Program-made: the position numbers and the translations under genes
Source of the DNA: Escherichia phage ManiWeber_Bas99
DNA: 64,000 nt
Sequence record: PQ850618.1
Strand: one strand, 5' to 3'
Part shown: positions 1-64,000 of the stretch, piece after piece
How the letters are laid out: each line of letters begins with the position of its first letter
Numbering within the stretch: position 1 is the first letter of the stretch
Notes under the pieces: generated by a model
What the model saw: the letters and a program-made list of their open reading frames with translations, nothing else
Told to the model about the DNA's origin: nothing
Databases searched by the model: none

Positions 1-267
1 GGTCCAAATCTGAAGTCGCCGAAAGTCTTTATCGTGAACCAAAACGATAACTACTCTGGCGAGTTTGATGAACACAAGTGTATGCTTGGATTCGATTCAG
101 CAGAAGAAGCGAAAGAAGCTTATCAAGCATCATTTGGTAACGGTTGGAACGGATTCGACTCAATCCACGAATTAGATGTGAACTCATTCAAGGAGTGGTT
201 GAAGGGTGATTGCTCTCAAGCATACGGAGCACTCAATAATCCTACTAATTCACCGAAGCAAGGTTGA
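1..267 (+). CDS. 3' end of a gene continuing upstream of the window (possibly portal, by position only)
   Basis: Frame is open from base 1 to the stop at 265-267; sits directly upstream of the head morphogenesis gene. Confidence 0.35.
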   Translation, partial: GPNLKSPKVFIVNQNDNYSGEFDEHKCMLGFDSAEEAKEAYQASFGNGWNGFDSIHELDVNSFKEWLKGDCSQAYGALNNPTNSPKQG

Positions 268-268
268 T

Positions 269-1120
269 ATGGCTTTTAAAGCTTCGAAAAAACGTGAACG
301 CCGCTCACCCGATAGAGTCGGGCGCGGCAGTCCGATAATCCCATCCAACGCTATTGCGATGGCCTATCGTCGTGAGATGAAAGGTCTTTGCTATGCGATG
401 ATTGACGACTATCAAGCAGGAATTGCTGAGTGGCTTGAAAAGAAGCAGGTTAAAAAGTTCTTTGCGCAAGACTCTGCTGATTCAACTTTTCAGACCTTGA
501 TGAAGCGACTGCAACTGAAATGGGCAAAAGCTTTCGCCCGTGTCGGGTCAAAGATTGCCGCAGATTTCATCAAGTCAGTTGAAAAGGGTGCCACTTCTGC
601 TACATTTGCAAGTCTTAAATCTGCAGGAATAGAAGCGCCAAAAGCCACATATAATAAATTCGTTGAGAACACTCTTAAAACAAGCGAGACGTTCAACACG
701 ACTTTAGTGACTAAGGTTGGCGAAGATATTCACAACAGGGTGTACGAAGCGGTGATGCTTTCGCTGACTTCGCCAGACCCAGCGCAACAAGGCACGTCAG
801 GCATTCAGGCGGCATTAAGAAATGTAAAACACTTCTCTGCAAAACGCGTAGACCTTATCGCTAAAGACCAAACGAGCAAACTTTATTGCGTATTAAGTGA
901 TGAAAGGATGCGACAGAATGGCGTTGAGGAATTTGAGTGGGCGCATTCAGGAGCAGGCAAAGAGCCGCGAATATCGCATGAGCATGTCGATGGAATGAGA
1001 TTCAAGCTTGATGACAAACGCTTATGGGAAGTAGGTGGAGAACTTAAGTTCAAAAAGGGTGACATCGGTCCTCCTGGATGGGCGATACACTGCAAGTGCA
1101 GAAAAATACCAATTATCTGA
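269..1120 (+). CDS. Head morphogenesis protein (Mu gpF / SPP1 gp7-like)
   Basis: ATG at 269 follows AAGG; about 284 aa; C-terminal W..G..HCKCR motif resembles the Mu F-like family; sits in the head module. Confidence 0.55.
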   Translation: MAFKASKKRERRSPDRVGRGSPIIPSNAIAMAYRREMKGLCYAMIDDYQAGIAEWLEKKQVKKFFAQDSADSTFQTLMKRLQLKWAKAFARVGSKIAADFIKSVEKGATSATFASLKSAGIEAPKATYNKFVENTLKTSETFNTTLVTKVGEDIHNRVYEAVMLSLTSPDPAQQGTSGIQAALRNVKHFSAKRVDLIAKDQTSKLYCVLSDERMRQNGVEEFEWAHSGAGKEPRISHEHVDGMRFKLDDKRLWEVGGELKFKKGDIGPPGWAIHCKCRKIPII

Positions 1121-1127
1121 GGTCATT

Positions 1128-2048
1128 ATGACGATACCAATCAACACATTCCCTCTATCTGGACAAACTCCAGTCTTGCCTGCGGTGTATGCTAATGGCT
1201 TGGCGATTGTCTCAGAATTCACTTCTGATAAAAACTTGATTGTTCCACTGAGCCCGCCGCTTGCATCGGGGTACAACTCAGTAGGTCAATTCTTTATGAT
1301 TGGCAATGATGGCGATTCGACCAGCAAGCCTAATCTGACATTGTCTGTACCTAAGATGAACATCACCGACGTTCAAACTGGCTTGACTGCATCAACAATC
1401 ACCATTGCTTTTGGAGAAGCAGTGATTATAGGAATGGAGTCTGGAGGGTCCAAGAATGCTGTCGCCGTTAAGGTAGTCAAATCCAGCGACAACCAATACA
1501 CTTTACCAGCTGCGACGGCTTCCGTTCTCGGCGGCGTCAAAATAGGAAGCGGAATAAGCGTCGCAGGTGACGGTACAATTAGCGTCACTCAATACTCATT
1601 GCCGATTGCGTCAGCATCTACTTTAGGCGGCGTAAAGGTCGGTACAACTCTATCAATTGATGGTTCCGGTGTGCTTAACGCAGCGGCAAGCACCGTCCAG
1701 AATGCCACGAACAGTGTTAGCAATCCTCCAACCACTTTGGTTAATCTGGCAACATTAAACCTTCCTGCAGGCAAGTGGCTGGTCACGGCAAGCCAATTGA
1801 CCGTTGCAACAGCAGGCGTTCAAGCGAATACCGGAATTACAGTCAAATTGTCAACAAGCAATTCAGATATTACGGATGATGCATTTACCATGTCAGCTGG
1901 CATTCGGGCTGCAGGTCGTTTCGGCGGCAACATCCCAACAAAAGTAATTACTCTTGCCGCGCCTGGTAATGTGTATTTAAACTATCAGTGCACCGACGCG
2001 TTGACATCTACCGTTTACGGACAGATCACCGCAATTAAGCTGAACTAA
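1128..2048 (+). CDS. Fibre-like repeat protein (virion-associated)
   Basis: Internal ATG after GAGG; repeated LGGVK(I/V)G..(I/L)S(V/I).G.G motifs as in phage fibre repeat domains. Confidence 0.4.
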   Translation: MTIPINTFPLSGQTPVLPAVYANGLAIVSEFTSDKNLIVPLSPPLASGYNSVGQFFMIGNDGDSTSKPNLTLSVPKMNITDVQTGLTASTITIAFGEAVIIGMESGGSKNAVAVKVVKSSDNQYTLPAATASVLGGVKIGSGISVAGDGTISVTQYSLPIASASTLGGVKVGTTLSIDGSGVLNAAASTVQNATNSVSNPPTTLVNLATLNLPAGKWLVTASQLTVATAGVQANTGITVKLSTSNSDITDDAFTMSAGIRAAGRFGGNIPTKVITLAAPGNVYLNYQCTDALTSTVYGQITAIKLN

Positions 2049-2222
2049 AGAGGAAGTTATGCAAAAGATTATTCAGTCACGTTATGTTAAAGTGCGAAAT
2101 ATTAATTGCAACTCTTTGCTTTCTTGGAAATGGGCTGTTTATGACTCGATGTTGATTGGCGTTTTAGTGGCAGGAGTGCTATTTAATATTCACTGAATTC
2201 ATCGGCAAAGGATTGCCGAGAG

Positions 2223-2505
2223 TTTTATACGTATAATGACGTATCATCCGTATCAAGTAAGTTGTTGTTTTCAAAAGAATCTTACGGATGATACGGATGA
2301 TACGCGTTGCCGCCGTACTATATAGGAATTCAAATAAATTAATTTAAAATTATATATCTAATTTAATTTTATTTTTTTATAAACTCTTATATGTGAAAAG
2401 TATCCGTATCATCCGTATCATCCGTATCACACCAGTGATAGCGCGGCTTATACACCGATACGGATAAAAATACGCCTCATTTTATCCGTATCATCCGTAT
2501 CACAC
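2223..2505. repeat. Iteron module A: inverted arrays of the 9-mer TCCGTATCA flanking an AT-rich core
   Basis: GTATCATCCGTATCA about 2241-2255; reverse copies about 2282-2304; about 70 bp of more than 85% AT at about 2325-2395; three tandem copies at about 2401-2430 and two at about 2482-2503. Confidence 0.7.
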
Positions 2506-2611
2506 TAATAAAGGCGCGGCTATATCGGTTGTTATACATATTCAAACCATAATTATTGTTTGCCTAAGTTTTTTTCATTAGATATAATACACAATACTTA
2601 TTTGAGGGTGG

Positions 2612-4030
2612 ATGCGAATGCAAACGGCACGCGAAATTGACAAAAATGGATTCTTGACGATTATGGGTTGTCCGATTTCGTCATTTGGCATTTTTGATTA
2701 TTCTGCTGGTCAAGTTGGTCTTGATGGTGATCCGAATCGCATCGTAAAAGTCTATCGCCCTGAGTCAGCGGTGAAAGACCCCGAAGCGATAGATTCATTC
2801 AAAAATATCCCTTTCATCGACAATCACGAAATGCTTTCTGGATTTGAAGGTGATGAGGATAACACAGCACCCGAAGAGTATGGCGTTGATGGCGTTCTAA
2901 CTGGCAATGTTTATTATGACAAGCCATGGATGCGCGGCGACCTTAAAGTGTTTAGCCGTCGTCTGAAGAAGGCCATTGATTCTGGAAAGGTTGACTTGTC
3001 TTTGGGCTATGACTGTGAATTCATCATACAGTCTGGAGAGTTTGACGGGCAGCCGTATGAAGTGGTACAGACAACTCTTCGCGGCAACCACATTGCTCTC
3101 GTGGACGTTGGTCGAGTACCAGGTGCACGGGTGCTGGATGGTCGTTGCTTTGACCATCTTTGTTTGACGACTGTAACACCATCCAACGAGGATTTAGACA
3201 TGCCAAAACCGTTAAAAGGTAAAGCGCGTGATAATGCTGTTGAACAGCTGAAATCACTGATCCCTGCGCTCGAACAATTTCTGAATGAAGAGAGCACCGA
3301 AGCGGCTCATCAGGACGAAGTTGAAGTGAAAGCAGAAGAGAAGGATTCAACCGAAGAACGTGAAGAAGTGATGGTTGATCCAGAAGTTAAAGCAGAAGCT
3401 GAAGAAACTCCAGAAGGTGAAGAGAAGTTTGAAGTTGAAACTGAATCTCACGCTGGCGGCGAGCTTCCGCAACTGATCAGCCAAATCGAAGCACTTATTG
3501 CAAAACTGAAAGGTGGCGCGGTAGGTGATGAAGAAGAAGTTGAAGCCGAAGTCAAAGACGAAGAAGTTGAAGTCAAGGCTGAAGATGTATCACCTTGCGA
3601 CAAAGCTGAAGATGTGGTTAGCGGCCTGCAAAACAGCAACGTAAAGGGGGCTTCGGTCGAAAAAGATGACAAACCGACAAAAGCGGCGAAAGCGTCGCCA
3701 GGTCCAGCAAAAGGGGAACACTCAATGGCATCTGATTCAGCAGTTGCTGCTTTCTACGCTGATTCTGCTCGTAAGAATAGCCTCTACCAGCGCCTGTCTA
3801 AAGTTGTTGGTGCCTTTGATCATGCAACTATGGACTCCAAGTCCGTAGCGAAATATGGCGCTAAAAAGTTAGGCTTGAAGTGCGTTGATGGTGCTGAGTT
3901 TGACGTGGTGGATAATTATCTGCGCGGCGTTGAACACGGTCAAAAACAGCGTGTAGTCGCAAAACAAAAGGCCGCTGCGGATTCTGCAGCGACTGACGAA
4001 GCATTTGAAGCTTGGTTGAAAGGGGAATAA
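2612..4030 (+). CDS. Putative prohead protease / scaffolding protein
   Basis: 472 aa; highly acidic E/V/K-rich central region typical of scaffolds; sits between morphogenesis and capsid genes; RBS GAGGG. Confidence 0.4.
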   Translation: MRMQTAREIDKNGFLTIMGCPISSFGIFDYSAGQVGLDGDPNRIVKVYRPESAVKDPEAIDSFKNIPFIDNHEMLSGFEGDEDNTAPEEYGVDGVLTGNVYYDKPWMRGDLKVFSRRLKKAIDSGKVDLSLGYDCEFIIQSGEFDGQPYEVVQTTLRGNHIALVDVGRVPGARVLDGRCFDHLCLTTVTPSNEDLDMPKPLKGKARDNAVEQLKSLIPALEQFLNEESTEAAHQDEVEVKAEEKDSTEEREEVMVDPEVKAEAEETPEGEEKFEVETESHAGGELPQLISQIEALIAKLKGGAVGDEEEVEAEVKDEEVEVKAEDVSPCDKAEDVVSGLQNSNVKGASVEKDDKPTKAAKASPGPAKGEHSMASDSAVAAFYADSARKNSLYQRLSKVVGAFDHATMDSKSVAKYGAKKLGLKCVDGAEFDVVDNYLRGVEHGQKQRVVAKQKAAADSAATDEAFEAWLKGE

Positions 4031-4032
4031 AC

Positions 4033-4650
4033 ATGACTTTCCAAACTAGTGTAGGCCGTCAATATACAACTGGCTTTCCTGGCGACATCGTTCGCGACGG
4101 CCCACAGCGTGGGAAGCCAGGCCGAATTGCCAACGCTAACGAAGGCGCAAACGTAAACGCCATCAGCCGTGTGTTCGGTTTTAAGACTGACGTATCCTTA
4201 ATGGGTACTGGTCAAACCAAAACTTTGGGCGCGCAGGACTTTGAAGTTGAGCTGGGCGGCACTAACTACTACGGCATCCTCGGCAATAGCAAGCGTTACG
4301 CGCTGTATGGCAACTCTACTGGTCCTTTGGGTGCCAGCATGGTCCTGCCTCAATATAGCGAAGGCGAGTTCTATGATATGTGCACGGGCCTCGTAGTTGA
4401 AGTATTCAACCCAAGCACCAGTCCGCAGACGCTTAACTATGGCGACCTGCTTGCTTATGTACCTAAAGGCATTTCCAGCGGTAACAACCCGAACAACTTG
4501 CCTATTGGTGCAATTATCGCCTATACTGGCTCATTGCCAACTGGCATGGTTGCCATCCCAGGCGGTATTGTGATTGACCCGACGACTATTGCCCTTTCCG
4601 GCCCAAGCGTCCAGTCTTCCACTTATACCATTGTACAATTGACTCGTTAA
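4033..4650 (+). CDS. Putative head decoration / structural protein
   Basis: Internal ATG after AAAGGGG; about 205 aa; Gly/Thr/Ser-rich; immediately upstream of the capsid gene. Confidence 0.3.
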   Translation: MTFQTSVGRQYTTGFPGDIVRDGPQRGKPGRIANANEGANVNAISRVFGFKTDVSLMGTGQTKTLGAQDFEVELGGTNYYGILGNSKRYALYGNSTGPLGASMVLPQYSEGEFYDMCTGLVVEVFNPSTSPQTLNYGDLLAYVPKGISSGNNPNNLPIGAIIAYTGSLPTGMVAIPGGIVIDPTTIALSGPSVQSSTYTIVQLTR

Positions 4651-4664
4651 TAGGCAGGTGAATA

Positions 4665-5804
4665 ATGACTCGCATTAGCCAAACACACTCTCGCCTCCCA
4701 GCGAGCAAGGTGCGCCCTTTTGATATGCAATCCGTGACCGACGCGGCTGTTTCCCAGCTTGCGCGTATCGGTATTGTGTTTGATTCCGCGATTGTGCGTG
4801 ATCAGATTGAGCACTTAAACCGTGCAGGCGCTTTCCGCGTAGGTGACGCCGCATTTACTGCGCCGCAGACCACGCCATCAATCCCGACCCCGCTGCAGTT
4901 CCTGCAACAGTGGCTGCCTGGCTTCGTCAAAATCATGACCGCTGCCCGTAAAATTGACGAGCTGGTTGGTATTGACACCGTTGGTCAGTGGGAAGATGCA
5001 GAAATCGTTCAGGGCATCGTTGAACCAGCTGGCACCGCAGTTGAATATGGTGATTTCACCTCTATTCCTCTGGCAAGCTGGAACGTGAACTTTGAACGCC
5101 GTTCCATCGTTCGCGGTGAAATGGGCATGGCAGTCGGCATGCTGGAAGAAGGCCGCGCGTCTGCGATGCGTCTGAACTCTGCAGAGACCAAGCGCCAGCA
5201 GGCTGCTGTATCTCTGGAAATCATGCGTAACGCAATCGGCTTCTATGGTTGGTATAACGGGAACAACCGCACGTTCGGCTTCCTGAATGATCCAAACCTG
5301 CCAGCGGCAATGACTTCAAACACCACTTCCGGCTGGGCTACTGCGACCTTCCAACAGGTGACTGCAGACATCCGTTTGATGGTTCGTCAAATCCGTGTCA
5401 ACTCTCAGGATCAGATTGATCCAGAGAAGGTTGATATGACTCTGGCGCTGCCGACCAACTCTATTGATTGGCTGTCAAACACCACCGACTTCGGTATTTC
5501 TGTACGTGACTGGATCACCCAGACTTATCCGAAGATGAAGATCAAATCCGCACCGGAACTCAACGGCGCACTTGGCAGTGACCCGACTTTCCTGAATGTG
5601 GCATATCTGTACGCTGATCACATCGATTCCTCAATTGATGGCTCAAGCGATGATGGTTCCGTATTCAGTCAGCTGGTCCAGACTAAGTTTATGACTCTGG
5701 GCGTTGAGAAACGCGCTAAGAGCTACGTTGAAGACTACGCAAACGCAACAGCAGGCGTTCTGCTCAAGCGTCCTTTCGCAGTCGTCCGTATGACTGGTAT
5801 CTAA
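4665..5804 (+). CDS. Major capsid protein (candidate)
   Basis: 379 aa ORF after the scaffold-like gene; RBS AGGTG; followed by a strong hairpin; size and position typical of an HK97-fold capsid protein. Confidence 0.55.
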
Positions 5805-5827
5805 TTGCTGTGATTACACAGTAAAAC

Positions 5828-5862
5828 ACATGGGGCGTGGTCGAAAGGCTTCGCCCCATATC
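5828..5862 (+). other. Strong stem-loop directly after the capsid gene (no clear T-run)
   Basis: ATGGGGCG-(14 nt)-CGCCCCAT, 8-bp GC-rich stem; may attenuate or stabilise the capsid transcript. Confidence 0.4.
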
Positions 5863-5919
5863 AATAGACCTCAAGGGCTGTAGGGGCTTATCTGAGGCTT
5901 ATATAAATAGGACTACAAA

Positions 5920-6384
5920 ATGCCAAAATACATCGTTTCAACTATGTCTATGTCAGTCAACTACACTTTCTATACGGAAGTGAAAGAAAACCCGAATGCA
6001 AAAGCTGGTTCAGGCGCTCTTCCAAATATTCGCAAACAGATTCTGATCAAGGGCGGTGCTGGTCTTACTTCGGCAACTTCCGGCTTTGGTGAAATGGCAA
6101 AAGGCGCTGATGGTGCACCTTTGTGGACTCCTGAAGGAATCGTCACCGTTGTAAGCGATGCTGATTTTGAACATTTAAAAGATCATCACGTATTCAAGCA
6201 GCACCTTGAAAAAGGTCTGGTTAAAGTGGTTAACCACGACATCGTTGGCAATCATAAAGCTGTCGCTAAAGAAGTGCGCGGCATGTCAGATGACCCGTTC
6301 GCGCCTATGACGCGTGAGACGGCTGACAAGCGCATCAAGGTTAAATTGAGCGGCGAACAAGAAGATGATTTGTTCCGCGTTTAA
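5920..6384 (+). CDS. Hypothetical head/neck protein
   Basis: 154 aa ORF in the structural operon; no recognisable motif. Confidence 0.3.
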   Translation: MPKYIVSTMSMSVNYTFYTEVKENPNAKAGSGALPNIRKQILIKGGAGLTSATSGFGEMAKGADGAPLWTPEGIVTVVSDADFEHLKDHHVFKQHLEKGLVKVVNHDIVGNHKAVAKEVRGMSDDPFAPMTRETADKRIKVKLSGEQEDDLFRV

Positions 6385-6398
6385 ATAAGGTGAATGCC

Positions 6399-6854
6399 AT
6401 GTCATTAGATTACGAAAAGTTCAGAATAAAATTTCCACAGTTTGCTGATCAGGTAAAATTCCATGATACAACGCTTCAAGTATTCTATGACATGGCATGT
6501 GAATTTATTGAATCACAAGACAGTCCTTGTCGTGTTTTAAATGGCAGTAAATTGGAGCTGGCATTGGAATATATGACGGCTCATCTTTTATGCATAGCCA
6601 CAGACCAACAGGTGTCTGTGTCTTCTGGTGACGGAGTTGAACAAGGCGGCTTCGTGACTGGCGCAACAATTGGTGACATCACAGTAAACAAAGTCGCGCC
6701 GCCTGCGAGTGATGGCTGGGAATACTGGCTATCAAGCACTCCATATGGAATGGCGCTGTGGGCGCTTCTTCAAGCACTGGCCGTTGGCGGCTTGTCATTC
6801 GGCGGTCTTCCAGAGCGTGAAGGATTCCGTAAAATTGGTGGGGTATTCTGGTGA
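6399..6854 (+). CDS. Hypothetical head-tail joining protein
   Basis: ATG after AAGGTGA; tightly packed with neighbours. Confidence 0.3.
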   Translation: MSLDYEKFRIKFPQFADQVKFHDTTLQVFYDMACEFIESQDSPCRVLNGSKLELALEYMTAHLLCIATDQQVSVSSGDGVEQGGFVTGATIGDITVNKVAPPASDGWEYWLSSTPYGMALWALLQALAVGGLSFGGLPEREGFRKIGGVFW

Positions 6855-7237
6855 GGATTCCTGGCGTAAACTTATATCGAGTGGCGACAAAGGTTATCGG
6901 TCGCCAACCGATTCAATATTACATGTACAAGGGGCGCACCCTTGATAAGATGCGCAACTATGTCACTACATATGAAAAACCAATCACCTTGCTTGCTTCG
7001 GTGCAGGCTGTACTTCGAAACCAATACGTTGAGCTTGGTTTAGAGCTTCAAAAGAACTATGTTAAAATCTGGGTGGACAAAGACGTTGTTGACCTTGACC
7101 GCGACGCTTCCGGCGACTATTTTGTGTTTGGTGGCAAAACGTACAAGATGGAAGATGAAACGACATGGTTTGACCAAGATGGTTGGACGACTTGCCTTGC
7201 CGTGGAAGTAAAACAAAGCTTTCCAGTGTCTACTTGA
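6851..7237 (+). CDS. Hypothetical neck protein
   Basis: 4-nt overlap with the upstream gene (translational coupling). Confidence 0.3.
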   Translation: MRIPGVNLYRVATKVIGRQPIQYYMYKGRTLDKMRNYVTTYEKPITLLASVQAVLRNQYVELGLELQKNYVKIWVDKDVVDLDRDASGDYFVFGGKTYKMEDETTWFDQDGWTTCLAVEVKQSFPVST

Positions 7238-7244
7238 GGTGTAT

Positions 7245-7820
7245 ATGACAGATGTCGACCTGATTGACATGCTGGCAACGCGAATTGAAGAAGGTCTGGC
7301 GACGTATAGTCGTGCAGACCTTTCTGCTGTTCCAGTCCAGAAAAAATACCAACCGACTCAACAGGGCATTCCGACTGGTGATCAGATTTGGTTTAACCTT
7401 TTATTCTCAGTCCCATTCGGTTGGTCAATGAGAAAGAATGAATTTGTCAATGATGAATCTCAATTTGTTAATGGCAAATTTAAAGATATTGAAGATCAGA
7501 TATACGCAACACGTTTTCAAATTAGCGGCTTATTTCCAGAAGTTCCTGGCAATCCAGAAAAGCCTACGGCTAATGACGTTTTGACTTATTTAGCAAGATT
7601 CATAACCCACAAGGCTAATTTGAGGGATTGGTTTAAAAGGCATCAAGCTTCAGTATATAGAGTCGACATGAACAACAATGAAAAGTTCTATGACGACATG
7701 TCTCAGTTTGAATCGTTTCCTTCTTTTGATTTGGTGATCCTTCACAGAAACGCAATTTCAATTGACACGCCTGCTGTTGCAAGAGCTGTTAATAACGATT
7801 TGGGCGATATTCCGGTGTGA
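7245..7820 (+). CDS. Hypothetical neck/tail completion protein
   Basis: ATG after GAGGTG; structural operon context. Confidence 0.3.
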   Translation: MTDVDLIDMLATRIEEGLATYSRADLSAVPVQKKYQPTQQGIPTGDQIWFNLLFSVPFGWSMRKNEFVNDESQFVNGKFKDIEDQIYATRFQISGLFPEVPGNPEKPTANDVLTYLARFITHKANLRDWFKRHQASVYRVDMNNNEKFYDDMSQFESFPSFDLVILHRNAISIDTPAVARAVNNDLGDIPV

Positions 7821-7821
7821 T

Positions 7822-8307
7822 ATGACAAAATCAAAAATGATAGAGAAACAGATAAAGGCGCTTCAATCAATGAAGGGTCTTACTGTTGAGGCAGGATGGT
7901 TTGACTCTACCAGATACCCTTCAGAAACTGGTGGAGAAGGTATTCTGGTGTCAGAAGTTGCGCGGCTTAATGAATTTGGTCACATAGCCGTTTTGAACTT
8001 TGGACAAGGACCAGTCAGGGTAGAAGTGCCACCCAGACCATTCATGAGATACGCCTATGAATTATTCGTTAGTGAGCGCAGTGAAATAGAGAATAAAATT
8101 GCTAAAAAAATTTTTTCCGGTAAAATAGACGCTAGACAGGCATTGGGTCAAATTGGGCTTGCGATGGAAGCAAAGATTGTCGAATCAATTAAAAACGGAC
8201 CGTGGCAGCCAAACGCCAGATATACTGTACGTGTGAAGGGATTCGACAAACCTTTGATTCACACCAGCCTCATGTGGCAATCTGTCAGCAGCCAAGTCAT
8301 TAAATAA
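7822..8307 (+). CDS. Hypothetical neck/tail completion protein
   Basis: ATG at 7822 directly after the upstream stop. Confidence 0.3.
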   Translation: MTKSKMIEKQIKALQSMKGLTVEAGWFDSTRYPSETGGEGILVSEVARLNEFGHIAVLNFGQGPVRVEVPPRPFMRYAYELFVSERSEIENKIAKKIFSGKIDARQALGQIGLAMEAKIVESIKNGPWQPNARYTVRVKGFDKPLIHTSLMWQSVSSQVIK

Positions 8308-8319
8308 GAGGACACCGAC

Positions 8320-9858
8320 GTGATCAGTCAATCTCGTTATATTAAAATTGTATCAGGGGTCGGAGCAGGCGCGGCTGTTGCAGTTCGCAAACTGTCGCTT
8401 CGCGTCATGACTTCTAATACAGTTCTGCCGCCGGGCATTGTAGCAGAATTTTCAACGGCTGATGCTGTTGGATCATATTTCGGTTATTCTTCCGAAGAAT
8501 ATAAGCGCGCAGCATTATATTTTGGATTCATCAGCAAGCAAATCAACTCGCCTGATTCAATCAGCTTCTCGCGTATTGTTTCAACTGCGATTCCAGCAAT
8601 GGTCATCGGTGATACTGAGCCTAAAGTGCTTGCTACGTTTCAAGCATTCACTGGCGCTATTTTAAGCATCACTTATGATGGCACAGACTACCTGACTGAC
8701 GCAATTAACCTTTCAGCGGCAACAAGTCTGGCGAATGTGGCTGAACTTCTGGAAACGGCAATCAATACTAAATTTGCAGCAGAAGGTGGCACGTCGGTGC
8801 CTGCACTTGCTGATGCAGAAGTGTATTGGAACGCTAATACTCAGCAGTTCACGCTGGAAGCAGCGCCGTCGACCGCTGGCGCAGGCAACCTGTCTATCAA
8901 CGTCACAGGCCAACCGACCGACCCGTCTCAAGCATTGGGTTGGACCACCACTGGCACCGTAACCGTTGCAGGCCAGGGCGTTTCAAGTCCGGTAGAAGCA
9001 ATCGCAGCATCTGTGGAAATCTCCAACAACTTCGGCTCATTCCTTTTTGCTGGGGCTGACCGAACTCTGGAAGAAATTACCGCTGTGGCAGCGTGGAATC
9101 ATTCGCAGAATAATATGTACATGTATTTATTCTCGACTTCGTTCGCTAATATCGGGTCATACTACACCGCTCTGAAAGGGTACTCAGGCGTTGGCATGAT
9201 GATTCGCGCCACTAACCTTGCAAACGATTACATCGACCAAGCGCCTGCTGAAATCCTCGCGGCGACGAACTATAATACTGTGAATGCGACTCAAAACTAC
9301 ATGTATTATCAGTTTGATACTCGCAACGTGACTGTTTCAACTGACTCTCGCGCAGATACTGCTGATCAAAACCGTGCTAACTACATCGGTGCAACTCAGC
9401 AGGCCGGACAAACCTTGGCATTCTTCCAGCGCGGCGTATTGATGGGCGGGTCTACCGCAGCAGTTGACATGAATACTTATGCCAACGAGATGTGGCTTAA
9501 ATCTGCTATCACTTCTCAGCTGTTCAGCATGTTCTTGAATCTTGGTCGCGTGCCTGCAAACGAAGAAGGTAAAGCTACTGTACAAGCCATGATTCAAGTT
9601 GCTGTTGACAATGCGAAGGTTAACGGCACCATCTCTGTTGGCAAGGCGCTGACTGAGATTCAGAAACAATACATCACGCAAACTTCCGGTGACAACACTG
9701 CTTGGCGGCAGGTTGAAACTATCGGTTACTGGCTGACTGTAGATTTTGATACTGAAACCACTTCCGATGGGCGCACCGAATACTATGCAACATACACGCT
9801 AATCTACTCTAAAGATGATGCTGTGCGTCGCGTTGAAGGTCGTGACGTCCTTATCTAA
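8320..9858 (+). CDS. Tail sheath protein (candidate)
   Basis: 512 aa; GTG start after AAGAGGA; immediately precedes the tube-like gene; baseplate J-like gene downstream. Confidence 0.5.
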   Translation: MISQSRYIKIVSGVGAGAAVAVRKLSLRVMTSNTVLPPGIVAEFSTADAVGSYFGYSSEEYKRAALYFGFISKQINSPDSISFSRIVSTAIPAMVIGDTEPKVLATFQAFTGAILSITYDGTDYLTDAINLSAATSLANVAELLETAINTKFAAEGGTSVPALADAEVYWNANTQQFTLEAAPSTAGAGNLSINVTGQPTDPSQALGWTTTGTVTVAGQGVSSPVEAIAASVEISNNFGSFLFAGADRTLEEITAVAAWNHSQNNMYMYLFSTSFANIGSYYTALKGYSGVGMMIRATNLANDYIDQAPAEILAATNYNTVNATQNYMYYQFDTRNVTVSTDSRADTADQNRANYIGATQQAGQTLAFFQRGVLMGGSTAAVDMNTYANEMWLKSAITSQLFSMFLNLGRVPANEEGKATVQAMIQVAVDNAKVNGTISVGKALTEIQKQYITQTSGDNTAWRQVETIGYWLTVDFDTETTSDGRTEYYATYTLIYSKDDAVRRVEGRDVLI

Positions 9859-9905
9859 ATAATTGCCGCCGTAACTGGCGGCCATCTCTCTGAGAGGAAT
9901 CTGTA

Positions 9906-10373
9906 ATGATTAACGTTTCCGGTTTTGGCGCTTCGATTCGTTTAGTGGCATCAAACACTTTTCCAAATGGTGTAACTCTTTCTGATTTCGCAGATGATGC
10001 TGATCCGATTGACGCGCCTGATCTTCAAATCTCTGAAGCGGCAATGGGATTGAACGGTGACTTGGTAGTCTGGAACCGTGCCAACCCTCTTGAAGTAGGC
10101 GTCAACATCATCCCTACTTCTGAAAGCGATGTAAACTTAGATGTTCTGGCAGCGGCTAACCGTGTAGGCAAGCGCAAGAACTCTGCGAAAGACGTGATCA
10201 CCCTTATTCTGACCTACCCTTCTGGCATGGTCATCACACTGAATAAGGGAACTTTGACGACTGGTTCAGTGATTCCTGGCATCCAGTCTCAGGGTCGTGT
10301 AAAAACACGTCAATATCGCTTTAAGTTTGAGAACGTAGTCAAAACTGGCGTGAGCAACCAAGAGATTTTATAA
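9906..10373 (+). CDS. Tail tube protein (candidate), paralog 1
   Basis: 155 aa; RBS GAGAGGAA; clear paralog of 11324-11821 (M(I/V)N(V/I)SGFG(A/T)SIR(L/I)VA...F(A/S)DD). Confidence 0.5.
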   Translation: MINVSGFGASIRLVASNTFPNGVTLSDFADDADPIDAPDLQISEAAMGLNGDLVVWNRANPLEVGVNIIPTSESDVNLDVLAAANRVGKRKNSAKDVITLILTYPSGMVITLNKGTLTTGSVIPGIQSQGRVKTRQYRFKFENVVKTGVSNQEIL

Positions 10374-10702
10374 TGTATCAAATACCACTTGACAGCGTAC
10401 CTAACCAGAATATCAGCTTTAACGTTGACGGTGCTTATTGGCAGCTGCACATATTCGCCGCAATTGAGCACATGTGCGCAGATGTTTACCGCAATGGCGA
10501 ATTGTTGATTCAGGGGGTACGTTGTTTTGGTGGTATACCAATGGTGCCTTATAAATATCTCATGATTGGGTACGGCAACTTTATTTTTGACAGCGTACCC
10601 GATTATGAGCATTTTAACTCTGGCGGCTGTAATTTATATTACATGTCAGAATCTGAGTTGGCTGAATTCCAGAAAACTGCTGAAGCGGAGTTTGCAATTT
10701 GA
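10373..10702 (+). CDS. Hypothetical tail protein
   Basis: 109 aa ORF coupled to the upstream gene. Confidence 0.3.
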   Translation: MYQIPLDSVPNQNISFNVDGAYWQLHIFAAIEHMCADVYRNGELLIQGVRCFGGIPMVPYKYLMIGYGNFIFDSVPDYEHFNSGGCNLYYMSESELAEFQKTAEAEFAI

Positions 10703-11055
10703 CAACTCTAACGATTGAAGTTAATGATAACAATGACCTGTTTCTGCCTGATGGAAGAAATTTGAATATTCTGTCAGGAGAAAAGGCCATGGTACAAGTT
10801 ATCAAGGCGGCGCATCAAATGCGACTTGGTGAAGACTTGTACGATGTTGAAAACGGAGTCGATTATTTAGGCACTGTTTTCAAATCGCCCGTTGATGAAG
10901 ACGGTGCGAGAAAGTCGATTGCAGATGCTATTCTGAAGAAAGCAGACGTTGCCGGAATCGACTCATTGACTGTCACCATCCAAAACGGTATTCTTGGATT
11001 CACCGCTGAAGTGGTGACTATTTATGGCGAACGTATAAAGGTGAGTAATCAATAA
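10699..11055 (+). CDS. Hypothetical tail protein
   Basis: 118 aa ORF with 4-nt overlap upstream. Confidence 0.3.
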   Translation: MTTLTIEVNDNNDLFLPDGRNLNILSGEKAMVQVIKAAHQMRLGEDLYDVENGVDYLGTVFKSPVDEDGARKSIADAILKKADVAGIDSLTVTIQNGILGFTAEVVTIYGERIKVSNQ

Positions 11056-11321
11056 TGGCACAAGTAATTCATTTTGCTAATGGCGTCATGAAATTTGGCG
11101 AAAAATTTGAAGACGCATCGGAATTATTCAAAAAGACTTCAAACCCTGTTGCGGAGAAGAAAGAACAGGTTGAAGAGAAGGCAGTAGAATCGAAAGTTGA
11201 TTTCGATTCAATGAGCGTCTCTGAATTGAAGGCTTATGCAAAGGAACATGAGATTGACATCAAGGGTCTTTCTTATAAGGATGAAATTCTTGCTGCAGTT
11301 AAATCTGCATCTGCGGAGTAA
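11055..11321 (+). CDS. Hypothetical protein with Rho-N/SAP-like C-terminal motif
   Basis: 88 aa; C-terminal ...SVSELKAYAKEHEIDIKGLSYKDEILAAV resembles Rho N-terminal / SAP helix-extended motifs. Confidence 0.3.
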   Translation: MAQVIHFANGVMKFGEKFEDASELFKKTSNPVAEKKEQVEEKAVESKVDFDSMSVSELKAYAKEHEIDIKGLSYKDEILAAVKSASAE

Positions 11322-11323
11322 AC

Positions 11324-11821
11324 ATGGTCAATATTAGTGGATTTGGCACAAGCATTAGAATTGTCGCTCTTCAATCTTTTCCTGTTGGGCTGAATATCAG
11401 TTCTTTTTCTGATGACCAGGATTCGCTAATTATTGAGGAAGTTGAATCAGTAGGTTATCAACTTACTTACGACGGCAGCATTTGCATATACGACAAAGCC
11501 GCCGTCGTTCGCGTATCCATTGCGGTCATTCCAAACACTGAAGATGACATAAATCTTAAGCTTTTATTATCTGCCCGTAAAGGTGGATTCAAGTGGTTGC
11601 CAATTCAGGATGTGACATCAATGCTTATTACATATCCTGACGGTGGAAGGGTGGCATTCTCTAACGGAACAATAATCAGCGGTCCGCTTGGTGACTCCAT
11701 AGAGCAATCAGGCCGTCGCAAGACAAACCGATACACATTTGTGTTTGCCAGCTACGGCGGCGCGCAGAGCACGTCTCAAATTGCCAAGGGCGTGGTGCAG
11801 AGCATATTGGGGTCCATTTAA
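11324..11821 (+). CDS. Tail tube protein paralog 2
   Basis: 165 aa; N-terminal and overall similarity to 9906-10373. Confidence 0.5.
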   Translation: MVNISGFGTSIRIVALQSFPVGLNISSFSDDQDSLIIEEVESVGYQLTYDGSICIYDKAAVVRVSIAVIPNTEDDINLKLLLSARKGGFKWLPIQDVTSMLITYPDGGRVAFSNGTIISGPLGDSIEQSGRRKTNRYTFVFASYGGAQSTSQIAKGVVQSILGSI

Positions 11822-12354
11822 TGGCTATCGATTTACTGTCATATAGTCTATCAAACAGAAGCTTCACGATAAAGAGCTTCAACCTTGGAGAAGTATCCAC
11901 GCTTGGATGGGCCATAGTCAACGTCAAAATAAGACTCCAAGCGAAGATATTCAAAAACCAAAGGGAAGACGGCAGCTATATTGTCGATGGCAGAGTAAAG
12001 ATGCCGCGAATACTCACTGTCACCGTGATAGCGCAAACGAAAAGTGCATCAGATGCAATAGCTAAAATGCTGCAAAACAGGTCGACTATATACACAATTA
12101 ATTCCCGTGGTCTAATATTCGAACGTATGGTGCTGCAAAATAACAACTTCAGCCAGGACGCTGACAATATAACGTCTCAGCCCATACAATTGGTCTTCCA
12201 TGAGATATTAACACAGCAGGATGTGTCTATTCAAACAGCGCAGGCAGGCGACTCAACAGTAATAGAGCGCGGCATTGCATACATAAAAGAAACTTCTGCC
12301 AGCGTCACTGGCGTCGCTACAAAGGTGATGAATGGTATCAAGGGGATGTTCTGA
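11821..12354 (+). CDS. Hypothetical tail protein
   Basis: 177 aa ORF in the tail operon. Confidence 0.3.
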   Translation: MAIDLLSYSLSNRSFTIKSFNLGEVSTLGWAIVNVKIRLQAKIFKNQREDGSYIVDGRVKMPRILTVTVIAQTKSASDAIAKMLQNRSTIYTINSRGLIFERMVLQNNNFSQDADNITSQPIQLVFHEILTQQDVSIQTAQAGDSTVIERGIAYIKETSASVTGVATKVMNGIKGMF

Positions 12355-12914
12355 TGGACTTCGTTTCGATTCTGCTTTCTGGTCAATCTTTGACCATAAC
12401 GAATGAGTCAACAGGTCTTCCTGTCTGGACAAGGCTTTCACCTGTTTCTGCAGAAATAACATCCCCAGCAGAAACAACTCAATTCCCTCTTGCTGGTACA
12501 GCCATGCAGGTTGTCGAAGTATCAAGCACGTCATCAGTAAGCAATTTACAGGCGGCAAAGGTTGTAATGCCAGCCCATATGGCGTTAAACGTAATTTGCA
12601 ATGACCAGTCTACAATTGAAAATATCATAAATTCATTTGATGATGACGAAGTCACATTTTCAATAACTTCACGAAGCATCATTGCCAGTAAAATGTCGAT
12701 GTCCGACGTTGAAATAACCCAGTCAGAAGAAAACTTGAATGGAGTCTCAATAGTAATAACCTTCGAGCAAACGTCATTTAGCATTCAAGGAAGCTTCGAC
12801 CCTAAACAATCTGCAGACGAATCATCAAATGGTGTTGCTATTAAAGAACCAGTCAGTTTGACTACAACTGTGAGTTCGTTATATAATAAAATAAAATCAA
12901 CAGTAGGAATATAA
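12354..12914 (+). CDS. Hypothetical tail protein
   Basis: 186 aa ORF in the tail operon. Confidence 0.3.
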   Translation: MDFVSILLSGQSLTITNESTGLPVWTRLSPVSAEITSPAETTQFPLAGTAMQVVEVSSTSSVSNLQAAKVVMPAHMALNVICNDQSTIENIINSFDDDEVTFSITSRSIIASKMSMSDVEITQSEENLNGVSIVITFEQTSFSIQGSFDPKQSADESSNGVAIKEPVSLTTTVSSLYNKIKSTVGI

Positions 12915-12915
12915 A

Positions 12916-13332
12916 ATGAAGATCACCAACAAACAAACTGGTCGTACAGTAGAAATTAAAATCAGCAAAATGACTGCGATGGAAGGCTGGAATATTCAGC
13001 GTCGCTTTGTCGAATTTGCAATGTCGAAAGACCCTGCTTTTCGTTCAGAGTATACGATGGAAGTGTTGAGCTTCGCAAAAGTCGAGCTTGATGTGGGCCA
13101 AGAAATCCCATTAAGTACTGGTGCACTAATTGACAACCATCTTGGTGACTGGGAAAACCTTAAAGAAGTCTTCGAAGCAGTCCTCATGGAGAACGGTATA
13201 AACCCAGATACTCACGCCGAGCGTGAAGGCTACTGGGAACAAGCTGGCGGCGAAATGGCTGCAGCATTCATCGGCGAATCGATGCGATTAATCGCGCCAT
13301 TCCTCAGCGGCGAGACTCCAAACAAGGGGTAA
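12916..13332 (+). CDS. Putative tail assembly chaperone
   Basis: 138 aa acidic protein immediately upstream of the tape measure gene; call is by position only. Confidence 0.35.
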   Translation: MKITNKQTGRTVEIKISKMTAMEGWNIQRRFVEFAMSKDPAFRSEYTMEVLSFAKVELDVGQEIPLSTGALIDNHLGDWENLKEVFEAVLMENGINPDTHAEREGYWEQAGGEMAAAFIGESMRLIAPFLSGETPNKG

Positions 13333-13335
13333 ACT

Positions 13336-15516
13336 GTGTCTGACTCATTAGAAAAATTTGTGCTTCAATATACGGTGGACTTGAAAGAGTCCATCAATCG
13401 TCTTGAGCAATTGCAAGATAAAGTTGATCAGACAAACAAAAAGGCGAAATCCGCTGGCAAAGATTTCTCTGGAGCATTCAAAGATGTTTTTGGCGAGCTA
13501 AAGCCGCTTACTGGTGAGCTAGGGTCAATTGACGGAATACTTGCGCGGCTGACATATCGTTTTGCCGCGCTCGTTCCTGTTGTCGCAGGATTGGCAGTCG
13601 TCGTCAAATCCATCGTTGATGTTCGAAAAGAATACGAAGCGCAAAGAAAGCTTGGTTTTGAAGCCGGACTCTCTCCAATGGGTGTCGAACAACTACAACG
13701 ACAGTTGAATGAAAGTTCAGGTGGCATCCTTGGCGCACAGGGGTCGCGAGACTTAATCAGCAAAGCTTCTAATCTGGCATTCAATGCATACACCAACCCC
13801 GATGTGATGAACAAGGACAACTTGTTGTTGAACAAGATGGGGACAAGTCCTTTCAACAGTAACGGCGGCATCAAAGACACGAATCAGCTGCTTGATGAAA
13901 TTGGAACAAAGCTGAGAAGTGTTAATGAGCAAACCGCTCGTGCCATTGGTGCTCTGGCAGGTTTTACCGCCGATGAAGTCCGCGCCCTTCGCGAGCGCAA
14001 CCAGTCTGTGAAAGAAAGCACACGCATAAGCGATGAGGAAACGGCAAAGCTGCAGCGCCAACAAGCTGCTCTTGAGACTATACGAAATAGTATGGGGCAA
14101 ATTCAAGAAGATTGGCGACGTATTGAATTGGTCATCGGTGAAAACGTTATGCCTGCATTCTCGACGCTTGTCAGCAAAACCGCCGATACAGTCGAAGGAT
14201 TCCAGATGATGTTCCAAAGAATGTCTGACGGATGGAGCGAATTTGTCGACAATTTCATTGCTGACTTGAAACACCCGTTTGATAAACAGGCGGCTGTTAA
14301 CGAGCGTCACGAGCGTGCCGTTGATAGATGGATCACGCAGATGGCCGAAGGCGATGTGAAACGCCAGAGGAACCAGGAGCAAAACGCAGCTGAACAACGT
14401 TCTGCGCAAGCACTTTTCACTCGCGATATAAACCTGTTTTCAAGCGCCGTTTCAACATTTGCTGGCGTCATTGATGAGCGACAAGCATGGGCTGCATGGG
14501 CTGGTGAAATAGGACGAAGCGCAGGTCAATCTGCCATGCCTGGAACACCAGCACTAAGTACTGGCGCGACCGTAGGCAACAACTTGGGATCAGGCAATCC
14601 GACCGCTTACGACTCAATCTATGAGGAAGCATCCAAGCGTTATGGAATCCCTGTTGCGATGATGAAGGCCGTAACAGAAGTCGAATCTGGATTCAACCCC
14701 AATGCCGTAAGCGGAGCAGGTGCGACCGGACTGATGCAAATCATGCCTTCCAACTTCAAGGGTCTTGGTATCACAGACGGCAACGACCCTAGACAAAACA
14801 TTATGGGCGGCGCTCAACTGTTGAAAGAGTATTTAAACGCTGCCAACGGCGATTGGAATCTTGCGCTGACGATGTATCACGGTGGCTACGACCGCAGCGG
14901 CTGGGGCAAGAATACACGCGCTTATCCTGGAAAGGTCATGGCCGCTCTCGACCGACAATCCAATGGTGAGTATGCCACGGCAGCGCCGCAAGGTGCACCA
15001 GTTACTCCAGTGCTTAGCGGTAGCGGAGCGGAAGCACCAAAGGGCAGCTATGCACCAGTACAAGGCCAATCGCGCCAAACGGTGCAATACAGGCAATTGC
15101 AAGAAGCCATTGCAGGATACCTGAACGTACCAGTTGAGCAGTTGATGCAGGGACAAGTCAACAAAGGCGATATTGACTTTGCTCAAACTTACCTTAAGCT
15201 TGGAACGCAAAGGGATTATATTAAAAACATGCAACTGGCTTCAACTCCAGGTGTAAGACCGAACATTCAAGCCGAAGCGATGAAAAACGCTCGTCTTGCT
15301 GCATTCCAACTTGAAGCATTCCAGAAATACGGCGGCGACCTTTCCGCGAATAGTCGACCTGGTGGGCGTGATATTACTATGGGTCAGAAAAACGTTGTCA
15401 TCAACGTCAACGGCGCTCAAGACCCACGCAGCACGGCATTCGAAACGAAACGAGTGCTTGAACAAGATGATATCAACGACATAAACAACCTTACTGCTAC
15501 ACCTTTGAAGTGGTGA
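13336..15516 (+). CDS. Tail tape measure protein with lytic transglycosylase (SLT) domain
   Basis: 726 aa; GTG start after AAGGGG; coiled-coil-like N-terminal half; SLT motif ...AMMKAVTEVESGFNPNAVSGAGATGLMQIMPSNF. Confidence 0.7.
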   Translation: MSDSLEKFVLQYTVDLKESINRLEQLQDKVDQTNKKAKSAGKDFSGAFKDVFGELKPLTGELGSIDGILARLTYRFAALVPVVAGLAVVVKSIVDVRKEYEAQRKLGFEAGLSPMGVEQLQRQLNESSGGILGAQGSRDLISKASNLAFNAYTNPDVMNKDNLLLNKMGTSPFNSNGGIKDTNQLLDEIGTKLRSVNEQTARAIGALAGFTADEVRALRERNQSVKESTRISDEETAKLQRQQAALETIRNSMGQIQEDWRRIELVIGENVMPAFSTLVSKTADTVEGFQMMFQRMSDGWSEFVDNFIADLKHPFDKQAAVNERHERAVDRWITQMAEGDVKRQRNQEQNAAEQRSAQALFTRDINLFSSAVSTFAGVIDERQAWAAWAGEIGRSAGQSAMPGTPALSTGATVGNNLGSGNPTAYDSIYEEASKRYGIPVAMMKAVTEVESGFNPNAVSGAGATGLMQIMPSNFKGLGITDGNDPRQNIMGGAQLLKEYLNAANGDWNLALTMYHGGYDRSGWGKNTRAYPGKVMAALDRQSNGEYATAAPQGAPVTPVLSGSGAEAPKGSYAPVQGQSRQTVQYRQLQEAIAGYLNVPVEQLMQGQVNKGDIDFAQTYLKLGTQRDYIKNMQLASTPGVRPNIQAEAMKNARLAAFQLEAFQKYGGDLSANSRPGGRDITMGQKNVVINVNGAQDPRSTAFETKRVLEQDDINDINNLTATPLKW

Positions 15517-15520
15517 TAAT

Positions 15521-16393
15521 TTGAAAAAGAGAATCCTTAAAGTCACCTTATCTATGCCGGATGGCACAAGCCAAGTGCTTGATGAAGGATTGATGCTTAG
15601 ATGCCGAATCAAAAAGGCAGCACTTTCCGTGCAAAATAAGGCCACAATCGAAGTCGCAGGATTGACAGGGTACTTGAGAGAGTACCTGCTTTCCAACTTC
15701 ACCGCATTCAACAAACGTCTGCGTGATCAAGGCCAATTGGCGGCGAATTACGTCAACGTAACAATTGAAGCTGGATATAGAGAAGGCAACGTTGTTAGCA
15801 GCAACTTGGTATACAAGGGACAGGTGACGACTGTCGAGATAACAGCGCCGCCGCCGAACATCGTCATACGCATCACTTGCTACACCAACCAGATAAACAG
15901 GACTAAGTTTATCACTCAAGCTGCACCGTCAAACCCAACCTTCAAAGAGTTTGTGGAGTGGTCAGCAAAGCAAATGGATATTGATACTGTTATATGCGAT
16001 ACGTCGATTAACAATCAGCGCCTTGTTAACCCAGGCCGCACAACATATGTTGCAGCAGCCTTGCTGCTTGAGATTCAGAACTATCAAAGGAACTCTATTG
16101 CGGCATATATCGATGATGATACGCTCATCGTCAAGGATAAAGACAAAATTCTGAATCCAGAACAGATAACGGTGATTGAGGAATTTGTCGGAATACCGAT
16201 GTGGAACGAGTGGGGCGCTGACTTCACTTGCATGTATAACGCGGATTTGAAGCTTGCCCAAGGTGTGAAATTCAAATCAGTCTTAAACCCAAGCTTGAAC
16301 GACACCACATTCGTCATCATGCAACTTGAATATGATTTAGCAAGTCGTGATGACATATTTACGGTGACGGGCGGCGTTGCACCATCGGCCTAA
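15521..16393 (+). CDS. Tail/baseplate protein
   Basis: 290 aa ORF directly after the tape measure gene; TTG start. Confidence 0.35.
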   Translation: MKKRILKVTLSMPDGTSQVLDEGLMLRCRIKKAALSVQNKATIEVAGLTGYLREYLLSNFTAFNKRLRDQGQLAANYVNVTIEAGYREGNVVSSNLVYKGQVTTVEITAPPPNIVIRITCYTNQINRTKFITQAAPSNPTFKEFVEWSAKQMDIDTVICDTSINNQRLVNPGRTTYVAAALLLEIQNYQRNSIAAYIDDDTLIVKDKDKILNPEQITVIEEFVGIPMWNEWGADFTCMYNADLKLAQGVKFKSVLNPSLNDTTFVIMQLEYDLASRDDIFTVTGGVAPSA

Positions 16394-16395
16394 AT

Positions 16396-16917
16396 ATGAG
16401 AAAGAATAAAGTAATTGAGTTGTTTGGAGTTACTTATGAAATACATCAATTCAGCGCAATAGATGCGTTTGAAATGGTTGATGCGATAAGCATATTAACT
16501 CCACTTGAATTATTAAGTGAATGTCATGTTATTAAATATGACGGAACTAAAGTCAGGTTGAATTCTGAGAAGGCCATCAGTGAAGAAGTGAAAAGTGTGC
16601 CAAATCACTTGCCGCCCAACCTTGTATTGAAAGTTCTAATGGAAGCGGTAAAGAAGCACAATTTTGGATTCCTCAGTGATTGGAAAGGCACTAAGATTCC
16701 AAATAGATTCTTGGCTGACGTTCCGACCGTGGAGCCTAATTATCTTGAGCCGATGGTTGCAAGCCTAATAAACAATGGTCTTGCTTCGTTAAAAGAATTG
16801 GAAGAATATTATTCATTGCGTGATGCATTCGCCATGTTTGATGGACTAATAGCAAAATCACTTAATGAAGCCTACTCAAACGAAGCTGCCATTAAAGAAT
16901 CAAAGTCAAATCGCTAA
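16396..16917 (+). CDS. Hypothetical baseplate-associated protein
   Basis: 173 aa ORF. Confidence 0.3.
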   Translation: MRKNKVIELFGVTYEIHQFSAIDAFEMVDAISILTPLELLSECHVIKYDGTKVRLNSEKAISEEVKSVPNHLPPNLVLKVLMEAVKKHNFGFLSDWKGTKIPNRFLADVPTVEPNYLEPMVASLINNGLASLKELEEYYSLRDAFAMFDGLIAKSLNEAYSNEAAIKESKSNR

Positions 16918-16974
16918 AATATTGCTTATAGACTCCTTATAGATTATAATTTGTTGATCAGATATAAGGAGTCT

Positions 16975-17703
16975 ATGATGGCAGAAAAGTTAACCCAACT
17001 TACAAGCCCCAACCAAACTGACAAATCAAGTATGTTTGCCGCGCTGCAGGGAATGCTGGACCGTGGCAAGTATACCACTGACGGCATGATTCCTGCACAA
17101 GTAATATCTTATGACCGCAAACAGAATTTAGCAGTCATAAAGCCTGTTATTCATTTCGTAAGTCTTGATGATAGACCAGTGGAGCGTCAACCACTGGTGT
17201 CAATTCCTGTATTGGCAATCGGCGGCGGCGGCTTCGTAATCAACTTTCCTCTGAAAGAGGGTGATTTGGGCTGGATATTCGCTGGCGACCGCGAGTTGTC
17301 GACATTCCTTGAAGAATTGAAGCCGACCGCGCCTACCAATGGCCGCGCGAAAACTTTCGCTGATGGACTGTTCATACCGGATGTATTTAGAAAATACACC
17401 ATAAGCGGAGAGGATGCAGGCTCAATGGTAATCCAGTCACTCAGCGGCGCTGTCCGCATTGCATTAAGTGATGACTCGATAAACATAACTGCATCGGCTG
17501 GAGTAAATGTGAAAACACCAATAACCACTATCGACCAACAATTGATAGTTAATGGAAAGGCAACGTTCAATGGTGGTATAGAAGGGAAAGAAGGAACGAC
17601 GGCAACGCTTCCGACTGGCACAACAATCGGCGGCACAAATGTATCCACTCACGGTCACATAGGTAACGGACCTGGAAACAGAACTGGGGATATGATAGAA
17701 TGA
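16975..17703 (+). CDS. Baseplate central spike (gpV-like) candidate
   Basis: ATG after AAGGAG; Gly-rich C-terminal region with THGH motif; immediately upstream of the J-like gene. Confidence 0.4.
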   Translation: MMAEKLTQLTSPNQTDKSSMFAALQGMLDRGKYTTDGMIPAQVISYDRKQNLAVIKPVIHFVSLDDRPVERQPLVSIPVLAIGGGGFVINFPLKEGDLGWIFAGDRELSTFLEELKPTAPTNGRAKTFADGLFIPDVFRKYTISGEDAGSMVIQSLSGAVRIALSDDSINITASAGVNVKTPITTIDQQLIVNGKATFNGGIEGKEGTTATLPTGTTIGGTNVSTHGHIGNGPGNRTGDMIE

Positions 17704-18971
17704 GTGCACAATATTCTTACATAGTAAGCACTGGTGTAATAACCATCGACACAGCCGATTTGCTGGCTGACGTTCAAAGTGAATGGATTGAGTCATTAGG
17801 GGTCGGGCTTGACGTTGATGCCTCGACACCGCAAGGCACCCTAATCGCGACAGAGACTTTGGCAAGAACTTCAGTCATGAAGAACAATGCCGAGCTGGGA
17901 AGTCTCATCAACCCTAATTATTCATATGGCGTATACCTTGATGCCATCGCGGCGTTGCTTGGTATTGAGCGAACGAAAAACATCAGCACGATGTTGAAAG
18001 GAATTACCGCAGAAGGAACGCCGCTGTTGGAAATTCCTGCTGGAAGTTTGCTGACGGATTCAAACGGTACATACTGGTATGTTCTTGAAGACGTTCAAAT
18101 CACTTCGACTGGCAAGACAGGCAATATGACTCTTGCATCAAAAGAGTATGGCTCATTTACTGTTGCGCCTGATGAAGAGTTTACCGTGGTGCAAGGATAT
18201 GACGTCATCGGATGGTCAAGAACGTATTCAACATCAGCAACGACGACCGTACCAGGTACGCAATACATGGGCGACGGAGCGTTAAAGGCCGCTCGCGTTA
18301 AGCGCCTTTACCAGCAGGGAATTGCATCGCTTGGTGCTATTCGCGCTCGCGCCATGTCGGTCGACGGCGTGGAATCGGTGATGGTCGTGGAGAACGACAC
18401 GGGATTGCCTGGAACGGTGCGCGGCATCACCTTTTCAACGCCTAACGGTGTCTGGGTGTGCGCAAGCGGAACGTTCGATAAGCAAGTTTTTGCTGAGACT
18501 ATTTTCAAGGCAAAGATGGGTGGCCAGCCGTGGGACTTTGGTGCTACCAACCAGGGTGATCCAGTCAACTCGCCTGATGGAATAGAAGTTGTCGACGAAG
18601 AATCGCAACTGTCTTATTTCGTAAAGTTCAACACTGCTGTCATATATGACTTGTATGTCGACATTACTGTTGTAAGAGGCACCGCAACCGCCGATGCCGA
18701 ATCTATTATTGCCGCTGTGTTGAATTACGGTAATGGAAATTTTAACGGCGAGCAAGGATATGCAGTGGGCCAATCTCAATCTTCTTTTGAGATTGCTTCA
18801 GCAGTGTCTTGCGAGTATCCAGGTCTGTACATTAAAGATTGCAAAATTGCAGCAGTAAAAAGCGGACAGGCAGCGCCAAATTATCCATCCGATTACGGCA
18901 GCGAGTGGATTGCCAATCCTTGGGATAAGGCTAATACTATGCGCGGCTTCATCAACGTTAAATTTGTGTGA
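17700..18971 (+). CDS. Baseplate J-like protein
   Basis: 423 aa; 4-nt overlap with the upstream gene; position and size typical of the gpJ/gp47 family. Confidence 0.45.
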   Translation: MSAQYSYIVSTGVITIDTADLLADVQSEWIESLGVGLDVDASTPQGTLIATETLARTSVMKNNAELGSLINPNYSYGVYLDAIAALLGIERTKNISTMLKGITAEGTPLLEIPAGSLLTDSNGTYWYVLEDVQITSTGKTGNMTLASKEYGSFTVAPDEEFTVVQGYDVIGWSRTYSTSATTTVPGTQYMGDGALKAARVKRLYQQGIASLGAIRARAMSVDGVESVMVVENDTGLPGTVRGITFSTPNGVWVCASGTFDKQVFAETIFKAKMGGQPWDFGATNQGDPVNSPDGIEVVDEESQLSYFVKFNTAVIYDLYVDITVVRGTATADAESIIAAVLNYGNGNFNGEQGYAVGQSQSSFEIASAVSCEYPGLYIKDCKIAAVKSGQAAPNYPSDYGSEWIANPWDKANTMRGFINVKFV

Positions 18972-18977
18972 GGAACT

Positions 18978-21716
18978 ATGCAAAAGTTTGACACAAACCT
19001 GTTGCAAAACCTTAAGTGGATGCAGAACAATGCGCCAAACATCACATCTTTGGTGCAAAAGAAAAGTGACTGGTATGAAAGATACCAAGATCAGTTTTGG
19101 ACTGACTGGTACAATAACATTTTTAACATTGACACTTGTGATGCAATGGGCATTTATATTTGGTGCGACATTCTTTGCATACCAAGAGACTTTGTGGACT
19201 TAAGCAATTATGAGCACAACTGGGCGTTTGGACCGACGCGCGACAACTTTGAAGGTGCGGACAACATCGGCGGCAACTTCTTTGGTGCTGGCGGGAAGGT
19301 TGTAAAGAATATCGAAGAAGCGCGCATACTTCTTAAGCTTCGTTATCTGACGCTTACAAGTGATGGCCGCATCGAAAGTATCAACCGCATGCTTAAGTGG
19401 ATTTTTAACCGTGGAGAGGCTTGGGATTACTCTTCATCACGCTACGCATATGTGACCGACAATACTCAAGGTGCGGTGTCTTCATCTGAATCAACAAATG
19501 GCTCATTCCTTCTGTACGACTGGCAAGGGTCAACTGAGATTCAGCATGATTATAAGCAGATACTTTTAAGCCATGGCAACAACGCCGGGCTGACCATCAG
19601 CGGAGTGTCAGGCACCGTGTCACGGATGGCGCACCCAGATTGGTACTCATGGGGAAATGGTTCCGGCACAGGGATTGTCGGCGGCGACACCAGACAGTAT
19701 GGTGGGCCTGATTACTATGGGCAGTTGTGTGGTGATTACCCAGGCGAGGCCATAGAGAATTTTGCCAACGCAGTAAGGGTCATCAAGACGGCTTCAAGCG
19801 GTGAGCCTGTGTATTCTTTGGCCAATAAACCAAGTGCCAAATCAATTTCGCTTCCTTCGCAGGCTGGCGTCAACGTTTGCTATAGCTTCTACATAAAGGT
19901 GCTTTCTGAAAATGTCGCTTCTGTTTCTGTTACAGAGAATAGTGATGCATCGAGTAATGGAAAGCTGTTTGACCCCGTCACTGGCCAGTTCAACTTGGAC
20001 CCGTCATTGAGCTATTTCATCAAAGGTAAATTCGATGGAGTAAGAAGGGAATCAAACCGTGGTGGCATAAAAGCAATTGGCGGCGATTGGTATCGAATCT
20101 GGATTGTAGAGCAGACGGCAACCGCTGCTTCTGGAGTAAGTACCAGCTTTTCAATAGAGTTGAAGGCGACTGCCGCTGGATCAACTCAAACTCGTGAATT
20201 GCCTGAAGGGTCTGATGCTCTTTTGTTTGGATACTCGATTTGCGTCTGCGACCCTGTTCAGAATCCAAATGGACCTGAGCCTTATTTTTATGGAACGCAA
20301 AACCCTCCTTCTGACGGAACAGCAATCCTGTCTGTAACGGCGGGAACGCTCAATAACATCTCCTGTGCAAACGGACCGCTGACGACAAGAAACGGTGTAG
20401 TTGGCGAGTCATTCATGCAACCTGGCTCATCACTTGCATACTCTGGCTCAATCGGCGGCTACCCGTACCCAGGGAACGCCACGCTGATTGCAGAGACTGA
20501 TGGAATCAGACGCTCATGGAACGTTAGCAGGCTGGATGGAGTACCGCCGCCGCCGACCGCCGACTATTACATGGAATACGTCATCGGACCTTATTTCGCC
20601 AACAACCTGTCTGACAACTTTAAGACGCTAGTTGGCGACAGGAATGAAGGATTCTTGCCAGCAAATGCCGGAATACGCTGGCAGCTTTACCAAGAAGTCG
20701 CAGACTTATCTGATATCGATTTGACTGTCAGCGACATAACAGACACGCGCGTAGGATTTGAAACGGAAGGTGTTGCGTGGATTAACACTGACGGTATCAT
20801 CAGAGTTGGCGGCATTAACGAGTGGCCACTGAACAACTTCAACGGTGTGATACGCCAGCTTGAATCTTTGAAAGGTGTAAACCAGGTCGTCGACGGCGCG
20901 CTTGTCAACGACTATTCAATCTCAAAAGCATCAAGAGATGACTTTGGTCGTGAAATACCACGCGCGGCAATCACTAACTATTGGCGCTACACACAGCCAA
21001 ATGACGGTACATCTTTTGGCAATATCATTGAGGATGGCGCAAACACTGTCACAGCGACGCCAATCAGCGGTGCGCCCAACCAGTTCCCATCATTCAAGCT
21101 TTCCGCTACAATAGGGACTGTGCCAGCATCCGGTTATGCACGCGCTGTACTTGCTACTAAATACACTGGCACCCTGACCGGCCCTTTGTCATTTATCGCG
21201 ATAGTCAAAAACAACACGGTTAACGGTCAAAAACTTTTTGTAACTGTACCGGACGGGATGGGCGACTATATCCCTAAATTCTACAACATAGGCGCAGGTG
21301 ATTTGCAACGTATCGAAATTGACCTTGCCGCTGAGATTGTTGAAGGCGCTACCTGGGATGGATCAACAGGTGGCATCAGCATCGGTTTGATATCAGGGAA
21401 AGACTTGCCGACCGAAGTTGGTACGACTCTTGAACTTGATATTTTAAGCTTGATGCTTGTGTCTGGTAATACGATGAATGCGCTTGCAATTTCAACAAGC
21501 GAAGATTTCGCAAAGAAAACTGCGACTTCTATATACATCAAAAACCCAGGATCACTTGCCACTGGAGTTCAATTGATTGCTTCTAATGGTGATGTTGTAG
21601 CAACAGTAAACTTTCCGAGAAGTGCTGCTGGTGGTTATGTTTCAAGCATGAACATAACTGACTTAACTGGTGATTGGGCATCAACCCTTTTATCAAAAAT
21701 TAAATACATCGTGTAG
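18978..21716 (+). CDS. Baseplate wedge / tail fibre protein
   Basis: 912 aa; Trp/Tyr-rich N-terminus followed by a long Gly/Ser/Thr-rich fibre-like region. Confidence 0.45.
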   Translation: MQKFDTNLLQNLKWMQNNAPNITSLVQKKSDWYERYQDQFWTDWYNNIFNIDTCDAMGIYIWCDILCIPRDFVDLSNYEHNWAFGPTRDNFEGADNIGGNFFGAGGKVVKNIEEARILLKLRYLTLTSDGRIESINRMLKWIFNRGEAWDYSSSRYAYVTDNTQGAVSSSESTNGSFLLYDWQGSTEIQHDYKQILLSHGNNAGLTISGVSGTVSRMAHPDWYSWGNGSGTGIVGGDTRQYGGPDYYGQLCGDYPGEAIENFANAVRVIKTASSGEPVYSLANKPSAKSISLPSQAGVNVCYSFYIKVLSENVASVSVTENSDASSNGKLFDPVTGQFNLDPSLSYFIKGKFDGVRRESNRGGIKAIGGDWYRIWIVEQTATAASGVSTSFSIELKATAAGSTQTRELPEGSDALLFGYSICVCDPVQNPNGPEPYFYGTQNPPSDGTAILSVTAGTLNNISCANGPLTTRNGVVGESFMQPGSSLAYSGSIGGYPYPGNATLIAETDGIRRSWNVSRLDGVPPPPTADYYMEYVIGPYFANNLSDNFKTLVGDRNEGFLPANAGIRWQLYQEVADLSDIDLTVSDITDTRVGFETEGVAWINTDGIIRVGGINEWPLNNFNGVIRQLESLKGVNQVVDGALVNDYSISKASRDDFGREIPRAAITNYWRYTQPNDGTSFGNIIEDGANTVTATPISGAPNQFPSFKLSATIGTVPASGYARAVLATKYTGTLTGPLSFIAIVKNNTVNGQKLFVTVPDGMGDYIPKFYNIGAGDLQRIEIDLAAEIVEGATWDGSTGGISIGLISGKDLPTEVGTTLELDILSLMLVSGNTMNALAISTSEDFAKKTATSIYIKNPGSLATGVQLIASNGDVVATVNFPRSAAGGYVSSMNITDLTGDWASTLLSKIKYIV

Positions 21717-21726
21717 AGGAACGGCA

Positions 21727-23511
21727 ATGCCAACACTTATTAACAGACCTTTCGCGCAAAGCGGTGATGTATCCGTGGTGCCGGATGCAAGTCCAAGCGG
21801 TTATGTGAACTTCCAGCGCGGCTACACCCCTGACTATGCACTTGCCCTGGAAGCCGGAAACGTCGCCGCGAAAGCGGTTGAACGTGAGTCGATGAACTGG
21901 TTGCTGAATCTGATCACCGACAACCTTATGTTCATCCAGGACCACGGCGCTCAACAGTATTTCTCGTCTGACTTGAAGCCAGATGGATACCCGAAAAATG
22001 CCATCGTTGTCAGCAACTCTGGCACCCCTTCAGCGCCTGAATGGCGCATTTTCCAGAGTGTGGTAGACGGCAACACCAGCGCAGTCCCAGCTAACGGCGA
22101 AACGGAATCTTGGCAGGAATTGACGCTGCCTAGCGAAGCGAGAAAATATATTCCTATGCCTGCTGGCGGCGATGCGCAAAACCCGTATTTTGTTCGCGGA
22201 CTGATTTCAAACTTTGTGGACTTTGATAATATCACGACTTCCACAACTATTGTCATCCAATCTGACGCCGTTGCCGCTCTCTGCTCTAACATCCCGAACG
22301 CGGTTGGTGCGACGAAGGTTGCAGGTCGTCTCCAGGTTTGCGCTTGGCAGGTTGATGCGCAAACTTTTGCCCTGCAGCAATACACATCAATGAACGGATA
22401 TGTTTTCACCCGCTCTTATACTTCTGGTGCTTGGAGTGCCTGGATTCAAAATGCTACTGTTCAAGACGTGCAAATTGGAACGCCGAATCTTGCATCAGGT
22501 AAAGGCGCACAAGATATAATCCTTACCGTTCCAGCAGGTTATTCATGGCCTCCGTCAGCAGGTAGTCGCCTGACAATCGTCAATGATGTGACGACTACCG
22601 GACCTGTCACCGTGACCATTGGTGTAAACAAAGTTGCCGTTCTTGGATTCGACGGCAGCGAGTTGCCAGCTGGCGCTATCGTAGGCCTGTTGCCATTCAC
22701 CATCATCTATGACGGCACTGTTTGGCGTCTTCTTCAGGCATTCGGCGCGGCGCAAATCGGCGTTGATGCTACGGAGCCGCAGCAGTTTGTTACCAAAAGG
22801 CAACTTGACGCGCTTGCCGCGAAGTTGATTACCATGGGCGACGTATTCGAAGTTGGTGAGACTCGATTCCTTACCAACGGGACCAACCCAAATACTAAAC
22901 TGGGCGCTTACGGTCAGGTATGGACAAGGTTGCCTGATAACATGGTGATTCGCACGTCTGGAACGGCGCGAAACGGTCTTGATACAGGCGGTGCAGACTC
23001 TGTTACTCTTACCGCCGCAATGCTTCCACTCCACAATCACAGTGTGAACATTACCACGCGACAAAGTGGTCCATGGTCCAATACCACTGGAGACGCAGGC
23101 AACCATAGCCACACAGGCGATACAAGCCAAAACGGTGCTCACTCTCACGGTATGGATGCAGCTGGTAACCACCATCACGACAGCGGATGGGGCGAGGCGT
23201 ATGCCGACCAAGCTCGATACGGAGTTTATGATGGAACAAACAACAACATTGGAAGCAGAAAGACGGATTATGATAACTACAAGTTCAACACTTCAACTAA
23301 CGGCAACCATGTCCACAATATTCAATCTTCTGGTTCACACACCCATGGCTTGAATATTCAATTTTCCGGCAATCACAGCCACGGCTATACACTTCCCGCT
23401 CACACTCACGATGTGGTCGGTAACACTGGCGATGCAGGGCAGTCGGTGCCAACGGCTGTTTCAACTCTGCCGCGATACGTTGTTTTGAATGGCTGGTACA
23501 GAAGCGCATAA
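21727..23511 (+). CDS. Tail fibre distal / receptor-binding protein with His-rich tip
   Basis: ATG after AGAGGAACGG; C-terminus carries seven HxH-type motifs (NHSH, AHSH, NHHH, NHVH, SHTH, NHSH, AHTH) like the metal-binding needle domains of T4 gp37/gp12-type fibres. Confidence 0.6.
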   Translation: MPTLINRPFAQSGDVSVVPDASPSGYVNFQRGYTPDYALALEAGNVAAKAVERESMNWLLNLITDNLMFIQDHGAQQYFSSDLKPDGYPKNAIVVSNSGTPSAPEWRIFQSVVDGNTSAVPANGETESWQELTLPSEARKYIPMPAGGDAQNPYFVRGLISNFVDFDNITTSTTIVIQSDAVAALCSNIPNAVGATKVAGRLQVCAWQVDAQTFALQQYTSMNGYVFTRSYTSGAWSAWIQNATVQDVQIGTPNLASGKGAQDIILTVPAGYSWPPSAGSRLTIVNDVTTTGPVTVTIGVNKVAVLGFDGSELPAGAIVGLLPFTIIYDGTVWRLLQAFGAAQIGVDATEPQQFVTKRQLDALAAKLITMGDVFEVGETRFLTNGTNPNTKLGAYGQVWTRLPDNMVIRTSGTARNGLDTGGADSVTLTAAMLPLHNHSVNITTRQSGPWSNTTGDAGNHSHTGDTSQNGAHSHGMDAAGNHHHDSGWGEAYADQARYGVYDGTNNNIGSRKTDYDNYKFNTSTNGNHVHNIQSSGSHTHGLNIQFSGNHSHGYTLPAHTHDVVGNTGDAGQSVPTAVSTLPRYVVLNGWYRSA

Positions 23512-23519
23512 GGTGATTT

Positions 23520-24164
23520 ATGATTAATGCAAACGTAATATCTAAAGGGACCGGATGCAGCATGGATGTTGCTGAAAAATGGGTCGACCCCTTCAAGCAG
23601 GCTTGTGAGCACTACGGAATCAAAAGCAAGAATGCCATCGCGGCGCTGCTTGCAAACGTAGGAGTGGAAACAGGCAGTCTGAAGACCTTTGTGGAAAACC
23701 TGAATTATTCCGCTCAAGGTCTTGCTAATACGTGGCCTAGCCGTTACAGCGCCAGCGGTCGTTTCGGTGGCGCACCAAACTCCTTGGCATTGTCGATTGC
23801 CCGTAAACCAATGGAAATCGCCAATAATACATATGCAAACCGAATGGGAAATGATTCGGTAGCATCTGGCGACGGTTGGAAGTACCGTGGCCGTGGTGCC
23901 ATTCAGCTGACTGGAAAGGCTAACTATGCAGAGTATTCAAAACAATCAGGGTATGACGCATTGAATAACCCTGACATTTTGACTGAGCCGAAATACATCG
24001 CTGACAGCGCGGCGTGGTTCTTCAAGAACAGCGGTTGCATTCCACTTGCCGATGCGGGTGCATTTGATTCGACCGTGAAGCGGATTAACGGGGCCGCGCC
24101 GAATACGGCCAACCACGGGGATTTGCGACGGAAGCGTTACAAGGATGCACTAGCAGTTATGTAA
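23520..24164 (+). CDS. Endolysin, glycoside hydrolase family 19 (chitinase-like)
   Basis: 214 aa; motifs ...VGVETGSL... and ...YRGRGAIQLTGKANY... match GH19 lysozyme-like endolysins. Confidence 0.6.
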   Translation: MINANVISKGTGCSMDVAEKWVDPFKQACEHYGIKSKNAIAALLANVGVETGSLKTFVENLNYSAQGLANTWPSRYSASGRFGGAPNSLALSIARKPMEIANNTYANRMGNDSVASGDGWKYRGRGAIQLTGKANYAEYSKQSGYDALNNPDILTEPKYIADSAAWFFKNSGCIPLADAGAFDSTVKRINGAAPNTANHGDLRRKRYKDALAVM

Positions 24165-24167
24165 GAA

Positions 24168-24192
24168 AAAGGCCCATATGGGCCTTTGTTTA
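24168..24192. terminator. Bidirectional rho-independent terminator
   Basis: AAAAAGGCCCATATGGGCCTTTGTTTATTTT: palindromic GC stem with A-run upstream and T-run downstream, between convergent genes. Confidence 0.6.
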
Positions 24193-24420
24193 TTTTACGG
24201 CTTCAACCTGGACGGGTGGCGCGGAACTTGTATCAATGTCTGGCAAGTCGAAGTAATACCCCGCCATGCCAATCACGCCAACAATCGCGGCCCGTGCCAC
24301 CTTGTTGCTAATTGACTCCCCAATAAGCTTTACCAACAGGGACAAGATTTGAGACGTCAAAGCCTTTTTCAGCCTTTTGTTTTCTTCCAAATCTTTCTGC
24401 ATAACTACCACCCATGTCAA
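24190..24420 (-). CDS. Small membrane protein (weak holin candidate)
   Basis: 76 aa; TTG start; one hydrophobic segment AAIVGVIGMAGYYF; convergent with the endolysin gene. Confidence 0.3.
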   Translation of the reverse strand: MTWVVVMQKDLEENKRLKKALTSQILSLLVKLIGESISNKVARAAIVGVIGMAGYYFDLPDIDTSSAPPVQVEAVK

Positions 24421-24959
24421 CGCACATCCTGTGTCTTAACATTACCTGAAGCATCTCTTAAGGGCAGTGGATAGTAGGCCATTTGGTAGTCTGATACGCC
24501 TTCAACATGATAAAACACGATTACGTCTTTGCTGTTGATGAGCATGTTAACGACATCTGATTTATCTTCTGGAGTGAGTATGAGTGCGCCGCCTGTCCTG
24601 CTGTCTACTGCAACAGGGTATGTCTTGTCGACAAGGCCGCTGTCCAATGTATTATACCTGACAACGATTTCAGCGGCATCAACTTTTGCAATTGACATTC
24701 CGAACACAAACGAAACGACTTGGCGACCGCGATCATTCATTACGCACATCTTTTCCTTATCAAACCTTTCCTTTATCACATCATATTTGTTCCAGCAAAA
24801 TTCGAACGATTGGCCGTTGTTAAAATATCTCGTTAACACTTTGGCATTACTATTTGGTGGCGTAAACATACTTTCAGCCGCTGCACTTTTGGTGAAGAAC
24901 AAGACTGTCAGCATAGCCATGATGGTGATCAAAACAATCTTTAAAGTTTTCGATTTCAT
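24417..24959 (-). CDS. Secreted/periplasmic protein
   Basis: 180 aa; N-terminal signal peptide MKSKTLKIVLITIMAMLTVLFFTKSAAA. Confidence 0.4.
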   Translation of the reverse strand: MKSKTLKIVLITIMAMLTVLFFTKSAAAESMFTPPNSNAKVLTRYFNNGQSFEFCWNKYDVIKERFDKEKMCVMNDRGRQVVSFVFGMSIAKVDAAEIVVRYNTLDSGLVDKTYPVAVDSRTGGALILTPEDKSDVVNMLINSKDVIVFYHVEGVSDYQMAYYPLPLRDASGNVKTQDVR

Positions 24960-25039
24960 TATAATTCACCTTTTGATTACGAATATTAATAGTATAGGCC
25001 GAAGGTTTTGAAAGTAAATAAGGCGAAAGGTAAATAAAA

Positions 25040-25064
25040 GAAAAGCCGGAGATTTCCGGCTTTA
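25040..25064 (-). terminator. Rho-independent terminator (likely bidirectional)
   Basis: AAAAGCCGGAGATTTCCGGCTTTAT hairpin with flanking A/T runs, downstream of the ligase gene. Confidence 0.55.
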
Positions 25065-25135
25065 TGTATACACTGTATATTAAATTCTATAAAACGACGA
25101 GATAGATTATCCGCACCAATTATTTATCTAGTGTC

Positions 25136-26098
25136 TTAAAAATACTCCATATCGGTAATATCACGGAAGCATTTATACAAAGCAGAGCGCGGCACGTCGA
25201 CGATGCCAAAGTTAAAGAATTTATACGTTAGGTATTTATCGCGATAGTTCTCGCGATTCTCCCAAAGCATTTTACGCTCTGCCATAGGCATTGAACCAGC
25301 GGAGACGCGGAAAGGAATCATTTCACCTTTCTCATCCACATATTTTGGATTGACGACTACGAATGAGCCAAGGCATCCTTTCGCAACTAAACCTTCAGCC
25401 TCTTTTGAACGTTTGGTGCGACCCAATTCGTCAATGAATGCTTCGTTGTTGTTCTCCATCATCTCAACGAAGTCTATGATCAACCCTTCTTCATCGGTCC
25501 ACGGCTTGTCCTTCCACACATCACGTGACTTCGGCGTCGCGCGCCCATGCTTATATTTGCCCGTCCAAGACTTGCCATACAAGCCTTCATATCCAAGCTG
25601 GTCTGCTTCGATTTGCATCGCCGCGTACTGTTCCATATTTTCGATGTTTCGATATTCGAGAGCGCGAAGGAATGGGCGTCGACCATGGTTGATGAGATGT
25701 TGATTAACTTCAGCAACTCTAGCTCGATAGTTTGCATAACGCTTTTCAAAAGGCAGATCAGGGTCGCTGAAGTCATCAAACACCCACCATGTAAAGTTAG
25801 TGATTGCATCAGTATTCATGCATGCAGTATAGGCCTGTTGCATGACGTTCTTATCATTTGGATTGCCGTCGATTAGCTCTCCATCAAGTCCGTGAATTAG
25901 TTCACCCAAAAAGAGGAACTCTTTTTTGATTTGAACGTTGCGCAACGGCATGCCGGAAGTGCCCATTGGCAAGTTGTCATACGCCATTGCACGTATGCCA
26001 TCGACCTTGAATGACAGTCCGCAAGGCAGCGGCACGTCCTCGCCGCGCTCGATAATCTGCTTACGTTGGCAACCCTTCATTGGTTTTAATGCTGTCAT
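25136..26098 (-). CDS. ATP-dependent DNA ligase
   Basis: 320 aa; nucleotidyltransferase motif I KVDGIR, motif III LDGELI, motif IV-like EGLYGK. Confidence 0.7.
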   Translation of the reverse strand: MTALKPMKGCQRKQIIERGEDVPLPCGLSFKVDGIRAMAYDNLPMGTSGMPLRNVQIKKEFLFLGELIHGLDGELIDGNPNDKNVMQQAYTACMNTDAITNFTWWVFDDFSDPDLPFEKRYANYRARVAEVNQHLINHGRRPFLRALEYRNIENMEQYAAMQIEADQLGYEGLYGKSWTGKYKHGRATPKSRDVWKDKPWTDEEGLIIDFVEMMENNNEAFIDELGRTKRSKEAEGLVAKGCLGSFVVVNPKYVDEKGEMIPFRVSAGSMPMAERKMLWENRENYRDKYLTYKFFNFGIVDVPRSALYKCFRDITDMEYF

Positions 26099-26100
26099 AA

Positions 26101-26724
26101 TTATTGTCCTGTAACTTCTCTGATCACACGGTCTTCAAGTTCCAGCTTCTTTACCATTTTGCAGGAGTGCTCATAAGCCTGATCAGTCGATTTGATGAAT
26201 GTGCCGTTGTACATGACACCTTTTCGGTCTTTAATGTCTTCGTAGGCAGCTTGCGCACAGTCGGATAAGCGAAGGCCATAATCATGAGCTACGCCGGAAA
26301 GGTAATCGACTGCGGCCATGATGGTCACGTCAATATCCATGGTCTGATTCTTAGCGATTGCATCACCAAGTCGTCCAAGGGTCTTTGCCAGGCGAAGGAT
26401 AAATGAATGAGGGTGAGCACCTTTATCAGCGCAACCGCCGCCATTAATGTTTTCGATTTCAGTACCGTTTTGCGCTGCCAGGATGGTCAACACAACAAGG
26501 CAATCGCCGATGTCATCCTTAATTGCGGCCTGCAAGTCACAGATGGCCTGCTCTGTATATCCAATTTCAGGGTCAAAGAACACAAGGTCATGTAATTGAT
26601 CAACGTGGTCTGTCAACTCCCCAAACTCGCTAATAAGCTTCGGGTATTGGTCCTTAAGGTCGCAGCCTTGGATGATGTTACGGTCAGAAGCCCACTGGCG
26701 AATGTTTGCATAAATCTGGTTCAT
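26101..26724 (-). CDS. MazG-like nucleoside triphosphate pyrophosphohydrolase
   Basis: 207 aa; EFGELTDH and DIGDCLVVLTILA motifs typical of all-alpha MazG-family NTP-PPases. Confidence 0.5.
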   Translation of the reverse strand: MNQIYANIRQWASDRNIIQGCDLKDQYPKLISEFGELTDHVDQLHDLVFFDPEIGYTEQAICDLQAAIKDDIGDCLVVLTILAAQNGTEIENINGGGCADKGAHPHSFILRLAKTLGRLGDAIAKNQTMDIDVTIMAAVDYLSGVAHDYGLRLSDCAQAAYEDIKDRKGVMYNGTFIKSTDQAYEHSCKMVKKLELEDRVIREVTGQ

Positions 26725-27239
26725 TTATTTTCCTTTGATGCATTGAATTGATCGATTTTAATTTTAGCCTGATTATAAGTATCAATCAAGCTATTAACTT
26801 TCTCTTTTAATCGATTTGTTTCTGCGGCGAACTGAACAAGAAATCTGACATCCTCTTCTGATAGTCCACAGTTTCCTTCTGGGATAGAGAGGCGTCCAGT
26901 GGTCGCAGAGTCGGGCACACTCCTGAGTAACTCACGGGAGCAGCTGAGTTGCTCGCGCAACTTGACATTCCCAGACTTGTAACGAGCAATAGTGCCATCA
27001 GCAACCAGTTGCGCTTCCTGGCGACCCTTCTCATATGCCGATGCCGATTCAACCTGTAAAGTTGCAATTTGCTCTTCGAGTGCATTTATCTTGTCCTTAC
27101 GCTCATTAAGCGATGTCAGATATTGATTATACTTGGCCAGTGATGCGTTGGTTTGCTGCAGGTCTTCAACGTATGATCCAGCGGCAAACGCGCCAACAAG
27201 GGCCAGAATCTTCAGGAGCGGTACAATTCTTTCTATCAT
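26721..27239 (-). CDS. i-spanin (Rz-like)
   Basis: 172 aa; N-terminal transmembrane helix, central coiled coil, Rz-like C-terminal region; contains an embedded out-of-frame ORF. Confidence 0.55.
   Translation of the reverse strand: MIERIVPLLKILALVGAFAAGSYVEDLQQTNASLAKYNQYLTSLNERKDKINALEEQIATLQVESASAYEKGRQEAQLVADGTIARYKSGNVKLREQLSCSRELLRSVPDSATTGRLSIPEGNCGLSEEDVRFLVQFAAETNRLKEKVNSLIDTYNQAKIKIDQFNASKENK
26807..27034 (-). CDS. o-spanin (Rz1-like) embedded in the i-spanin gene
   Basis: Alternate frame wholly inside 26721-27239; from an internal Met: MRRVARKRNWLLMALLLVTSLGMSSC..., a signal-like helix with Cys (imperfect lipobox), Pro-containing mature part. Confidence 0.4.
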   Translation of the reverse strand: MRRVARKRNWLLMALLLVTSLGMSSCASNSAAPVSYSGVCPTLRPLDASLSQKETVDYQKRMSDFLFSSPQKQID

Positions 27240-27254
27240 GATGCACCAGATAAA

Positions 27255-27283
27255 TAAAAGGCCGCCAATCGGCAGCCTTGTTG
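27255..27283 (-). terminator. Rho-independent terminator (minus strand)
   Basis: Minus-strand reading AAGGCTGCCGATTGGCGGCCTTTTATTT: hairpin plus T-run after the SSB-like gene. Confidence 0.5.
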
Positions 27284-27296
27284 ATTTGATTGTCGA

Positions 27297-28157
27297 TTAA
27301 AACTCTTCTGCGTCGGTCGGAGTTTCATTGACAGGACCAGCGGCACCGCTTGCTTCTTCCTGCTTGCTGCGGTCAATGTTAACATTGCCGCCAACTACGT
27401 CGTTGTGGAATGCCTTGGCGACTTCGTACAGGCCTTTGTCCTGCACCAGACCTTCCAGCTCAAACTTCAGAACAGACCAGGTGTTGCCGTCTTTGGACTG
27501 GGATGCAGTGCCCATGCGAACGATGTTCATAAAGGTCGGCGGCGTTTTCAGACCCTGCGGAGTCTGAACTTTCTTCTGCTGCAGAGCGGTCATCAGCATG
27601 CGAGACGGCTTGATCATGGAAGAAGTCAGAGACAGCATTGCGCTACCAAATTCACCAGTTTCTTCGTTCAACAGAATTACGAAGTGGTTGCGTGTATCTG
27701 CGTAGTAAGGAGATTTCTTCTCGTGCACCTTGCCGTTTTCGTCCGGCACGAATACCTTACCGTTGATCTCAACAGCGCGGCCTGCTGCGACTTCTGCATC
27801 AACGTGCTCTTTGGTGAATTCACCTTTAAAGCCTTTATCGTCGGACTCGCGACCGCCCCAAAGAATGAAGGTGCGTTTGAATGCGCAAGGGATGATCTGC
27901 ACGCCTTTCTTGCCGTCATACAACTCACCAGTAACGGTGTTGTAAAGCATGCCAGCTTTTGCGCCAGGAACGTGTTTCGGATCATCTTCGTCGACCATAG
28001 GAGACATCTTCTGCAGTACGACGATAAAAGGAATGGCATACGCATCGGCATCGGCACCTTCAAAACCAGCGCCAAAATCGGTCATGTCGACAAAATCAGC
28101 CATAGCGGACATCTGGGTGTTTTTCACTGCAACTTCGGTGGTTTCTTTCTTAGACAT
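27297..28157 (-). CDS. ssDNA-binding protein (gp2.5-like) candidate
   Basis: 286 aa; acidic C-terminal tail ending ...TDAEEF, a hallmark of phage/bacterial SSB C-termini; sits in the replication operon. Confidence 0.4.
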   Translation of the reverse strand: MSKKETTEVAVKNTQMSAMADFVDMTDFGAGFEGADADAYAIPFIVVLQKMSPMVDEDDPKHVPGAKAGMLYNTVTGELYDGKKGVQIIPCAFKRTFILWGGRESDDKGFKGEFTKEHVDAEVAAGRAVEINGKVFVPDENGKVHEKKSPYYADTRNHFVILLNEETGEFGSAMLSLTSSMIKPSRMLMTALQQKKVQTPQGLKTPPTFMNIVRMGTASQSKDGNTWSVLKFELEGLVQDKGLYEVAKAFHNDVVGGNVNIDRSKQEEASGAAGPVNETPTDAEEF

Positions 28158-28216
28158 TTGATATTTTCCTATAGTATCAAGTTTCGTGGCAACCTGATTT
28201 CAAGATAAAGGTTAAA

Positions 28217-28774
28217 TTACTTTTTGCTTTTAGGCAAGGTTATTTTAGCTTCTTTGTATTCAAAAACGCTAATATCTTCACTAACTGGATTGCCCGCTTC
28301 CAGCTGTTCTTTTACAAACGACTTCAGTGTAGCAGAATGAACGCCTTGTTTCAACGTGGCTTCAACACCATCTTCACGCAGCGCGGCAACAATCTCTTGC
28401 GCCTGTTCGATTTCTTCGCGACCGAACTCAGCCGTGACGCTGGACTTGATCAAGCCGCCGTAACCGTTGTTGACAAGCCAATCGAAAACTTTTAATTCGT
28501 TTTCTTTCTTGATTGAAGCGTTCACCTTGGACTCGACCTTGATTTTGGTCTTGTCCTCAAGCTTGATTTCGGACACGCCAAGCTCATCCATAACGCCAGG
28601 AAGCAGAACAGTTTTGATTTCACTGATTCGCTGCTTTTGCATATCAGCTTCATCTTCAAGCTCTGTCAAAGCTTCTTGGCGTTCTGCCAGTTCAGATACT
28701 AAGCGCGCAAGGCGCTCTTGAATGCTCTCAGGAGCGACCTGCGGCAAATCATCTTCCCAATTAATATTGCTCAT
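28217..28774 (-). CDS. Hypothetical replication/recombination-associated protein
   Basis: 185 aa, coiled-coil-rich; coupled to neighbours. Confidence 0.3.
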   Translation of the reverse strand: MSNINWEDDLPQVAPESIQERLARLVSELAERQEALTELEDEADMQKQRISEIKTVLLPGVMDELGVSEIKLEDKTKIKVESKVNASIKKENELKVFDWLVNNGYGGLIKSSVTAEFGREEIEQAQEIVAALREDGVEATLKQGVHSATLKSFVKEQLEAGNPVSEDISVFEYKEAKITLPKSKK

Positions 28775-29091
28775 ATTTTACCTTCTTGCATTAGCCCTTC
28801 AACACGGGTCATTTGATAACGTTCAGGTTTCCAAGCCGCCAAAGCCTTCTCAGCGCCTTTCAATGTTTTATATGCCTTGATGCCAGGCATAATAACGGTA
28901 TTCACCCCAGCACCGTTGCCATAATCAAACTCTTTAACAACGCGGAACATCCCGTCAATTTCTTTGACCAAAAGACGTTTGAAAGCGATTGCACCAGTAG
29001 CTTCATTTTTTGTAACGTTCAAGGATGCGTACCATTTTGTATTCCTCTGTTTCGTTTCGATGAAGTAATTATGACTCATCTTCCGTGACAA
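28771..29091 (-). CDS. Hypothetical protein
   Basis: 106 aa ORF with 4-nt overlap. Confidence 0.3.
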   Translation of the reverse strand: MSRKMSHNYFIETKQRNTKWYASLNVTKNEATGAIAFKRLLVKEIDGMFRVVKEFDYGNGAGVNTVIMPGIKAYKTLKGAEKALAAWKPERYQMTRVEGLMQEGKI

Positions 29092-29109
29092 GTCAAATTA
29101 TTTTTGATA

Positions 29110-30633
29110 TTAATTCATCTTTTTGCCGTCGAGGATGTGATCAGCAAGCATAGACTTCATACTTAATGAACGCTGAATTTCTTCGTCGATGGTATCAACA
29201 CCAATAAAATCAACATACAACACGCTTGATTTTGTGCCGATTCGGTGATTTCGGTCTTCAGATTGCTTGCGCAACTCGTTGTCATAGTTGCAAGAATAAT
29301 AGATTGCCAAGTCGGCGGCGGTAAGCGTGATACCGATTCCTGCCGCTGCAGCGTGACAAACAAGCACTTGCGTCCCACCGTTCTCGACTGTGTTCTTCTG
29401 GAAGTCATCAATCAAGAACTCGCGCTGCTCTTTTGACGTCTCACCGTTATATACACCAGTGACCACTCCTTCAGACTCAAGCCAATCCTTAATCTGGTTC
29501 ATCTCTTCCTTAAAGATGGCCCAAACAATGAATTTGCGCTCTGGGTCGTCTTCCAGCACCCCTTCCACATAGTCCTTAAAGGCCGTGAATCGTGGGTTGT
29601 CTTCCATGTAGACCATCTCATCATACACCTTAACAAAGCCTGATGTAACCTGCTTCATCTTAGTGCGAGATGCGATCATCTCAAACTTAACGTTTTCTTC
29701 TTCGCCCTTGTATTCCATCAAATAGTTGTACTCATTCTTGAGTTCATCGTAGACATCGCGTTGTTTAGGCGACAGCTCGAAGTCGATAAACTTATACACC
29801 TTCTCTGGAAGGTCAGGCAAGTATTCCGCTTTTGTCGCACGAAAATAGTGCGGTTCCATCAGCCGGATAAGCTTGTCAAGGTTTTTGTACATCGGTCGGC
29901 CAAACTGGTCTTTGCGCGGCACTTGCGGAATCCCATAGCCATTGCCGCCGATTTTCTTGAGGATGGCTTGCATTTCTGGGTCGTGCGCTTCAAGTAGCAC
30001 AGTGAATTCAGAGTTGAAGGCGCGGAAAGATTTGGTGCCGAGCAAGCCTGCTTCAAGGAAGTGATATTGCATGTAAATATCCGCAGGCGAGCGCGGCAGC
30101 GGCGTGCCAGAAAGGATTCGACGGGCCTTTGCCAGCCGACCCAATTCCACGACCTTGATGGAGCGTTTTGCTGTGTTATTTTTGATGCGAGTCGATTCAT
30201 CAATGATCATCAGGCAGCGGTATTTCTTCAAGACCGACTCGATGTGTTGATAACCTACTGGTGTGTTGACGGTATCGATGTTGAATGAGAAGATGCGCGC
30301 AGGCACTTCGCCTTCAGGGTAGTGATCAGCAAACATCTTCTCCCAAAGCGCCTTGCCCTTTTTAGTCTTCATCTTGTCGTTGCCGCGCCAGTAGTGCCCA
30401 ATCCACTTGATGGAAAGGTGTTCTGGTGCTTCACGACGAATCCAGTTGGAGTGGACACCGTTTGGAGCGATGACGACCATGGCATCGAACGCGCCAGCAG
30501 TGAAGTGCTTTTCAAACTCTGCCAAAGCGGTCCAAGTTTTACCAAGACCCTGTTCCATGAAATAGGCAAAGTATTTTCTGCGGCCTGCTTTATCAAGCGC
30601 CAGAAGCTGGTGGCGCATCCCTTGTGTTTTCAT
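29110..30633 (-). CDS. SNF2-family DNA helicase/ATPase
   Basis: 507 aa; Walker A GLGKT, SNF2-type DESTRIKN box, C-terminal helicase domain. Confidence 0.75.
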   Translation of the reverse strand: MKTQGMRHQLLALDKAGRRKYFAYFMEQGLGKTWTALAEFEKHFTAGAFDAMVVIAPNGVHSNWIRREAPEHLSIKWIGHYWRGNDKMKTKKGKALWEKMFADHYPEGEVPARIFSFNIDTVNTPVGYQHIESVLKKYRCLMIIDESTRIKNNTAKRSIKVVELGRLAKARRILSGTPLPRSPADIYMQYHFLEAGLLGTKSFRAFNSEFTVLLEAHDPEMQAILKKIGGNGYGIPQVPRKDQFGRPMYKNLDKLIRLMEPHYFRATKAEYLPDLPEKVYKFIDFELSPKQRDVYDELKNEYNYLMEYKGEEENVKFEMIASRTKMKQVTSGFVKVYDEMVYMEDNPRFTAFKDYVEGVLEDDPERKFIVWAIFKEEMNQIKDWLESEGVVTGVYNGETSKEQREFLIDDFQKNTVENGGTQVLVCHAAAAGIGITLTAADLAIYYSCNYDNELRKQSEDRNHRIGTKSSVLYVDFIGVDTIDEEIQRSLSMKSMLADHILDGKKMN

Positions 30634-31052
30634 GACAATTCCTCTAAATACTTGATGATGTGATGGATGGACCCGCTCGCGGCGACCATAGCCAGAATCT
30701 CATGCTTAGTATATTCTTTTAATCGCAATGAAGGGTGAACTAAATAATAAGCCTTTTCAGAGTCCACCTTCAGCAACACGAATGACGAGAATTTCCAATC
30801 ACTCCAAGAAGTCAAAAAGCTTTGTTGACCTTTCTCAAATGCGCTCTTGAAAGGAAGAGTGGTGGCCCTTGCAGGCCACGATTCAAAGAACTTCATTTCA
30901 AGCCAAAAGCCGCGCCCTTTCCGGTTGGTGCCGATTACGTCCGGCACACCATCACCCGTCATTGATTCGATTCTTTGAAGCTTCAAGATTGATTCTGAAT
31001 GCTTCTTCAAAGGCACGAATATGTATTTCTGTTCACGGTTATTTGTTGCCAT
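30630..31052 (-). CDS. PD-(D/E)xK nuclease (VRR-NUC-like)
   Basis: Internal start MATNN...; motif GVPDVIG...GRGFWLEMK fits PD...ExK. Confidence 0.5.
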   Translation of the reverse strand: MATNNREQKYIFVPLKKHSESILKLQRIESMTGDGVPDVIGTNRKGRGFWLEMKFFESWPARATTLPFKSAFEKGQQSFLTSWSDWKFSSFVLLKVDSEKAYYLVHPSLRLKEYTKHEILAMVAASGSIHHIIKYLEELS

Positions 31053-33936
31053 CTGGATACACCTGTTTGATAACGTCGACGATGAACATGTCAATGCCTT
31101 CAAGTTTGCGGCCTTTCATCAGGAAGAATGCGCCGTTCCCGACGTTCTCTGCAATGTATTTCCCGTATTTCTGGAACTTCTCTGGACGAATCCTGAAGCG
31201 CATTGGCGAGTCGGTCGAATCGTCCTTGCACATAAGGTCAATGAACTGAGTCTCAAGCTTGTTTCCATACTGGTCAAACTCTGCGTAGCGGCCATCAGCT
31301 TGAAGACCCTTTTTAAGTTTGCCGTGCTTTGTATAAATGCCGCGCTCAAGACGTTTACGGATGCGTGTCGCTTCGTTCTCGTCAGCCAGCACTTTCTTGG
31401 TCAACTTGCCGATCACTATTGCACGCTCGTCATCGCCGACTTCCTTCATCTGGCGTATTGAAGCACCGGAAGTAACGCCAATCAGATAGGGGTCATTATA
31501 TGCCCATCCGAACTTTGTGTGCATCTCTGTAAGGTCGCCGTATTTGACTTCAGCATTGGCCAATGCATCCTTTTGCTTTTGCGTTAAGGTTCCGGCTTCA
31601 CGTGCTTCGATATACTTCATTGCCTTCACCATGCCATATCCTTTTGCGTTCATGATGCCGCCGATTAGCTTTCCGTTAGCGATGGTCCAGTTCATTGAAG
31701 AGTGGTCAGGGTCGATTGGCACATAATCCACGCCTTCCTTCGCAAGTTCACGTAATATCGCAATCGTCTGGTCTTCGTCCTTAGCAGCGCGTAAGCAGGC
31801 AGCGGCAAATTCCAACGGGTAGTGTCGCTTAAGCCACAAGGTCCAGTAGGTCACGACCGCGTATGATACGGAGTGTGACTTGTTAAAGCCCCATGACCCG
31901 AACGTCGCCATCGCTTGCCAAAGCTTTCTTGCATCCGCTTCCGGTACGCCGTTATTTATTGCTCCTGCAACGAAGTCTTCGCCAAGCTTGTTAAAGTATT
32001 CCTCACCCTTACGACCTGACATCGCCTTACGTACAGCGGATGTTTTCGCCCAGTCAAATGAACCAATCTCTTTAACCACGGCCATGATTTGCTCTTGGTA
32101 AAGAAACACGCCGTAAGTCTCTTTTAAGTACGGCTCAAGCTGCGGCACGTCGTACTCAATCGGCGCACGTCCTGCCGCGCGTTCAATGTATTTCTGGGCC
32201 ATACCGGACGACAACGGGCCAGGTCGGCCAAGTGCTGTCAGGTTATCGATTTTGTTAAAGTTATCAACGTGCACAAAGTTGGTTACTGAGCGTACAGCGT
32301 CGCCTTCAAACTGGAAGATGCCTGACATCTTGTTTTCGTTAAGGATGTCAAGGACGCTTTGGTCATCAAGCTTGATTCCGTACAGCGTTTCAGCATCTAT
32401 CACGCCAGTATCAGAAATGATTCCGAGAGTACGAAGGCCCAGCGCATCAAGCTTCAAAAGGTTTAGGTATTCGCTGTCAGGCTTATCGATTTGCGCAATA
32501 CCTTCTGCAGTTACAGTACAGTAATCAGAGATTGGGTCATTACACACAATGATTCCCGCTGCGTGAACACCTGTGTGAGACGGGTGAATCTCAAGGTCAC
32601 CCATGCAACGCGCGGCGTCAGGATATTTCGCCACAAACTCTTGGCCCGTGGTCGTTGTTGCAAAGGTATCCTCCAGGCCGTGACCATAACGGGCGTCACC
32701 GGATGAGTATTCAAGCAGTGCGTTTTTAATGTTGGCCGTTTCGTGGTATCCAATGTTGAACTTCTTACCAACCTGCGCCATTACTGAGTTGGCCTTAAGC
32801 GTGTTGATGTTGCCAAGCTTTGCAACGTTCATTTCGCCATATTTCTCTTTAAGATAATCAAACACCATGTAGCGTTTGGTATCTTCAAAGTCGATGTCGA
32901 TGTCAGGAAGGTCGGCGCGGCTTACGTCGATGAATCGGGCAAACAGCAGCTTATACGGGATTGGGTCCACTTCCGTGATGCCGAGGCAATAGCAAACAAG
33001 TGAACCAGCCGATGAGCCGCGCGCAGGACCGACGAGCATTTTTGTTTTTGCGAATCGCACAAGGTCCGCTACCACCAGAAAGTATGAGTCGAAATCTTTC
33101 AGCTGAATCTGGTGAATCTCTTCGTTGAAGCGGTCCTCATATTCCTGAGTCCATTCTTTGATGTGACCTGCTTTTAGACGGTACTCCATCCCCTCACGAG
33201 CAAGCTTTACCATGTCACCAGCAAGGTGAATAATCGGTGCCTTACGCAATTTCAAGTCAAGTCCGACTATGCCGTTTGCTATGTCAACAGCATTGGCCGT
33301 TGCCTGATCAAGTTCATCTTCAGTCAAGATGCCTTTAAGCTGTTTGCGCAAATCTTCCACGTCAACGATGCAATGCGGCTTGACCGTGTCGCGCACTTCC
33401 CAAGCATAAGCAAAGTCAACGTGCTCAGGTGAAGGCATGTGGTTGTATCCGGTTAAAACCAGCGGCCTTCCACCGCTACGATGAGCCAATGCCTGGCGCT
33501 TTGCCAAAAGGAACGATGATGGGTTGACGTCTATATAGTCGTAGTCCTCTGGCCGCAGCAACTCCACGGCACCGCCACAGAATTTAACGACGCCATCGAG
33601 CGCACCGAACTCTGCACGGGTAAGCCCACCGCGCTGCGTTGAAAGTGTTGTAGCGTTGTAAAAAGATTTTAAGTCAAGGGCCAATATCCAAGCCTTCGGT
33701 TTGAATCCCTTTTTCGGGTCCGCATCAGGGTCGATGATTGGAATCTCCATCCCAAACATAGGCTTAATATCATTTTTCTGGCATTCCTTTTCCCAGCGAA
33801 CGTGACCCCATGTGTTGTTATCAACTAATGCCGCGACTTCGCAGCCCAACTCTTTGAGCCGTGCTATAATTTCAGGATGCCGTCCATAAACTTCTTTGAA
33901 CGTGTAACCGCTGCGAACTCTCAATTGTGGAAACAT
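31039..33936 (-). CDS. dnaE: DNA polymerase III alpha-subunit homolog (DnaE-type)
   Basis: 965 aa; NKSHSVSYAVVTYWTLWLKRHYPLEFAAACL matches the conserved DnaE palm motif; N-terminal PHP region lacks the usual His pair. Confidence 0.85.
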   Translation of the reverse strand: MFPQLRVRSGYTFKEVYGRHPEIIARLKELGCEVAALVDNNTWGHVRWEKECQKNDIKPMFGMEIPIIDPDADPKKGFKPKAWILALDLKSFYNATTLSTQRGGLTRAEFGALDGVVKFCGGAVELLRPEDYDYIDVNPSSFLLAKRQALAHRSGGRPLVLTGYNHMPSPEHVDFAYAWEVRDTVKPHCIVDVEDLRKQLKGILTEDELDQATANAVDIANGIVGLDLKLRKAPIIHLAGDMVKLAREGMEYRLKAGHIKEWTQEYEDRFNEEIHQIQLKDFDSYFLVVADLVRFAKTKMLVGPARGSSAGSLVCYCLGITEVDPIPYKLLFARFIDVSRADLPDIDIDFEDTKRYMVFDYLKEKYGEMNVAKLGNINTLKANSVMAQVGKKFNIGYHETANIKNALLEYSSGDARYGHGLEDTFATTTTGQEFVAKYPDAARCMGDLEIHPSHTGVHAAGIIVCNDPISDYCTVTAEGIAQIDKPDSEYLNLLKLDALGLRTLGIISDTGVIDAETLYGIKLDDQSVLDILNENKMSGIFQFEGDAVRSVTNFVHVDNFNKIDNLTALGRPGPLSSGMAQKYIERAAGRAPIEYDVPQLEPYLKETYGVFLYQEQIMAVVKEIGSFDWAKTSAVRKAMSGRKGEEYFNKLGEDFVAGAINNGVPEADARKLWQAMATFGSWGFNKSHSVSYAVVTYWTLWLKRHYPLEFAAACLRAAKDEDQTIAILRELAKEGVDYVPIDPDHSSMNWTIANGKLIGGIMNAKGYGMVKAMKYIEAREAGTLTQKQKDALANAEVKYGDLTEMHTKFGWAYNDPYLIGVTSGASIRQMKEVGDDERAIVIGKLTKKVLADENEATRIRKRLERGIYTKHGKLKKGLQADGRYAEFDQYGNKLETQFIDLMCKDDSTDSPMRFRIRPEKFQKYGKYIAENVGNGAFFLMKGRKLEGIDMFIVDVIKQVYPDGNK

Positions 33937-34478
33937 TATTTACTCCAGATGTCATATACGCCAATTTGTTGGCAGACTTTGTGCAGTAATATTACGTCGT
34001 CTAATGCACGGTGTTTCTGTTCATATTTTCCGAAATATAATTCATACAGCTCTTGAAGCTTAACTCTTCGGCCAAAAATAGGCAAGGTTTGCTCAACTGT
34101 ACAAATGTTTATTTCTGGAAAATTAACATCATCAAGCGTAAGTCCTTCGCGCTGTAGTGCATAATCAAGAATGTTTTTATCGAACGCATGGTTGTGCGCG
34201 ATAGTGGCATCCGTCTTCTTGAAGATTTCTTTTAGCTGCGGGACAAAATTGATGAATGGTGGATTGCACTCAAGGTCTTCATTTGTTAATCCGGTAATCT
34301 TTGTGATAATTTCTTCAATCACGATTTCAGGATTAATTATGAATTCAAACGTTTCAAGAATCTCTTTGCCGTCTGTCAACAGACCTGCAAATTCAATAGG
34401 GCGCGGCTGCATCCCAAGCGGCGCTTTCGGGTGCACGGTCAATCCGGTTGTTTCGAAGTCATAAGGGAGAAATAACAC
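33936..34478 (-). CDS. DEDDh 3'-5' exonuclease (DnaQ/epsilon-like proofreading subunit)
   Basis: 180 aa; Exo I YDFETTG, Exo II HNHAFDKNIL, Exo III HRALDDV; 1-nt overlap with the polymerase gene. Confidence 0.8.
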   Translation of the reverse strand: MLFLPYDFETTGLTVHPKAPLGMQPRPIEFAGLLTDGKEILETFEFIINPEIVIEEIITKITGLTNEDLECNPPFINFVPQLKEIFKKTDATIAHNHAFDKNILDYALQREGLTLDDVNFPEINICTVEQTLPIFGRRVKLQELYELYFGKYEQKHRALDDVILLHKVCQQIGVYDIWSK

Positions 34479-34491
34479 ATTAGCCTCCTAC

Positions 34492-34522
34492 AAAAAGGCC
34501 GCCCATTAGGACGGCCACAGAT
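34492..34522 (-). terminator. Hairpin with T-run between the VOC gene and the exonuclease gene (minus strand)
   Basis: Minus-strand reading GGCCGTCCTAATGGGCGGCCTTTTTGTAGGAGG: stem GGCCG/CGGCC then T5, followed by AGGAGG RBS. Confidence 0.4.
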
Positions 34523-34532
34523 TCACGATTTG

Positions 34533-35084
34533 TTATACAGTGTACGGAGTACCGTCTTGATTCAACCGCACGATGAATTTAAGGTCGACACCGATGATTT
34601 CACGAGTATCAAAGATTACATAGTTGTAACGACGCTGACCAGCAATGTTTGGGTTGGTGTGAGAGTCGGTCACAACTTCCTGCGCAACCTGAATGCCTTC
34701 TTCTTTAAAGAACTTGCGCCATTCAGCAAGTTCAGCGGCAGTCACGTGCATACCAAGATGGCTAACCTGATTGTCGTGCGCATCGATGTATTCGATGTTT
34801 TCGTGAATCCAGTTGCAACCTTTTGTATAGTCAAGAATTTCAAGCTCAAGAGGCTTACCAGCGCCGCCATCGGTGCCGTTGCCAGCCTGATAGTTGAAGC
34901 GCAAGTCAGCTTCGTTGGTGCAATCGCCGCGCTGACCCTTAAAGACATCAGCTTCAAATACGCGACCAGTAGCAACAACGTGATCATGGAACCATTCTGT
35001 CAGGCCGATTTTAGCCAGGAAATTCTGTGCGCGCTGAGCACCTGGAATTGACAGGGCGATTTGTTCAATTTTAAAATGTGGCAT
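34533..35084 (-). CDS. VOC (glyoxalase/bleomycin-resistance/dioxygenase) family protein
   Basis: 183 aa; N-terminal MPHFKIEQIALSIPG...F.AKIGL... and ...HLGMHV... resemble VOC beta-alpha-beta-beta-beta modules. Confidence 0.4.
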   Translation of the reverse strand: MPHFKIEQIALSIPGAQRAQNFLAKIGLTEWFHDHVVATGRVFEADVFKGQRGDCTNEADLRFNYQAGNGTDGGAGKPLELEILDYTKGCNWIHENIEYIDAHDNQVSHLGMHVTAAELAEWRKFFKEEGIQVAQEVVTDSHTNPNIAGQRRYNYVIFDTREIIGVDLKFIVRLNQDGTPYTV

Positions 35085-35104
35085 TTTGTTTCCTTAATTA
35101 AATA

Positions 35105-35275
35105 TTATTGATTAATTACTGTGTTGCCTTCGATGGAATAAGTCTCAATGGAACCGACGCGCTCGTGGTTAATCTTTGCGTTTTCGATTCTTATTACTTC
35201 AAATCCAACACCTTCTTGATCAATCTTCACTTCTGCTACGTCGCCAATCACTTCTACAACAACTTTGATAGTCAT
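35105..35275 (-). CDS. Small ORF (about 56 aa) not in the ORF track
   Basis: ATG three bases after the SDR stop (TAA-ATC-ATG); translation MTIKVVVEVIGDVAEVKIDQEGVGFEVIRIENAKINHERVGSIETYSIEGNTVINQ. Confidence 0.3.
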   Translation of the reverse strand: MTIKVVVEVIGDVAEVKIDQEGVGFEVIRIENAKINHERVGSIETYSIEGNTVINQ

Positions 35276-35278
35276 GAT

Positions 35279-35962
35279 TTATTTCCCAAATGGAATATCA
35301 GTACCAGACATAAAGCGCCATGCGCCCGTAATTAAGATATGGCGAATGAAGTCAGCAATTACTTGCGGCTCAGTCTCCAATCCATTCATCAGCGCCTTTT
35401 TCTGGTATTCAGCAGCATACTCAGGAGTCCAGCCGCGAGTCGCGCAAACAGCATCTTCAATCTGTTTGGACATGCCAGTACCACGTAGCTTATTAGGACT
35501 AATAGAAAATACCGTGATCCCGTATTTAGGCGTAAGCTCGTGAGCCATCTGCTTGCTAATCATGAGCGCAGCAGCCTTGGAAGCATTATAACACAAGCTG
35601 GATGTCATAGGAATATGCGCAGCGTTGGAAACGATATTGATCACAAAACCTTTGTTGTCGATAAGACTTTTCAGCGCGGCTTGAGTCGTGTTGACGAAAG
35701 AGAAGGCGTTGGTGTGCATAACGCGATTGAACTCTTCGTAGTTAACATCTTCAAACCAGTTGTTGGAGTTGACGCCAGCACAGTTGATCAAGCCTTCTAC
35801 ATCATATGGGCTTAAAATTTCTTTCATCTGTTTCGCGTCGCGGACGTCATATCCGTATGCTGAATCGATTCCAAGCACGTTATGACCGTAAGCGCCAAGG
35901 GTGTCAAAAATAGATTTACCAAGACCGGAATTGGAACCTGTTACAACAATTACTTTTTTCAT
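35279..35962 (-). CDS. Short-chain dehydrogenase/reductase (SDR)
   Basis: 227 aa; cofactor motif VTGSNSGLGKS, catalytic YNASK. Confidence 0.75.
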   Translation of the reverse strand: MKKVIVVTGSNSGLGKSIFDTLGAYGHNVLGIDSAYGYDVRDAKQMKEILSPYDVEGLINCAGVNSNNWFEDVNYEEFNRVMHTNAFSFVNTTQAALKSLIDNKGFVINIVSNAAHIPMTSSLCYNASKAAALMISKQMAHELTPKYGITVFSISPNKLRGTGMSKQIEDAVCATRGWTPEYAAEYQKKALMNGLETEPQVIADFIRHILITGAWRFMSGTDIPFGK

Positions 35963-36027
35963 TTATTTATCCTTTTTGGACTTCGTTTCAATGAGATAAA
36001 TATAACTCATCGAAACGCACAAGTAAA

Positions 36028-36900
36028 CTATTTATTGAAATTAATATTGTGGGTGTTGACGAGACGTTCACACATGGCGCTGTAAACACCATCGTCGTGT
36101 ATAGAGTCTTCGTGCTTCAGGCCGCTGATTGCAAAGCGTGTAAGCTTGACAATCTTAAGCTCGAACAGATGCCACATGTGGTAGTCTTCCGGCGTTTTCA
36201 ACGTTACGCCATTAGGGAAAAGCACCTGCATAACCTGGCCAACCATCACGGCATTATCGCCATAGACAGCGTTGCGCTCACGGAAGGTTGCTGCCATTGC
36301 ATCAAGAATATCGGCGGCAGTTGCCGGAGATTGTTCAACTTCCACAGCCTTAGTCTCTTCTTGCCCTGTTGCGCTTGGATCAATTGCTAATTGTTGCACC
36401 ACTTCACCTGCCTTGCAAAGATTAAATGTAAAAGCGATTTTATTTTGAGCAACGGAATTATAATACAATGCTTCATCTTGCATCCGCGCGAGCACGTCTT
36501 GTCGGTCGTCGAATACATTGATGATTCGATAATCGCCGTGCCGCAATGCGTGCGATAGCCATGCAGATTTCATAATAGTTGATGGACGTTTGTCGCCATA
36601 GTCTCTCATCTTGATTGTAAATTCATCAAAAGGAAAAACATTGTCCAGACGTTCAAAAGTCACTTGTCTGTATTTTTCTGGCCTTGCAGTCCAATATTCA
36701 ACCGCCTCACCGCGAAGAGATGCCGACTCTACTGCTGATGCAATGTGAGGATAGAACTGATCATAACCAATACCGCTGTGATAGTCATCATAGTCTGACA
36801 ACGGACCTGCCACCTTGATGCGGTCTAAGCGCCAACGGTCATCAAACAGCGTTCCGTCAAGGTCGAATACGTTTAATATTTGGTTATTTTTAATACTCAT
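36028..36900 (-). CDS. HAD-superfamily phosphatase-like protein with C-terminal all-alpha domain
   Basis: 290 aa; HAD motif I FDLDGTL near the N-terminus, later VFDDRQDV; C-terminal half helical, possibly MazG-like. Confidence 0.45.
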   Translation of the reverse strand: MSIKNNQILNVFDLDGTLFDDRWRLDRIKVAGPLSDYDDYHSGIGYDQFYPHIASAVESASLRGEAVEYWTARPEKYRQVTFERLDNVFPFDEFTIKMRDYGDKRPSTIMKSAWLSHALRHGDYRIINVFDDRQDVLARMQDEALYYNSVAQNKIAFTFNLCKAGEVVQQLAIDPSATGQEETKAVEVEQSPATAADILDAMAATFRERNAVYGDNAVMVGQVMQVLFPNGVTLKTPEDYHMWHLFELKIVKLTRFAISGLKHEDSIHDDGVYSAMCERLVNTHNINFNK

Positions 36901-37706
36901 CCCTTTGACACTCCATCTTTAGCAACTGGATTGTTTGTGATTGGCGCGGCATCCCAAAACTGGATGCGCAACTCTTCTTGCTGTGCCGTGGTATCCATCC
37001 AATCACGATACCACGGGCAATGGGCTTTGCCATGACGAGGAAACGCGCATTTACCCATACCGATGCATTGCGGCTGTAGTAAAGGATTAGCCCATGGGTG
37101 CACCTTGAGGACTTCCGCAACCATTGCGCGAAATACTTCTTGATACTCACCTTGTGTGCGCGTGCACAAGCGGTTTGACGCCATCTGCTGCAGCGTGCGC
37201 AAGTTGAACTTTGCCATGATATGCGTTTGCATATTAGAAGGCAACACGGCACGTGCATCCTGAATCTCTGCGCCAGCCGCGCGAAGTTCTTGATACAAAG
37301 CATCGATAGTCGCCATTGCATCATCCCATTTCTCTGCCAATGAGTGATGTCTTATGTGCACATCATCAAATGCATTTTCATCATTGCAGTCAGAAGGGTG
37401 CTCGAATGCCTTCGGACGAATCGCATCAAATGCAGAAGATTCCTGAGCGCGGCTGGTGCGTTCTTGGTATGCACCTGTGCGTGTGCGTACCATCTGATGA
37501 GTCATATTCTTTGATACAGCGGTGATGTCAAAGATATAGTCCACAAAGTCAAAAGGCGACTTGATGGTGTCAAGCATGTAGCGCCAATGCTCTTGCTTCT
37601 CTGATTCCGTCATCTCAGAGACAGGCTTACCAGTCATGCGCGTGTTCTTTGTTTCCAGCAAAAGGTCAAGTGCATCTTGGGTGTATCGAATTAATTCAAC
37701 TTTCAT
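36897..37706 (-). CDS. ThyX-like (flavin-dependent thymidylate synthase homolog), divergent
   Basis: 269 aa; ...SPFDFVDYIFDITAVSKNMTHQMVRTRTGAYQERTSRAQ... aligns with the ThyX RHR...S.RY block but reads RTR; ...AVLPSNMQTHIMAKFNLRTLQQM... matches the second ThyX block. Confidence 0.55.
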   Translation of the reverse strand: MKVELIRYTQDALDLLLETKNTRMTGKPVSEMTESEKQEHWRYMLDTIKSPFDFVDYIFDITAVSKNMTHQMVRTRTGAYQERTSRAQESSAFDAIRPKAFEHPSDCNDENAFDDVHIRHHSLAEKWDDAMATIDALYQELRAAGAEIQDARAVLPSNMQTHIMAKFNLRTLQQMASNRLCTRTQGEYQEVFRAMVAEVLKVHPWANPLLQPQCIGMGKCAFPRHGKAHCPWYRDWMDTTAQQEELRIQFWDAAPITNNPVAKDGVSKG

Positions 37707-37719
37707 TTTAATTATCCTA

Positions 37720-38166
37720 TTAACGGTAATTTACTAGTTGCTGATCACCAGAGAAGGTGCAATGATAAACGAATTGTGCGTTATAAAGCAACTGAAAACT
37801 TTTCTTTGGTTCATTATTAGAACTCATTGATGTAAAGATTTCTGCACCAGAACGATTTTCACCAATCAGGTTGATAAAGCCGCCAGTTGAACGAGGCTGA
37901 ACGAAAGTGAAACGTTGCATCCACGGAGTGCGGTTGGCACCTTTCCCTGTGAATCCTTGAATCTGAATATTCAGGCCTTCTTGCTCGTTCACACCGATGT
38001 AAGTGGTAATTGTTGCGCCAGTCGTTGCTGCGGTCTTGCCGTCCATCGCTTCGCAATCGTAAACAGCGATTGAATCTGAAGTACGGACAGCGGCTTCAGT
38101 CGCTTCCATATACATGGTTCCGAGAATAGCAGTTGCGGCAAGCGCGATTCCAGTGATTCGTTTCAT
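37720..38166 (-). CDS. Secreted protein
   Basis: 148 aa; signal peptide MKRITGIALAATAILGTMYMEATEAA. Confidence 0.4.
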   Translation of the reverse strand: MKRITGIALAATAILGTMYMEATEAAVRTSDSIAVYDCEAMDGKTAATTGATITTYIGVNEQEGLNIQIQGFTGKGANRTPWMQRFTFVQPRSTGGFINLIGENRSGAEIFTSMSSNNEPKKSFQLLYNAQFVYHCTFSGDQQLVNYR

Positions 38167-38231
38167 TTTCGTTTCCTCTATGAGTTCTGCTTCAATGATT
38201 AAAGTATACGCCCATTGAAGCAGAAAGCAAA

Positions 38232-39227
38232 TTATTTATTAGCAATATAAGCAAATTTTTGATAGTTATTTGCTTTGATGAGTTTTTCAACTTCAACAAG
38301 GTCATGAGCAACGTCATCAAGCAAAATGTTTCGCCAAGTAGCGAATCGACCGACACTAAATACGTTCAAATCCATGGTCAGCTGTAGGAGTAGAGCGTGT
38401 CGCAAGTCTTTCGGAATGTCGACAATCTTGCCATACTTCTGGTCGACCTTTTCAACTTCTTCGAGAGCGATGTCACTCCATGAGAGGCCAAAGGCCGTCA
38501 ACACTTCGTCGACTTCTGCGCGCAGCTTGATGTCACGGTAACGAGTAATGCCGCCAGCGGCTTCAACTGCGGCTTCACTTACGCTAACCAAAGGAATTGT
38601 TTCAATGATCAGCGTGTCACCAGTGATTGATGCGCGGTAAGTTCTGACGGAGTAGTCAGGAAAGTAAATGGTTTGATACAGTTCACACTTGCGTTTAATC
38701 TTAAAGCGGTAAACACGAATGTTTGCCTTGTCGAATGAGAAATCAATCTTTTGATCAATCCCAGCAAGCTTCATTATGACTGGCAGCGGCGATGTGTTGA
38801 TGATTGGCGTCTCGCTATAGCCGCAAAGAGTATCAACAGGAGTATTAAAGAATATGCGGTCACCCAGTTTGTCGACAAGCTGATCATAAAAGTCATCAGG
38901 CGCAATATAACGCGTTGCAGTTTTAAGCTTCATGATTGAACGGCTGCCAAACTGATTGGTGACCTTCATGGAATACATATTGGCAAGGTTGATTGGGCAA
39001 TGGTCGTGGTAGTAGTTGCCGCGAAAATACACAGCCTTGTCAACTGTCACGGCTTTAAAAGGGATTCCGGTAATACGGCTTACTTCTTCGCTGCGAAAGC
39101 GTAGCAATGCCTTGTGCTGTGGCGCTCGCTCCCCTGCTTCGTACACAATAGAGTTCGGGAAGTGACACGCGGTAATAAGTCCTGCCAAACCGCCGCCGAT
39201 AATCATTACAGGTTGTTTCATGTTCAT
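38232..39227 (-). CDS. FAD/NAD(P)-binding oxidoreductase (possibly Glf-like)
   Basis: 331 aa; N-terminal Rossmann motif VMIIGGGLAGL; C-terminal ...GRFATWRNILLDDV... resembles UDP-galactopyranose mutase-type flavoenzymes. Confidence 0.5.
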   Translation of the reverse strand: MNMKQPVMIIGGGLAGLITACHFPNSIVYEAGERAPQHKALLRFRSEEVSRITGIPFKAVTVDKAVYFRGNYYHDHCPINLANMYSMKVTNQFGSRSIMKLKTATRYIAPDDFYDQLVDKLGDRIFFNTPVDTLCGYSETPIINTSPLPVIMKLAGIDQKIDFSFDKANIRVYRFKIKRKCELYQTIYFPDYSVRTYRASITGDTLIIETIPLVSVSEAAVEAAGGITRYRDIKLRAEVDEVLTAFGLSWSDIALEEVEKVDQKYGKIVDIPKDLRHALLLQLTMDLNVFSVGRFATWRNILLDDVAHDLVEVEKLIKANNYQKFAYIANK

Positions 39228-39311
39228 TTGTCCTTTGTGGGTGATATGAGAAGTATAATAGCTAAATTATTTTACAGCAACAAGTCATTTCTATTTAGTA
39301 CAGACGAAAAA

Positions 39312-39338
39312 AAGACCCACAACAAGTGTGGGTCAATT
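39312..39338 (-). terminator. Rho-independent terminator (minus strand)
   Basis: Minus-strand reading GACCCACACTTGTTGTGGGTCTTTTTTTC: 8-bp stem plus T7. Confidence 0.6.
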
Positions 39339-39362
39339 ACCGCTATATAACCGTCCTACAGG

Positions 39363-40208
39363 TTATTCCGCTTGATCACCGTCTTCAGCATCGTCGTTGG
39401 ATTCAACATCGACAAACTCGATGTGACCCATCTCTTCCAGCTTGCTCAGGTAGGAGCGAACGGAAGCGCCAAACAGTTGATCTTTAACTTTTTCGCCCAG
39501 CTCATCGATAGACTGTGCCACACCAACTTCGCCTTCTTTGATCGCCGCCAGAACGCGTCCACGGGTGGAATGCTCTTGCGGCTGGCTCAGGCCGTTGCCA
39601 GTGTAGATGAAGTGAGTGGCTTTTGCACGACGCTGACCGTTTGCCTTTTTAGCAGCCTTACGTTCTGCGATGGCTTTGCGACGTTCTTCAGCTTCTTTCT
39701 TACGCTGTTCTTTCTGCTGTTCTGCAGCTTCTTTAGCCGCAATCTTAGCAGCTTCACGCTCTGCCTTGCGTTTCGCTTTAGCTTCTTCTTTGGCCTTTTC
39801 TTTTTCGGCCTTCGCTGCAGCACGGGCTTGATCACGCTCTGCTTTCTTGGCCGCAGCCTGCTCAGCTTTCAGGCGCTTGGCTTCTTCTTTAGCCTTTGCC
39901 TTTTCGATTTCTTTTGCTGCTTTAGCGGCTTCACGCTCTGCTTTCTTAGCAGCAGCCTTTTCTGCACGCTCTTTAGCTTTCTTAGCTGCTTCTTCAGCAC
40001 GCTTCTGAGCCTTCTCATCAGCAGCCTGCTTGCGTTTCAACGCAGCTTCTTCACGCTTGGCTTGTTTTTCCTGCTCACGCTTCTGGCGTTTTTCTTCGGC
40101 TTCTTTCTTTTTAGCCAGGCGTTTTTCTTCAGCCACGCGACGACGTTCTGCTGCGGCTGCTTGTTTTTCTTCTTTAGATAATACTTTGATTGCTTCGGCC
40201 ATATTCAC
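39363..40208 (-). CDS. K/E/A-rich charged helical protein with small C-terminal globular domain
   Basis: 281 aa; about 190 aa of (A/E/K/R)-only repeats consistent with a single long alpha helix or TolA/histone-H1-like tail. Confidence 0.5.
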   Translation of the reverse strand: MNMAEAIKVLSKEEKQAAAAERRRVAEEKRLAKKKEAEEKRQKREQEKQAKREEAALKRKQAADEKAQKRAEEAAKKAKERAEKAAAKKAEREAAKAAKEIEKAKAKEEAKRLKAEQAAAKKAERDQARAAAKAEKEKAKEEAKAKRKAEREAAKIAAKEAAEQQKEQRKKEAEERRKAIAERKAAKKANGQRRAKATHFIYTGNGLSQPQEHSTRGRVLAAIKEGEVGVAQSIDELGEKVKDQLFGASVRSYLSKLEEMGHIEFVDVESNDDAEDGDQAE

Positions 40209-40269
40209 AGTCCTTAAATAAATTAGTTTATTTTATATTCCCCGTTTGGGATAACTTAATTATGCCTTC

Positions 40270-40308
40270 AGTTGCCGCCAGTAGCAACTAAAAACTATGG
40301 CGGCAATG
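40270..40308. promoter_or_regulatory. Inverted repeat TTGCCGCCA-(17)-TGGCGGCAA (operator or terminator candidate)
   Basis: Perfect 9-bp inverted repeat between the helicase gene and the K/E-rich gene. Confidence 0.3.
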
Positions 40309-40361
40309 CCACTTTAATTAAACTGATTTTCAGTTTTATTTTTCGTAAATTTACGTCAACA

Positions 40362-41546
40362 TTAACGCGCTTTCAAATCACGGTACACGGTCAGATTCTT
40401 CTTAGCACGGGTGATAGCGGTGTACATCATCTTGGAGTACGGAACGCCGCGCAAGATTTCTTCCAGCACGCACACATTGTCCCACTCGCTGCCTTGCGAT
40501 TTGTGCACCGTGATGACATAGCCGTAGTCCATCCCGCCAACAGCACGTTGCGCTTCTTTGCGCACTTCCTGATCAGTAGAGAAGGAAAGAGGATTAATCT
40601 TTACCTTTATATCTTTACCATCAGTCAATGAACGCAAGTTGACATACATTATTTCATTCGACTCATCTTCATCCCTTTCAAAGTCCGGCACTGGCTCATA
40701 GCTAATAACAATCCCTTGCTCGCCATTACAGAATCCTGGCCCGTGCTGGTTGAAGGTGCAAATAACTTTCTCGCCGATTCCTGGCATTGGCGTTATACGT
40801 CCGCTCACTTGCCGTAATAATGAATTCCATTTATCTTTGGTGCTATTATAGGAGCAAATAATTTGATCATCTTCGCCCATGAATTTCTTCAATGCAGTAA
40901 CGCGCGGCGATTCTGCCAATACTTTGACGTCATCGTATTCACGCGGAGGAAGGCGGTTGCCTTGGCGCACGAAGAAGGAGGCGCGGATTATATTGGACTC
41001 TTTCCCTTGCCGCATGATTTCTGTTAACAGTACGTCAACGGCATCTTCAGTAAAGTAGGCGGCGGCTTTTACCGGAGGGACTTGTCCAATGTCGCCTAAT
41101 GCCAGGACAGGGATGCGGTGATCAAGAAGGCGCTCTGTGTCCCACTCGCCAACCATCGACGCTTCATCGAGTACAACAAGGTGCGGCCTTTCATCCAGCT
41201 TTGACTTTCTCGAAAAGATTGGCTCATTGTCGTCATTTACGCCGCGCACGTTATAGATGAACTGGTGAAGGGTCTTAGCGCCACGACAGCCTTTTTGCTT
41301 TAATCGGCTTGCAGCCTTTCCGGTCGGCGCAATATAGATAGCTCCATACTCACCGACACAACGGCGCACAATCTCGCGAGCAATAGAGGTTTTACCAGTT
41401 CCTGCATAGCCAGCGATGAAAAACACGCGCTTCGTCGTTTTACCGTCCTGCAATCGCTTGTACCATGCAACGGCTTTCTCGATGGCGTCGATTTGTTGCG
41501 CGTTAAACTGAATCACTGGCTCATCATTAAATTCTGGAATGTTCAT
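40362..41546 (-). CDS. Dda/RecD-like SF1 DNA helicase
   Basis: 394 aa; Walker A GYAGTGKTS, Walker B VVLDEASMV, C-terminal VITVHKSQGSEWD motif. Confidence 0.75.
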   Translation of the reverse strand: MNIPEFNDEPVIQFNAQQIDAIEKAVAWYKRLQDGKTTKRVFFIAGYAGTGKTSIAREIVRRCVGEYGAIYIAPTGKAASRLKQKGCRGAKTLHQFIYNVRGVNDDNEPIFSRKSKLDERPHLVVLDEASMVGEWDTERLLDHRIPVLALGDIGQVPPVKAAAYFTEDAVDVLLTEIMRQGKESNIIRASFFVRQGNRLPPREYDDVKVLAESPRVTALKKFMGEDDQIICSYNSTKDKWNSLLRQVSGRITPMPGIGEKVICTFNQHGPGFCNGEQGIVISYEPVPDFERDEDESNEIMYVNLRSLTDGKDIKVKINPLSFSTDQEVRKEAQRAVGGMDYGYVITVHKSQGSEWDNVCVLEEILRGVPYSKMMYTAITRAKKNLTVYRDLKAR

Positions 41547-41872
41547 TATAACTCCACTACGCTTTCAAGGTCCAGATATACTGGAATAAAATGGCAATCT
41601 TCTTTTCGTTCAAACATCTCACCATCAACATGGCTGAAGAAAACAGTCGTGTTTGGTATCTTCCATCCTTTCTCGTCGCGCACTAAGTACGCCATGGATT
41701 CAACAGGGATGTACAGCGATACCGGATTTGCGGCAAAAATAAATTTGATTCTGTCTGGCTGACCCAGGAATCGCATGATTGTTAGGCTTGAGTTCATTCG
41801 GGTATTAAGGAAGGACTCAACGATGCCGACGTGTGTTGCACGTTCGCGTTGCTTCGTATCTTTTTCGTTCAT
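41546..41872 (-). CDS. Hypothetical protein
   Basis: 108 aa; coupled to the helicase gene. Confidence 0.3.
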   Translation of the reverse strand: MNEKDTKQRERATHVGIVESFLNTRMNSSLTIMRFLGQPDRIKFIFAANPVSLYIPVESMAYLVRDEKGWKIPNTTVFFSHVDGEMFERKEDCHFIPVYLDLESVVEL

Positions 41873-41973
41873 TTCAGGCGACCTTTGTTAGTGCGGAAAT
41901 ATTTTCTGATAGTATAATTGCAGATATAGTATAAAGCAAAGTAAATCGAAATTGTGAACTAAATGGTAAATAT

Positions 41974-42006
41974 TGTTGACTTTGTATCACTCAATATTAT
42001 ACTGCA
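41974..42006 (+). promoter_or_regulatory. Sigma70-like promoter for the primase operon
   Basis: TTGACT-(16)-TATACT in the divergent intergenic region upstream of 42033. Confidence 0.45.
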
Positions 42007-42032
42007 GGTATTGATCACCGAAGGAAAGAAAG

Positions 42033-43115
42033 ATGGCTAGTTTAAGAGAAGAAGCAAAAATAATCGAAGAGTTTTTAACAGAACTCCAAAGAGGCATTCC
42101 AGAAGATGAGCGCGTCATGACGGTGTTTGCGCCTGAAGCAACGGTGCAGACTGACGAGCGCGGCAAGAAGATTAACAGCAGCTTCTGGCCTAAGCCTTGG
42201 AAGTTGGGCAAGCCGCTCATGCAGCACCAAAACGGCTATGCCTGCATCAGTTCAATGCGTAAGTCTCCCAACCCGAAGACGGGTGAGATGCGATACTGGC
42301 GTACAGAGTCAGCCTTTGGTCACGGTATGGCGATGATGGTCGACGACATCGGTCACGGTAAAGGGTCCAAAGGCGATTTAGATTTGGAATTCTTTTTCGA
42401 GCGACTGAAGCCGACTGTCATTGTCGAGACGTCACCGAACAACCACCAGCTGTGGTACTTCTTTAAAGAACCAATTGACCATCTTATTCAGTTCAAAGCA
42501 TTCCTTGGGTCTTTCGTAAACATGGTACTCAAGAAGGGCGGCGACAACACGATTAAAGACGTAACGCGCGTGGGCCGTGTTCCTGGGTGCATCAACAACA
42601 AGCGCGTGACTCACGACGGCCCCTATAAATATGTCGATGAGAACGGCGACCCGTTCCGCTGCCGACTTGTCCATGCAGATTACTCCTTGCGCTACACCAT
42701 CGAAGACATTTGTCAGGCATTCGGCTTTCACGTTGTAATGCCGCAAAAGCGTGAGATTCAAATTGACGTCGATGAATACAAATACGATGCTGTTTGGTAT
42801 AAGATAGCCCAGCAGATTCTAGCGCGCAACAAGATGGGTGAAGGGTCTGATGGCGACGTTATCGAGAATATGTCAGGTAAGTGTCGCATAATCTGTCCTT
42901 GGGGTGAAGAGCACACCAACGGCGACCCGTATGGCGCTTACTTTCGCGGCCCTATCCCTGGTGCAGAACATGAATTTGTGTTCGGTTGCGCCCACGACTG
43001 TCACCGGAAAGGGGAAGGCAAGAAAGGTTGGACCGCTTTTGTTGAAGCAATCGTCATGCCTTATATTGAGAATCAACTTGACATGATAAATCGTCGTGCA
43101 GGTGGCATAAAATAG
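42033..43115 (+). CDS. Primase, archaeo-eukaryotic (AEP/PrimPol-like) type
   Basis: 360 aa; acidic MMVDDIGHG motif, ETSPNNHQLWYFF motif, C-terminal Cys/His cluster CPWGEEH...CAHDCH. Confidence 0.5.
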   Translation: MASLREEAKIIEEFLTELQRGIPEDERVMTVFAPEATVQTDERGKKINSSFWPKPWKLGKPLMQHQNGYACISSMRKSPNPKTGEMRYWRTESAFGHGMAMMVDDIGHGKGSKGDLDLEFFFERLKPTVIVETSPNNHQLWYFFKEPIDHLIQFKAFLGSFVNMVLKKGGDNTIKDVTRVGRVPGCINNKRVTHDGPYKYVDENGDPFRCRLVHADYSLRYTIEDICQAFGFHVVMPQKREIQIDVDEYKYDAVWYKIAQQILARNKMGEGSDGDVIENMSGKCRIICPWGEEHTNGDPYGAYFRGPIPGAEHEFVFGCAHDCHRKGEGKKGWTAFVEAIVMPYIENQLDMINRRAGGIK

Positions 43116-43173
43116 TTTGCTTTTATTTTTATAGCAACTATAATCATTTTATGAACTGAAGCAGAGGTGGTTT

Positions 43174-43320
43174 ATGCAAAGCGAAGAATTGAACATCGAG
43201 GTTGAAGGTCTGTTAAAGGCGTTAGAACCTAAACCAGTAGAGCTTCCGACCCTTCAAGGCGTCATGGCTCACCATCAAGCGGCTGCGGCCCAATACTACT
43301 CTGAATTTGTTAAGGAATAA
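43174..43320 (+). CDS. Small ORF (about 48 aa) not in the ORF track
   Basis: ATG after AGAGGTGG; fills the gap before 43324; coordinates approximate. Confidence 0.25.
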   Translation: MQSEELNIEVEGLLKALEPKPVELPTLQGVMAHHQAAAAQYYSEFVKE

Positions 43321-43323
43321 AAG

Positions 43324-43614
43324 ATGAACGAACCAAAAATGATGACTGTTGAAGAAGCGCAAAAGCTTCGTGTTGAAAACGAGCTTAAGCTTGTCAACCA
43401 GATTCTTCCCTTGTTTGCAGGCTACGCAGTGGAAGAAGTTGTTGGTGCAATCCTTAACGTATCCACGCATGTAGCTATGAATCTCCAGGCCGAACGATTC
43501 AACACGCTGCTGACTATTAAAAACCTTACGGTCAGTGCAACATTCACCGTTGAGCCAGTCAATTTTGACGAAGCTTCAGCCGCGATTCAACAGCAAAGAG
43601 ATCAAGAGGTGTAG
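43324..43614 (+). CDS. Hypothetical protein
   Basis: 96 aa ORF. Confidence 0.3.
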   Translation: MNEPKMMTVEEAQKLRVENELKLVNQILPLFAGYAVEEVVGAILNVSTHVAMNLQAERFNTLLTIKNLTVSATFTVEPVNFDEASAAIQQQRDQEV

Positions 43615-43615
43615 C

Positions 43616-43879
43616 ATGGGCGCTTTCCGTAACGAGTTCATCTGGAACGTTACCAGCAATCTCTCGACTTGTCCTAACTGTGCGAGCGATGTTATCAAGG
43701 TGCGGCAGCATCGCAACGCGGAGGAAGGTGCCTGGGAAGATGGCGACCTTGTAGAGTGCCAGTGCTGCTCTCATGAAGGTGTTGTTGAGCTTCAAGCTGG
43801 TGAAGGTTGCCCACCAGCAGAACGCACGGCACGCGTTGAATGGGATGCGACAGACTCCATTGGTGATCCTCAACAGTAA
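43616..43879 (+). CDS. Zinc-ribbon protein
   Basis: ATG after AGAGGTG; CPNC...CQCC Cys pairs. Confidence 0.35.
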   Translation: MGAFRNEFIWNVTSNLSTCPNCASDVIKVRQHRNAEEGAWEDGDLVECQCCSHEGVVELQAGEGCPPAERTARVEWDATDSIGDPQQ

Positions 43880-43998
43880 ATTTAGGTATAGATACTTATG
43901 AAAGCCGTAAAGAAATACACATTAATCATTTCCCTTGTCATCATCCTGGGGCTATTATATGTATTGGATATGGCATATTATTTGGCAGGGGTGAGTGG

Positions 43999-44289
43999 AT
44001 GAATATTGTAATTCTTTATGGTGAAAATATCAGCGATGACGACATCGAAGTTGCCGTTGATGTTTACGGTATCGATGAGGTGAAACGTGTTGAAGAAATT
44101 AGTGGCGCAAATCTCAATGAGATTGTCAAAGAAACTGGCTGCCCTTCGGAAGAGATTCTGGTGGTTACTAACGATGACCTGTCTTCTATGGATCATTTGC
44201 GCCGCATCTTCACCGATTGCCAATACCTTCATGCTGTTCAATCAGTAAACAAATTGAGAAAGGCATACGCCAACCAATTTCCTTGCTGA
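43999..44289 (+). CDS. Hypothetical protein
   Basis: 96 aa ORF. Confidence 0.3.
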   Translation: MNIVILYGENISDDDIEVAVDVYGIDEVKRVEEISGANLNEIVKETGCPSEEILVVTNDDLSSMDHLRRIFTDCQYLHAVQSVNKLRKAYANQFPC

Positions 44290-44425
44290 TAGTTCACCAG
44301 TTATATTGCTTTAAATTGAGTTTTACTATATTAATATACAACGCCAGATTTCTGGCGTTTATTTACCGCACCCTGAAAGGATATATCCATGCAACAATAT
44401 AACAAAGCCGTATCAGGAGGATTAA

Positions 44426-46096
44426 ATGTCAATTAATAATGACAATCTTCCAGAGGATACAGGTGATGAATTTGGTGCAATCTTTGACGAAATTCAAGAT
44501 GCAGGCGTTTCGGAAGAAATGCAGGCAGCAGAGCAGCAAGGCACCAGAGCTAAAATCAGCCTTCAACATAAAGCCGTTGAAAAAGATTCAGAGCGCATGG
44601 AATGCTACGGTGAAGAAGACTTGGTTGAAAGAGCACGCTTGCTCGCCTCACTTCAGGTAATCAAGTTCCCTCACTACAAGCCTACCAAAGATGACTTCGT
44701 TCTACAGGCAGACCGGACGAGTGACATGAACCGTTATGCGGTTTTCGACGCGTTGTTTGATAAGGGAAGTGGCATTGTTCCATTCCCTCACAAAGATACT
44801 TTTCGTGGGCGCTTAGTCGACCATCGCGGCGAAACATTCACTGACCGTACCTTGGAAGTCACAGAGATAGTTGCCGCTGTCGACGCAGCAGGGCTGTCCA
44901 ACCCAAACTCACGTCAGGTCGCTCAATCCTATAAGGAATGGGCCATGCGTTATCAGCGCGACGACCTGATGGACTTCTTCTACAAGAAGCTGCCTGAATG
45001 GGACGGTACTGCGCGCATCGAGAAATACCTTATCGAGCTATTCCGACCGTTCGATACAGAGTTAAACCGACGAATCGGTGTGTATTTTTGGCTATCGCTC
45101 TATAACCGCCTGACCAACCCTGGCTGTCAAGCGCCAATCTCCATCGCGCTCATCGGCGGCCAGAACGCAGGGAAGAGTTATTTTAGCAAGCTGCTTTGCG
45201 AAGCTATTATGAACGACCGCCACGCAACACCGATTCCGTTGAACTTAGCCGCGCAAAACTTCAACCCGTTCTTGCGCGCCATCACGGGTCGCTCCATTAT
45301 CGCGAACGTTGGCGAGATGACAGGCTTTAAAAAGGCTGACATCGAAAACATGAAAGCATTCCTGACTAAGACGGAAGACGACCTGGACTTCAAATTTGAA
45401 GATACACAGGTTAAACCACGCCAGTGGATTGCTATTATGGACGGCAACGAATACGCAGGCATGCAGCGTGATGACACGGGCAACCGTCGTGTGTATCCTA
45501 TCTTTGTTGGCCAACTTGCCGACAAGGACGGGCAGCCGAACTGGTCGAAAGACTTCCAAGCTGACCTTTCCACTTTGAAAGAAGACGTTTGGCAGTTGAT
45601 GGCTGAGTGCGCTGCGTGGATGGAGAAGCACGGCGAAGCAGGCTATAACGCGTTTGTTGGTGAAACATCTCGCATGCTTACTGAGTTCAGTAAAAACGAA
45701 ATGGAACGCGCTCGCGGCGTTATCCGTGATGAGATGGTTGACAACGACCTTGTTGAAGTCGTCATCACCGCGCCTTATGACCGACATCACAGCGGACGCT
45801 GGCACATCACCAGTGGTGCTATTGCTATGGGATTCAGAGCGAAGTGTGGCAAGTCGCCTTTCTCTCGTACCCTTGCGCCACACATGTCGAAGCTTGGTTT
45901 TGAGCCTGCAACCTATCGCAACCAGCGCGGTTACTTTACGCCGCTGATTAAGAATGAAGCAGGAGAATACATTTCTGATTTGATGACCATCTTAGCGTAT
46001 CTTATTCGCGATGAGTCTGACCCTGAAGATATTGAATTCTTGAAGAAGGTTATCGAGCGTAAACGTTCTTTGGGAAGAGATAAGGATGAATTCTGA
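44426..46096 (+). CDS. VirE-like / primase-associated P-loop NTPase
   Basis: 556 aa; Walker A LIGGQNAGKS; size and architecture resemble VirE/D5-type helicases. Confidence 0.5.
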   Translation: MSINNDNLPEDTGDEFGAIFDEIQDAGVSEEMQAAEQQGTRAKISLQHKAVEKDSERMECYGEEDLVERARLLASLQVIKFPHYKPTKDDFVLQADRTSDMNRYAVFDALFDKGSGIVPFPHKDTFRGRLVDHRGETFTDRTLEVTEIVAAVDAAGLSNPNSRQVAQSYKEWAMRYQRDDLMDFFYKKLPEWDGTARIEKYLIELFRPFDTELNRRIGVYFWLSLYNRLTNPGCQAPISIALIGGQNAGKSYFSKLLCEAIMNDRHATPIPLNLAAQNFNPFLRAITGRSIIANVGEMTGFKKADIENMKAFLTKTEDDLDFKFEDTQVKPRQWIAIMDGNEYAGMQRDDTGNRRVYPIFVGQLADKDGQPNWSKDFQADLSTLKEDVWQLMAECAAWMEKHGEAGYNAFVGETSRMLTEFSKNEMERARGVIRDEMVDNDLVEVVITAPYDRHHSGRWHITSGAIAMGFRAKCGKSPFSRTLAPHMSKLGFEPATYRNQRGYFTPLIKNEAGEYISDLMTILAYLIRDESDPEDIEFLKKVIERKRSLGRDKDEF

Positions 46097-46743
46097 TGAA
46101 TAAAGCAATCAACATCGCTAAATTCTTTCAACATCTTGGTGAACTGAACAAAGAAAGTGATGTTCATGGCGAAGAAATGAACCGGATGATTTCAACCGTG
46201 TTGCGTGGCTTTGGTTATGATAAGGACTCAATCACTTGCAAGCGCACAAAGCTTGTCGATGAGTCTTATCTTTACTACGTAGAGTTGCGCATCGGGAAAG
46301 ATGTGATGATCATTGACCCTAAACTGGAAGGGGCGCACTGTTTTGGCGCTCACCCTCGTGCGAGTGAATTCAAGGGTCGCGGTCGCAACCGAATCCAAAA
46401 GCTTGATGATGCAGGCGACTTGAACATTGCTATGTTCCTTAAAGAGTTCCTTGCGCTACCGAAGGTTGCATCATCCACTGGTCGTGATGACCCTTGCAAG
46501 ATTGGATTCCGAACTAAAGATTTGCGCAATGCGCTACGCAAGAAGGGATTTGTGCCTTCTTATGACAATGTCGCCGCGCTGATGGCTTCAATGGAGGAAG
46601 CTGAAGCGATGGACAAGGTGCGCGGCTATTTCCTGAATACAGGCTTCACCATGTATGAATGGCACACGAAGGGATTGACTGTCGCCGACTTCATCTATTC
46701 ATTAGAGCAGAAGTATGTACGCAATATGCAGGCCACAGGATAA
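46096..46743 (+). CDS. Hypothetical protein
   Basis: 215 aa ORF coupled to the upstream gene. Confidence 0.3.
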   Translation: MNKAINIAKFFQHLGELNKESDVHGEEMNRMISTVLRGFGYDKDSITCKRTKLVDESYLYYVELRIGKDVMIIDPKLEGAHCFGAHPRASEFKGRGRNRIQKLDDAGDLNIAMFLKEFLALPKVASSTGRDDPCKIGFRTKDLRNALRKKGFVPSYDNVAALMASMEEAEAMDKVRGYFLNTGFTMYEWHTKGLTVADFIYSLEQKYVRNMQATG

Positions 46744-46782
46744 TTATCATCAAAATATTTGCTTTTCTGACGAGGTGATATT

Positions 46783-47007
46783 ATGATTAATTTAGACAGG
46801 ATTGAGTTAGCACTTAGTACCTTAATCAAATATTACCAGTTTGCTTTTAAGGCTAGTTTGTTTGGCTTGTTCAATCCTCATCAAGCAGCAAAGGCGCGAA
46901 GCAATGCCAACCGCCTGCGCTGCACTGGTATAGTCATCCATGACCGGATATTGACAGAGGGTAGATTCAGCCATGAATACACAGGGGAGAATAACAAATC
47001 AACGTAG
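46783..47007 (+). CDS. Hypothetical small protein
   Basis: 74 aa ORF; overlaps the next ORF by 35 nt in another frame. Confidence 0.25.
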   Translation: MINLDRIELALSTLIKYYQFAFKASLFGLFNPHQAAKARSNANRLRCTGIVIHDRILTEGRFSHEYTGENNKST

Positions 47008-47182
47008 GGCTTTACAAGTCCTCATCCACTACCTGTCACGCCTTTATCCAACGGCGCACGAGCAGAATCCAGAAACTGGTCATCTGTTTAAGCGCCGTAA
47101 CCTTTCGCTAAAAACATTCGCTTTAATCCAATATGACCGCTACCTGGACGGGCGCTACTGCGGCCCGAAGGATTCTCTATGA
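46973..47182 (+). CDS. Hypothetical small protein
   Basis: 69 aa ORF; RBS-like GAGGG upstream. Confidence 0.25.
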   Translation: MNTQGRITNQRRALQVLIHYLSRLYPTAHEQNPETGHLFKRRNLSLKTFALIQYDRYLDGRYCGPKDSL

Positions 47183-47457
47183 TTACTACATACAAAGTAT
47201 TCTTTGTCAAGTGCACATCATCTATTGATGACCAATTTACTGCTGGCAAGAATTATCCCGTGATTTCTGAGTCAAAGCTAGATATAATCTTGAACGATCA
47301 TGAAATCTATGAGCCGATGCCAGCGACTGCGTTTGATGTTATCGGTCACGTTCGGATTAAGACTAATGTTGATACGATGCATGATCCGTTGTTCAAGAAG
47401 CAAATCAAGAATGCCATGCAAGACTTTTGCGCGGCCATGTTTAAATATTATAAGTGA
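47179..47457 (+). CDS. Hypothetical early protein
   Basis: 92 aa ORF. Confidence 0.3.
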   Translation: MITTYKVFFVKCTSSIDDQFTAGKNYPVISESKLDIILNDHEIYEPMPATAFDVIGHVRIKTNVDTMHDPLFKKQIKNAMQDFCAAMFKYYK

Positions 47458-47464
47458 GTTGAAG

Positions 47465-47686
47465 ATGAGCAAGAAAACCCTTAAGGCTGGCGACCGTATC
47501 CGTTGGGTGTCAGGACAGCACATGCGTGCCGGCACCATCCTTGAGCTGGATGAATACCTTACCGATTCTCGCGGTCGCAATCATTACCGTGTAAGAATCG
47601 ATACAGTAAAAGAAGATGACAAATCAATGGTTGGTGAAGTGGTCATCGTTACTCCACGTCAAATTAAGGCGGCTTGTGAAGCATGA
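47465..47686 (+). CDS. Hypothetical early protein
   Basis: Internal ATG of track ORF 47300-47686; about 73 aa. Confidence 0.35.
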   Translation: MSKKTLKAGDRIRWVSGQHMRAGTILELDEYLTDSRGRNHYRVRIDTVKEDDKSMVGEVVIVTPRQIKAACEA

Positions 47687-47835
47687 ATAAATATCAATTT
47701 AGCGATAATAAAATCAGTAAGGCAGATGCAATCAAGCAGCTTCGCCGCGTACTTGAAGCCAGCGGACATACGAAAGAGCGTGCACGCGTCCTGGCCAAAG
47801 AGCATTATAAACGTTTTGTGTCACAAATCAGAGGT
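47683..47835 (+). CDS. Small ORF (about 50 aa) not in the ORF track
   Basis: ATGA overlap with the upstream stop; ends just before the 47841 start. Confidence 0.3.
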
Positions 47836-47840
47836 TAATT

Positions 47841-48332
47841 ATGATCATTCATCGCCCTTTAATGTTAAACAAAGAAGAGTGTGAAGAAATTTTACACGCA
47901 TTGAGACGTGCAGAGGCAGATGTCAACATTCGTGTAAAGGTAAGAAACTTTATCATGAATGAGTTTAAAAGTTTTGATGTTGACTATGCCATCGATGAAT
48001 TACTGAAGCGAAACGTCAAGGGTGCAACAAGACCTATTCACCATCAATCACGTTGCGTAAGAGTTCCTATTAAAACTTATGTTGATAAAAAGCCGCGCCT
48101 TAAGCCAATTGACATATTTGACATAAAGAACGGCGACTCAATCATAAGCAAGGACGCGGAAGAGGGTGCAATTCCTGTCAATGGCCGAGTGATTCACGTG
48201 TCGCACGATGCTGATCAGACTTTAATTCAATGGGTAAGGTTTGATAACACTGGCGGCGGCAAATATCGCTACTATGGCGACGAGCGATTCACCACTAAAT
48301 TCTATAAGGTACTCGACCATGGCTCATGTTAA
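47841..48332 (+). CDS. Hypothetical early protein
   Basis: 163 aa; RBS GAGG. Confidence 0.3.
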   Translation: MIIHRPLMLNKEECEEILHALRRAEADVNIRVKVRNFIMNEFKSFDVDYAIDELLKRNVKGATRPIHHQSRCVRVPIKTYVDKKPRLKPIDIFDIKNGDSIISKDAEEGAIPVNGRVIHVSHDADQTLIQWVRFDNTGGGKYRYYGDERFTTKFYKVLDHGSC

Positions 48333-48666
48333 AGACGAAGTGTTGTTTGGCGCAGAGATTAAGAAACGTGTCAGAGAAATGGCAGGAGAAGAAAGAATGA
48401 AGTTGCTGCGAAAAGGTTTTGATCACATCAATGGCGTATCCGGCACGAAGGAGATGGGCGTGTTGGTAAAAGACATTCGCATTGGCGATGTCATGGTCAT
48501 CGACCGACAAGCGCGCGTCGTTATCCAGGTACAGCCGAACGATGATGAAGGTTGTGTCCTATTGAAGTTGAAGAAGCTTTCATCAAGCCCAGCGAAGGCC
48601 GTCATCAAGAAGGTATGGCCCGAAGGATTGCGCAAACTCATTCGTCGACCAGTGGAGAATGTATAA
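48322..48666 (+). CDS. Hypothetical early protein
   Basis: Internal ATG overlapping the upstream stop. Confidence 0.3.
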   Translation, partial: AHVKDEVLFGAEIKKRVREMAGEERMKLLRKGFDHINGVSGTKEMGVLVKDIRIGDVMVIDRQARVVIQVQPNDDEGCVLLKLKKLSSSPAKAVIKKVWPEGLRKLIRRPVENV

Positions 48667-48902
48667 TGGAAGATTATATCAACGCTATGTATATGGCATT
48701 CTATGTCGTGCAACTTCCGAATGGCGCGGTATTCTATGGCGAGTATACCTTTGACGTTCAATATGACGTTTCAGAGCGTACAGTGTTAACAAGGGAGTTG
48801 ATTGCGGACCTTAAGGACGACATCAAACGCGTCGCGCGGCAGCAGTTCAATTTGGATGACACGGTCATCGTTCGAATTACCGGAATAACAGAGGTGCAGT
48901 GA
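48666..48902 (+). CDS. Hypothetical early protein
   Basis: Internal ATG of track ORF 48552-48902. Confidence 0.3.
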   Translation: MEDYINAMYMAFYVVQLPNGAVFYGEYTFDVQYDVSERTVLTRELIADLKDDIKRVARQQFNLDDTVIVRITGITEVQ

Positions 48903-49231
48903 TGACCCGTGATCAGATACTCGCCGCGCATGAGCGTGAAAAGGTGAAAGAAATCTGGAAAAGACACAACGCCTTTGCCGAGTCCTATTACTTCTTAAAG
49001 AGGTGCATAAAAGAGAATGTGAGGATGGGCGATACCGTTTTGACATTTAACATTTTGTCTTATGGTAATAAGCTTAATGCAATATATGCTTGTCGACTAG
49101 CCAACATGAAGTTCGATAGAGGAGGTGACGGAGAGTTGACCATCTATCGATTCTCTCACCGGACGGGTGATACAAAGATAACAAGGACACGTGACCAGAT
49201 AGAGATTGACCTACTCCACTATGTAAAATGA
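48899..49231 (+). CDS. Hypothetical early protein
   Basis: 110 aa ORF. Confidence 0.3.
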   Translation: MMTRDQILAAHEREKVKEIWKRHNAFAESYYFLKRCIKENVRMGDTVLTFNILSYGNKLNAIYACRLANMKFDRGGDGELTIYRFSHRTGDTKITRTRDQIEIDLLHYVK

Positions 49232-49236
49232 ATATC

Positions 49237-49290
49237 AAAAAAGGTGAGCTAAATGCTTGCCTTTTCTTTTATCAATACTTATACTCTTTT
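49237..49290 (+). promoter_or_regulatory. Early promoter copy 1 (conserved upstream block, -35 TTGCCT, -10 TATACT)
   Basis: AAAAAGGTGAGCTAAATGCTTGCC then 17-bp spacer and TATACT, followed by TCATCAAG and an RBS; near-identical block at 50487-50540. Confidence 0.5.
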
Positions 49291-49316
49291 CATCAAGATG
49301 AAAAGCGAGGTGAATT

Positions 49317-49634
49317 ATGATTTACTTAGGAATGGACGAAGATGCGCACAAAGACCTTTCAAGGGTGCCAAACGTTAAGTTAGACACAGCTGTACACATC
49401 AAGCCTTGGCCAATCGCCCACCCTGACGTAGTTGTACCAGTCGCGCCTGGCACGCGTTACGTGGCCATTGATGACGACGGAGTGATTCACTGTTATTCGG
49501 AAAAACCAAAGTATATAAAGCAATATCACGGTTGGTTTTTGGACGAGCGTGCAATGGCGCGTTACTGCGGCGAAGTCGGACTGGAAGGCTGGAGCTTCGA
49601 GGCTAGTGAATCGTGTGTCGAGGTGCAATTATGA
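49317..49634 (+). CDS. Hypothetical early protein
   Basis: 105 aa; first gene after promoter copy 1. Confidence 0.35.
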   Translation: MIYLGMDEDAHKDLSRVPNVKLDTAVHIKPWPIAHPDVVVPVAPGTRYVAIDDDGVIHCYSEKPKYIKQYHGWFLDERAMARYCGEVGLEGWSFEASESCVEVQL

Positions 49635-49849
49635 ATGCCGCGCTGGGTAAGTTGTCTTTCAATAAACGCAACGAGTTGCGCATGGTGTCGGCTTTTCAGC
49701 GCACCCTTAATGCCATGTCAAGCGTTGCCATCACGATGCTTCGCGCTGATTGCCCTGCTGAAAAGCGTGAGACTTTATTCGAACGTCACCAACAATTACA
49801 AAAGGCGGCATTTAAGCTGCAGCAATATGCCATGGAGTATGCAAAATGA
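49631..49849 (+). CDS. Hypothetical early protein
   Basis: ATG after GAGGTG. Confidence 0.3.
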   Translation: MNAALGKLSFNKRNELRMVSAFQRTLNAMSSVAITMLRADCPAEKRETLFERHQQLQKAAFKLQQYAMEYAK

Positions 49850-50229
49850 GAATGAAGCGTTGCCCTTACTGCCACGATGTAATGCACCTTCCACACGAAG
49901 AGTTTGTGCAGCACATGACTAACTGTGATAAGAATCCTAATAGCGAAAGCCAACTTGAAGAAAGAATGTTCTTGGTGTCATTCAAAGCTTCTGCTTATGA
50001 AGTGCAACGTTCTTACGGCGCACCAAGTACGATTTACTGTCCAACAACATTGAGAAGCGACATCGACTCAATTCAGCTTGCGGCCTGGATTAACGTTAAG
50101 GAAGGAATCACGCCGCACTTTATTGCGCGCATCCAATCTCAGATTCTACAAATCAAGCGCGAATACAACCGTGACATCACTGAAGTGAAGGTGTTGTCTA
50201 TCACGCCTATGAATAAGGAGTTGCCGTGA
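49846..50229 (+). CDS. Hypothetical Cys/His-containing protein
   Basis: 127 aa; N-terminal CPYCHD...H...H...C. Confidence 0.3.
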   Translation: MRMKRCPYCHDVMHLPHEEFVQHMTNCDKNPNSESQLEERMFLVSFKASAYEVQRSYGAPSTIYCPTTLRSDIDSIQLAAWINVKEGITPHFIARIQSQILQIKREYNRDITEVKVLSITPMNKELP

Positions 50230-50486
50230 ACAAGGGTCCGATGACTAAGTTAGCCGTTGCCGCGCGGAAGCTTCGACAAGCCGTTAATGGGTCACGGCCC
50301 GTGGTGTTAACACTCGACGACGCAAAGGAACTGGTAGAGCTACTCGACGAGCACAACCGACGCAAGAATAGAGAGCGCACATTAAAGTACCGCGTCACGC
50401 CAGCCGGACGCGAGTGTGAAAAGAAAGCTTACTTGCGGCGGAAGTTAAGGTCGGTCGGTCTACACGAAGAAGCCGATCAGATTTAA
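50226..50486 (+). CDS. Hypothetical basic protein
   Basis: 86 aa, Arg/Lys-rich. Confidence 0.3.
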   Translation: MNKGPMTKLAVAARKLRQAVNGSRPVVLTLDDAKELVELLDEHNRRKNRERTLKYRVTPAGRECEKKAYLRRKLRSVGLHEEADQI

Positions 50487-50540
50487 TTCAAAAAGGTGAG
50501 CTAAGTGCTTGCCTTTTTATTTGTCTGTATTATACTTAAT
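50487..50540 (+). promoter_or_regulatory. Early promoter copy 2
   Basis: AAAAAGGTGAGCTAAGTGCTTGCC then 16-bp spacer and TATACT, followed by TCATCAAG and RBS AAAGGAGAGG. Confidence 0.5.
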
Positions 50541-50564
50541 TCATCAAGCAAAGGAGAGGTTATT

Positions 50565-50870
50565 ATGAGTACCGAAGCGATGAAGAGCAAGTTGTTGAAG
50601 GTTATGCAAGCCGCTGTCGAGTGCGGTGCTATTCAGGAGTTCAAAGAGACGCAAGAAGGCGGTGAGCCAGTATTCTTCTTTAAGAACAAGAAAGGTGCGG
50701 CAGCTGCTGTTATGCTCTTGAAGAACAGCGACATGACCTTTATTCTTTGCGCAGGCGGTTATGACCTTGTTGCCGATGACGCTTACATCACCTGCGCGAC
50801 GGGCCTTAATCCTATGTTAACGTTTGAGCGTCGCGGTATTCGTGTTGCGACATTTGGAGGCGTTTTATGA
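50565..50870 (+). CDS. Hypothetical early protein
   Basis: Internal ATG after AAAGGAGAGG; shares an LKVMQAAVECGAIQEF-like motif with the N-terminus of 51562-52062. Confidence 0.35.
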   Translation: MSTEAMKSKLLKVMQAAVECGAIQEFKETQEGGEPVFFFKNKKGAAAAVMLLKNSDMTFILCAGGYDLVADDAYITCATGLNPMLTFERRGIRVATFGGVL

Positions 50871-51052
50871 GTACCGAAGTCCACAACGCATCAGCACTGG
50901 TAAGCTTTTACCGCAACAAAGGCGTGTCTCTCGTTAAAACGTCGCAAGGCATGCTGTTCTTTGGCACGCGATTCCTTAAAGCTTCGGAGCGTGAAACGCT
51001 GTCCAAGTTTGATCAGAAAACATTACAAGCAGTTTGGAGACGACAACAATGA
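50867..51052 (+). CDS. Hypothetical early protein
   Basis: 61 aa ORF. Confidence 0.3.
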   Translation: MSTEVHNASALVSFYRNKGVSLVKTSQGMLFFGTRFLKASERETLSKFDQKTLQAVWRRQQ

Positions 51053-51345
51053 AACTAAGTTTAGCACAAGTCCAAACATTATACCGTATGGAAGACGGGA
51101 CGCGATATATGTTGCGTGGCGATTGCAAGAAGGCTCATGAGAAGCGCCCATCGCTGTTTCATGACGTCAATGCACCATCAATCCCTGTTTTGTTTCGCCT
51201 TGGGCTTGTTGATTGGGCGGTTCAAGGAGAAAAAGACCCAAGGCTATATTCATTTGTGGTGATGACAAAGAAGGGTCGCGAGGCATTACAAGGAATTAAA
51301 GAGAATATGAGAGGAGGAAAATACTATTATGACATCCAATCTTAA
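51049..51345 (+). CDS. Hypothetical early protein
   Basis: Internal ATG of track ORF 51034-51345. Confidence 0.3.
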   Translation: MKLSLAQVQTLYRMEDGTRYMLRGDCKKAHEKRPSLFHDVNAPSIPVLFRLGLVDWAVQGEKDPRLYSFVVMTKKGREALQGIKENMRGGKYYYDIQS

Positions 51346-51565
51346 AGCCCGTTTATTATTCATCAAGCCGCATGTGCCGTATAAGATTAGTAAGCGCACC
51401 TGGCTTAACATTTACAACCGCAGCGGCGACCGTTGTTTGTACAAGGCAAAGCGGCGCAAGAAGGTATATTTAAAGGCGGTGATGTCCCAGCCCGTCGATG
51501 CATTCAACATCGGCGAAAATGAATTGTCAATCGGCTATCAAATTGAACTAGGAGCAAAGAAATGA
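51329..51565 (+). CDS. Hypothetical early protein
   Basis: 78 aa; RBS GAGGAGG. Confidence 0.3.
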   Translation: MTSNLKARLLFIKPHVPYKISKRTWLNIYNRSGDRCLYKAKRRKKVYLKAVMSQPVDAFNIGENELSIGYQIELGAKK

Positions 51566-52062
51566 AAATCGAACAACTCGAAGCAGTATTGGAAATGGCT
51601 GTAAAGGCAGGCGCAATCAGAAGCTATAGCCGCGAGAAGTCGGATGATGCTGCGCACTTTTGTCGCAACTTCTATATTGTCGGCAACCTTAACGACCACT
51701 ACACCATCGAGTGGTATACTAATATGATGACGCTTAAGTCGCGCACCATGGAGCTTTGGTGCAATGACATTTGCTTATCCAACACTCATCCATCCTACGA
51801 CGTGGCATTGGCATTCTATTACGGAAGTCATCAACCAGTAGCCCACATTGGTGAGAAGCATGAGCACTTGAAGAAGCCAGAAGAATCTCATGAAGGTTGG
51901 ATTGAATGGTCTGGCGGCAAGAATCCGGTGCCTGGTAAAAAGGTCATGTTGATGTGGAGGAATGAAGAGAAGTCTTCTTATTCATCCAATTCAGAAGGAT
52001 GGCTATGGCAGCACAACGGAAGCATTTATGACATTATCGCTTATCGCGTCGTGGAGGAATAA
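51562..52062 (+). CDS. Hypothetical two-domain early protein
   Basis: 166 aa; C-terminal W.EW.GG.NPVPGK.V module shared with 52944-53369. Confidence 0.35.
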   Translation: MKIEQLEAVLEMAVKAGAIRSYSREKSDDAAHFCRNFYIVGNLNDHYTIEWYTNMMTLKSRTMELWCNDICLSNTHPSYDVALAFYYGSHQPVAHIGEKHEHLKKPEESHEGWIEWSGGKNPVPGKKVMLMWRNEEKSSYSSNSEGWLWQHNGSIYDIIAYRVVEE

Positions 52063-52403
52063 TGGAAGAGCAAGAAGGCCGTGAGCTAACGTTCGACGAG
52101 CAAATGCAAGAGCTTCAGCGCACATCGCCGCTGCGCGGTAAGGTTGTTGACATCGAGGCGAGCGAATCCAATCTCACCCAGTGGCGGCTTAAGTGCACCA
52201 GCACAAGCAAGGATATGTTAAGCTTCAAGGTCGGTCAGACCTATTTGCTTTATGAGGCAAAAGGACTTATTATTGATGGAAGGCAAATTGTCTTCACGGT
52301 AGTCAGCGGAATGCGTTGGTTTGTGAAGCGTGATGTCGAGGGCCGTGACATGTTTGTCGCAGGCTTTCCAGAAACAAGATTCCAATTGGAGAAGGTTAAA
52401 TGA
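52062..52403 (+). CDS. Hypothetical early protein
   Basis: 113 aa ORF. Confidence 0.3.
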   Translation: MEEQEGRELTFDEQMQELQRTSPLRGKVVDIEASESNLTQWRLKCTSTSKDMLSFKVGQTYLLYEAKGLIIDGRQIVFTVVSGMRWFVKRDVEGRDMFVAGFPETRFQLEKVK

Positions 52404-52732
52404 AATTGAAATGGTATGTGGACCCTGAGCCGACAGGCTCATACAGGTCATTCCAACGTCGCGGCTGGCCGATTTGTTACAGCGGCAATCCCGATAAAGA
52501 AGACTGCGAGGTGCTTGCCGCGATAGTAAGTCTTAATCATGACGGCTATGAAGGCCACTACGCGAGAGCAACCAACCTTCGTCTCAAGGTGCGCATCCAT
52601 TTCAAGGTCGCAGGCGAGGACCGCACCGGACTCTCCAAGGAAGAGTTCAGCAGCATTGCCGAAGCAAAGGCATGGCTCAAGGCGTTCTACAAGAACAATC
52701 CTAAATTTTATCCAACTAAGGGTGCATTATGA
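52400..52732 (+). CDS. Hypothetical early protein
   Basis: 110 aa ORF. Confidence 0.3.
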   Translation: MKLKWYVDPEPTGSYRSFQRRGWPICYSGNPDKEDCEVLAAIVSLNHDGYEGHYARATNLRLKVRIHFKVAGEDRTGLSKEEFSSIAEAKAWLKAFYKNNPKFYPTKGAL

Positions 52733-52947
52733 CCGATAATCAATACGCAGTCGGGCAACGTGACATCGAGCAACTCGACGAGGGCGGCTATTATACGCGC
52801 CACATCTATGCCATGACTCATGAAGGACTTTACAGCAAGTCGGACATCGCCGCTGAACTGGCCCATCGTGACTTGCAAATTGACCTTCTCAAGATAGAAA
52901 TTCAAAACTTACGCAACACCCTGTTAAACACCTGGAGCTTAAAATGA
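52729..52947 (+). CDS. Hypothetical early protein
   Basis: 72 aa ORF. Confidence 0.3.
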   Translation: MTDNQYAVGQRDIEQLDEGGYYTRHIYAMTHEGLYSKSDIAAELAHRDLQIDLLKIEIQNLRNTLLNTWSLK

Positions 52948-53369
52948 TACAGCGTTACGACCTGACATATGACGTGGCATCAGACGATTTCGCCGTCACT
53001 CCCGTTCCAGAAAGTCATGAAGGACGTTTTGTTGCATATGAGGACTATGAATCACTACTCAAGCTTAATGAGTCGCTAACAAAAGAGATTGAGCAATACC
53101 GCGAGCGCATCAAAGCCGCTGAAGATGTTATCAAGCTTTTTAGCGAGGCTGTTGAGAAATACAAGGAGCGAAACGTACCGATTAAGGAGGAAGCGTGGAC
53201 CGTGTGGTTTGGTGGCGTGAATCCGGTGCCTGGGAAGATGGTTGAGTTTGAATTACTCAACGGTTATAAGTCAAAAGGTGCTGTTCCTTCGGATAGTTTG
53301 ACATGGGATAAAGTCACAAGCCCGACTGGTGCAAAGATTGTTGCTTATCGGGTCGTTAAGGAGGGGTGA
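52944..53369 (+). CDS. Hypothetical two-domain early protein
   Basis: 141 aa; C-terminal WTVWFGGVNPVPGKMV...IVAYRVVKEG module shared with 51562-52062. Confidence 0.35.
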   Translation: MIQRYDLTYDVASDDFAVTPVPESHEGRFVAYEDYESLLKLNESLTKEIEQYRERIKAAEDVIKLFSEAVEKYKERNVPIKEEAWTVWFGGVNPVPGKMVEFELLNGYKSKGAVPSDSLTWDKVTSPTGAKIVAYRVVKEG

Positions 53370-53818
53370 TGGGTAACAAGCTTATCGCCGCTGGTTGGGC
53401 CATACCGAAGTGGGCTCATCGTGCGCACTACTTTGATGAAGGAGAAGTGCAAAGCCTTTGCGGTCGCGCAACGTATTTCGGTGATGAGCGCGTCAGCGGC
53501 GATTACATTGACTCGCTTTTAGGTAAAGGTGATTGCAAGAAATGTCAGGATATATTAAGAGATATTCTGACGCAAAAAGGATTGCTTGAGCTTGATGAGT
53601 CGGAGGAAGTAATAGAGCTTAAGCTTGAAGCCAATCACCTTATTAATATGTTCAAGAATTATTACTTAACGAATATGCGCTCAAAGATGCGTGAGGAAGT
53701 AATAAAAGAGGTGCTCACTTACAATCCGTTAAGGATGAATAAAACTAAACTGAAGAAGTTTAATGCAATGGTAAGAAAGGAATTTAGACGGCTTGGAGTG
53801 AAGAATTTTATATTTTAA
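53366..53818 (+). CDS. Hypothetical early protein
   Basis: 150 aa; last gene of the + early operon. Confidence 0.3.
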   Translation: MMGNKLIAAGWAIPKWAHRAHYFDEGEVQSLCGRATYFGDERVSGDYIDSLLGKGDCKKCQDILRDILTQKGLLELDESEEVIELKLEANHLINMFKNYYLTNMRSKMREEVIKEVLTYNPLRMNKTKLKKFNAMVRKEFRRLGVKNFIF

Positions 53819-53833
53819 TTATGATTAATGTTA

Positions 53834-53860
53834 AGAGGGCCAATCGGCCCTTTTTATTTG
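53834..53860 (+). terminator. Rho-independent terminator ending the early operon
   Basis: AGGGCCAATCGGCCCTTTTTATTTG: 6-bp stem, 4-nt loop, T-run. Confidence 0.6.
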
Positions 53861-54349
53861 CCTGTGTAATGGGAGGCTTTTGTGGTTATTTACGATTCAA
53901 GGCTGTAATTTAAGAGAGCGAAAATATTATAATAATTTATCAAGATTATTGCATATTGTGGCAATCAACGTTTATACGTATTTATGACAGTTTAATCCAC
54001 TAAATAATACGGATAGAACAGTGAGGAAAATACAGCGGTGTATTTTAGTGTAAATATTGAATCAAAAATAAATAATTATGGTGCTATTATATACGCAGAT
54101 TGTTTGTAATTTATAGGATATTTTATCGTGGAGTATTGGCTAACGGTGCGTTAGCCGTGGGTCTTGGTGCTTGTGGTGTTGATGCTCAGAATTTTAATAA
54201 TGTTTTTAGTTTTAGTAATCGTAGTCAATGATGATACGTATAAGAAAATGAGAGTCACCCCTTCACAGGATATTGTACCGTGGCCCTGTGGCGCGCCGCG
54301 CCTGGGATTGCTGGTATACACTGGTGCTATTTTGCCGCGAAGGCAGTCA

Positions 54350-54685
54350 TTCATACGTATCATGACGTATCATTGGGCTATTGATTTATAAGGAAAAATA
54401 CGCTGATACGGATGATACGGATGCAAACATAATATATATAGAATTCCAGAAAATTAATTAACTCCATTTTGAATTAATTTAAATTAATTTTTTTCTACAT
54501 CCTCATACTTATACTAAACTTATATTTATACGTATTATCCGTAAGATATAAGTAAAAACAAAGACTTGCGGCAATACGGATGATACGTCATGATACGCTT
54601 CAACCAGCCAGCAGCGGCTAAGTCATTGATTTGCATAGCAAGCGGCGAAAGGGATGGATTTCTTTTATACGTATCAAACAGTACA
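54350..54685. repeat. Iteron module B: same repeat family and architecture as module A
   Basis: ACGTATCATGACGTATCAT about 54354-54373; reverse copies about 54404-54423 and 54574-54597; AT-rich core about 54424-54530; TTTTATACGTAT shared with module A. Confidence 0.7.
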
Positions 54686-54826
54686 CCACGCACCACGGTC
54701 CGTTATCCATTCAGCAATATGATTTGTGTACGTTTATAGCCATAATGAACATCAATCTGCACTTGAATATAATGTTCATCCATTGTATAATTCACACTAT
54801 TAATTTGCACTATGGGATTTTGCACT

Positions 54827-55300
54827 ATGAGTCAAGATTATGTAGCGATGCCTGAAGACTTTGAAGACCCGCGATTTGCAGAGCACAATCAGGCTTTATT
54901 CGATGAGTTCATTGACCTTGTTATTCAGGGCCATGACATGCGCGCAGCTTTTGCACTAGTATTTGGAATGGAAGTTGCAACGGATAACTACACTGGCCAG
55001 CGAATCCTTTGCACGCAACGCAATCCATACTACAAGATGCGCTTCAAAAAGCGTATGGAAGAGATGCCACTCAAGGATTTGTGGAGCGTAAAAGGTGCAA
55101 TTCACAATTTGGTTAAGCTTGTGCGTGATCCAGAAGTCGCAGCGTCAGCCAAGCTTAATGCTATTCGTGAACTGAATATCATCTACGGCATCACGATGAT
55201 TGATGAAAACGGCAATAGTAAAATGGGCCGTTCCATGGACGATTTCTACAAGGATTTTGGAGAGGCGGCCAAAGAAGGTGAGCAATTCTCCCGCCACTAG
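54827..55300 (+). CDS. Putative DNA-binding protein (possible terminase small subunit)
   Basis: ATG overlapping an 11-mer copy; about 157 aa; helix-turn-helix-like N-terminus; adjacent to iteron module B; assignment tentative. Confidence 0.3.
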   Translation: MSQDYVAMPEDFEDPRFAEHNQALFDEFIDLVIQGHDMRAAFALVFGMEVATDNYTGQRILCTQRNPYYKMRFKKRMEEMPLKDLWSVKGAIHNLVKLVRDPEVAASAKLNAIRELNIIYGITMIDENGNSKMGRSMDDFYKDFGEAAKEGEQFSRH

Positions 55301-55317
55301 CCAATTTGCACTATAAA

Positions 55318-55355
55318 ACGGCCCTAGAACACATCTTCTCCACTTCTAGGGCCAT
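55318..55355. other. Strong hairpin GGCCCTAGAA-(14)-TTCTAGGGCC
   Basis: Perfect 10-bp stem directly downstream of 54827-55300; weak T-tract on the minus strand. Confidence 0.4.
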
Positions 55356-55728
55356 CGGTAATACGACGGGGAAGGTTACAACCATAAACGCGTTAGAAAG
55401 TGTATTATTATAAGTCATCTTTTAGTCACTTTACGTAACAATTTACGACCTTCAGCCGTCCAATCGAACGACTCCACCAGCAGATTCGCACTATAACCTA
55501 AGATGATGCGCCCTTTCTCGTTATCGACCCGCCAACAAGTCTCGAATAGCATTCGATTTGCACTATTAACTATCGCCGCAACGCGCGTAGGGTAAACGCA
55601 ATTTGCACTATGGTCATAAAGGGATAAGGTGCGACCACTTCCGATGGACAACGTAGCGATGAGAATGAGCGTATTCATAAGCCACCAATTTGCACTATGA
55701 AAAGCGACCCCGAAGGGCCGCCATTCGA

Positions 55729-56355
55729 TTAGATAATCTGGAAGGTGTAGGACTTGTTGCCGAACTCGAAGTTCAAGCGCCCAGCTTCCTTAAGCTTCAT
55801 GCGGAAGCGAATGTGCTTGCTATCCGGTAATCCCAGCGCGGCGAACGCTACGCGGACCGATTTGAACTCGCCTACACCCTCGACCATGACACCGTTACGG
55901 GTAAGACGCTTTTGCGCCACTTCCTTATTATCCCAGCTTTTTGCAATACCTTCGCTATTCGAACGGCGATGGGAAGGAGTTCCATTTTGCACTACGCAAT
56001 TTGCACTATCGTTTAAACCGCTCTTAACGAAGGCTTCATATTCTTCGTCGGTCATCGCGTCGAGTTCTTCCTGGGTCGGCTCAGCCTTTTTAACGACCGC
56101 ACGCGCCTTATGCGTTTTTACATCGCTGGACACTTCCTCGCGCGACTTCGCGTCTGGGATGGGCGATTCGTTGGACGGCTCATCTAGCGCGTTTAAGGAC
56201 TCGATTAACGCGATGACGCGAGTCTCAGCGGTCCGGCGGTCCGAAAATTTCTTAATCGGCTTCGAACCGGAATTTGCATTATAAAATGCAACGAGGTCGG
56301 CGGTCTTAGTTGCGATAACGTCGCCGCTAGTCGAGAAACGATTTAAGCTAACCAT
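55729..56355 (-). CDS. Hypothetical protein in the CG-rich island
   Basis: 208 aa; strong RBS TAGGAG; codon and dinucleotide usage differ from the rest of the window; contains 11-mer copies. Confidence 0.4.
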   Translation of the reverse strand: MVSLNRFSTSGDVIATKTADLVAFYNANSGSKPIKKFSDRRTAETRVIALIESLNALDEPSNESPIPDAKSREEVSSDVKTHKARAVVKKAEPTQEELDAMTDEEYEAFVKSGLNDSANCVVQNGTPSHRRSNSEGIAKSWDNKEVAQKRLTRNGVMVEGVGEFKSVRVAFAALGLPDSKHIRFRMKLKEAGRLNFEFGNKSYTFQII

Positions 56356-56435
56356 AATAAACTCCTATTTGTTAGGGCGCTAGGCGCGAAAGAATTTTAT
56401 TAAAGCGCCGCGCACGACGCTCTAAAAATCCTCTC

Positions 56436-56720
56436 TTACGCTTCGACGAGGGAGAAGGTCTCAAATTCTTCTTCGCCCATAACGAGTAAGATATTACCGA
56501 TTTCGACCGCTTCGAAGAAATATCCGTTAACGTTTACTTCGAAGGCTTCGCGGTCCGATTCCGGTAGCGCCGCGTAAAGTTTAAAAGCCTCGGCGACCGT
56601 TACCCCACCCGCCTCGATAGTTTGGCCTACGTTCGCGGCGTAGACTTCGGATAAAATTTGTTTTACGCCGTAGTTCTCGACGATAGCGTTACGAATAGAA
56701 GAAACGTTAAGAATAGCCAT
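56436..56720 (-). CDS. Small acidic protein, island paralog A
   Basis: 94 aa; RBS AGGAG; paralog of 57355-57645 (NVNGYFFEAVEIGNILLV vs TINGFVYTITEIGGEYLAV). Confidence 0.45.
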   Translation of the reverse strand: MAILNVSSIRNAIVENYGVKQILSEVYAANVGQTIEAGGVTVAEAFKLYAALPESDREAFEVNVNGYFFEAVEIGNILLVMGEEEFETFSLVEA

Positions 56721-56744
56721 TTTAAACTCCTAGTTGGGAGAGGC

Positions 56745-56818
56745 GTTAACGACCTATTCGTTAACTCATCCCGTCCCGATATGAGTACATTATAATATAG
56801 TGTAGAAAAAAGTAAAGC
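56745..56818 (-). promoter_or_regulatory. Promoter and structured leader of paralog A (minus strand)
   Basis: Minus-strand -35 TTTACT (plus about 56811-56816), -10 TATAAT (plus about 56789-56794); leader hairpin TTAACGA-ATAGG-TCGTTAA (plus about 56746-56764). Confidence 0.5.
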
Positions 56819-56858
56819 ACTTTTTCGATAAAAATGCGATAAATTATTTTATCTTTTT

Positions 56859-56890
56859 TCTTTACTTCTTCGTACACTCGCGTATACTTG
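56859..56890 (+). promoter_or_regulatory. Promoter of paralog B
   Basis: CTTTACTTCTTCGTACACT block: -35 TTTACT, 16-bp spacer, -10 TATACT; back to back with the paralog A promoter. Confidence 0.45.
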
Positions 56891-56944
56891 TTTATATCGA
56901 GACGGGCGATGGCCCTTTCTTCTACTAGCATCGGGAGCTTTATT

Positions 56945-57247
56945 ATGACTACTTTAATCTCTTCCATCCTTACTTACGACGAAGACCGCTTAACCGTTCG
57001 CTCTCTTATCGCCGCCGTTAACGCGGAACTAGAATCTAGCGCCATTAAGGTCCGCGCGGTCGCCTTCATCGGCCTTTCCTTCGACGATATGAAGTATGCC
57101 GAACGTAGCGCCATCCGCTTCGCGAAGACCGACGACGAAGCCGTTACCCTTATCGAGACGGTTACGCCGCGCGGCGAAGCGTTAATTATCGTCGAGTATA
57201 TCGACGTAGAAGGCGATAAATCTTATAAACATTTTATCGCAGAATAA
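56945..57247 (+). CDS. Small acidic protein, island paralog B (distant)
   Basis: Internal ATG after GGGAG; about 100 aa; weaker similarity to A and C. Confidence 0.4.
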   Translation: MTTLISSILTYDEDRLTVRSLIAAVNAELESSAIKVRAVAFIGLSFDDMKYAERSAIRFAKTDDEAVTLIETVTPRGEALIIVEYIDVEGDKSYKHFIAE

Positions 57248-57256
57248 CGAAAAAGT

Positions 57257-57331
57257 GCTTTACTTCTTCGTACACTAAGACTATAATGTTTTATATCGAG
57301 AGGGGATGAGGTAGCGAATAGGTCGCTGCCC
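57257..57331 (+). promoter_or_regulatory. Promoter and structured leader of paralog C
   Basis: -35 TTTACT (about 57259-57264), 17-bp spacer, -10 TATAAT (about 57282-57287); leader hairpin GTAGCGA-ATAGG-TCGCTGC (about 57311-57329); about 80% identical to the paralog A leader. Confidence 0.5.
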
Positions 57332-57354
57332 TCCCGACCAACTAGGAGATTATT

Positions 57355-57645
57355 ATGATTACTTTAGCCGCTATCCGTTCCGCTCGCGTCGAGACTTCCG
57401 AAAACTCTAACGTATTTGGCGAAACCTTAGAGAGCGTTTATCTCTCTAACGTAGACGCAACTATCGAATCCATTTATGAGCCGATCAACTTCCTCGACCT
57501 TTACAAGTATCGCGATGAGGACATCGTGTCTTGCCGCGTAACGATCAACGGCTTCGTCTATACGATTACCGAAATCGGCGGCGAATATCTCGCGGTCCCG
57601 CAACTCGGCGGCGAAGTAACTTATTTTAAAATCGTCTCCTTATAA
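57355..57645 (+). CDS. Small acidic protein, island paralog C
   Basis: 96 aa; RBS AGGAG; paralog of 56436-56720. Confidence 0.45.
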   Translation: MITLAAIRSARVETSENSNVFGETLESVYLSNVDATIESIYEPINFLDLYKYRDEDIVSCRVTINGFVYTITEIGGEYLAVPQLGGEVTYFKIVSL

Positions 57646-57663
57646 TACCCTTCCGTTACTAAT

Positions 57664-57692
57664 AGGCCGCGCTTAGTCGCGGCTTTTCTTCG
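57664..57692 (+). terminator. Rho-independent terminator after paralog C
   Basis: GGCCGCGCTTAGTCGCGGCTTTTCTT: GC stem plus T-run. Confidence 0.55.
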
Positions 57693-57810
57693 CCCCTATC
57701 TCGGTGCGCTCCTACGCGAAAACTCCTTTATCCTTACCTTCGTCGTCGCATAATCTTCGTCGAGATGCTCCTTAGTTCGCATAACAGGTATTACGTTAAA
57801 TGGAGAACAT

Positions 57811-58095
57811 CGCGTAAGTCGTTGTTTTATATAGACACCTATATCGGACCGTTAGCGAGGGTCGCGTAAGTCGTTGTTTTATAAAGGCGCAAAACTTTCC
57901 CTTCGTTCCGAACTAAAACGAGGAATATGCCGACCCTTCGCCCGAAAATAGTACGCATGCGATATTACCGACATCTAGAATAATCCCTCCCGATATTATT
58001 ACGCGCTCAATCATTAGCTTTCGAATCATTATGCTGCATACTATTATGCGCCAAATCATTAGCCTTCGAATTGTAACGCTGGAAACTGTAACGTC
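57811..58095. repeat. Noncoding stretch dense in direct repeats
   Basis: 21-bp CGCGTAAGTCGTTGTTTTATA twice (about 57811-57831 and 57863-57883, 52 bp apart); AATCATTAGC(T/C)TTCGAAT twice (about 58008-58026 and 58053-58071); TGTAACG twice; no convincing ORF. Confidence 0.6.
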
Positions 58096-58351
58096 GATTG
58101 ATTATTGCGTTCGTGTGGTTTTTAGGACATGGGTCTTTTGGTGCGTTTTGCTACTTGATGGAATTTGCAGTACACTAATCAAAATACGACACATTTGGTC
58201 CACTAACTTTTCAAAGAAAAAGTCCTAGACAGTACCGTACTATTTTGTACCCACAGGAAATTTGCCGTACACTCCTGCGCGGCAGGCAAAAATAAAGGGC
58301 CGCACTAAGCGACCCACAACCCACGATTCACGGTTAAATCAGCAACACCCA

Positions 58352-58798
58352 CTATTCACTCTTATGGGCATCACCAAAGCCATCAGCAATCTGGCTGATC
58401 AACGACTCAATGGACACGGTTTTACCAATTGATCGAGCGGTAATAGCAAGCATATTATCAATCAAACCACGATTGACTTCACATGTTCCAGGCTTTGACT
58501 CATCTTTAGGACCACCAAAAAGCTGGTCGCGCAGACTTTCAAGAGAACGCTCAATATTTTCCAACTTCTCTTCTAAATCGGATTGGCGACGTAAAACCCA
58601 CGTCAAGTCACGGTTGCCAACTTCCAATCCATCAGAATAGCAAGGTGGAGCGTCAATTTTGATGCTGGAACCAAAAGCAATGCCGCTGCCTTTAGTATAT
58701 GTGTGGCTAATAGAATCATTTTTATTTGACATATCATTACCTTTAATATTTGGGTGATTAACAATAACTATAATAAAGCCGCATAGCGCGGCATTCAA
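58352..58798 (-). CDS. Hypothetical protein
   Basis: 148 aa ORF (possibly starting at internal MSNKND...); coiled-coil-like middle. Confidence 0.3.
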   Translation of the reverse strand: MNAALCGFIIVIVNHPNIKGNDMSNKNDSISHTYTKGSGIAFGSSIKIDAPPCYSDGLEVGNRDLTWVLRRQSDLEEKLENIERSLESLRDQLFGGPKDESKPGTCEVNRGLIDNMLAITARSIGKTVSIESLISQIADGFGDAHKSE

Positions 58799-58911
58799 AT
58801 CGGTTTGTTAATTGTAACGATTGAATTTACTTATCCAACCAATCAATAAGCGCAATCATGGCTACAACAAATACTGCACTTATTGCTAATATGATCAAAA
58901 ACATCACGAAA

Positions 58912-59148
58912 TCAACGTTCATCAATCGATACCAATTGTGCAGGGTCGCCGGATACAGTTGCGCCGATGATACCCATCTGAGAGAAAAATTCTGAATAAA
59001 CTTCCTTCCAGTACTTGCGCGCAGCTTTCTGGGCTTGACCTTTTCGCTTGTAGCTTTTACCTTGAAAGATGAAACGGTCGCTTGTCGCGCGATACTCCAC
59101 CACGCCTTCCAGCCATTGCAAGAATGCTGCTGATTCATTTTTATTCAT
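58912..59148 (-). CDS. Hypothetical protein
   Basis: 78 aa ORF. Confidence 0.3.
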   Translation of the reverse strand: MNKNESAAFLQWLEGVVEYRATSDRFIFQGKSYKRKGQAQKAARKYWKEVYSEFFSQMGIIGATVSGDPAQLVSIDER

Positions 59149-59155
59149 GTTAACC

Positions 59156-59551
59156 TCAATATTTTAATAAGAAAGCACCCAACCAACTTTCCTCAATCTC
59201 GCGGCCAGTAGCCACACGGTCGGTCTTGGCTATGGGTCTGGATTCGCCGCAGGGCAATCCGTATTGTAGTTGTGTACTATTGCCAATTCTCACCATGACC
59301 TTTCCATCAGGGTCGATATAAGCGCGACAACCCATGATTTCGAGTCGTTGTAGACACTGGCGAATCGTTTTCAGCCTTTCACCGGACCGGATTGAGCGCG
59401 GTCGCGACCGCTGACCGTTCTTGTTCACTGTCCGCTTAACGACCGGAATATCATTGCTGCGCTGCGACTTGGGTCGATAATAGGCTTCTTCGCCAGGAGT
59501 CGCACCTGGCGTCAATTCGCGCTTAAGCGCCTTTTCAATATCGATGATCAT
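59156..59551 (-). CDS. Hypothetical basic protein
   Basis: 131 aa ORF. Confidence 0.3.
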   Translation of the reverse strand: MIIDIEKALKRELTPGATPGEEAYYRPKSQRSNDIPVVKRTVNKNGQRSRPRSIRSGERLKTIRQCLQRLEIMGCRAYIDPDGKVMVRIGNSTQLQYGLPCGESRPIAKTDRVATGREIEESWLGAFLLKY

Positions 59552-59645
59552 GATTCATGCCGCTGCAGCGTAAACAATTGCATAAGCAATTCCAAACAGC
59601 GCGGCAATACATACCGTGCCCCAAAATGCAAAGCGTCGTGACTCT

Positions 59646-59855
59646 TTATCCATTGTCCACCGCCCCAATATCCTTCAAGAACTTGTGCAAGTCGCCTTTC
59701 TTATTAAGCTTTTGCATAGTTTTGATATCATCAAGTGATATGCCTTGATCGCTTTGTTGTTTGTCAATGCAGACAATGCCGCCTTTCTTAGCCTTGATTG
59801 TCATGCCTTTGGCTTCAATACTTTTTACGAAATCAGACAATAATTTAATTTCCAT
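59646..59855 (-). CDS. Hypothetical protein
   Basis: 69 aa ORF. Confidence 0.3.
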   Translation of the reverse strand: MEIKLLSDFVKSIEAKGMTIKAKKGGIVCIDKQQSDQGISLDDIKTMQKLNKKGDLHKFLKDIGAVDNG

Positions 59856-60145
59856 TAGAATCTTCTCCCATATCCATAAAAATTAAACACTAATTTTGCC
59901 ATGTCATCTTGTGAAACGACACTGTAGTGTTTAGGTAAATTGCTTTCTGACAATACCTTCTGGGCTTCTTCTGCTGTCTCAAACAAAGGGATGCACCAAT
60001 TAGCTGCGTCGCCAGATTCATTGCTATCAACTTGCTTTAAGAAAACCAAGCGGTTATCTTCAGGGTCAATACCACAGATGACATATTTAGGCAGCGCCTT
60101 TGCTTTTTGGGCCTTATCAATGTCTTCAAATTTCATTTCATTCAC
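59855..60145 (-). CDS. Hypothetical protein
   Basis: 96 aa ORF. Confidence 0.3.
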   Translation of the reverse strand: MNEMKFEDIDKAQKAKALPKYVICGIDPEDNRLVFLKQVDSNESGDAANWCIPLFETAEEAQKVLSESNLPKHYSVVSQDDMAKLVFNFYGYGRRF

Positions 60146-60219
60146 CTCACTTGTTAACGTATAATGAGTATAACTTAATAGTGCATAAAGTAAAGGCGCT
60201 TTTCAGCGCCTTGAGTGAA

Positions 60220-62553
60220 TTATTTCGCTGCTTTTAGCGCGGCTATCTCTGCCTCTAGTGACTCGACCTTCTTCATCAACTCCTGCACCACGTGCATCGT
60301 ATCCAAAAGCATAGGTGTTGTGTCAAGTTCTTTTTGTTCAACAATTTCTCCTGGATTGCTGCCAATATACTTACGCGTCTTAACATATAAAGGCTCAACG
60401 ACCTCTGCTTGCTGTGCAATAATGCCATGCCGAACTCGATTTTGTTCGTCATTGTCATAAATGAACTCTACAAATTCCAGTCCTTTAATATTAGAGTATG
60501 ATTTATCAACTCCAACAGGGGCGATGCCGTGTTTTACACGTGAGTCAGAAGTGCCATTTTTTGTATAACTGAAGTTACCGTAATCGGTTGAACCATATAT
60601 TTGACCATCAATGTCAAAAAAGTAACGGCAAAATTTTCCGTTATCTCCACCGATTACCACGCAAGCTATGCCGAATGCATCATTACCTGGTAAATACATA
60701 TGGTATCCAACCTTGGTTGGGTATCCATTAGGTTTGGTGGCACCGATAGAATAGCCGCGCACCAGCGTATCTGATCCACTCGCGATTGCCACCCTGTCCA
60801 TTCCGTTAGTGGTCAAGTTAGATACAGCGGCATCCGTTATTCCATTCCATGTGCCTAAAGGCGTATACATGCGGAATGGGTTGGTCTTCCCTGACTGTCG
60901 AAAGTCAACGGTGCCATCTTCATAGAATTTATAAGCGTGCTTGGAAGAACCCTCCGCCTCTACGACGGCAAAACTAGAAGAACCCCATGAAGAACTTGAG
61001 TACAGACGTGCAAACTGTGATGAACTAGGATTGCTATATTTTGACTCTACTTTGCCGCCGACAACCAATGTGCCTGCCACTGGTGCGCTTGAGTCTGCAT
61101 TTATTACGCTCCAAGACGTATTCGCAGCAACAAATCCACCCGATGCACGAATCACCCAAACGCCAACGAAGTTACGCGGAACAATTTCCGCTGCTGAACG
61201 GCCATAAACAGGACTGCAGCGAGAGGCGTCAAAGTTTGTTTGTATGAATCTTGACCCAGAGCCTGCTGCCGCAGGAGAGTCACCCGAAGTTATTGACTGA
61301 AAAGCACCATTAGTTGCCACTTGGCTTGGCAAAGAAGCCAATGTCACCATTGTGTGCGGCGCTGTGTAAGTTATATTTGGAGCGCCTGATTCAGACACAA
61401 CCCCGTTGGATGATGAATTCCCACCGTCACCCCTGCCGAATAAGGCCTGTATGGAACCAGTCTGCACCCCGTTGCGGTCTGGCACACGGAATGTCGTTGT
61501 TCCGTTACCCAGAGAATACTTGCCGCGTTTTGCTGGGTTGGCAAGCCAGTCAGCATCGGCAATAGGGGAAAGCATTTGCGCATAAGCCCACAGTTCAGGC
61601 CAGTCCGCACGGTTGAGTAACTGTCCGTCGGAGACAACTTCATACGGCTGAATGTATGCGCGACTGTCGCGCAGGTGAAAATCACCAACGCCATAGTTCA
61701 TAACACCGTTCATGCTTGGGCCAACGGTGCCTGTGTTAACTAAGTTTTCGACCCAACGCTTAGTTGCAGCATCGTAATCATTCACAGGGTCGCCAGCCAG
61801 CGGAGTTGACCCTTGTGGACGAATATTTAGCCAAGCTTGAGCATTGTCTGCTGAGCCAGTACCGCCCATGGAAGTCGGGACAATGTTTTGATCAGCGACT
61901 GCGCCAAATCCAAAAGCGGACTTCATACCCTGAATGGTAGTTTGCCCTGTGCCGCCGTTGGCGACTGGAATTATATCGCCACTCGTGAAAAACTTGCGCC
62001 ATTCTGTCCATCCACTTACAGAATCATATGTCCTGGTATAGTGAAATGGGAGGTTGTACGCTCTGTATATTTGCACGCAACCTTCTATCGAGTTAGCCTT
62101 TGTTTGCTGGACTTCCAACACGCCTGCACTATCAACAGGATAATTCAGGGCCGTGCTTGCCGCTGAGCTTATCGGTTGGGAATACTGTCCAAACCATGAA
62201 CCAGTCAAGGCATTAAGGTTGATGCCTGAAGGAATCTCTCCAAAATTTCGCACAGTATTGGTCAAGGATGCGGCAGTAGTTCGAATGGAAAGCATGTCAC
62301 CAGCCGCCCATGCACGCGCTGCAGTCCCTTCCTGTGCACGCTGAACGGTCAGGACATCACCAACGACAGCTGTTACTGTGACGATTTCGAATTGGAGGCC
62401 TGTTGCAGCGTCGACGATTGTCGCCACTACACGCTCGTTTGCGCCCAAGGTCGGAAAGCCTGACCCTGAGCGAATTGTGATTGTGGTGTCTGAAGTCGTC
62501 GTTGGTTGAGCCAGCGCGACCTCAAAGTTGTTTTTGAATATTAGCCTTGGCAT
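60220..62553 (-). CDS. Tail fibre/spike with C-terminal intramolecular chaperone (S74-like) domain
   Basis: 777 aa; fibre-like N-terminus; C-terminal ...GTSDSRVKHGIAPV... resembles the autoproteolytic Ser-Asp-x-Arg-x-Lys site of S74 chaperone domains, then a coiled-coil tail. Confidence 0.6.
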   Translation of the reverse strand: MPRLIFKNNFEVALAQPTTTSDTTITIRSGSGFPTLGANERVVATIVDAATGLQFEIVTVTAVVGDVLTVQRAQEGTAARAWAAGDMLSIRTTAASLTNTVRNFGEIPSGINLNALTGSWFGQYSQPISSAASTALNYPVDSAGVLEVQQTKANSIEGCVQIYRAYNLPFHYTRTYDSVSGWTEWRKFFTSGDIIPVANGGTGQTTIQGMKSAFGFGAVADQNIVPTSMGGTGSADNAQAWLNIRPQGSTPLAGDPVNDYDAATKRWVENLVNTGTVGPSMNGVMNYGVGDFHLRDSRAYIQPYEVVSDGQLLNRADWPELWAYAQMLSPIADADWLANPAKRGKYSLGNGTTTFRVPDRNGVQTGSIQALFGRGDGGNSSSNGVVSESGAPNITYTAPHTMVTLASLPSQVATNGAFQSITSGDSPAAAGSGSRFIQTNFDASRCSPVYGRSAAEIVPRNFVGVWVIRASGGFVAANTSWSVINADSSAPVAGTLVVGGKVESKYSNPSSSQFARLYSSSSWGSSSFAVVEAEGSSKHAYKFYEDGTVDFRQSGKTNPFRMYTPLGTWNGITDAAVSNLTTNGMDRVAIASGSDTLVRGYSIGATKPNGYPTKVGYHMYLPGNDAFGIACVVIGGDNGKFCRYFFDIDGQIYGSTDYGNFSYTKNGTSDSRVKHGIAPVGVDKSYSNIKGLEFVEFIYDNDEQNRVRHGIIAQQAEVVEPLYVKTRKYIGSNPGEIVEQKELDTTPMLLDTMHVVQELMKKVESLEAEIAALKAAK

Positions 62554-62591
62554 TTTACGGTCCTCGTTTTGTCGACAACCGTATTATAGCC

Positions 62592-63140
62592 TTAATTTCT
62601 TTTGAGAGGAATATGACGGTTGCTGTCATTATTTGGTTTAATAATGAGCATAAAAACGATTAGAAAGATGATGGCTGATATACTTAATTCAATCAGCGCG
62701 CCTTGAGATATAGATTGATCTTCATGATATTGCTTTTGCATTTCCGCTTTCTTCTGAGCGCAAACTTCAGGCGATATATAATCGCCTTTTGAGTTGCCAT
62801 AATAAATCTCGCCATTCTCAGAAATCAGCCTGCCGCAAATATCCGTTTCAGCCTTTGCACTTGACATCATAATAACGGTGCCGATGATAGCGGCGATAGT
62901 CCAGATTAACAGTTGTGATAAAGTGTTGTTCATGATAACCTCTTTAAATTCCCTTCCCATTTCGGGAAGGGTGATAATTATTTTACGCGAAAGAATAGGC
63001 GCGTGCCACACAGCGAGTCCCAACGGCCTTCGCCATCCCATACCGACCCAATGCCAGCGGTGATGACACCAGCAGAATTGGCGGCATTGGCCCAGGCGAG
63101 TCGTTTCAGCTTCCAACTGCACCAACGATTCACAGTTCAT
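62592..63140 (-). CDS. Membrane-anchored/secreted small protein (start probably internal)
   Basis: Internal MNNTLSQLLIWTIAAIIGTVIMMSSAKA signal/anchor sequence. Confidence 0.3.
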   Translation of the reverse strand: MNCESLVQLEAETTRLGQCRQFCWCHHRWHWVGMGWRRPLGLAVWHAPILSRKIIITLPEMGREFKEVIMNNTLSQLLIWTIAAIIGTVIMMSSAKAETDICGRLISENGEIYYGNSKGDYISPEVCAQKKAEMQKQYHEDQSISQGALIELSISAIIFLIVFMLIIKPNNDSNRHIPLKRN

Positions 63141-63393
63141 CTCCAGACTTCAAAATTAATCCCGCATAGATTATTGCCAAAGCTAAAGGCGCACCGCCGC
63201 CAGCCTCTCTATTCTCTTTGATTTGAAGAGTATCTTTTAGGAATTGAAGCTGAACGTTGAATTCATTTTCAATTCCAAGCACTCCGGCTAATTCTTTTAC
63301 AGAATCTGCATATGCCTTGTCTAGCACTTCTTTTGGCACCGTTAAGGTTAATTCATTTGCCATTTTCTTTCCACTCCACAAATGTGCTGTCAC
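63130..63393 (-). CDS. Hypothetical protein
   Basis: 87 aa ORF. Confidence 0.3.
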   Translation of the reverse strand: MTAHLWSGKKMANELTLTVPKEVLDKAYADSVKELAGVLGIENEFNVQLQFLKDTLQIKENREAGGGAPLALAIIYAGLILKSGDEL

Positions 63394-63574
63394 TTGTTTC
63401 TCTATTTAGCAGGTATCTGCCGCGCATTCCACGAAGGCTGAACTCAACCGTCGATGGATTAGATTTTGAAAGCCACATCACTTGACCGTCGAACGGTCCG
63501 CCAACGCATGTGTATTTGGCCTTTGGCTCACTCCTTTTGGGCCGTTTTGGCCGCTCTTTGATTGATAGTCTCAT
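63353..63574 (-). CDS. Hypothetical basic protein
   Basis: 73 aa ORF. Confidence 0.25.
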   Translation of the reverse strand: MRLSIKERPKRPKRSEPKAKYTCVGGPFDGQVMWLSKSNPSTVEFSLRGMRGRYLLNRETSDSTFVEWKENGK

Positions 63575-63789
63575 CAGTCTTCACCTTGAGATTCCAGACA
63601 AGTAAGGACAAGCCAAGTCATCGGAAGAATCAAAACCAGAGAAATGAGGGACCAGATAGACCAACACAAGATGACAGACTTGAATGTGTGAACGTCGCCA
63701 AACGCAGCAGCGAAACAAAATCCCATTACGAAAGCAATCGCTGTGGAGTGATTATCAATGGCTTTGATGGCGCGGTCGATGAGTTTCAT
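63574..63789 (-). CDS. Small two-transmembrane protein (holin-like)
   Basis: 71 aa; two hydrophobic segments (TAIAFVMGFCFAAAF; ILCWSIWSLISLVLILPMTWLVL) and a charged C-terminus. Confidence 0.3.
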   Translation of the reverse strand: MKLIDRAIKAIDNHSTAIAFVMGFCFAAAFGDVHTFKSVILCWSIWSLISLVLILPMTWLVLTCLESQGED

Positions 63790-64000
63790 ATTACCTCCGG
63801 TTTTGAGTTAATATGATTATAATGCAGAATTTCAGAAAGGCAAACTTTTTGTGAATTTAAATTAAAAAAATGGCCAGAAATAATCTGGCCAAAAAGATCA
63901 CCCTTTATCCACTAATAAGCTGGAATCACAATTTTACTTGATATAGCTGTCTCAAGCAAACTATAATATGAATAAAATATTAACACATAATTGGAAAGTC

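What the first reader, a model, noticed from the sequence alone, without database searches (positions are those of the whole stretch)
2223..2505. Iteron module A: inverted TCCGTATCA arrays around an AT-rich core inside the head-gene cluster
Direct and inverted copies of the 9-mer TCCGTATCA (up to three in tandem) flank about 70 bp of more than 85% AT. The block sits in a 560-bp noncoding gap between the fibre-like gene and the protease/scaffold gene. Iterons next to a DNA-unwinding element are the classic replication-origin architecture; a packaging recognition site is the alternative. The unit TTATCCGTA also partly resembles a DnaA box (TTATCCACA). A second copy of the same architecture exists at 54.35-54.6 kb.
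Basis: partly seen in the sequence, partly recalled or inferred. Interest (0 to 1): 0.6.

Follow-up and report, generated by a model that had tools for sequence, protein, structure and literature searches.

The report
Twin origin-like repeat modules in a phage
The repeat block is real and is one of two sister copies of an old, conserved DNA control element in PB1-like phages. It most likely acts as a replication origin, and its sister copy is where the packaged genome's left end is cut.

Summary
TCCGTATCA occurs 10 times in the window against 0.36 expected. Seven copies flank an 80-bp core of 90% AT at 2319-2398. The block at 54.2-54.7 kb is a true paralogue (74% identity).

The window is a Wifcevirus, an E. 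coli myophage related to PB1. Four genera keep the same two modules: Wifcevirus, Pbunavirus, Bcepfunavirus and Myosmarvirus. One module lies upstream of the head protease operon (A) and one upstream of the small-terminase gene (B). The short boxes differ between genera but are the same in both copies of a genome. A second motif, YGCGGCW, is shared across genera and changes strand at the AT core (40 of 42 sites).

In module B the AT core contains the exact left end of the packaged DNA. This is also the left boundary of a 3,673-bp terminal repeat (window 54466-58138), mapped by three laboratories. Module A lacks B's cut-site motif, and no deposited record or paper I read places an end there.

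The phage encodes a RepB'-type primase and a VapE-like helicase.

My best reading (about 0.45) is that both modules are replication origins and that B also carries the end-forming cut. The rivals are a non-cutting terminase-binding site and a control region for late operons. No wet-lab test was possible.

The parts
2202..2229 (+). Terminator-like hairpin plus T-run that closes the upstream head-fibre/small-ORF transcription unit. It is the left edge of module A.
   Evidence: stem 2202-2219, then GAGTTTTATA. This is the most variable part of the gap among Wifceviruses.
2229..2255 (+). Module A, left outer array: three boxes on the + strand (ACGTATAA, ACGTATCA, CCGTATCA) at 10- and 9-bp spacing.
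2283..2305 (-). Module A, left inner array: boxes on the - strand (TACGGATGATACGGATGATACG). Together with 2240-2255 it forms a 16-nt perfect inverted repeat with 33 nt between the arms.
   Evidence: I4. As single-stranded DNA it folds into a 16-17-bp hairpin, z = -3.8.
2309..2313 (-). GCGGC motif on the - strand, left of the core.
2319..2398 (.). AT-rich core of module A (90% AT), the most AT-rich 80 nt in the window. Candidate DNA-unwinding element. It contains TATAGGAATTC and AATTAATTTAAA, which are shared with module B.
2404..2429 (+). Three tandem CCGTATCA boxes at 9-bp spacing, right of the core.
   Evidence: The third copy is CCGTAGCA in four relatives.
2411..2521 (+). Two copies of a 38-nt direct repeat (2411-2448 and 2484-2521, 87% identical). 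Each is two boxes followed by CAC..(A/G)GCGCGGCT, so each ends in a GCGGC motif on the + strand (2443, 2516). A single inverted box at 2456-2463 lies between them and pairs with 2480-2492.
   Evidence: D1, I11.
2560..2588 (+). Sigma-70-like promoter (TTGCCT-17-TATAAT) for the protease-scaffold-capsid operon, whose first gene starts at 2612. Invariant in five genomes.
   Evidence: This is a consensus match only.
54232..54420 (.). Module B, left half. Boxes at 54232-54239 (-), at 54355-54362 and 54365-54372 (+), and at 54404-54411 and 54413-54420 (-). GCGGC on the - strand at 54295 and 54334. The flank left of 54404 exists in three unrelated versions among Wifceviruses, but the inner TACGGATGATACGGAT is invariant.
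54425..54530 (.). Module B AT-rich core (85% AT over 54451-54530). The left end of the packaged DNA lies at 54465|54466 (AATTAACTCC^ATTTTG).
   Evidence: Five linear records start at this same nucleotide: WFC, WFH, Ro157lw, SP13 and Mansfield. Methods: PacBio read ends (PMC6563267) and PhageTerm (PMC6454146, PMC6753283).
54530..54676 (.). Module B, right half. Degenerate + boxes at 54530-54545, three - boxes at 54573-54598, and one + box at 54669-54676. GCGGC on the + strand at 54568, 54614 and 54642. AAAGACTTGCGGCAAT is shared with the PB1 and Maja modules.
54812..55300 (+). Small terminase (TerS) gene, the first gene inside the terminal repeat.
   Evidence: phmmer against PDB 7UXE (E217 small terminase), E = 6e-34. 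Annotated as TerS in Mansfield.
54466..58138 (.). Direct terminal repeat, 3,673 bp. It is present once in this window.
   Evidence: The ends of Ro157lw, SP13, WFH and Mansfield coincide. Mansfield's PhageTerm repeat is also 3,673 bp.
42033..43115 (+). RepB'-type (archaeo-eukaryotic) DNA primase. Candidate enzyme for priming at the modules.
   Evidence: Pfam RepB_primase, E = 4.5e-36.
44426..46096 (+). VapE-like P-loop NTPase, a putative replicative helicase or initiator. Its C-terminal ~100 residues are the least conserved part across genera.
   Evidence: Pfam VapE-like_dom, E = 2.6e-28. PDB 7PDS, E = 7e-11. Alignment A4.

Best explanation
Module A is one of two paralogous copies of a conserved non-coding element on which proteins assemble on the DNA. 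I think it most likely works as an origin of bidirectional DNA replication.

Proposed mechanism:
1. A phage-encoded sequence-specific protein binds the genus-specific 8-10-bp boxes. These sit as short tandem arrays in convergent pairs on both sides of the core. The best candidate binder is the VapE-like helicase, through its divergent C-terminal region.
2. Binding opens the ~80-bp AT core.
3. The exposed single strands carry the conserved YGCGGCW motif on the lagging-strand template of each diverging fork.
4. The conserved RepB'-type primase starts DNA synthesis there.

The sister module B has the same parts. It also carries a B-specific sequence (AACTCC^ATTTT) at which the left end of the 3,673-bp terminal repeat is cut, next to the terS gene.

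Shown here: the anatomy, the paralogy, conservation in four genera with turnover of the boxes, the strand polarity of the second motif, the position of the genome end, and the identity of the genes.

Inferred, not shown: protein binding, unwinding, priming, and which protein does what.
For: 1. Anatomy: the box arrays flank the two most AT-rich stretches of the window.
2. A and B are paralogues with the same order of parts.
3. Conservation: the same two positions carry such modules in Pbunavirus PB1, Bcepfunavirus Maja and Myosmarvirus MyoSmar. The boxes are TCCGTATCA, GGTAATTTGG, GATAGTTAAC and TACTTTTCG respectively. They differ between genera but are identical in the two copies of one genome. 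That implies one cognate phage-encoded binder that co-evolves with its sites.
4. YGCGGCW is shared by all four genera. Left of the core 18 copies lie on the - strand and 2 on the + strand; right of it 22 lie on the + strand and none on the - strand. That is 40 of 42 concordant, naive binomial 2e-10. This is the orientation expected for priming sites on the lagging-strand templates of forks leaving the core.
5. The phage encodes a RepB'-family primase and a VapE-like NTPase. In RSF1010 oriV, an initiator bound to iterons and a helicase expose two primase sites on complementary strands, which RepB' then uses (PMC8567376).
6. In PB1, Maja and MyoSmar, module B lies directly downstream of the VapE-like gene.
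7. The VapE-like C-terminus is the least conserved region across genera.
8. Module A sits between a terminator-like hairpin and the operon promoter. The whole stretch 2230-2611 is as conserved as coding DNA, at 96-99% in 28 genomes.
9. Module A lacks the cut motif and no record opens there, so the function shared by A and B is not cutting.
Against: - No experiment or replication-mapping data were available.
- Cumulative GC skew only follows gene orientation and shows nothing at A.
- Module B is adjacent to terS in all four genera, and it stays next to terS in Wifcevirus even though the VapE-like gene is 8 kb away. Its core is the packaged DNA end. That is the classic signature of a terminase recognition site.
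- GCGGC is only about twofold denser in the Wifcevirus modules than in the rest of the window. The polarity count pools homologous and paralogous modules, so the P value overstates independence.
- Xanthomonas phage FoX6 shows no box arrays in the syntenic stretch.
- No separate initiator protein was identified.
Confidence: 0.45

Rival explanations
1. Module A is a terminase or TerS binding site that is not cut. In this reading both modules are packaging-recognition elements. B is the working start site, where the complex directs the left-end cut. A is a second binding site used for regulation or for pairing of two sites before packaging starts, as was proposed for the homologous sites in T4 genes 16 and 19 (from my own knowledge, not checked here).
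For: - The packaged DNA's left end lies exactly in B's core in five Wifcevirus records from three laboratories.
- In Serratia phages MyoSmar, MTx and KKP 3709 the end lies within the homologous module.
- terS is the next gene after B in all four genera.
- Short boxes on both sides of a central cut region is also the layout of the P1 pac site and of lambda cosB (own knowledge).
- Several Pbunavirus records open inside PB1's module B.
- Module A lies in the head-gene cluster.
Against: - A lacks the B-specific cut motif.
- No record or paper I read reports an end at A.
- A second terminase site with no cutting role has no obvious benefit, yet it is kept in four genera.
- E217 TerS, a homologue with 41% identity, is reported to show no appreciable DNA binding in vitro (PMC9611059).
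- This reading does not explain why a motif should change strand at the core in A as well.
Confidence: 0.25
2. Module A is a transcription-control region, or a long structured leader RNA, for a late operon. The boxes would be operator or activator sites (or RNA hairpin arms). The element is shared by two late units, terS and protease-scaffold-capsid.
For: - Both modules sit directly upstream of late morphogenesis genes and are followed by sigma-70-like promoters.
- terS is a single-gene unit between terminators in PB1 and WFC.
- The convergent boxes form hairpins whose sequence differs between genera while the pairing is kept.
- A CTGGG motif like the phage-specific promoter core reported for Pbunavirus 14-1 (PMC10914365) lies in the left part of module B in several genera.
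Against: - Only two modules exist per genome, while the other late operons (portal/TerL, tail) have none.
- The boxes lie 60-380 nt upstream of the promoter-like sites.
- A 90% AT core, dyad symmetry and a strand-polar motif are not typical of operators.
- There is no Rfam match.
- A genome end in the middle of a leader would be a coincidence.
- Start-site maps for 14-1 were not available to me.
Confidence: 0.12
3. Module A is a cluster of host DnaA boxes, that is, a host-initiator-dependent origin, as the reader's DnaA-box remark suggested.
For: TTATCCGTA matches 7 of 9 positions of TTATCCACA. Three one-mismatch matches to TTATNCACA occur in module A at 2448, 2532 and 2585.
Against: - There is no exact DnaA box in either module.
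- The one-mismatch matches do not coincide with the repeated boxes and are absent from the box arrays of module B.
- Only two of the more than 20 boxes carry the TTA prefix.
- Related phages use entirely different boxes.
Confidence: 0.03

Closest known systems
IncQ plasmid RSF1010/R1162 oriV (RepC iterons, AT-rich region, ssiA/ssiB, RepA helicase, RepB' primase)
   Same: Short repeated binding sites lie next to an AT-rich unwinding region. Priming-site candidates lie on complementary strands in inverted arrangement. A RepB'-family primase is encoded (Pfam E = 4.5e-36; mechanism as described in PMC8567376).
   Different: No RepC-like initiator or RepA-type helicase was found; a VapE-like NTPase is present instead. 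The candidate priming motif is a short multi-copy YGCGGCW, not a single 40-nt hairpin site. The boxes lie on both sides of the core. There are two copies per genome, and one copy holds a genome end.
SaPI/PICI replication origins (two iteron sets flanking an AT-rich region, bound by a Rep helicase next to a primase gene). This comparison is from my own knowledge and was not checked here.
   Same: There are two sets of short repeats on either side of an ~80-bp AT-rich stretch. The origin lies just downstream of the primase/helicase genes, as module B does in PB1, Maja and MyoSmar. Specificity changes between relatives.
   Different: The element sits in a virulent 68-kb myophage. It has two copies, convergent hairpin-capable box pairs, an extra conserved polar motif, and a link to terS and to the genome end.
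P1 pac site, lambda cosB and SPP1 pacL/pacR (terminase recognition sites). This comparison is from my own knowledge.
   Same: Short repeated elements on both sides of a central region where the DNA end is made, lying next to the small-terminase gene. This fits module B.
   Different: Module A is 16 kb from the end, lacks the cut motif and is not next to terS. The ends here bound a 3.7-kb exact terminal repeat; they are not cohesive ends and not a headful series.
Phages with two related origin elements: SPP1 oriL/oriR and P4 ori/crr. This comparison is from my own knowledge.
   Same: Two distant copies of the same initiator-binding repeats next to AT-rich DNA in one genome. In P4 they are bound by a primase-helicase.
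   Different: Binding has not been shown here. The positions are tied to morphogenesis genes, and one copy coincides with the packaged DNA end.

Membership tests
Iteron-type replication origin | Multiple copies of a short sequence, far more than chance, clustered in non-coding DNA | tested here: met
   10 exact 9-mers against 0.36 expected, clustered at only two loci.
Iteron-type replication origin | An AT-rich DNA-unwinding element next to the repeats | tested here: met
   The cores are the most and second most AT-rich 80-nt windows, at 90% and 85% AT. Unwinding itself was not tested.
Iteron-type replication origin | A cognate initiator encoded by the element binds the repeats | not testable with these tools
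   Candidates exist: the VapE-like NTPase with a divergent C-terminus and TerS. Co-variation of the boxes in both copies within each genus implies a cognate binder.
Iteron-type replication origin | Replication starts at the site | not testable with these tools
   GC skew is uninformative. No marker-frequency data were available.
IncQ-type oriV | A RepB'-family primase is encoded | tested here: met
   Pfam RepB_primase, E = 4.5e-36, for 42033-43115.
IncQ-type oriV | Two single-strand initiation sites on complementary strands with hairpins | tested here: inconclusive
   YGCGGCW changes strand at the core, 40 of 42. Each flank folds into a 13-17-bp hairpin. There is no single 40-nt ssi-like site, and similarity to ssiA was not tested.
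IncQ-type oriV | RepC initiator and RepA helicase | tested here: not met
   Neither a RepC nor a RepA family was found among the 10 proteins scanned; a VapE-like NTPase is present instead. Only 10 proteins were scanned.
Terminase recognition site (pac/cos type) | The packaged DNA end maps in or next to the site | tested here: not met
   This verdict is for module A. No record starts there and the cut motif is absent. For module B the feature is met (PMC6454146, PMC6753283, PMC6563267).
Terminase recognition site (pac/cos type) | Adjacent to or inside the small-terminase gene | tested here: not met
   Module A lies between the head-fibre gene and the protease gene. Module B is 346 nt upstream of terS.
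Terminase recognition site (pac/cos type) | TerS binds the repeats | not testable with these tools
   E217 TerS is reported not to bind DNA appreciably in vitro (PMC9611059). I could not find out which DNA was tested, because the primary paper is not held.
DnaA-box cluster | Matches to TTATNCACA | tested here: not met
   No exact match in either module. The boxes differ at two positions in the CACA part.
Known structured RNA (Rfam) | Match to a curated covariance model | tested here: not met
   Only two sub-threshold plant microRNA matches, caused by the inverted repeat.

The most novel reading that the evidence does not exclude
The module is a helicase-loading origin, and the copy next to terS links replication to the making of the long terminal repeat. 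In this model, replication starting in module B's unwound core re-copies the 3.7 kb to its right in the concatemer. The left end is then cut at the edge of that bubble. This would give a concrete mechanism for how exact long terminal repeats are duplicated, which a 2026 review still lists as poorly understood (PMC13595956). Module A would be the plain origin version of the same element.
Probability: 0.15. Interest if true: 0.85.

Novelty: new variant of a known kind. Interest (0 to 1): 0.6.

Why it matters
PB1-like phages (Pbunavirus) are among the most used therapeutic Pseudomonas phages, and Wifceviruses are reported to replicate unusually fast (PMC11990801). I found no described origin or packaging signal for them. 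No paper in the searchable library prints these repeats.

- If the two-module element is the origin or packaging signal of the group, it could guide design choices when engineering or rebooting these phages.
- It provides a natural set of matched pairs of site and (still unidentified) binding protein in four genera.
- It offers a tractable system for studying how exact long terminal repeats are made.
- The strand-polar YGCGGCW motif is a testable candidate recognition site for a phage RepB'-type primase.

Tried and rejected
- A scan of IMG/VR for the double box returned only the known isolates, one metagenome contig and chance single hits, so it added no diversity.
- GC skew follows gene orientation and says nothing about origins.
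- Rfam gave nothing.
- Start-site tables for Pbunavirus 14-1 are not held. The primary papers on E217 terminase and on PB1 genome ends are not held either.
- I first noted that the number of tandem boxes varies between genomes. The alignment showed a point change, not a copy-number change.
- I tried to use Pbunavirus as a relative without fixed ends. The literature conflicts: permuted in PMC12345254, non-permuted as cited in PMC3008698. Several records also open inside module B. I dropped this argument.
- PS44's second terS hit did not prove to be a terminal repeat.
- Comparing substitutions in boxes and spacers of module A does not discriminate, because the whole gap is conserved.
- Xanthomonas phage FoX6 has no recognisable module A.
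- I did not predict the structure of the VapE-like C-terminus. Only a single sequence could have been submitted, and the result would not show which DNA it binds.

Full report
**What the window is.** The region 1500-4500 matches 28 Wifcevirus genomes at 96-97% identity. These are E. coli and Shigella myophages of 66-72 kb and are distant relatives of Pseudomonas phage PB1 (PMC11990801). Module A lies between a gene with a weak head-fibre Pfam hit (1035-2048), followed by a 45-codon ORF (2060-2197), and the head maturation protease gene (2612-4030). The scaffold-like and major head genes follow.

**Checking the observation.** TCCGTATCA occurs 10 times against 0.36 expected, and no shuffle of 100 reached 10. 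The core CGTATCA occurs 23 times against 6.9 expected, with 17 of the 23 in the two modules. The 4.7 kb of genome missing from the window carries none (tested on WFC).

The layout of module A, from left to right, is as follows:
- three + strand boxes at 2229-2255;
- a 33-nt spacer;
- boxes on the - strand at 2283-2305;
- the AT core at 2319-2398;
- three tandem + boxes at 2404-2429;
- one - box at 2456-2463;
- two + boxes at 2486-2502.

The two cores are the most and second most AT-rich 80-nt windows in the 64 kb. Modules A and B align at 74% identity with the same order of parts. Both share TATAGGAATTC / TATAGAATTC and AATTAATTTAAA in the core.

**The sister module holds the genome end.** Korf et al. 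found a terminal repeat of about 3.7 kb in WFC and WFH from abrupt read ends (PMC6563267). Liao et al. found a 3,533-bp repeat in Ro157lw with PhageTerm (PMC6454146). D'Souza et al. found a 3,673-bp repeat in Mansfield with PhageTerm (PMC6753283).

All five linear records I read start at the same nucleotide, ATTTT(G/A)A. These are WFC, WFH, Ro157lw, SP13 and Mansfield. That nucleotide is window 54466, in the middle of module B's AT core. Four of the five end at the same nucleotide...GGGTCTTT, which is window 58138. WFC ends 81 nt later. The terminal repeat in this window is therefore 54466-58138, which is 3,673 bp.

The first gene inside the repeat (54812-55300) is the small terminase. It matches PDB 7UXE, the E217 small terminase, at E = 6e-34. 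Mansfield annotates it as TerS, whereas WFC and Bas98 list it as hypothetical.

The right end of the repeat has no boxes. Two 45-bp tandem repeats lie just inside it.

**Conservation beyond the genus.** The protease gene of PB1 (45% identity) is preceded by a 550-bp gap, that of Burkholderia phage Maja by a 457-bp gap, and that of Serratia phage MyoSmar by a 470-bp gap.

Each gap has the same design but its own box:

| Genus (phage) | Box |
|---|---|
| Wifcevirus (this window) | TCCGTATCA |
| Pbunavirus (PB1) | GGTAATTTGG |
| Bcepfunavirus (Maja) | GATAGTTAAC |
| Myosmarvirus (MyoSmar) | TACTTTTCG |

Each of these genomes also has a second copy, with the same boxes, directly upstream of its terS homologue. 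In these three genomes that copy is also directly downstream of the VapE-like gene.

In MyoSmar the PhageTerm repeat boundary lies in this module, 387 nt upstream of terS. The records of Serratia phages MTx and KKP 3709 begin within about 14 nt of the homologous point.

Short relics are shared across genera. AAAGACTTGCGGCAAT in the window corresponds to AAAGTCTTGCGGCAGT in PB1 and AAAGACTTAGCGGCGAT in Maja. GGCGCGGCTATATCGG in module A corresponds to GTCGCGGCTACATCGA in PB1 module A.

Xanthomonas phage FoX6 has no such arrays in the syntenic stretch.

**Variation within the genus.** Module A is 96-99% identical in all 28 genomes and is unannotated in all but two of them. The whole stretch 2230-2611 is conserved, not only the boxes.

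In module B the side inside the terminal repeat is nearly invariant. The flank outside it exists in three unrelated versions. All three keep the inner TACGGATGATACGGAT and the sequence AATTAACTCC^ATTTT. One version (ECML-117, WFH, FEC19) carries a copy of module A's left arm, which points to sequence exchange between A and B. The motif AACTCCATTTT occurs once in the window, at the cut site, and A lacks it.

**A second, conserved motif.** GCGGC, in the context YGCGGCW, is present in all seven modules examined. Left of the AT maximum, 18 copies lie on the - strand and 2 on the + strand. Right of it, 22 lie on the + strand and none on the - strand. That is 40 of 42 concordant, with a naive binomial probability of 2e-10.

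Two caveats apply. The modules are related to one another, so the events are not independent. The density in the Wifcevirus modules is only about twice the background.

The orientation places the motif on the lagging-strand template of forks that leave the core.

**Genes that could act on the modules.** The ORF 42033-43115 is a RepB'-type primase (E = 4.5e-36). The ORF 44426-46096 is a VapE-like NTPase (E = 2.6e-28, with a PDB 7PDS match). A Dda-like helicase and an SNF2 helicase are also present, and relatives annotate DNA polymerase genes.

Across four genera the NTPase core of the VapE-like protein is highly conserved, while its last ~100 residues are not. TerS is 28-39% identical along its whole length.

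In RSF1010, initiator binding and helicase unwinding expose two primase sites on complementary strands, which RepB' then uses (PMC8567376).

As single strands, both flanks of both cores fold into 13-17-bp hairpins made of the convergent boxes. The z-scores are -4.3, -3.8, -1.4 and -2.7.

**Weighing the explanations.** The function shared by A and B cannot be cutting, because A lacks the cut motif and no end is reported there.

The origin reading accounts for the following:
- the box arrays;
- the extreme AT cores;
- the strand switch of a conserved motif;
- the encoded primase and helicase;
- the ancestral position next to the VapE-like gene;
- the presence of two copies.

It leaves one coincidence to explain, which is why the end is cut inside an origin core. 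I therefore keep a linked model as the most novel reading.

The terminase-site reading accounts well for B, through the end and the adjacency to terS, but poorly for A.

The late-operon control reading fits the positions but not the architecture or the copy number.

The DnaA-box idea fails.

I put the origin reading at 0.45, the non-cutting terminase site at 0.25, transcription or leader control at 0.12, and DnaA at 0.03. The remainder is unassigned.

**Novelty.** None of the papers I read on these phages describes the repeats, and a full-text search for the repeat strings found nothing. The primary papers on PB1 genome ends and on E217 terminase were not available. The element is a new variant of the known iteron-plus-AT-core kind. 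It exists as two paralogous copies at fixed positions, has lineage-specific boxes plus a cross-lineage polar motif, and one copy carries the boundary of a long terminal repeat.

Noticed in passing
window 54466-58138: This stretch is the phage's 3,673-bp direct terminal repeat, present once in the window. The left end is AACTCC^ATTTTG and the right end is GGGTCTTT^TGGTGCG. The boundaries are identical in four or five independently deposited genomes. WFC's right end is 81 nt longer.
   Followed up: yes
window 54812-55300: This gene is the small terminase (E = 6e-34 to PDB 7UXE), about 10 kb from where the large-terminase gene lies in relatives (WFC coordinates). It is 'hypothetical protein' in the WFC, WFH, Ro157lw, SP13 and Bas98 records and is annotated as TerS only in Mansfield. 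An 11-nt duplication, TTTGCACTATG x2, gives two in-frame ATG starts at 54812 and 54827.
   Followed up: partly
window 57993-58082: Two tandem 45-bp repeats (78% identical) end 56 nt inside the right boundary of the terminal repeat. Ro157lw, SP13 and WFH carry similar repeated units there. They could belong to right-end recognition or, as is discussed for T5 (own knowledge), to an injection-stop signal.
   Followed up: partly
window 54150-54403: The flank just outside the left repeat boundary exists in three unrelated versions among eight Wifceviruses. The ECML-117/WFH/FEC19 version carries a near-exact copy of module A's left arm (TCTTACGGATGATACGGATGATACGCGTYGCCGC), which suggests sequence exchange between the two modules and a recombination hot spot at the genome end.
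   Followed up: partly
ECML-117/WFH/FEC19 module B (L035, L009, L048) and MyoSmar L016 2648-2673 / 2937-2962: A ~20-nt motif, TATGGTGCGCCGCGACTGGG, is shared between E. coli Wifceviruses and Serratia phage MyoSmar. In MyoSmar it forms a 26-nt inverted repeat that brackets the core. It contains CTGGG, the core of the phage-specific promoter motif reported for Pbunavirus 14-1 (PMC10914365).
   Followed up: no
L053 1-200 against L015 1412-1560 (Pseudomonas phages PS44 and PB1): The PS44 record starts inside PB1's module B. In the four other Pbunavirus records I checked (PB10, PA11P1, Ab27, PA8P1) terS lies about 600 nt from base 1, which suggests the same start. Published statements on Pbunavirus genome ends conflict: non-permuted as cited in PMC3008698, circularly permuted in PMC12345254. 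Pbunaviruses may have a fixed end there too.
   Followed up: partly
L053 (KM434184, Pseudomonas phage PS44) 602-3840: In this record terS is followed within 1.3 kb by the large-terminase gene, unlike the ~58-kb separation in other Pbunaviruses, and terS matches a second place in the record. This may be a rearrangement or an assembly artefact.
   Followed up: no
L012 2606-3017 (Xanthomonas phage FoX6): Three tiny ORFs of 34-45 codons fill the stretch syntenic to module A. One is labelled 'putative DNA methyltransferase' at only 132 nt. No box arrays are present, and the small ORF calls look doubtful.
   Followed up: partly
window 31864-31872 (- strand): A single exact TCCGTATCA lies inside the DNA polymerase gene. 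It is isolated and most likely a chance occurrence.
   Followed up: no

What the first reader, a model, noticed from the sequence alone, without database searches (positions are those of the whole stretch)
9906..11821. Duplicated tail tube gene
Genes 9906-10373 and 11324-11821 are clear paralogs (conserved N-terminal MxNxSGFGxSIRxVA and overall length), separated by three small genes. Contractile tails normally use a single tube protein. The second copy could be a tube initiator/terminator or a specialised ring.
Basis: seen in the sequence. Interest (0 to 1): 0.4.

Follow-up and report, generated by a model that had tools for sequence, protein, structure and literature searches.

The report
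Tail tube plus baseplate-tube paralog
The two similar genes are real paralogs, but they are an ordinary, already solved arrangement: one builds the long tail tube and the other a single six-subunit ring that joins the tube to the baseplate, as cryo-EM shows in related Pseudomonas phages.

Summary
ORFs 9906-10373 (155 aa) and 11324-11821 (165 aa) are paralogs: 34% identity over 143 aa, E 1e-33. Both belong to Pfam PF22764, and three small genes lie between them.

The window is an Escherichia phage of genus Wifcevirus, 98.5% identical to HansTraber_Bas100. Its tail module is collinear with Pseudomonas Pbunavirus phages E217 and Pa193, whose virions are solved by cryo-EM.

- **Copy A** is the orthologue of the major tail tube, E217 gp32 / Pa193 gp33 (E 1e-42 to 1e-48).
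- **Copy B** is the orthologue of E217 gp36 "tail tube-B" / Pa193 gp37 "baseplate tube" (E 1e-49 to 1e-52). That protein forms one hexameric ring under the tube and docks the gp37/gp38 hetero-hexamer and hub.

The duplication is ancient. A and B form separate clades across four genera (200/200 bootstraps), and about 360 of 381 phage records carry both copies. Both are under strong purifying selection (dN/dS mostly 0.05 or less).

The capsid-proximal end of the tube is capped by a separate gateway homolog (7239-7820), so the "terminator" reading fails. Having tube-fold paralogs in the baseplate is the rule for contractile systems (T4 gp48/gp54/gp19; PVC Pvc7/Pvc5/Pvc1), not an exception.

Verdict: already known, low interest.

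The parts
7239..7820 (+). Gateway (tube/sheath terminator, capsid-proximal) homolog. It shows that the terminator role is taken by a different protein.
   Evidence: PDB phmmer: E217 gateway gp29 8fvh_M 3.5e-16, Pa193 gp30 gateway 9b42_J 3.9e-16
8320..9858 (+). Tail sheath (512 aa)
   Evidence: PF11863 2.3e-120; E217 gp31 / Pa193 gp32 sheath, E 1e-167
9906..10373 (+). Copy A: major tail tube protein (155 aa), orthologue of E217 gp32 / Pa193 gp33
   Evidence: PDB 9b42_M 'gp33 Tail tube' 1.9e-48, 8fuv_T E217 gp32 5.8e-42. Falls in the A clade in the tree. Lies directly downstream of the sheath gene. dN/dS 0-0.04.
10373..10702 (+). Baseplate adaptor (E217 gp33 / Pa193 gp34 'helical bundle'; Pam3 gp18 plug family)
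   Evidence: PF22479 4.8e-16; 9b45_A 7.1e-26, 8env_G 1.4e-25
10699..11055 (+). Sheath initiator (E217 gp34 / Pa193 gp35)
   Evidence: 9b45_G 4.6e-23, 8env_H 1.3e-21
11055..11321 (+). Small ORF (88 aa) in the variable 'gp35 slot'; function unknown; sub-threshold SAP/HeH-like matches at the C-terminus
   Evidence: Pfam SAP/DUF6887/Rho_N matches at residues 47-87, all just below their cutoffs. No detectable similarity to E217 gp35.
11324..11821 (+). Copy B: baseplate tube / 'tail tube-B' (165 aa), orthologue of E217 gp36 / Pa193 gp37. Inferred to form a single hexameric ring between the tube and the gp37/gp38-like ring.
   Evidence: PDB 9b45_M 'gp37 Baseplate tube' 1.1e-52, 8env_I E217 gp36 2.1e-49. 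B clade supported 200/200. B-specific C-terminal extension. dN/dS about 0.02 against four relatives.
11821..12354 (+). gp37-like baseplate cap subunit (Pa193 'ripcord-1'); half of the 3+3 hetero-hexamer beneath copy B
   Evidence: 9b45_S 1.1e-20, 8eon_A 2.9e-20; PF22760
12354..12914 (+). gp38-like baseplate cap subunit (Pa193 'ripcord-2'); distant paralog of the preceding gene
   Evidence: 9b45_V 1.3e-27, 8eon_D 1.6e-27; PF22760 1.8e-71; pairwise E 2e-4 with 11821-12354
12916..13332 (+). gp39-slot ORF (138 aa), function unknown
   Evidence: phrog_4627 3.9e-63, no function assigned; syntenic with E217 gp39
13336..15516 (+). Tape measure / lytic tail protein with an SLT transglycosylase domain
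   Evidence: PF01464 2.8e-24; phrog_2013 4.8e-139
15521..16393 (+). Baseplate hub (E217 gp41 / Pa193 gp42)
   Evidence: 8eon_E 2.5e-85

Best explanation
The two genes are ancient paralogs with divided roles in one contractile tail. Copy A (9906-10373) is the major tube protein; it polymerises into a stack of hexameric rings inside the sheath (34 rings, 204 subunits, in E217). Copy B (11324-11821) is the 'baseplate tube' or 'tail tube-B'. Six subunits form one ring, coaxial with the tube, at its baseplate end. The lower face of that ring docks three gp37-like/gp38-like heterodimers (11821-12914), which step the symmetry down from six-fold to three-fold for the trimeric hub (15521-16393) and tip. 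Its upper face presents a tube-like surface on which copy A polymerises. After contraction the ring stays on the tube tip together with the cap. Shown here: paralogy, orthology of each copy to a protein of solved structure, full synteny, conservation, and purifying selection. Inferred by homology and not observed for this phage: copy number, position in the virion, and the templating role.
For: - **Paralogy:** E 1e-33; both copies are in PF22764.
- **Orthology by score asymmetry:** Copy A scores 167 and 146 bits against the Pa193 gp33 and E217 gp32 tubes, but 91 bits against the baseplate-tube proteins. Copy B scores 181 and 170 bits against Pa193 gp37 and E217 gp36, but 84 and 64 bits against the tubes.
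- **Published structures:** E217 gp36, 'tail tube-B', forms a hexameric ring concentric with gp32 and binds 3x gp37/gp38. It remains on the tip after contraction (PMC10329688). Pa193 gp37 gives the same picture (PMC11456595). E217 has 34 gp32 rings.
- **Synteny:** gene order matches E217 gp29 and gp31-gp41, with each solved partner identified.
- **Ancient split:** an NJ tree of A and B from Wifcevirus, Pbunavirus, Myosmarvirus and Bcepfunavirus separates the A and B clades in 200/200 bootstraps. All four B proteins carry a C-terminal extension of about 20 aa that A lacks.
- **Distribution:** tblastn found 381 phage records and 741 places, so about 360 records carry both copies.
- **Selection:** neither copy has an internal stop in 6 Wifcevirus genomes. 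dN/dS is 0-0.04 for A. For B it is about 0.02 against four relatives and 0.18 against near-identical Bas100, a value that rests on very few substitutions.
- **Literature for this genus:** the BASEL paper states that Wifcevirus structural genes were annotated from the Pbunavirus cryo-EM structure.
Against: There is no virion structure or proteome for this phage or for any Wifcevirus, so placement and stoichiometry rest on about 51-53% sequence identity to the solved orthologues. The single-sequence AlphaFold model of copy B was uninformative (pLDDT 32), so the fold was not independently confirmed here. Database labels disagree with the structural assignment and with each other: Pfam, PHROGs and GenBank say 'tail fiber protein', and PDB 8env says 'Ripcord gp36'.
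Confidence: 0.93

Rival explanations
1. Copy B is the tube terminator: a ring that caps the capsid-proximal end of the tube and stops polymerisation.
For: Tube-fold proteins do serve as terminators in some tails (general knowledge).
Against: Copy B's orthologues sit at the baseplate end in two solved virions. A separate homolog of the E217 gp29 / Pa193 gp30 gateway protein, which caps the tube and sheath at the neck, is encoded at 7239-7820. Copy B's gene lies among baseplate genes, not neck genes.
Confidence: 0.01
2. Both copies are interchangeable or co-polymerising major tube subunits, forming a mixed or alternating tube.
For: They share a fold family and similar length. Some extracellular contractile systems alternate paralogous sheath subunits (PVC Pvc2/Pvc3).
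Against: In E217 and Pa193 the tube proper is built of one protein only, and the B orthologue is modelled in 6 chains. The A and B clades have stayed distinct across four genera at about 30% identity, and only B has the C-terminal extension. That pattern fits fixed, different roles.
Confidence: 0.03
3. Copy B is a redundant or decaying duplicate with no essential role.
For: None beyond the bare fact of duplication.
Against: It is intact in all six Wifcevirus genomes compared. dN/dS is about 0.02 at dS about 0.5, and 51 of 57 variable sites are third codon positions. It is retained next to the same partners in Pseudomonas, Burkholderia and Serratia phages, and two matches per record occur in about 360 phage records. 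It has its own GGAG ribosome-binding site 5 nt before the ATG.
Confidence: 0.01

Closest known systems
Pseudomonas phage E217 gp32 (tail tube, PDB 8FUV) and gp36 ('tail tube-B', PDB 8ENV/8EON); Pbunavirus
   Same: The same Pfam family holds both copies. Gene order is the same: sheath, tube, two adaptors, one small ORF, tube-B, gp37, gp38, gp39, TMP, hub. Identity is 53% (A vs gp32) and 51% (B vs gp36). B has the same C-terminal extension.
   Different: The host and genus differ (E. coli Wifcevirus). E217 gp36 has a 2-residue insertion (GI) that is absent here. The small ORF in the gp35 slot is unrelated in sequence and shorter, 88 vs 143 aa.
Pseudomonas phage Pa193 gp33 (tail tube, PDB 9B42) and gp37 (baseplate tube, PDB 9B45)
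   Same: These are the best PDB matches for A (1.9e-48) and B (1.1e-52). The hexameric gp37 ring is the platform for the gp38/gp39 hetero-hexamer.
   Different: The differences are the same as for E217.
Phage T4 gp19 / gp54 / gp48, and PVC Pvc1 / Pvc5 / Pvc7 (also Afp1/Afp5/Afp7)
   Same: The layered logic is the same: a hub, then an initiator ring, then one ring of a tube paralog, then the repeating tube. All layers have the tube fold. Copy B occupies the position of gp54 or Pvc5, and the gp37/38-like ring that of gp48 or Pvc7.
   Different: No sequence homology to these proteins was tested or claimed here. In this lineage the initiator layer is a 3+3 hetero-hexamer of two paralogs with a separate small adaptor (Pam3 gp18-like), rather than a LysM-bearing homohexamer as in Pvc7 or Mu gp43.
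Single-copy relatives (Bordetella phage vB_BaM-IFTN5, Stenotrophomonas phage B2; genomes of about 43 kb)
   Same: They have one A-type tube gene directly after the sheath gene. It is 46% identical to copy A and 29% to copy B.
   Different: tblastn detects no B-type paralog in them, and they have a different baseplate gene set. The A/B pair is therefore specific to the lineage of about 65-72-kb phages that includes Pbunavirus and Wifcevirus.

Membership tests
Pfam PF22764 (E217_Gp32; tube-fold family of Pbunavirus-like myophages) | Whole-protein score above the curated gathering threshold (27 bits) with near full-length coverage | tested here: met
   Copy A scores 202.5 bits over residues 2-144 of 155. 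Copy B scores 183.6 bits over residues 3-144 of 165.
Major tail tube (E217 gp32 / Pa193 gp33 orthologue group): copy A | Closer to solved tube proteins than to baseplate-tube proteins; falls in the A clade | tested here: met
   167 and 146 bits against the tubes, 91 bits against the baseplate tubes. 53% vs 39% identity, and the A clade in the NJ tree.
Major tail tube (E217 gp32 / Pa193 gp33 orthologue group): copy A | Gene lies immediately downstream of the sheath gene | tested here: met
   The sheath gene ends at 9858 and copy A starts at 9906. E217, Hera, BcepF1 and the Bordetella phage have the same order.
Major tail tube (E217 gp32 / Pa193 gp33 orthologue group): copy A | Polymerises into many stacked hexameric rings in the virion | not testable with these tools
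   Known for E217 (34 rings). There are no virion data for this phage.
Baseplate tube / tail tube-B (E217 gp36 / Pa193 gp37 orthologue group): copy B | Closer to solved baseplate-tube proteins than to tube proteins; falls in the B clade | tested here: met
   181 and 170 bits against the baseplate tubes, 84 and 64 bits against the tubes. The B clade is supported in 200/200 bootstraps.
Baseplate tube / tail tube-B (E217 gp36 / Pa193 gp37 orthologue group): copy B | C-terminal extension of about 20 aa beyond the tube core (GAQ...Q....Q.IL) | tested here: met
   Present in the window, E217, Hera and BcepF1 B proteins and absent from all A proteins. The alignment to 9b45_M runs to residue 162.
Baseplate tube / tail tube-B (E217 gp36 / Pa193 gp37 orthologue group): copy B | Binding partners are encoded: the gp37/gp38-type pair directly downstream, plus a gp41-type hub | tested here: met
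   11821-12354 and 12354-12914 match E217 gp37/gp38. The hub at 15521-16393 scores 2.5e-85.
Baseplate tube / tail tube-B (E217 gp36 / Pa193 gp37 orthologue group): copy B | Forms a single hexameric ring between the tube and the gp37/gp38 ring in the virion | not testable with these tools
   Shown for E217 and Pa193 by cryo-EM and inferred here by homology. The single-sequence AF2 model was unusable (pLDDT 32).
Tube/sheath terminator (gateway, E217 gp29 / Pa193 gp30) | Sequence similarity to the solved neck-proximal capping protein, and a gene among the neck genes | tested here: not met
   Copy B's only PDB matches are tube and baseplate-tube chains. The gateway homolog is a different gene, 7239-7820.
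T4 gp54 / PVC Pvc5 / Afp5 (second tube-fold layer of the baseplate) | Sequence or structural homology to gp54 or Pvc5 | not tested
   Only a positional and functional analogy is drawn, from the literature. No usable structural model was available for a fold search.

The most novel reading that the evidence does not exclude
The baseplate-cap genes, starting within copy B and running through the gp37-like, gp38-like and gp39-slot genes (about 11407-13272), behave as an exchangeable cassette. The window and Bas100 carry an allele about 12% diverged at the nucleotide level, while the flanking sheath, tube, adaptor and TMP genes are at least 99% identical to other Wifcevirus phages. If that reflects selection for co-adapted cap modules, and not a neutral recombination tract, copy B would be the interface that lets a conserved tube accept swapped baseplate caps. 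Alternatively, copy B in Wifcevirus might have an extra role at the tube tip during the reportedly very fast infection cycle.
Probability: 0.07. Interest if true: 0.3.

Novelty: already known. Interest (0 to 1): 0.08.

Why it matters
It matters little for discovery, because the arrangement has been solved at near-atomic resolution in two Pbunavirus phages. That structure has already been used to annotate Wifcevirus genomes. The practical value is a correction to annotation. Public records, Pfam PF22764 and PHROGs 2420/2580 label the tube, the baseplate tube and the gp37/gp38-like cap proteins as 'tail fiber protein', which is wrong and spreads automatically to new records. The example also shows that a second tube-like gene near a sheath gene should be read by default as a baseplate ring, not as an anomaly.

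Tried and rejected
- **AlphaFold2, single sequence, copy B:** mean pLDDT 32 and pTM 0.23, so the model was unusable and no fold search was run.
- **PDB search with 7822-8304, the ORF just upstream of the sheath gene:** no match, so it could not be assigned.
- **Window ORF 11055-11321 vs E217 gp35:** no significant similarity (E 0.23), so the occupant of that slot stays unassigned.
- **Promoter and terminator scan of 5000-17000:** counts did not exceed shuffled expectation. It gave no evidence for a terminator that would set the A:B expression ratio.
- **tRNA and Rfam scans of the whole window:** nothing found.
- **Literature search for PB1-like virion proteomes:** nothing that added to the cryo-EM papers.
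- **Recent gene conversion as the cause of the shared N-terminal motif:** rejected, because the codons differ.
- **Strong synonymous constraint on copy A as the cause of its low dS:** rejected in favour of a recombination tract, because the neighbouring low-abundance adaptor genes are also 100% identical.

Full report
**1. The observation**

ORF listing shows + strand ORFs at exactly 9906-10373 (155 aa) and 11324-11821 (165 aa). Three short ORFs lie between them: 10373-10702, 10699-11055 and 11055-11321. BLASTP of the two proteins gives 34% identity and 62% positives over 143 ungapped residues, E 1e-33.

The underlying codons differ. The similarity is therefore protein-level conservation, not recent gene conversion. 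Both proteins belong to Pfam PF22764 (E217_Gp32; 202.5 and 183.6 bits against a cutoff of 27) and to PHROG 2420.

**2. What the window is**

Megablast of 8300-13400 finds 28 phage records covering at least 80% of the query, 26 of them Escherichia phages, plus one Shigella phage and one record named Wifcevirus WFH. The best match is HansTraber_Bas100 at 98.5% identity. The records fetched are classified in genus Wifcevirus, and the newest one places the genus in family Lindbergviridae. The BASEL-collection paper describes Wifcevirus as a distant relative of Pbunavirus. It states that the Pbunavirus cryo-EM structure was used to annotate Wifcevirus structural genes.

**3. Identity of each copy**

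Searches against PDB sequences are decisive.

| Query | Match | Molecule | E-value | Bits |
|---|---|---|---|---|
| Copy A | 9b42_M | Pa193 gp33, tail tube | 1.9e-48 | 167 |
| Copy A | 8fuv_T | E217 gp32 | 5.8e-42 | 146 |
| Copy A | 9b45_M, 8env_I | baseplate-tube proteins | about 4e-25 | 91 |
| Copy B | 9b45_M | Pa193 gp37, baseplate tube | 1.1e-52 | 181 |
| Copy B | 8env_I | E217 gp36 | 2.1e-49 | 170 |
| Copy B | 9b42_M, 8fuv_T | tubes | 1.3e-22, 1.8e-16 | 84, 64 |

Copy A results are and copy B results. Copy B aligns to 9b45_M over residues 1-162.

The E217 paper (PMC10329688) describes gp36 as 'tail tube-B'. [quoted passage not shown] It provides the attachment surface for three gp37/gp38 heterodimers, which in turn hold the trimeric hub gp41 and tip gp43. 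After contraction, gp36, gp37/gp38 and gp41 remain at the tube tip. The Pa193 paper (PMC11456595) reports the same arrangement for gp37. E217 has 34 stacked gp32 rings, so the expected ratio is about 204 tube subunits to 6 tube-B subunits.

**4. Context**

Every neighbour has its solved counterpart, in the same order as E217 gp29 and gp31-gp41:

- gateway, 7239-7820
- sheath, 8320-9858 (E 1e-167)
- gp33-type adaptor, 10373-10702
- sheath initiator, 10699-11055
- gp37-like, 11821-12354
- gp38-like, 12354-12914
- SLT-bearing tape measure, 13336-15516
- hub, 15521-16393 (2.5e-85)

The E217, Serratia Hera and Burkholderia BcepF1 loci show the same gene order. Because a separate gateway homolog exists, the 'terminator' alternative for copy B is rejected.

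**5. Age and conservation of the duplication**

I aligned A and B proteins from the window, E217, Hera and BcepF1, together with the single-copy Bordetella phage IFTN5 protein. Within-type identities are 43-58% and between-type identities 25-39%. An NJ tree splits the A and B clades in 200/200 bootstraps, and the single-copy protein groups with A. All B proteins share a C-terminal extension of about 20 residues that A lacks.

tblastn of copy B against 50,697 phage records finds 381 records and 741 places. About 360 records therefore carry both paralogs. Pseudomonas dominates (295 records), followed by Escherichia (26), Burkholderia (10), Serratia (9), Bordetella (8), Vibrio (7) and Xanthomonas (6). 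Among the records listed, two 43-kb phages (Bordetella IFTN5 and Stenotrophomonas B2) and one partial match in Pseudomonas phage PRS-1 show a single place.

Within Wifcevirus, both genes are intact in all six genomes compared.

- **Copy A:** 14 variable nucleotide columns, 12 of them at third codon positions, and 1 variable amino-acid column. dN/dS is 0-0.04.
- **Copy B:** 57 variable columns, 51 at third positions, and 4 variable amino-acid columns. dN/dS is about 0.02 against four relatives. Against near-identical Bas100 it is 0.18, which rests on very few substitutions.

Both genes are under strong purifying selection, and neither is a decaying duplicate.

**6. Mechanism**

- **Shown here:** paralogy, orthology to solved proteins, synteny, conservation and selection.
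- **Inferred by homology:** six copy-B subunits form one ring on top of the 3+3 gp37-like/gp38-like ring. That ring presents a tube-like surface on which copy A polymerises, around the tape measure, to make the tube. The ring stays on the tube tip after contraction.
- **Unknown:** how expression is tuned to a ratio of about 30:1. Each gene has a Shine-Dalgarno sequence, GAGAGGAA 7 nt upstream for A and GGAG 5 nt upstream for B. The terminator scan gave nothing above background.

**7. Comparison with what is known**

This is the same system as in Pbunavirus, found in a sister genus. More broadly, it follows the general layered design of contractile injection systems: hub, initiator ring, one ring of a tube paralog, then the repeating tube. 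A PVC structure paper states that Pvc7, Pvc5 and Pvc1 share one fold and correspond to T4 gp48, gp54 and gp19, with Pvc5 forming a single ring. The Mu paper summarises the tube-like initiators of Pam3, XM1 and E217. The guess of a specialised ring or initiator is right.

**8. Verdict**

The feature is already known. Interest is 0.08. The main useful by-product is recognising that the 'tail fiber protein' labels on these genes in Pfam, PHROGs and GenBank are misnomers.

**9. Dead ends**

- The single-sequence AF2 model was unusable (pLDDT 32).
- ORF 7822-8304 has no PDB match.
- The gp35-slot ORF is unrelated to E217 gp35.
- The window has no tRNA genes or Rfam matches.

Noticed in passing
window about 11407-13272: Mosaic block. 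The window and Bas100 share an allele about 12% diverged at the nucleotide level from Ro157lw, FEC19, kaset and ECO71P1; in copy B, where it was measured, the changes are mostly synonymous. It starts within copy B (first clustered differences at 11407-11455), covers the gp37-like, gp38-like and gp39-slot genes, and ends just before the tape-measure start. Flanks on both sides are at least 99% identical (0-3 differences per 100 nt). It looks like a homologous-recombination tract spanning the baseplate-cap genes.
   Followed up: partly
Both hit PF22760 (Gp38_E217) and PHROG 2580, with pairwise E 2e-4 at 21% identity. They are orthologues of E217 gp37/gp38, which form the 3+3 hetero-hexamer that steps six-fold symmetry down to three-fold.
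   Followed up: yes
window 9906-10373, 11324-11821, 11821-12914; L001, L004, L009: Annotation misnomer. The tube, the baseplate tube and the gp37/gp38-like cap proteins are all called 'tail fiber protein' in Pfam PF22764's name, in PHROGs 2420/2580 and in the GenBank records of Bas100, kaset and BcepF1. PDB 8ENV calls E217 gp36 'Ripcord', whereas 9B45 uses 'ripcord' for gp38/gp39.
   Followed up: yes
window 11055-11321: An 88-aa ORF in the slot of E217 gp35, with sub-threshold SAP/HeH-like (Rho_N, DUF6887) matches at its C-terminus. It shows no detectable similarity to E217 gp35 (143 aa). The slot holds ORFs of 84 aa in Hera and 71 aa in BcepF1. The E217 paper never mentions gp35, and the Pa193 paper never mentions its counterpart gp36. 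In Bas100 this ORF carries its own divergent patch (30 differences per 100 nt at about 11101-11200) where the window matches the other phages.
   Followed up: partly
window 9865-9882: A perfect G+C-rich inverted repeat, GCCGCC-GTAACT-GGCGGC (6 G-C pairs), in the 47-nt sheath-tube intergenic spacer. It lies just upstream of the tube gene's GAGAGGAA ribosome-binding site. On the + strand it has no T-run, so it could be an mRNA-stabilising or processing hairpin, not a terminator.
   Followed up: no
window 15521-16393 vs L001 15255-16094: The hub ORF read from the TTG at 15521 aligns from residue 1 to residue 1 of E217 gp41 / Pa193 gp42. The Bas100 GenBank annotation starts the gene 33 nt downstream. 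The deposited start may be too short.
   Followed up: no
window 7822-8307: The ORF between the gateway and sheath genes, annotated 'tail completion or Neck1 protein' in Bas100, has no match among PDB sequences at E 0.01. Its positional counterpart in Pa193 (gp31) is one of the proteins detected by LC-MS but not placed in the cryo-EM maps.
   Followed up: partly

What the first reader, a model, noticed from the sequence alone, without database searches (positions are those of the whole stretch)
21727..23511. Fibre tip with seven HxH motifs, plus a second unrelated fibre gene 37 kb away
The distal fibre protein ends in a His-rich tract with HxH spacing like the metal-binding needle of T4-type fibres. 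A second fibre gene (60220-62553, minus strand) has a C-terminal intramolecular chaperone-like domain and sits in a separate accessory module. Two structurally different receptor-binding proteins at distant loci suggest dual receptor specificity or a swappable host-range cassette.
Basis: partly seen in the sequence, partly recalled or inferred. Interest (0 to 1): 0.45.

Follow-up and report, generated by a model that had tools for sequence, protein, structure and literature searches.

The report
Two known Wifcevirus tail fibres
The window is a Wifcevirus-type E. coli phage carrying the genus's two already-published tail fibres: a conserved one ending in a T4-like histidine/metal needle, and a mosaic, swappable one with a self-cleaving chaperone domain, so the finding is real but ordinary.

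Summary
Both genes exist exactly at the stated coordinates. Fibre 1 (21727-23511, 594 aa) has eight HxH motifs, not seven: four on each side of a 43-aa tip. No shuffle of 20,000 reached eight. Its N-terminal 372 aa match the baseplate-attached fibre gp47 of Pseudomonas phage Pa193. A profile of its C-terminal family hits the T4 gp37 needle (2XGF). Fibre 2 (60220-62553, minus, 777 aa) is a mosaic: a conserved anchor, a pyocin-knob domain, a DT57C LtfA-like RBD1, a hypervariable RBD2, and a Peptidase_S74 chaperone domain.

The window is 88-94% identical in nucleotides to 28 Wifcevirus genomes. Humolli et al. 2025 (PLoS Biol) already described both fibres in this genus, including the HxH tip and the T-shaped dual-RBD fibre. 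Published mass spectrometry of phage preparations detected both orthologues.

Three things are added here. RBD1 and RBD2 assort independently. RBD2 class, not RBD1, tracks the O-serotype of the isolation host. The "37 kb apart" layout partly reflects how the sequence was linearised, because fibre 2 lies about 1.5 kb from the terminase gene in relatives.

Both AlphaFold monomer models failed. Verdict: correct observation, partly correct interpretation, already known.

The parts
18978..21716 (+). 912-aa baseplate triplex (wedge) protein with an N-terminal DUF2612 domain. It is the probable docking partner of fibre 1.
   Evidence: Pfam DUF2612, E=4e-16. Residues 4-185 match Pa193 gp46 'Baseplate wedge 2' (9b45_v, E=1.9e-41) and E217 triplex gp45 (8env_K). 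The matched gp46 range 6-193 spans the published fibre-attachment loop, residues 80-113. The gene is 2739 nt in all 28 Wifcevirus records.
21727..23511 (+). Fibre 1: the conserved 594-aa (63.3 kDa) tail fibre, including its stop codon.
   Evidence: ORF. phrog_5717 'tail protein', E=1e-175. 100% coverage at 88-94% nucleotide identity in 28 Wifcevirus records. 95.5-98.7% amino-acid identity in 8 relatives.
21727..22842 (+). Fibre 1, aa 1-372: baseplate-attachment and shaft region homologous to the Pbunavirus tail fibre.
   Evidence: phmmer hit to 9b45_2 'gp47 Tail fiber', E=7.6e-32, query 2-372 against chain 4-368. The Pa193 contact residues Ile41 and Leu43 align to Leu39 and Leu41.
22843..23031 (+). 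Fibre 1, aa 373-435: collar-like domain leading into the first HxH motif.
   Evidence: Alignment A1 shows the pattern conserved with proteins that carry Pfam Gp10_C or Collar domains (GGADSVTLT...LPxHxH). The window sequence itself is below Pfam thresholds.
23032..23178 (+). Fibre 1, aa 436-484: first series of four HxH motifs (HNH, HSH, HSH, HHH).
   Evidence: The flanking histidines are invariant in 9 phages. The family profile aligns this region with the T4 gp37 needle.
23179..23307 (+). Fibre 1, aa 485-527: tip segment between the two HxH series, the predicted distal receptor-contact head.
   Evidence: 14 of 42 variable sites fall here against 3.0 expected (P=1.6e-7). dN/dS was at most 0.09 where it could be computed, with synonymous divergence (dS) saturated. 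Homologues with 3-13 HxH motifs all have one gap of 34-54 aa at this position.
23308..23409 (+). Fibre 1, aa 528-561: second series of four HxH motifs (HVH, HTH, HSH, HTH).
23410..23508 (+). Fibre 1, aa 562-594: C-terminal segment ending in the conserved ...LNGWYRSA.
   Evidence: Conserved C-terminal motif (LMGWYRxA) in alignment A1.
60220..62553 (-). Fibre 2: the variable 777-aa (82.9 kDa precursor) tail fibre, including its stop codon.
   Evidence: ORF. phrog_6921 'tail fiber protein', E=1.5e-205. Only 2 of 40 matching phage records cover at least 80% of the gene.
62254..62553 (-). Fibre 2, aa 1-100: conserved N-terminal anchor domain.
   Evidence: 90-100% identical in 15 Wifceviruses. Residues 4-100 match the tail fibre of PDB entry 8jov (18 chains), E=1e-10. 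40-53% identity to N-termini of fibres and tailspikes of Ralstonia GP4-like, Burkholderia Bcep22-like, Klebsiella, Yersinia and Pantoea phages.
61954..62253 (-). Fibre 2, aa 101-200: pyocin-knob-like domain. The window's allele is not seen elsewhere.
   Evidence: Matches R2 pyocin fibre structures 6ct8 and 6cl6, E=6e-10 and 5e-9. 48-57% identical to the 14 other Wifceviruses compared. Best in the phage collection 62.5%. Best in the 5.8-billion-protein set 61-75%, on partial sequences.
61054..61953 (-). Fibre 2, aa 201-500: RBD1, called gp12-like in the literature.
   Evidence: Residues 232-508 match 8hqz_d 'L-shaped tail fiber assembly' residues 538-823 (domain E=2e-115). Six allele groups at 85% identity among 15 phages. 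83.9% nucleotide identity to phage fp01.
60550..61053 (-). Fibre 2, aa 501-668: RBD2, the hypervariable distal tip.
   Evidence: Median pairwise identity 15% among 15 phages, in about six homology classes. 87-91% identical to stand-alone 380-384-aa fibres in metagenomes. A family profile is colinear with 8hqz_d residues 737-873.
60223..60549 (-). Fibre 2, aa 669-777: intramolecular chaperone (Peptidase_S74). Predicted self-cleavage is between T668 and S669.
   Evidence: Pfam PF13884, 32.4 bits against a cut-off of 22, residues 669-721 on profile positions 1-54. The SDSRVK motif starts at residue 669. Across 20 homologues S669 is nearly invariant and D670 and K674 are invariant. It aligns with the N-terminus of chain 3gud, SDERHK.
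60193..60212 (-). Terminator-like hairpin just after the fibre 2 stop codon.
   Evidence: Consensus scan: 8-bp stem with a weak T tract. WFC is annotated with a terminator at the same place.

Best explanation
The window is most of the genome of a Wifcevirus-like E. coli/Shigella myovirus that carries the genus's two standard tail fibres.

Fibre 1 (21727-23511) is the canonical baseplate fibre. Its N-terminal 372 aa are homologous to the Pbunavirus fibre gp47. By that homology it docks as a trimer on the triplex protein encoded immediately upstream (18978-21716). Its C-terminus is a collar followed by a gp37-type needle. Four GxHxH motifs run outward, a 43-aa tip turns the chain, and four GxHxH motifs run back. 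In a trimer this would give eight stacked sites, each with six histidines around one metal ion.

Fibre 2 (60220-62553, minus strand) is a modular adhesin. It has a conserved N-terminal anchor, a pyocin-knob domain, an LtfA-like RBD1, and a hypervariable RBD2. A C-terminal S74 chaperone folds the RBD2 tip and then cuts itself off at T668|S669.

Inferred mechanism: fibre 2 makes the first, host-range-determining contact with O-antigen or another surface glycan. RBD2 is the main serotype determinant, and it changes by cassette exchange with T5-like and other phages. The conserved fibre 1 then binds a conserved secondary receptor and passes the signal through the triplex protein to trigger contraction.

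Shown here: gene structure, homologies, motif conservation and mosaicism. Taken from the literature: detection of both orthologues by mass spectrometry of phage preparations, dependence on O16 O-antigen, and the gp47-gp46 contact. Inferred: metal binding, order of use, the receptor of fibre 1, and where fibre 2 attaches.
For: - Identity: 28 Wifcevirus records cover fibre 1 fully at 88-94% nucleotide identity. Gene order matches Bas98, WFC, FEC19, ECML-117 and others.
- Fibre 1 N-terminus matches 9b45 gp47 at E=7.6e-32. The upstream protein matches 9b45 gp46 at E=1.9e-41. The Pa193 paper resolves gp47 loops 38-52 bound to gp46 loop 80-113.
- Needle: eight HxH motifs against 0.5-1.6 expected by chance. 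The flanking histidines are invariant in 9 phages. 35 homologues have 3-13 HxH motifs around a single 34-54-aa gap. The family profile hits T4 gp37 2XGF at E=8e-15 and T4 gp10 C-terminus weakly.
- Fibre 1 is under strong purifying selection, dN/dS 0.01-0.09.
- Fibre 2 modules are defined. Mosaicism is shown.
- In RBD2, all four phages from O157 hosts fall in one homology class (58-80% identical to each other, 11-18% to others). All three O16 phages fall in another (96-99%). RBD1 does not sort this way.
- Bas98-101 depend totally on O16 O-antigen, and the same paper describes both fibres.
- Mass spectrometry detected vB_Eco4M-7_27 (fibre 2, 34 peptides, 80% coverage) and _63 (fibre 1, 13 peptides). 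The locus tags were mapped to the two genes.
Against: - No structure could be obtained. AlphaFold2 monomer models of both C-termini had mean pLDDT of 55.9 and 46.8.
- The 2XGF hit carries a compositional bias term (49 bits) about as large as its score. The window sequence alone hits neither 2XGF nor any Pfam family.
- The mass spectrometry used phage preparations that also contained helicase and endolysin, so it is not strict proof of virion incorporation.
- The link between RBD2 class and host serotype rests on 15 phages, on host labels as written in the records, and on isolates that are not independent.
- The receptor of fibre 1 and the docking site of fibre 2 are unknown. The authors who described the fibres call their relationship 'unclear'.
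- The 8hqz match is to the deposited chain sequence. Whether the RBD residues are modelled in that entry was not checked.
Confidence: 0.6

Rival explanations
1. The two fibres are alternative adhesins. Each recognises a different primary receptor, so the phage can infect two kinds of host, as with the two tailspikes of SP6.
For: Two different fibre proteins were both detected by mass spectrometry. Alternative use of two receptor-binding proteins is documented for other phages and is discussed in the BASEL paper.
Against: Fibre 1 is 95.5-98.7% identical across phages isolated on O157:H7, O16 K-12 and other E. coli hosts, with dN/dS of 0.09 or less. FEC19, from an O157:H7 host, has the same tip residues as the O16 phages Bas98 and Bas100, so tip alleles do not follow host serotype. 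All four BASEL isolates lose infectivity completely without O16 O-antigen, so fibre 1 does not offer an independent route on K-12.
Confidence: 0.12
2. Fibre 1 does not bind a receptor at all. It is a purely mechanical or trigger element of the baseplate, and fibre 2, with its two RBDs, does all the recognition. This is close to the published suggestion of 'a more mechanical role'.
For: Fibre 1 is highly conserved and under strong purifying selection everywhere. The authors suggest this role.
Against: The homologous Pbunavirus phages target LPS as receptor. Published work on T4 gp37 places receptor binding at the needle tip (my recollection, not a tool result). The little variation there is concentrates in the 43-aa tip (14 of 42 sites, P=1.6e-7). 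The tip also shows much deeper synonymous divergence than the shaft, which suggests exchanged tip alleles.
Confidence: 0.2
3. Fibre 2 is not a stable virion component. It would be a moron-like or accessory product sitting among small early-type genes, and the His tract of fibre 1 would be a compositional accident.
For: All nine neighbouring small ORFs lack any functional annotation. The mass spectrometry samples also contained non-structural proteins.
Against: The fibre 2 orthologue had the highest protein score and 80% coverage in the vB_Eco4M-7 dataset. Its N-terminal anchor is 90-100% conserved and resembles virion-attached fibre N-termini. The gene is present in every Wifcevirus examined, in the same position next to terL. 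The HxH pattern is never reached by shuffling and is conserved across distant homologues.
Confidence: 0.03

Closest known systems
Wifcevirus tail fibres as described for ManiWeber/Bas99 (Gp32 and Gp114) in Humolli et al. 2025, PLoS Biol, PMC11990801
   Same: Same genus-level genome and same two genes in the same positions. Gp32 is the conserved fibre with a T4 gp37-like elongated tip and HxH motifs. Gp114 is the T-shaped fibre with an N-terminal anchor, gp12-like RBD1, T5-like RBD2 and intramolecular chaperone. The Bas98, Bas100 and Bas101 orthologues are 95.5-96.5% (fibre 1) and about 68% (fibre 2) identical to the window proteins.
   Different: The window's fibre 2 has a different RBD2/chaperone class from the BASEL isolates compared here (14-15% identity in RBD2, 70-71% in the chaperone). 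Its knob allele is not found in any compared phage (57% or less). Bas99 itself was not compared.
T4 gp37 long-tail-fibre tip (PDB 2XGF): collar, needle and head with His-coordinated metal ions
   Same: GxHxH motifs arranged in two series around a distal tip. The profile of the fibre-1 C-terminal family aligns with 2XGF residues 98-229 at E=8e-15. The 2XGF segment printed in that alignment shows seven HxH motifs.
   Different: There are eight motifs here. The fibre is a single 594-aa protein attached directly to the baseplate, not the distal quarter of a four-protein long fibre. No chaperone gene lies between fibre 1 and the endolysin; the need for gp38/gp57A in T4 is my recollection. The fibre is conserved rather than host-range variable. 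Single-sequence searches do not reach 2XGF.
Pseudomonas Pbunavirus tail fibre (Pa193 gp47, PDB 9b45) and its docking partner gp46
   Same: N-terminal 372 aa are homologous (E=7.6e-32). The partner triplex protein is encoded immediately upstream with a homologous N-terminal 185 aa. The hydrophobic contact residues are conserved.
   Different: Pa193 gp47 is 962 aa and lacks the HxH needle; only a non-significant stretch aligned there. The Wifcevirus triplex protein is 912 aa against 504 aa. The search with the fibre-2 anchor listed no Pbunavirus among the records shown.
8hqz chain d, 'L-shaped tail fiber assembly' (recalled as LtfA of T5-like phage DT57C), and T5-type fibre tips with an intramolecular chaperone
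   Same: Fibre 2 residues 232-777 are colinear with chain d residues 538-1076. RBD1 is nearly identical (domain E=2e-115) and the chaperone domain is clearly homologous. RBD2 plus chaperone is shared at 79-91% nucleotide identity with several other phage records, including VogelGryff.
   Different: Chain d is 1076 aa, with a long N-terminal region that fibre 2 lacks. Fibre 2 has its own compact anchor instead. RBD2 is diverged.
T4 two-step adsorption (variable long fibres, then conserved gp12 short fibres)
   Same: The proposed working logic is the same: a variable fibre for reversible, host-specific binding and a conserved fibre for the committing step. This is inference supported by the conservation contrast.
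   Different: The structural resemblances are crossed. The gp37-like needle sits on the conserved fibre and the gp12-like domain on the variable one. The order of use is not demonstrated.

Membership tests
Genus Wifcevirus (ECML-117-like myoviruses) | Genome-level nucleotide similarity and shared gene order with WFC, WFH, ECML-117 and FEC19 | tested here: met
   Three genes tested give 88-99% nucleotide identity at full coverage in 28 records. The same neighbours are found around both fibre genes. The region matching the WFC terminal repeat maps to window 54466-58219 at 94-97% identity.
T4 gp37-type metal-binding needle tip | Multiple GxHxH motifs in two series flanking a distal tip, beyond chance and conserved | tested here: met
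   Eight HxH motifs (six of them GxHxH), arranged 4 + 43-aa tip + 4. None of 20,000 shuffles reached eight. The flanking histidines are invariant in 9 phages and the architecture is shared by 35 homologues.
T4 gp37-type metal-binding needle tip | Sequence homology to the solved gp37 tip (2XGF) | tested here: inconclusive
   The family profile hits 2XGF at E=8e-15, but with a compositional bias of 49 bits against a domain score of 52. The single sequence finds nothing.
T4 gp37-type metal-binding needle tip | Interdigitated homotrimer with octahedral His6 metal sites | not testable with these tools
   Only monomer AlphaFold2 was available. The model had mean pLDDT 55.9 and pTM 0.26 and was unusable. 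A published AlphaFold-Multimer model of the Bas99 orthologue shows an elongated tip with HxH motifs.
Pbunavirus-type baseplate fibre (Pa193 gp47) | Homologous N-terminal attachment region, with a gp46-like triplex partner carrying the attachment loop | tested here: met
   E=7.6e-32 over residues 2-372. The partner matches at E=1.9e-41 over residues 4-185, covering gp46 loop 80-113. Ile41 and Leu43 align to Leu39 and Leu41.
Peptidase_S74 intramolecular chaperone | Pfam PF13884 above the gathering score | tested here: met
   32.4 bits against 22, residues 669-721.
Peptidase_S74 intramolecular chaperone | A serine at the start of the domain with a lysine five residues downstream (the Ser/Lys catalytic dyad as I recall it from endosialidase chaperone domains) | tested here: met
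   S669-D-S-R-V-K674. D670 and K674 are invariant and S669 nearly invariant in 20 homologues. The motif aligns with the first residues of the cleaved phi29 appendage domain 3gud.
Peptidase_S74 intramolecular chaperone | Autoproteolytic release after trimer folding | not testable with these tools
   The published mass spectrometry reports only the predicted precursor mass (82.7 kDa), not the processed form.
T-shaped dual-RBD lateral fibre (LtfA / IrisVonRoten Gp24 / ManiWeber Gp114) | Colinear RBD1, RBD2 and chaperone homologous to LtfA | tested here: met
   phmmer E=7e-134 with domains 232-508 and 660-775. The profile of RBD2+chaperone homologues matches 8hqz_d residues 737-873 and 911-1073.
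T-shaped dual-RBD lateral fibre (LtfA / IrisVonRoten Gp24 / ManiWeber Gp114) | gp12/collar-type fold of RBD1 and T5-type fold of RBD2, arranged in a T shape | tested here: inconclusive

The most novel reading that the evidence does not exclude
Host range in these phages may be set by a three-module code within fibre 2 (knob, RBD1, RBD2) rather than by 'two fibres'. The RBD2+chaperone cassette would be the true O-serotype determinant, because RBD2 class, but not RBD1 class, sorts perfectly with O157 versus O16 isolation hosts among the 7 serotyped phages of the 15 compared. The pyocin-knob segment would be a third, previously unremarked exchangeable module, and this window carries an allele of it seen nowhere else (65% identity or less over near-full coverage). 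The 'conserved' fibre 1 also carries anciently diverged, recombining tip alleles, so it may read a second, slowly varying receptor.
Probability: 0.3. Interest if true: 0.35.

Novelty: already known. Interest (0 to 1): 0.15.

Why it matters
It matters little as a discovery. The two-fibre arrangement, the HxH needle and the T-shaped dual-RBD fibre of Wifcevirus phages were published in 2025 with multimer models and O-antigen phenotypes.

The practical value is for phage engineering and host-range prediction. The analysis here indicates which sub-gene cassette to swap (RBD2+chaperone, window 60223-61053) and which parts to keep (anchor 62254-62553 and all of fibre 1). It also gives a clear, testable cleavage site (T668|S669).

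Two open questions remain for the genus: where fibre 2 docks on the baseplate, and what fibre 1 binds.

Tried and rejected
1. AlphaFold2 monomer models of fibre 1 aa 370-594 (36-sequence alignment) and fibre 2 aa 500-777 (20 sequences) had mean pLDDT of 55.9 and 46.8. This is expected for interdigitated trimers. I therefore ran no fold searches, because matches to such models would be meaningless.

2. Pfam on fibre 1 gave no family, even at E=1 for the C-terminus. The domain assignment had to come from homologues and profiles.

3. I tested whether the two fibres share a collar domain, because phrog_4849 hits both. hhalign gave 0.4% probability, so I rejected this at that sensitivity.

4. I suspected the 912-aa triplex gene varies in length (700 or 841 aa in WFC and SP13 annotations) and might be a third host-range gene. 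Rejected: it is 2739 nt in all 28 records, and the short annotations are split ORFs.

5. I tested for positive selection on the fibre 1 tip. Rejected: dN/dS was 0.09 or less against distant alleles (not computable against Bas98), with synonymous divergence (dS) saturated. The tip variation reflects older, exchanged alleles under purifying selection.

6. I tested whether RBD1 or the knob segment track host serotype. They do not.

7. I looked for a chaperone or other functional partner among the nine small ORFs around fibre 2. There were no informative PHROG or Pfam hits.

8. I searched for the donor of the window's knob allele. The best hits were 61-75% identical, on partial proteins, in the 5.8-billion-protein set, and 62.5% in the phage collection.

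9. GC content differs between fibre 2 modules (42.8-53.7%). This fits mosaicism but is not decisive.
Full report
**What is in the sequence**

Fibre 1 runs from ATG 21727 to the stop at 23509-23511 (+ strand, 594 aa, 63.3 kDa). It has a good ribosome-binding site and starts 10 nt after the stop of the preceding gene. Fibre 2 is 60220-62553 on the minus strand (777 aa, 82.9 kDa).

Fibre 1 contains eight HxH motifs, not seven: HNH436, HSH460, HSH472, HHH482, HVH528, HTH538, HSH550 and HTH559. Seventeen of its 18 histidines lie in the last 160 residues. In 20,000 shuffles of the whole protein or of the C-terminal 164 aa, none reached eight (means 0.5 and 1.6). Fibre 2 has no HxH motif. It carries a Pfam Peptidase_S74 domain at residues 669-721, above the curated threshold.

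**What genome this is**

Fibre 1 is covered completely at 88-94% nucleotide identity by 28 phage records. All are Wifcevirus-type E. coli/Shigella myoviruses, including WFH, WFC, ECML-117, FEC19, vB_Eco4M-7 and BASEL Bas98/100/101. Gene order around both genes is the same as in those genomes:
- baseplate J-like wedge, then the 912-aa DUF2612 protein, fibre 1, and a GH19 endolysin;
- on the other side, terminase (divergent), about five small genes, fibre 2, and more small genes.

**This is already published**

Humolli et al. [quoted passage not shown] The other is a T-shaped fibre with an N-terminal anchor, a gp12-like RBD1, a T5-like RBD2 and a C-terminal intramolecular chaperone. Their RBDs vary widely and are scattered across viral groups. 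Their four isolates depend totally on O16 O-antigen.

**Fibre 1 in detail**

Residues 2-372 match the tail fibre gp47 of Pseudomonas phage Pa193 (PDB 9b45, E=7.6e-32). The protein encoded just upstream (18978-21716) matches the Pa193 triplex subunit gp46 and E217 gp45 over its first 185 aa (E about 1e-41). The Pa193 cryo-EM paper resolves the contact between gp47 loops 38-52 and the gp46 attachment loop 80-113. It names Ile41 and Leu43 of gp47, which align with Leu39 and Leu41 here. Fibre 1 is therefore the whole baseplate fibre, not a "distal" half, and the 912-aa protein is a baseplate wedge component, not a proximal fibre.

The C-terminal 225 aa have no Pfam hit of their own. They do have 55 homologues, mostly enterobacterial prophage or tailocin fibres annotated with Gp10_C, Collar and fibre-repeat domains. 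The alignment shows a collar signature (GGADSVTLT...LPxHxH), a variable number of GxHxH repeats, one 34-54-aa gap, more GxHxH repeats, and a conserved ...GWYRxA end. Members carry 3-13 HxH motifs, so eight is mid-range.

A profile of this family hits the T4 gp37 tip structure 2XGF at E=8e-15 and T4 gp10 C-terminus weakly. The caveat is that the compositional-bias term is about as large as the score.

Across nine phages, all 16 flanking histidines are invariant while the middle residues vary (S/N, S/V, H/Y). That is the pattern expected if the histidines are ligands.

**Conservation of fibre 1**

Fibre 1 is 95.5-98.7% identical in eight relatives isolated on different hosts. Of 42 variable positions, 14 fall in the 43-aa segment between the two HxH series, against 3 expected (P=1.6e-7). 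This is not positive selection. Where it could be computed, dN/dS was 0.09 or less against the more distant alleles, and synonymous divergence in the tip and needle is much deeper than in the shaft. The tip therefore exists as a few old alleles moved by recombination and kept under purifying selection. The tip residues of FEC19 (O157:H7 host) equal those of the O16 phages Bas98 and Bas100, so tip alleles do not follow O-serotype.

**Fibre 2 in detail**

Sequence searches split fibre 2 into five modules:
- aa 1-100: an anchor resembling the N-terminus of the virion-bound fibre in PDB 8jov.
- aa 101-200: a knob like that of R2 pyocin fibres (6ct8, 6cl6).
- aa 201-500: RBD1, nearly identical to residues 538-823 of chain d of PDB 8hqz ('L-shaped tail fiber assembly').
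- aa 501-668: RBD2.
- aa 669-777: the chaperone domain.

The predicted self-cleavage site is T668|S669, within S669-D-S-R-V-K674. D670 and K674 are invariant and S669 is nearly invariant in 20 homologues. Cleavage would leave a 70.6-kDa mature fibre.

Among 15 Wifceviruses the modules behave very differently:
- The anchor is 90-100% identical.
- The knob falls into 11 groups at 85% identity.
- RBD1 falls into 6 groups.
- RBD2 falls into about six unrelated classes, with a median identity of 15%.

The modules assort independently. WFC shares the window's RBD2 (91%) but not its RBD1 (76-78%). FEC19 shares RBD1 (95%) but not RBD2 (16-19%). Pieces of the gene occur at 79-91% nucleotide identity in T5-like and other phage records, including VogelGryff. 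The RBD2+chaperone unit also occurs as stand-alone fibres of about 380 aa. The "swappable cassette" idea is thus right, but the units are domains, not the whole gene or the 58-64 kb region.

**What this analysis adds**

First, RBD2 class follows the isolation host. The four phages from O157 hosts (FEC19, ECML-117, vB_Eco4M-7, Ro157lw) form one RBD2 class. The three O16 phages form another. RBD1 and the knob do not sort this way. The sample is small and not independent, but it points to RBD2 as the serotype determinant. The window shares its RBD2 class with WFH, WFC and the Shigella flexneri phage CWP003.

Second, the window's knob allele is 48-57% identical to every other Wifcevirus compared. 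Its best match elsewhere is 61-75%, on partial sequences.

Third, there is the genome layout. The 3,784-bp terminal repeat of WFC maps to window 54466-58219. On the packaged genome, by analogy with WFC, fibre 2 lies about 2 kb inside the left repeat. It is transcribed leftward and divergently from the terminase gene, which is about 1.5 kb away in relatives and lies in the roughly 4.4 kb missing from the window. The two fibre genes bracket the structural module (about 27.5 kb apart that way), rather than one being in a remote accessory island. The nine small neighbours have no recognisable function.

**Virion presence**

Published mass spectrometry of vB_Eco4M-7 detected both orthologues. Gene _27 (fibre 2) gave 34 peptides, 80% coverage and the highest protein score. 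Gene _63 (fibre 1) gave 13 peptides. The triplex protein _62 was also found. In ECML-117 the fibre 2 orthologue was found (tags mapped). The samples also contained some non-structural proteins, so this is supportive rather than strict proof.

**Mechanism proposed**

The steps below are marked as shown or inferred.
1. Fibre 2 makes the first, host-specific contact with O-antigen. The O-antigen dependence comes from the literature, and the link to RBD2 is inferred here.
2. The conserved fibre 1, docked on the triplex protein (by homology), binds a conserved secondary receptor through the tip of a metal-stapled needle (inferred).
3. Fibre 1 then transmits the signal for baseplate rearrangement (inferred).

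This works like the T4 long-fibre/short-fibre two-step. Curiously, the gp37-like needle sits on the conserved fibre and the gp12-like domain on the variable one.

The rivals are alternative use of the two fibres, a purely mechanical fibre 1, and a non-virion fibre 2. Each is weighed in the rival section, and the first and third fit the conservation and mass spectrometry data poorly.

**What failed**

Monomer AlphaFold2 models of both C-termini were unusable (mean pLDDT 55.9 and 46.8), so I ran no fold searches. Fold-level statements rest on sequence and profile homology and on the published multimer models.

**Verdict**

The biology is already described for this genus. Interest is low (0.15).

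Noticed in passing
window 54466-58219: This stretch matches the 3,784-bp direct terminal repeat of phage WFC (record positions 1-3784, identical to 68689-72472) at 94-97% identity. The physical genome end of this phage is therefore probably near window 58220. The window is a circular-style permutation that lacks about 4.4 kb, including the terminase gene. A strong terminator-like hairpin lies at 58297-58315 on the minus strand, and the stretch 57646-58351 has almost no ORFs.
   Followed up: partly
window 18978-21716: The baseplate triplex protein is 912 aa, against 504 aa for its Pa193 homologue gp46, and only the first 185 aa align. The extra roughly 400 aa have no annotation and could be where the second fibre docks (speculation). 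The gene has two allele groups, about 98% and about 89.7% nucleotide identity. The window groups with FEC19 and the Bas phages here but with WFH for fibre 1, so there is a recombination joint inside the tail module.
   Followed up: partly
window 61954-62253 (fibre 2 aa 101-200): The pyocin-knob-like segment is 48-57% identical to 14 other Wifceviruses. Its best matches elsewhere are 61-75% identical, on partial sequences, in a 5.8-billion-protein set. The closest genome (WFH, OZ035737) is 93-99% identical in the rest of the gene.
   Followed up: yes
window 59855-60145 (minus strand, 96 aa): This small ORF lies immediately downstream of fibre 2 and has no PHROG or Pfam hit. Its vB_Eco4M-7 orthologue (_26, 10.5 kDa) was detected by mass spectrometry with 5 peptides and 62% coverage. 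It could be a fibre-associated or virion protein.
   Followed up: partly
window 62592-62933 (minus strand, 113 aa): The gene directly upstream of fibre 2 encodes a small protein with an N-terminal signal/transmembrane segment and a C-terminal hydrophobic segment. The vB_Eco4M-7 orthologue is annotated 'transmembrane domain and signal peptide'. Its function is unknown. The mechanical ORF list extends it to 182 aa from an upstream ATG.
   Followed up: no
window 23520-24164: A GH19 (chitinase class I) endolysin follows fibre 1 after 8 nt. No tail-fibre chaperone gene lies between them, unlike T4, where (as I recall) gp37 needs gp38 and gp57A. How the HxH needle folds here is unexplained.
   Followed up: no
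related records: OP352608 (SP13), MZ501110 (VogelGryff), MG065692 ('Campylobacter phage C13'), PQ850608 (Bas98): There are annotation oddities in public records. The SP13 fibre 2 orthologue is named 'endo-N-acetylneuraminidase', presumably because of the S74 chaperone domain. The homologous VogelGryff region is called a 'lateral tail fiber chaperone'. A 99.9-kb record labelled Campylobacter phage C13 shares RBD1 sequence at 81.5% with E. coli phages. Several small Bas98 tail genes are labelled 'tail fiber protein'.
   Followed up: no
MK373776 (WFH) versus OZ035737 ('Wifcevirus WFH'): Two records carrying the same phage name match the window's fibre 2 differently (60% versus 91% coverage), so they do not carry the same fibre 2 allele.
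   Followed up: no
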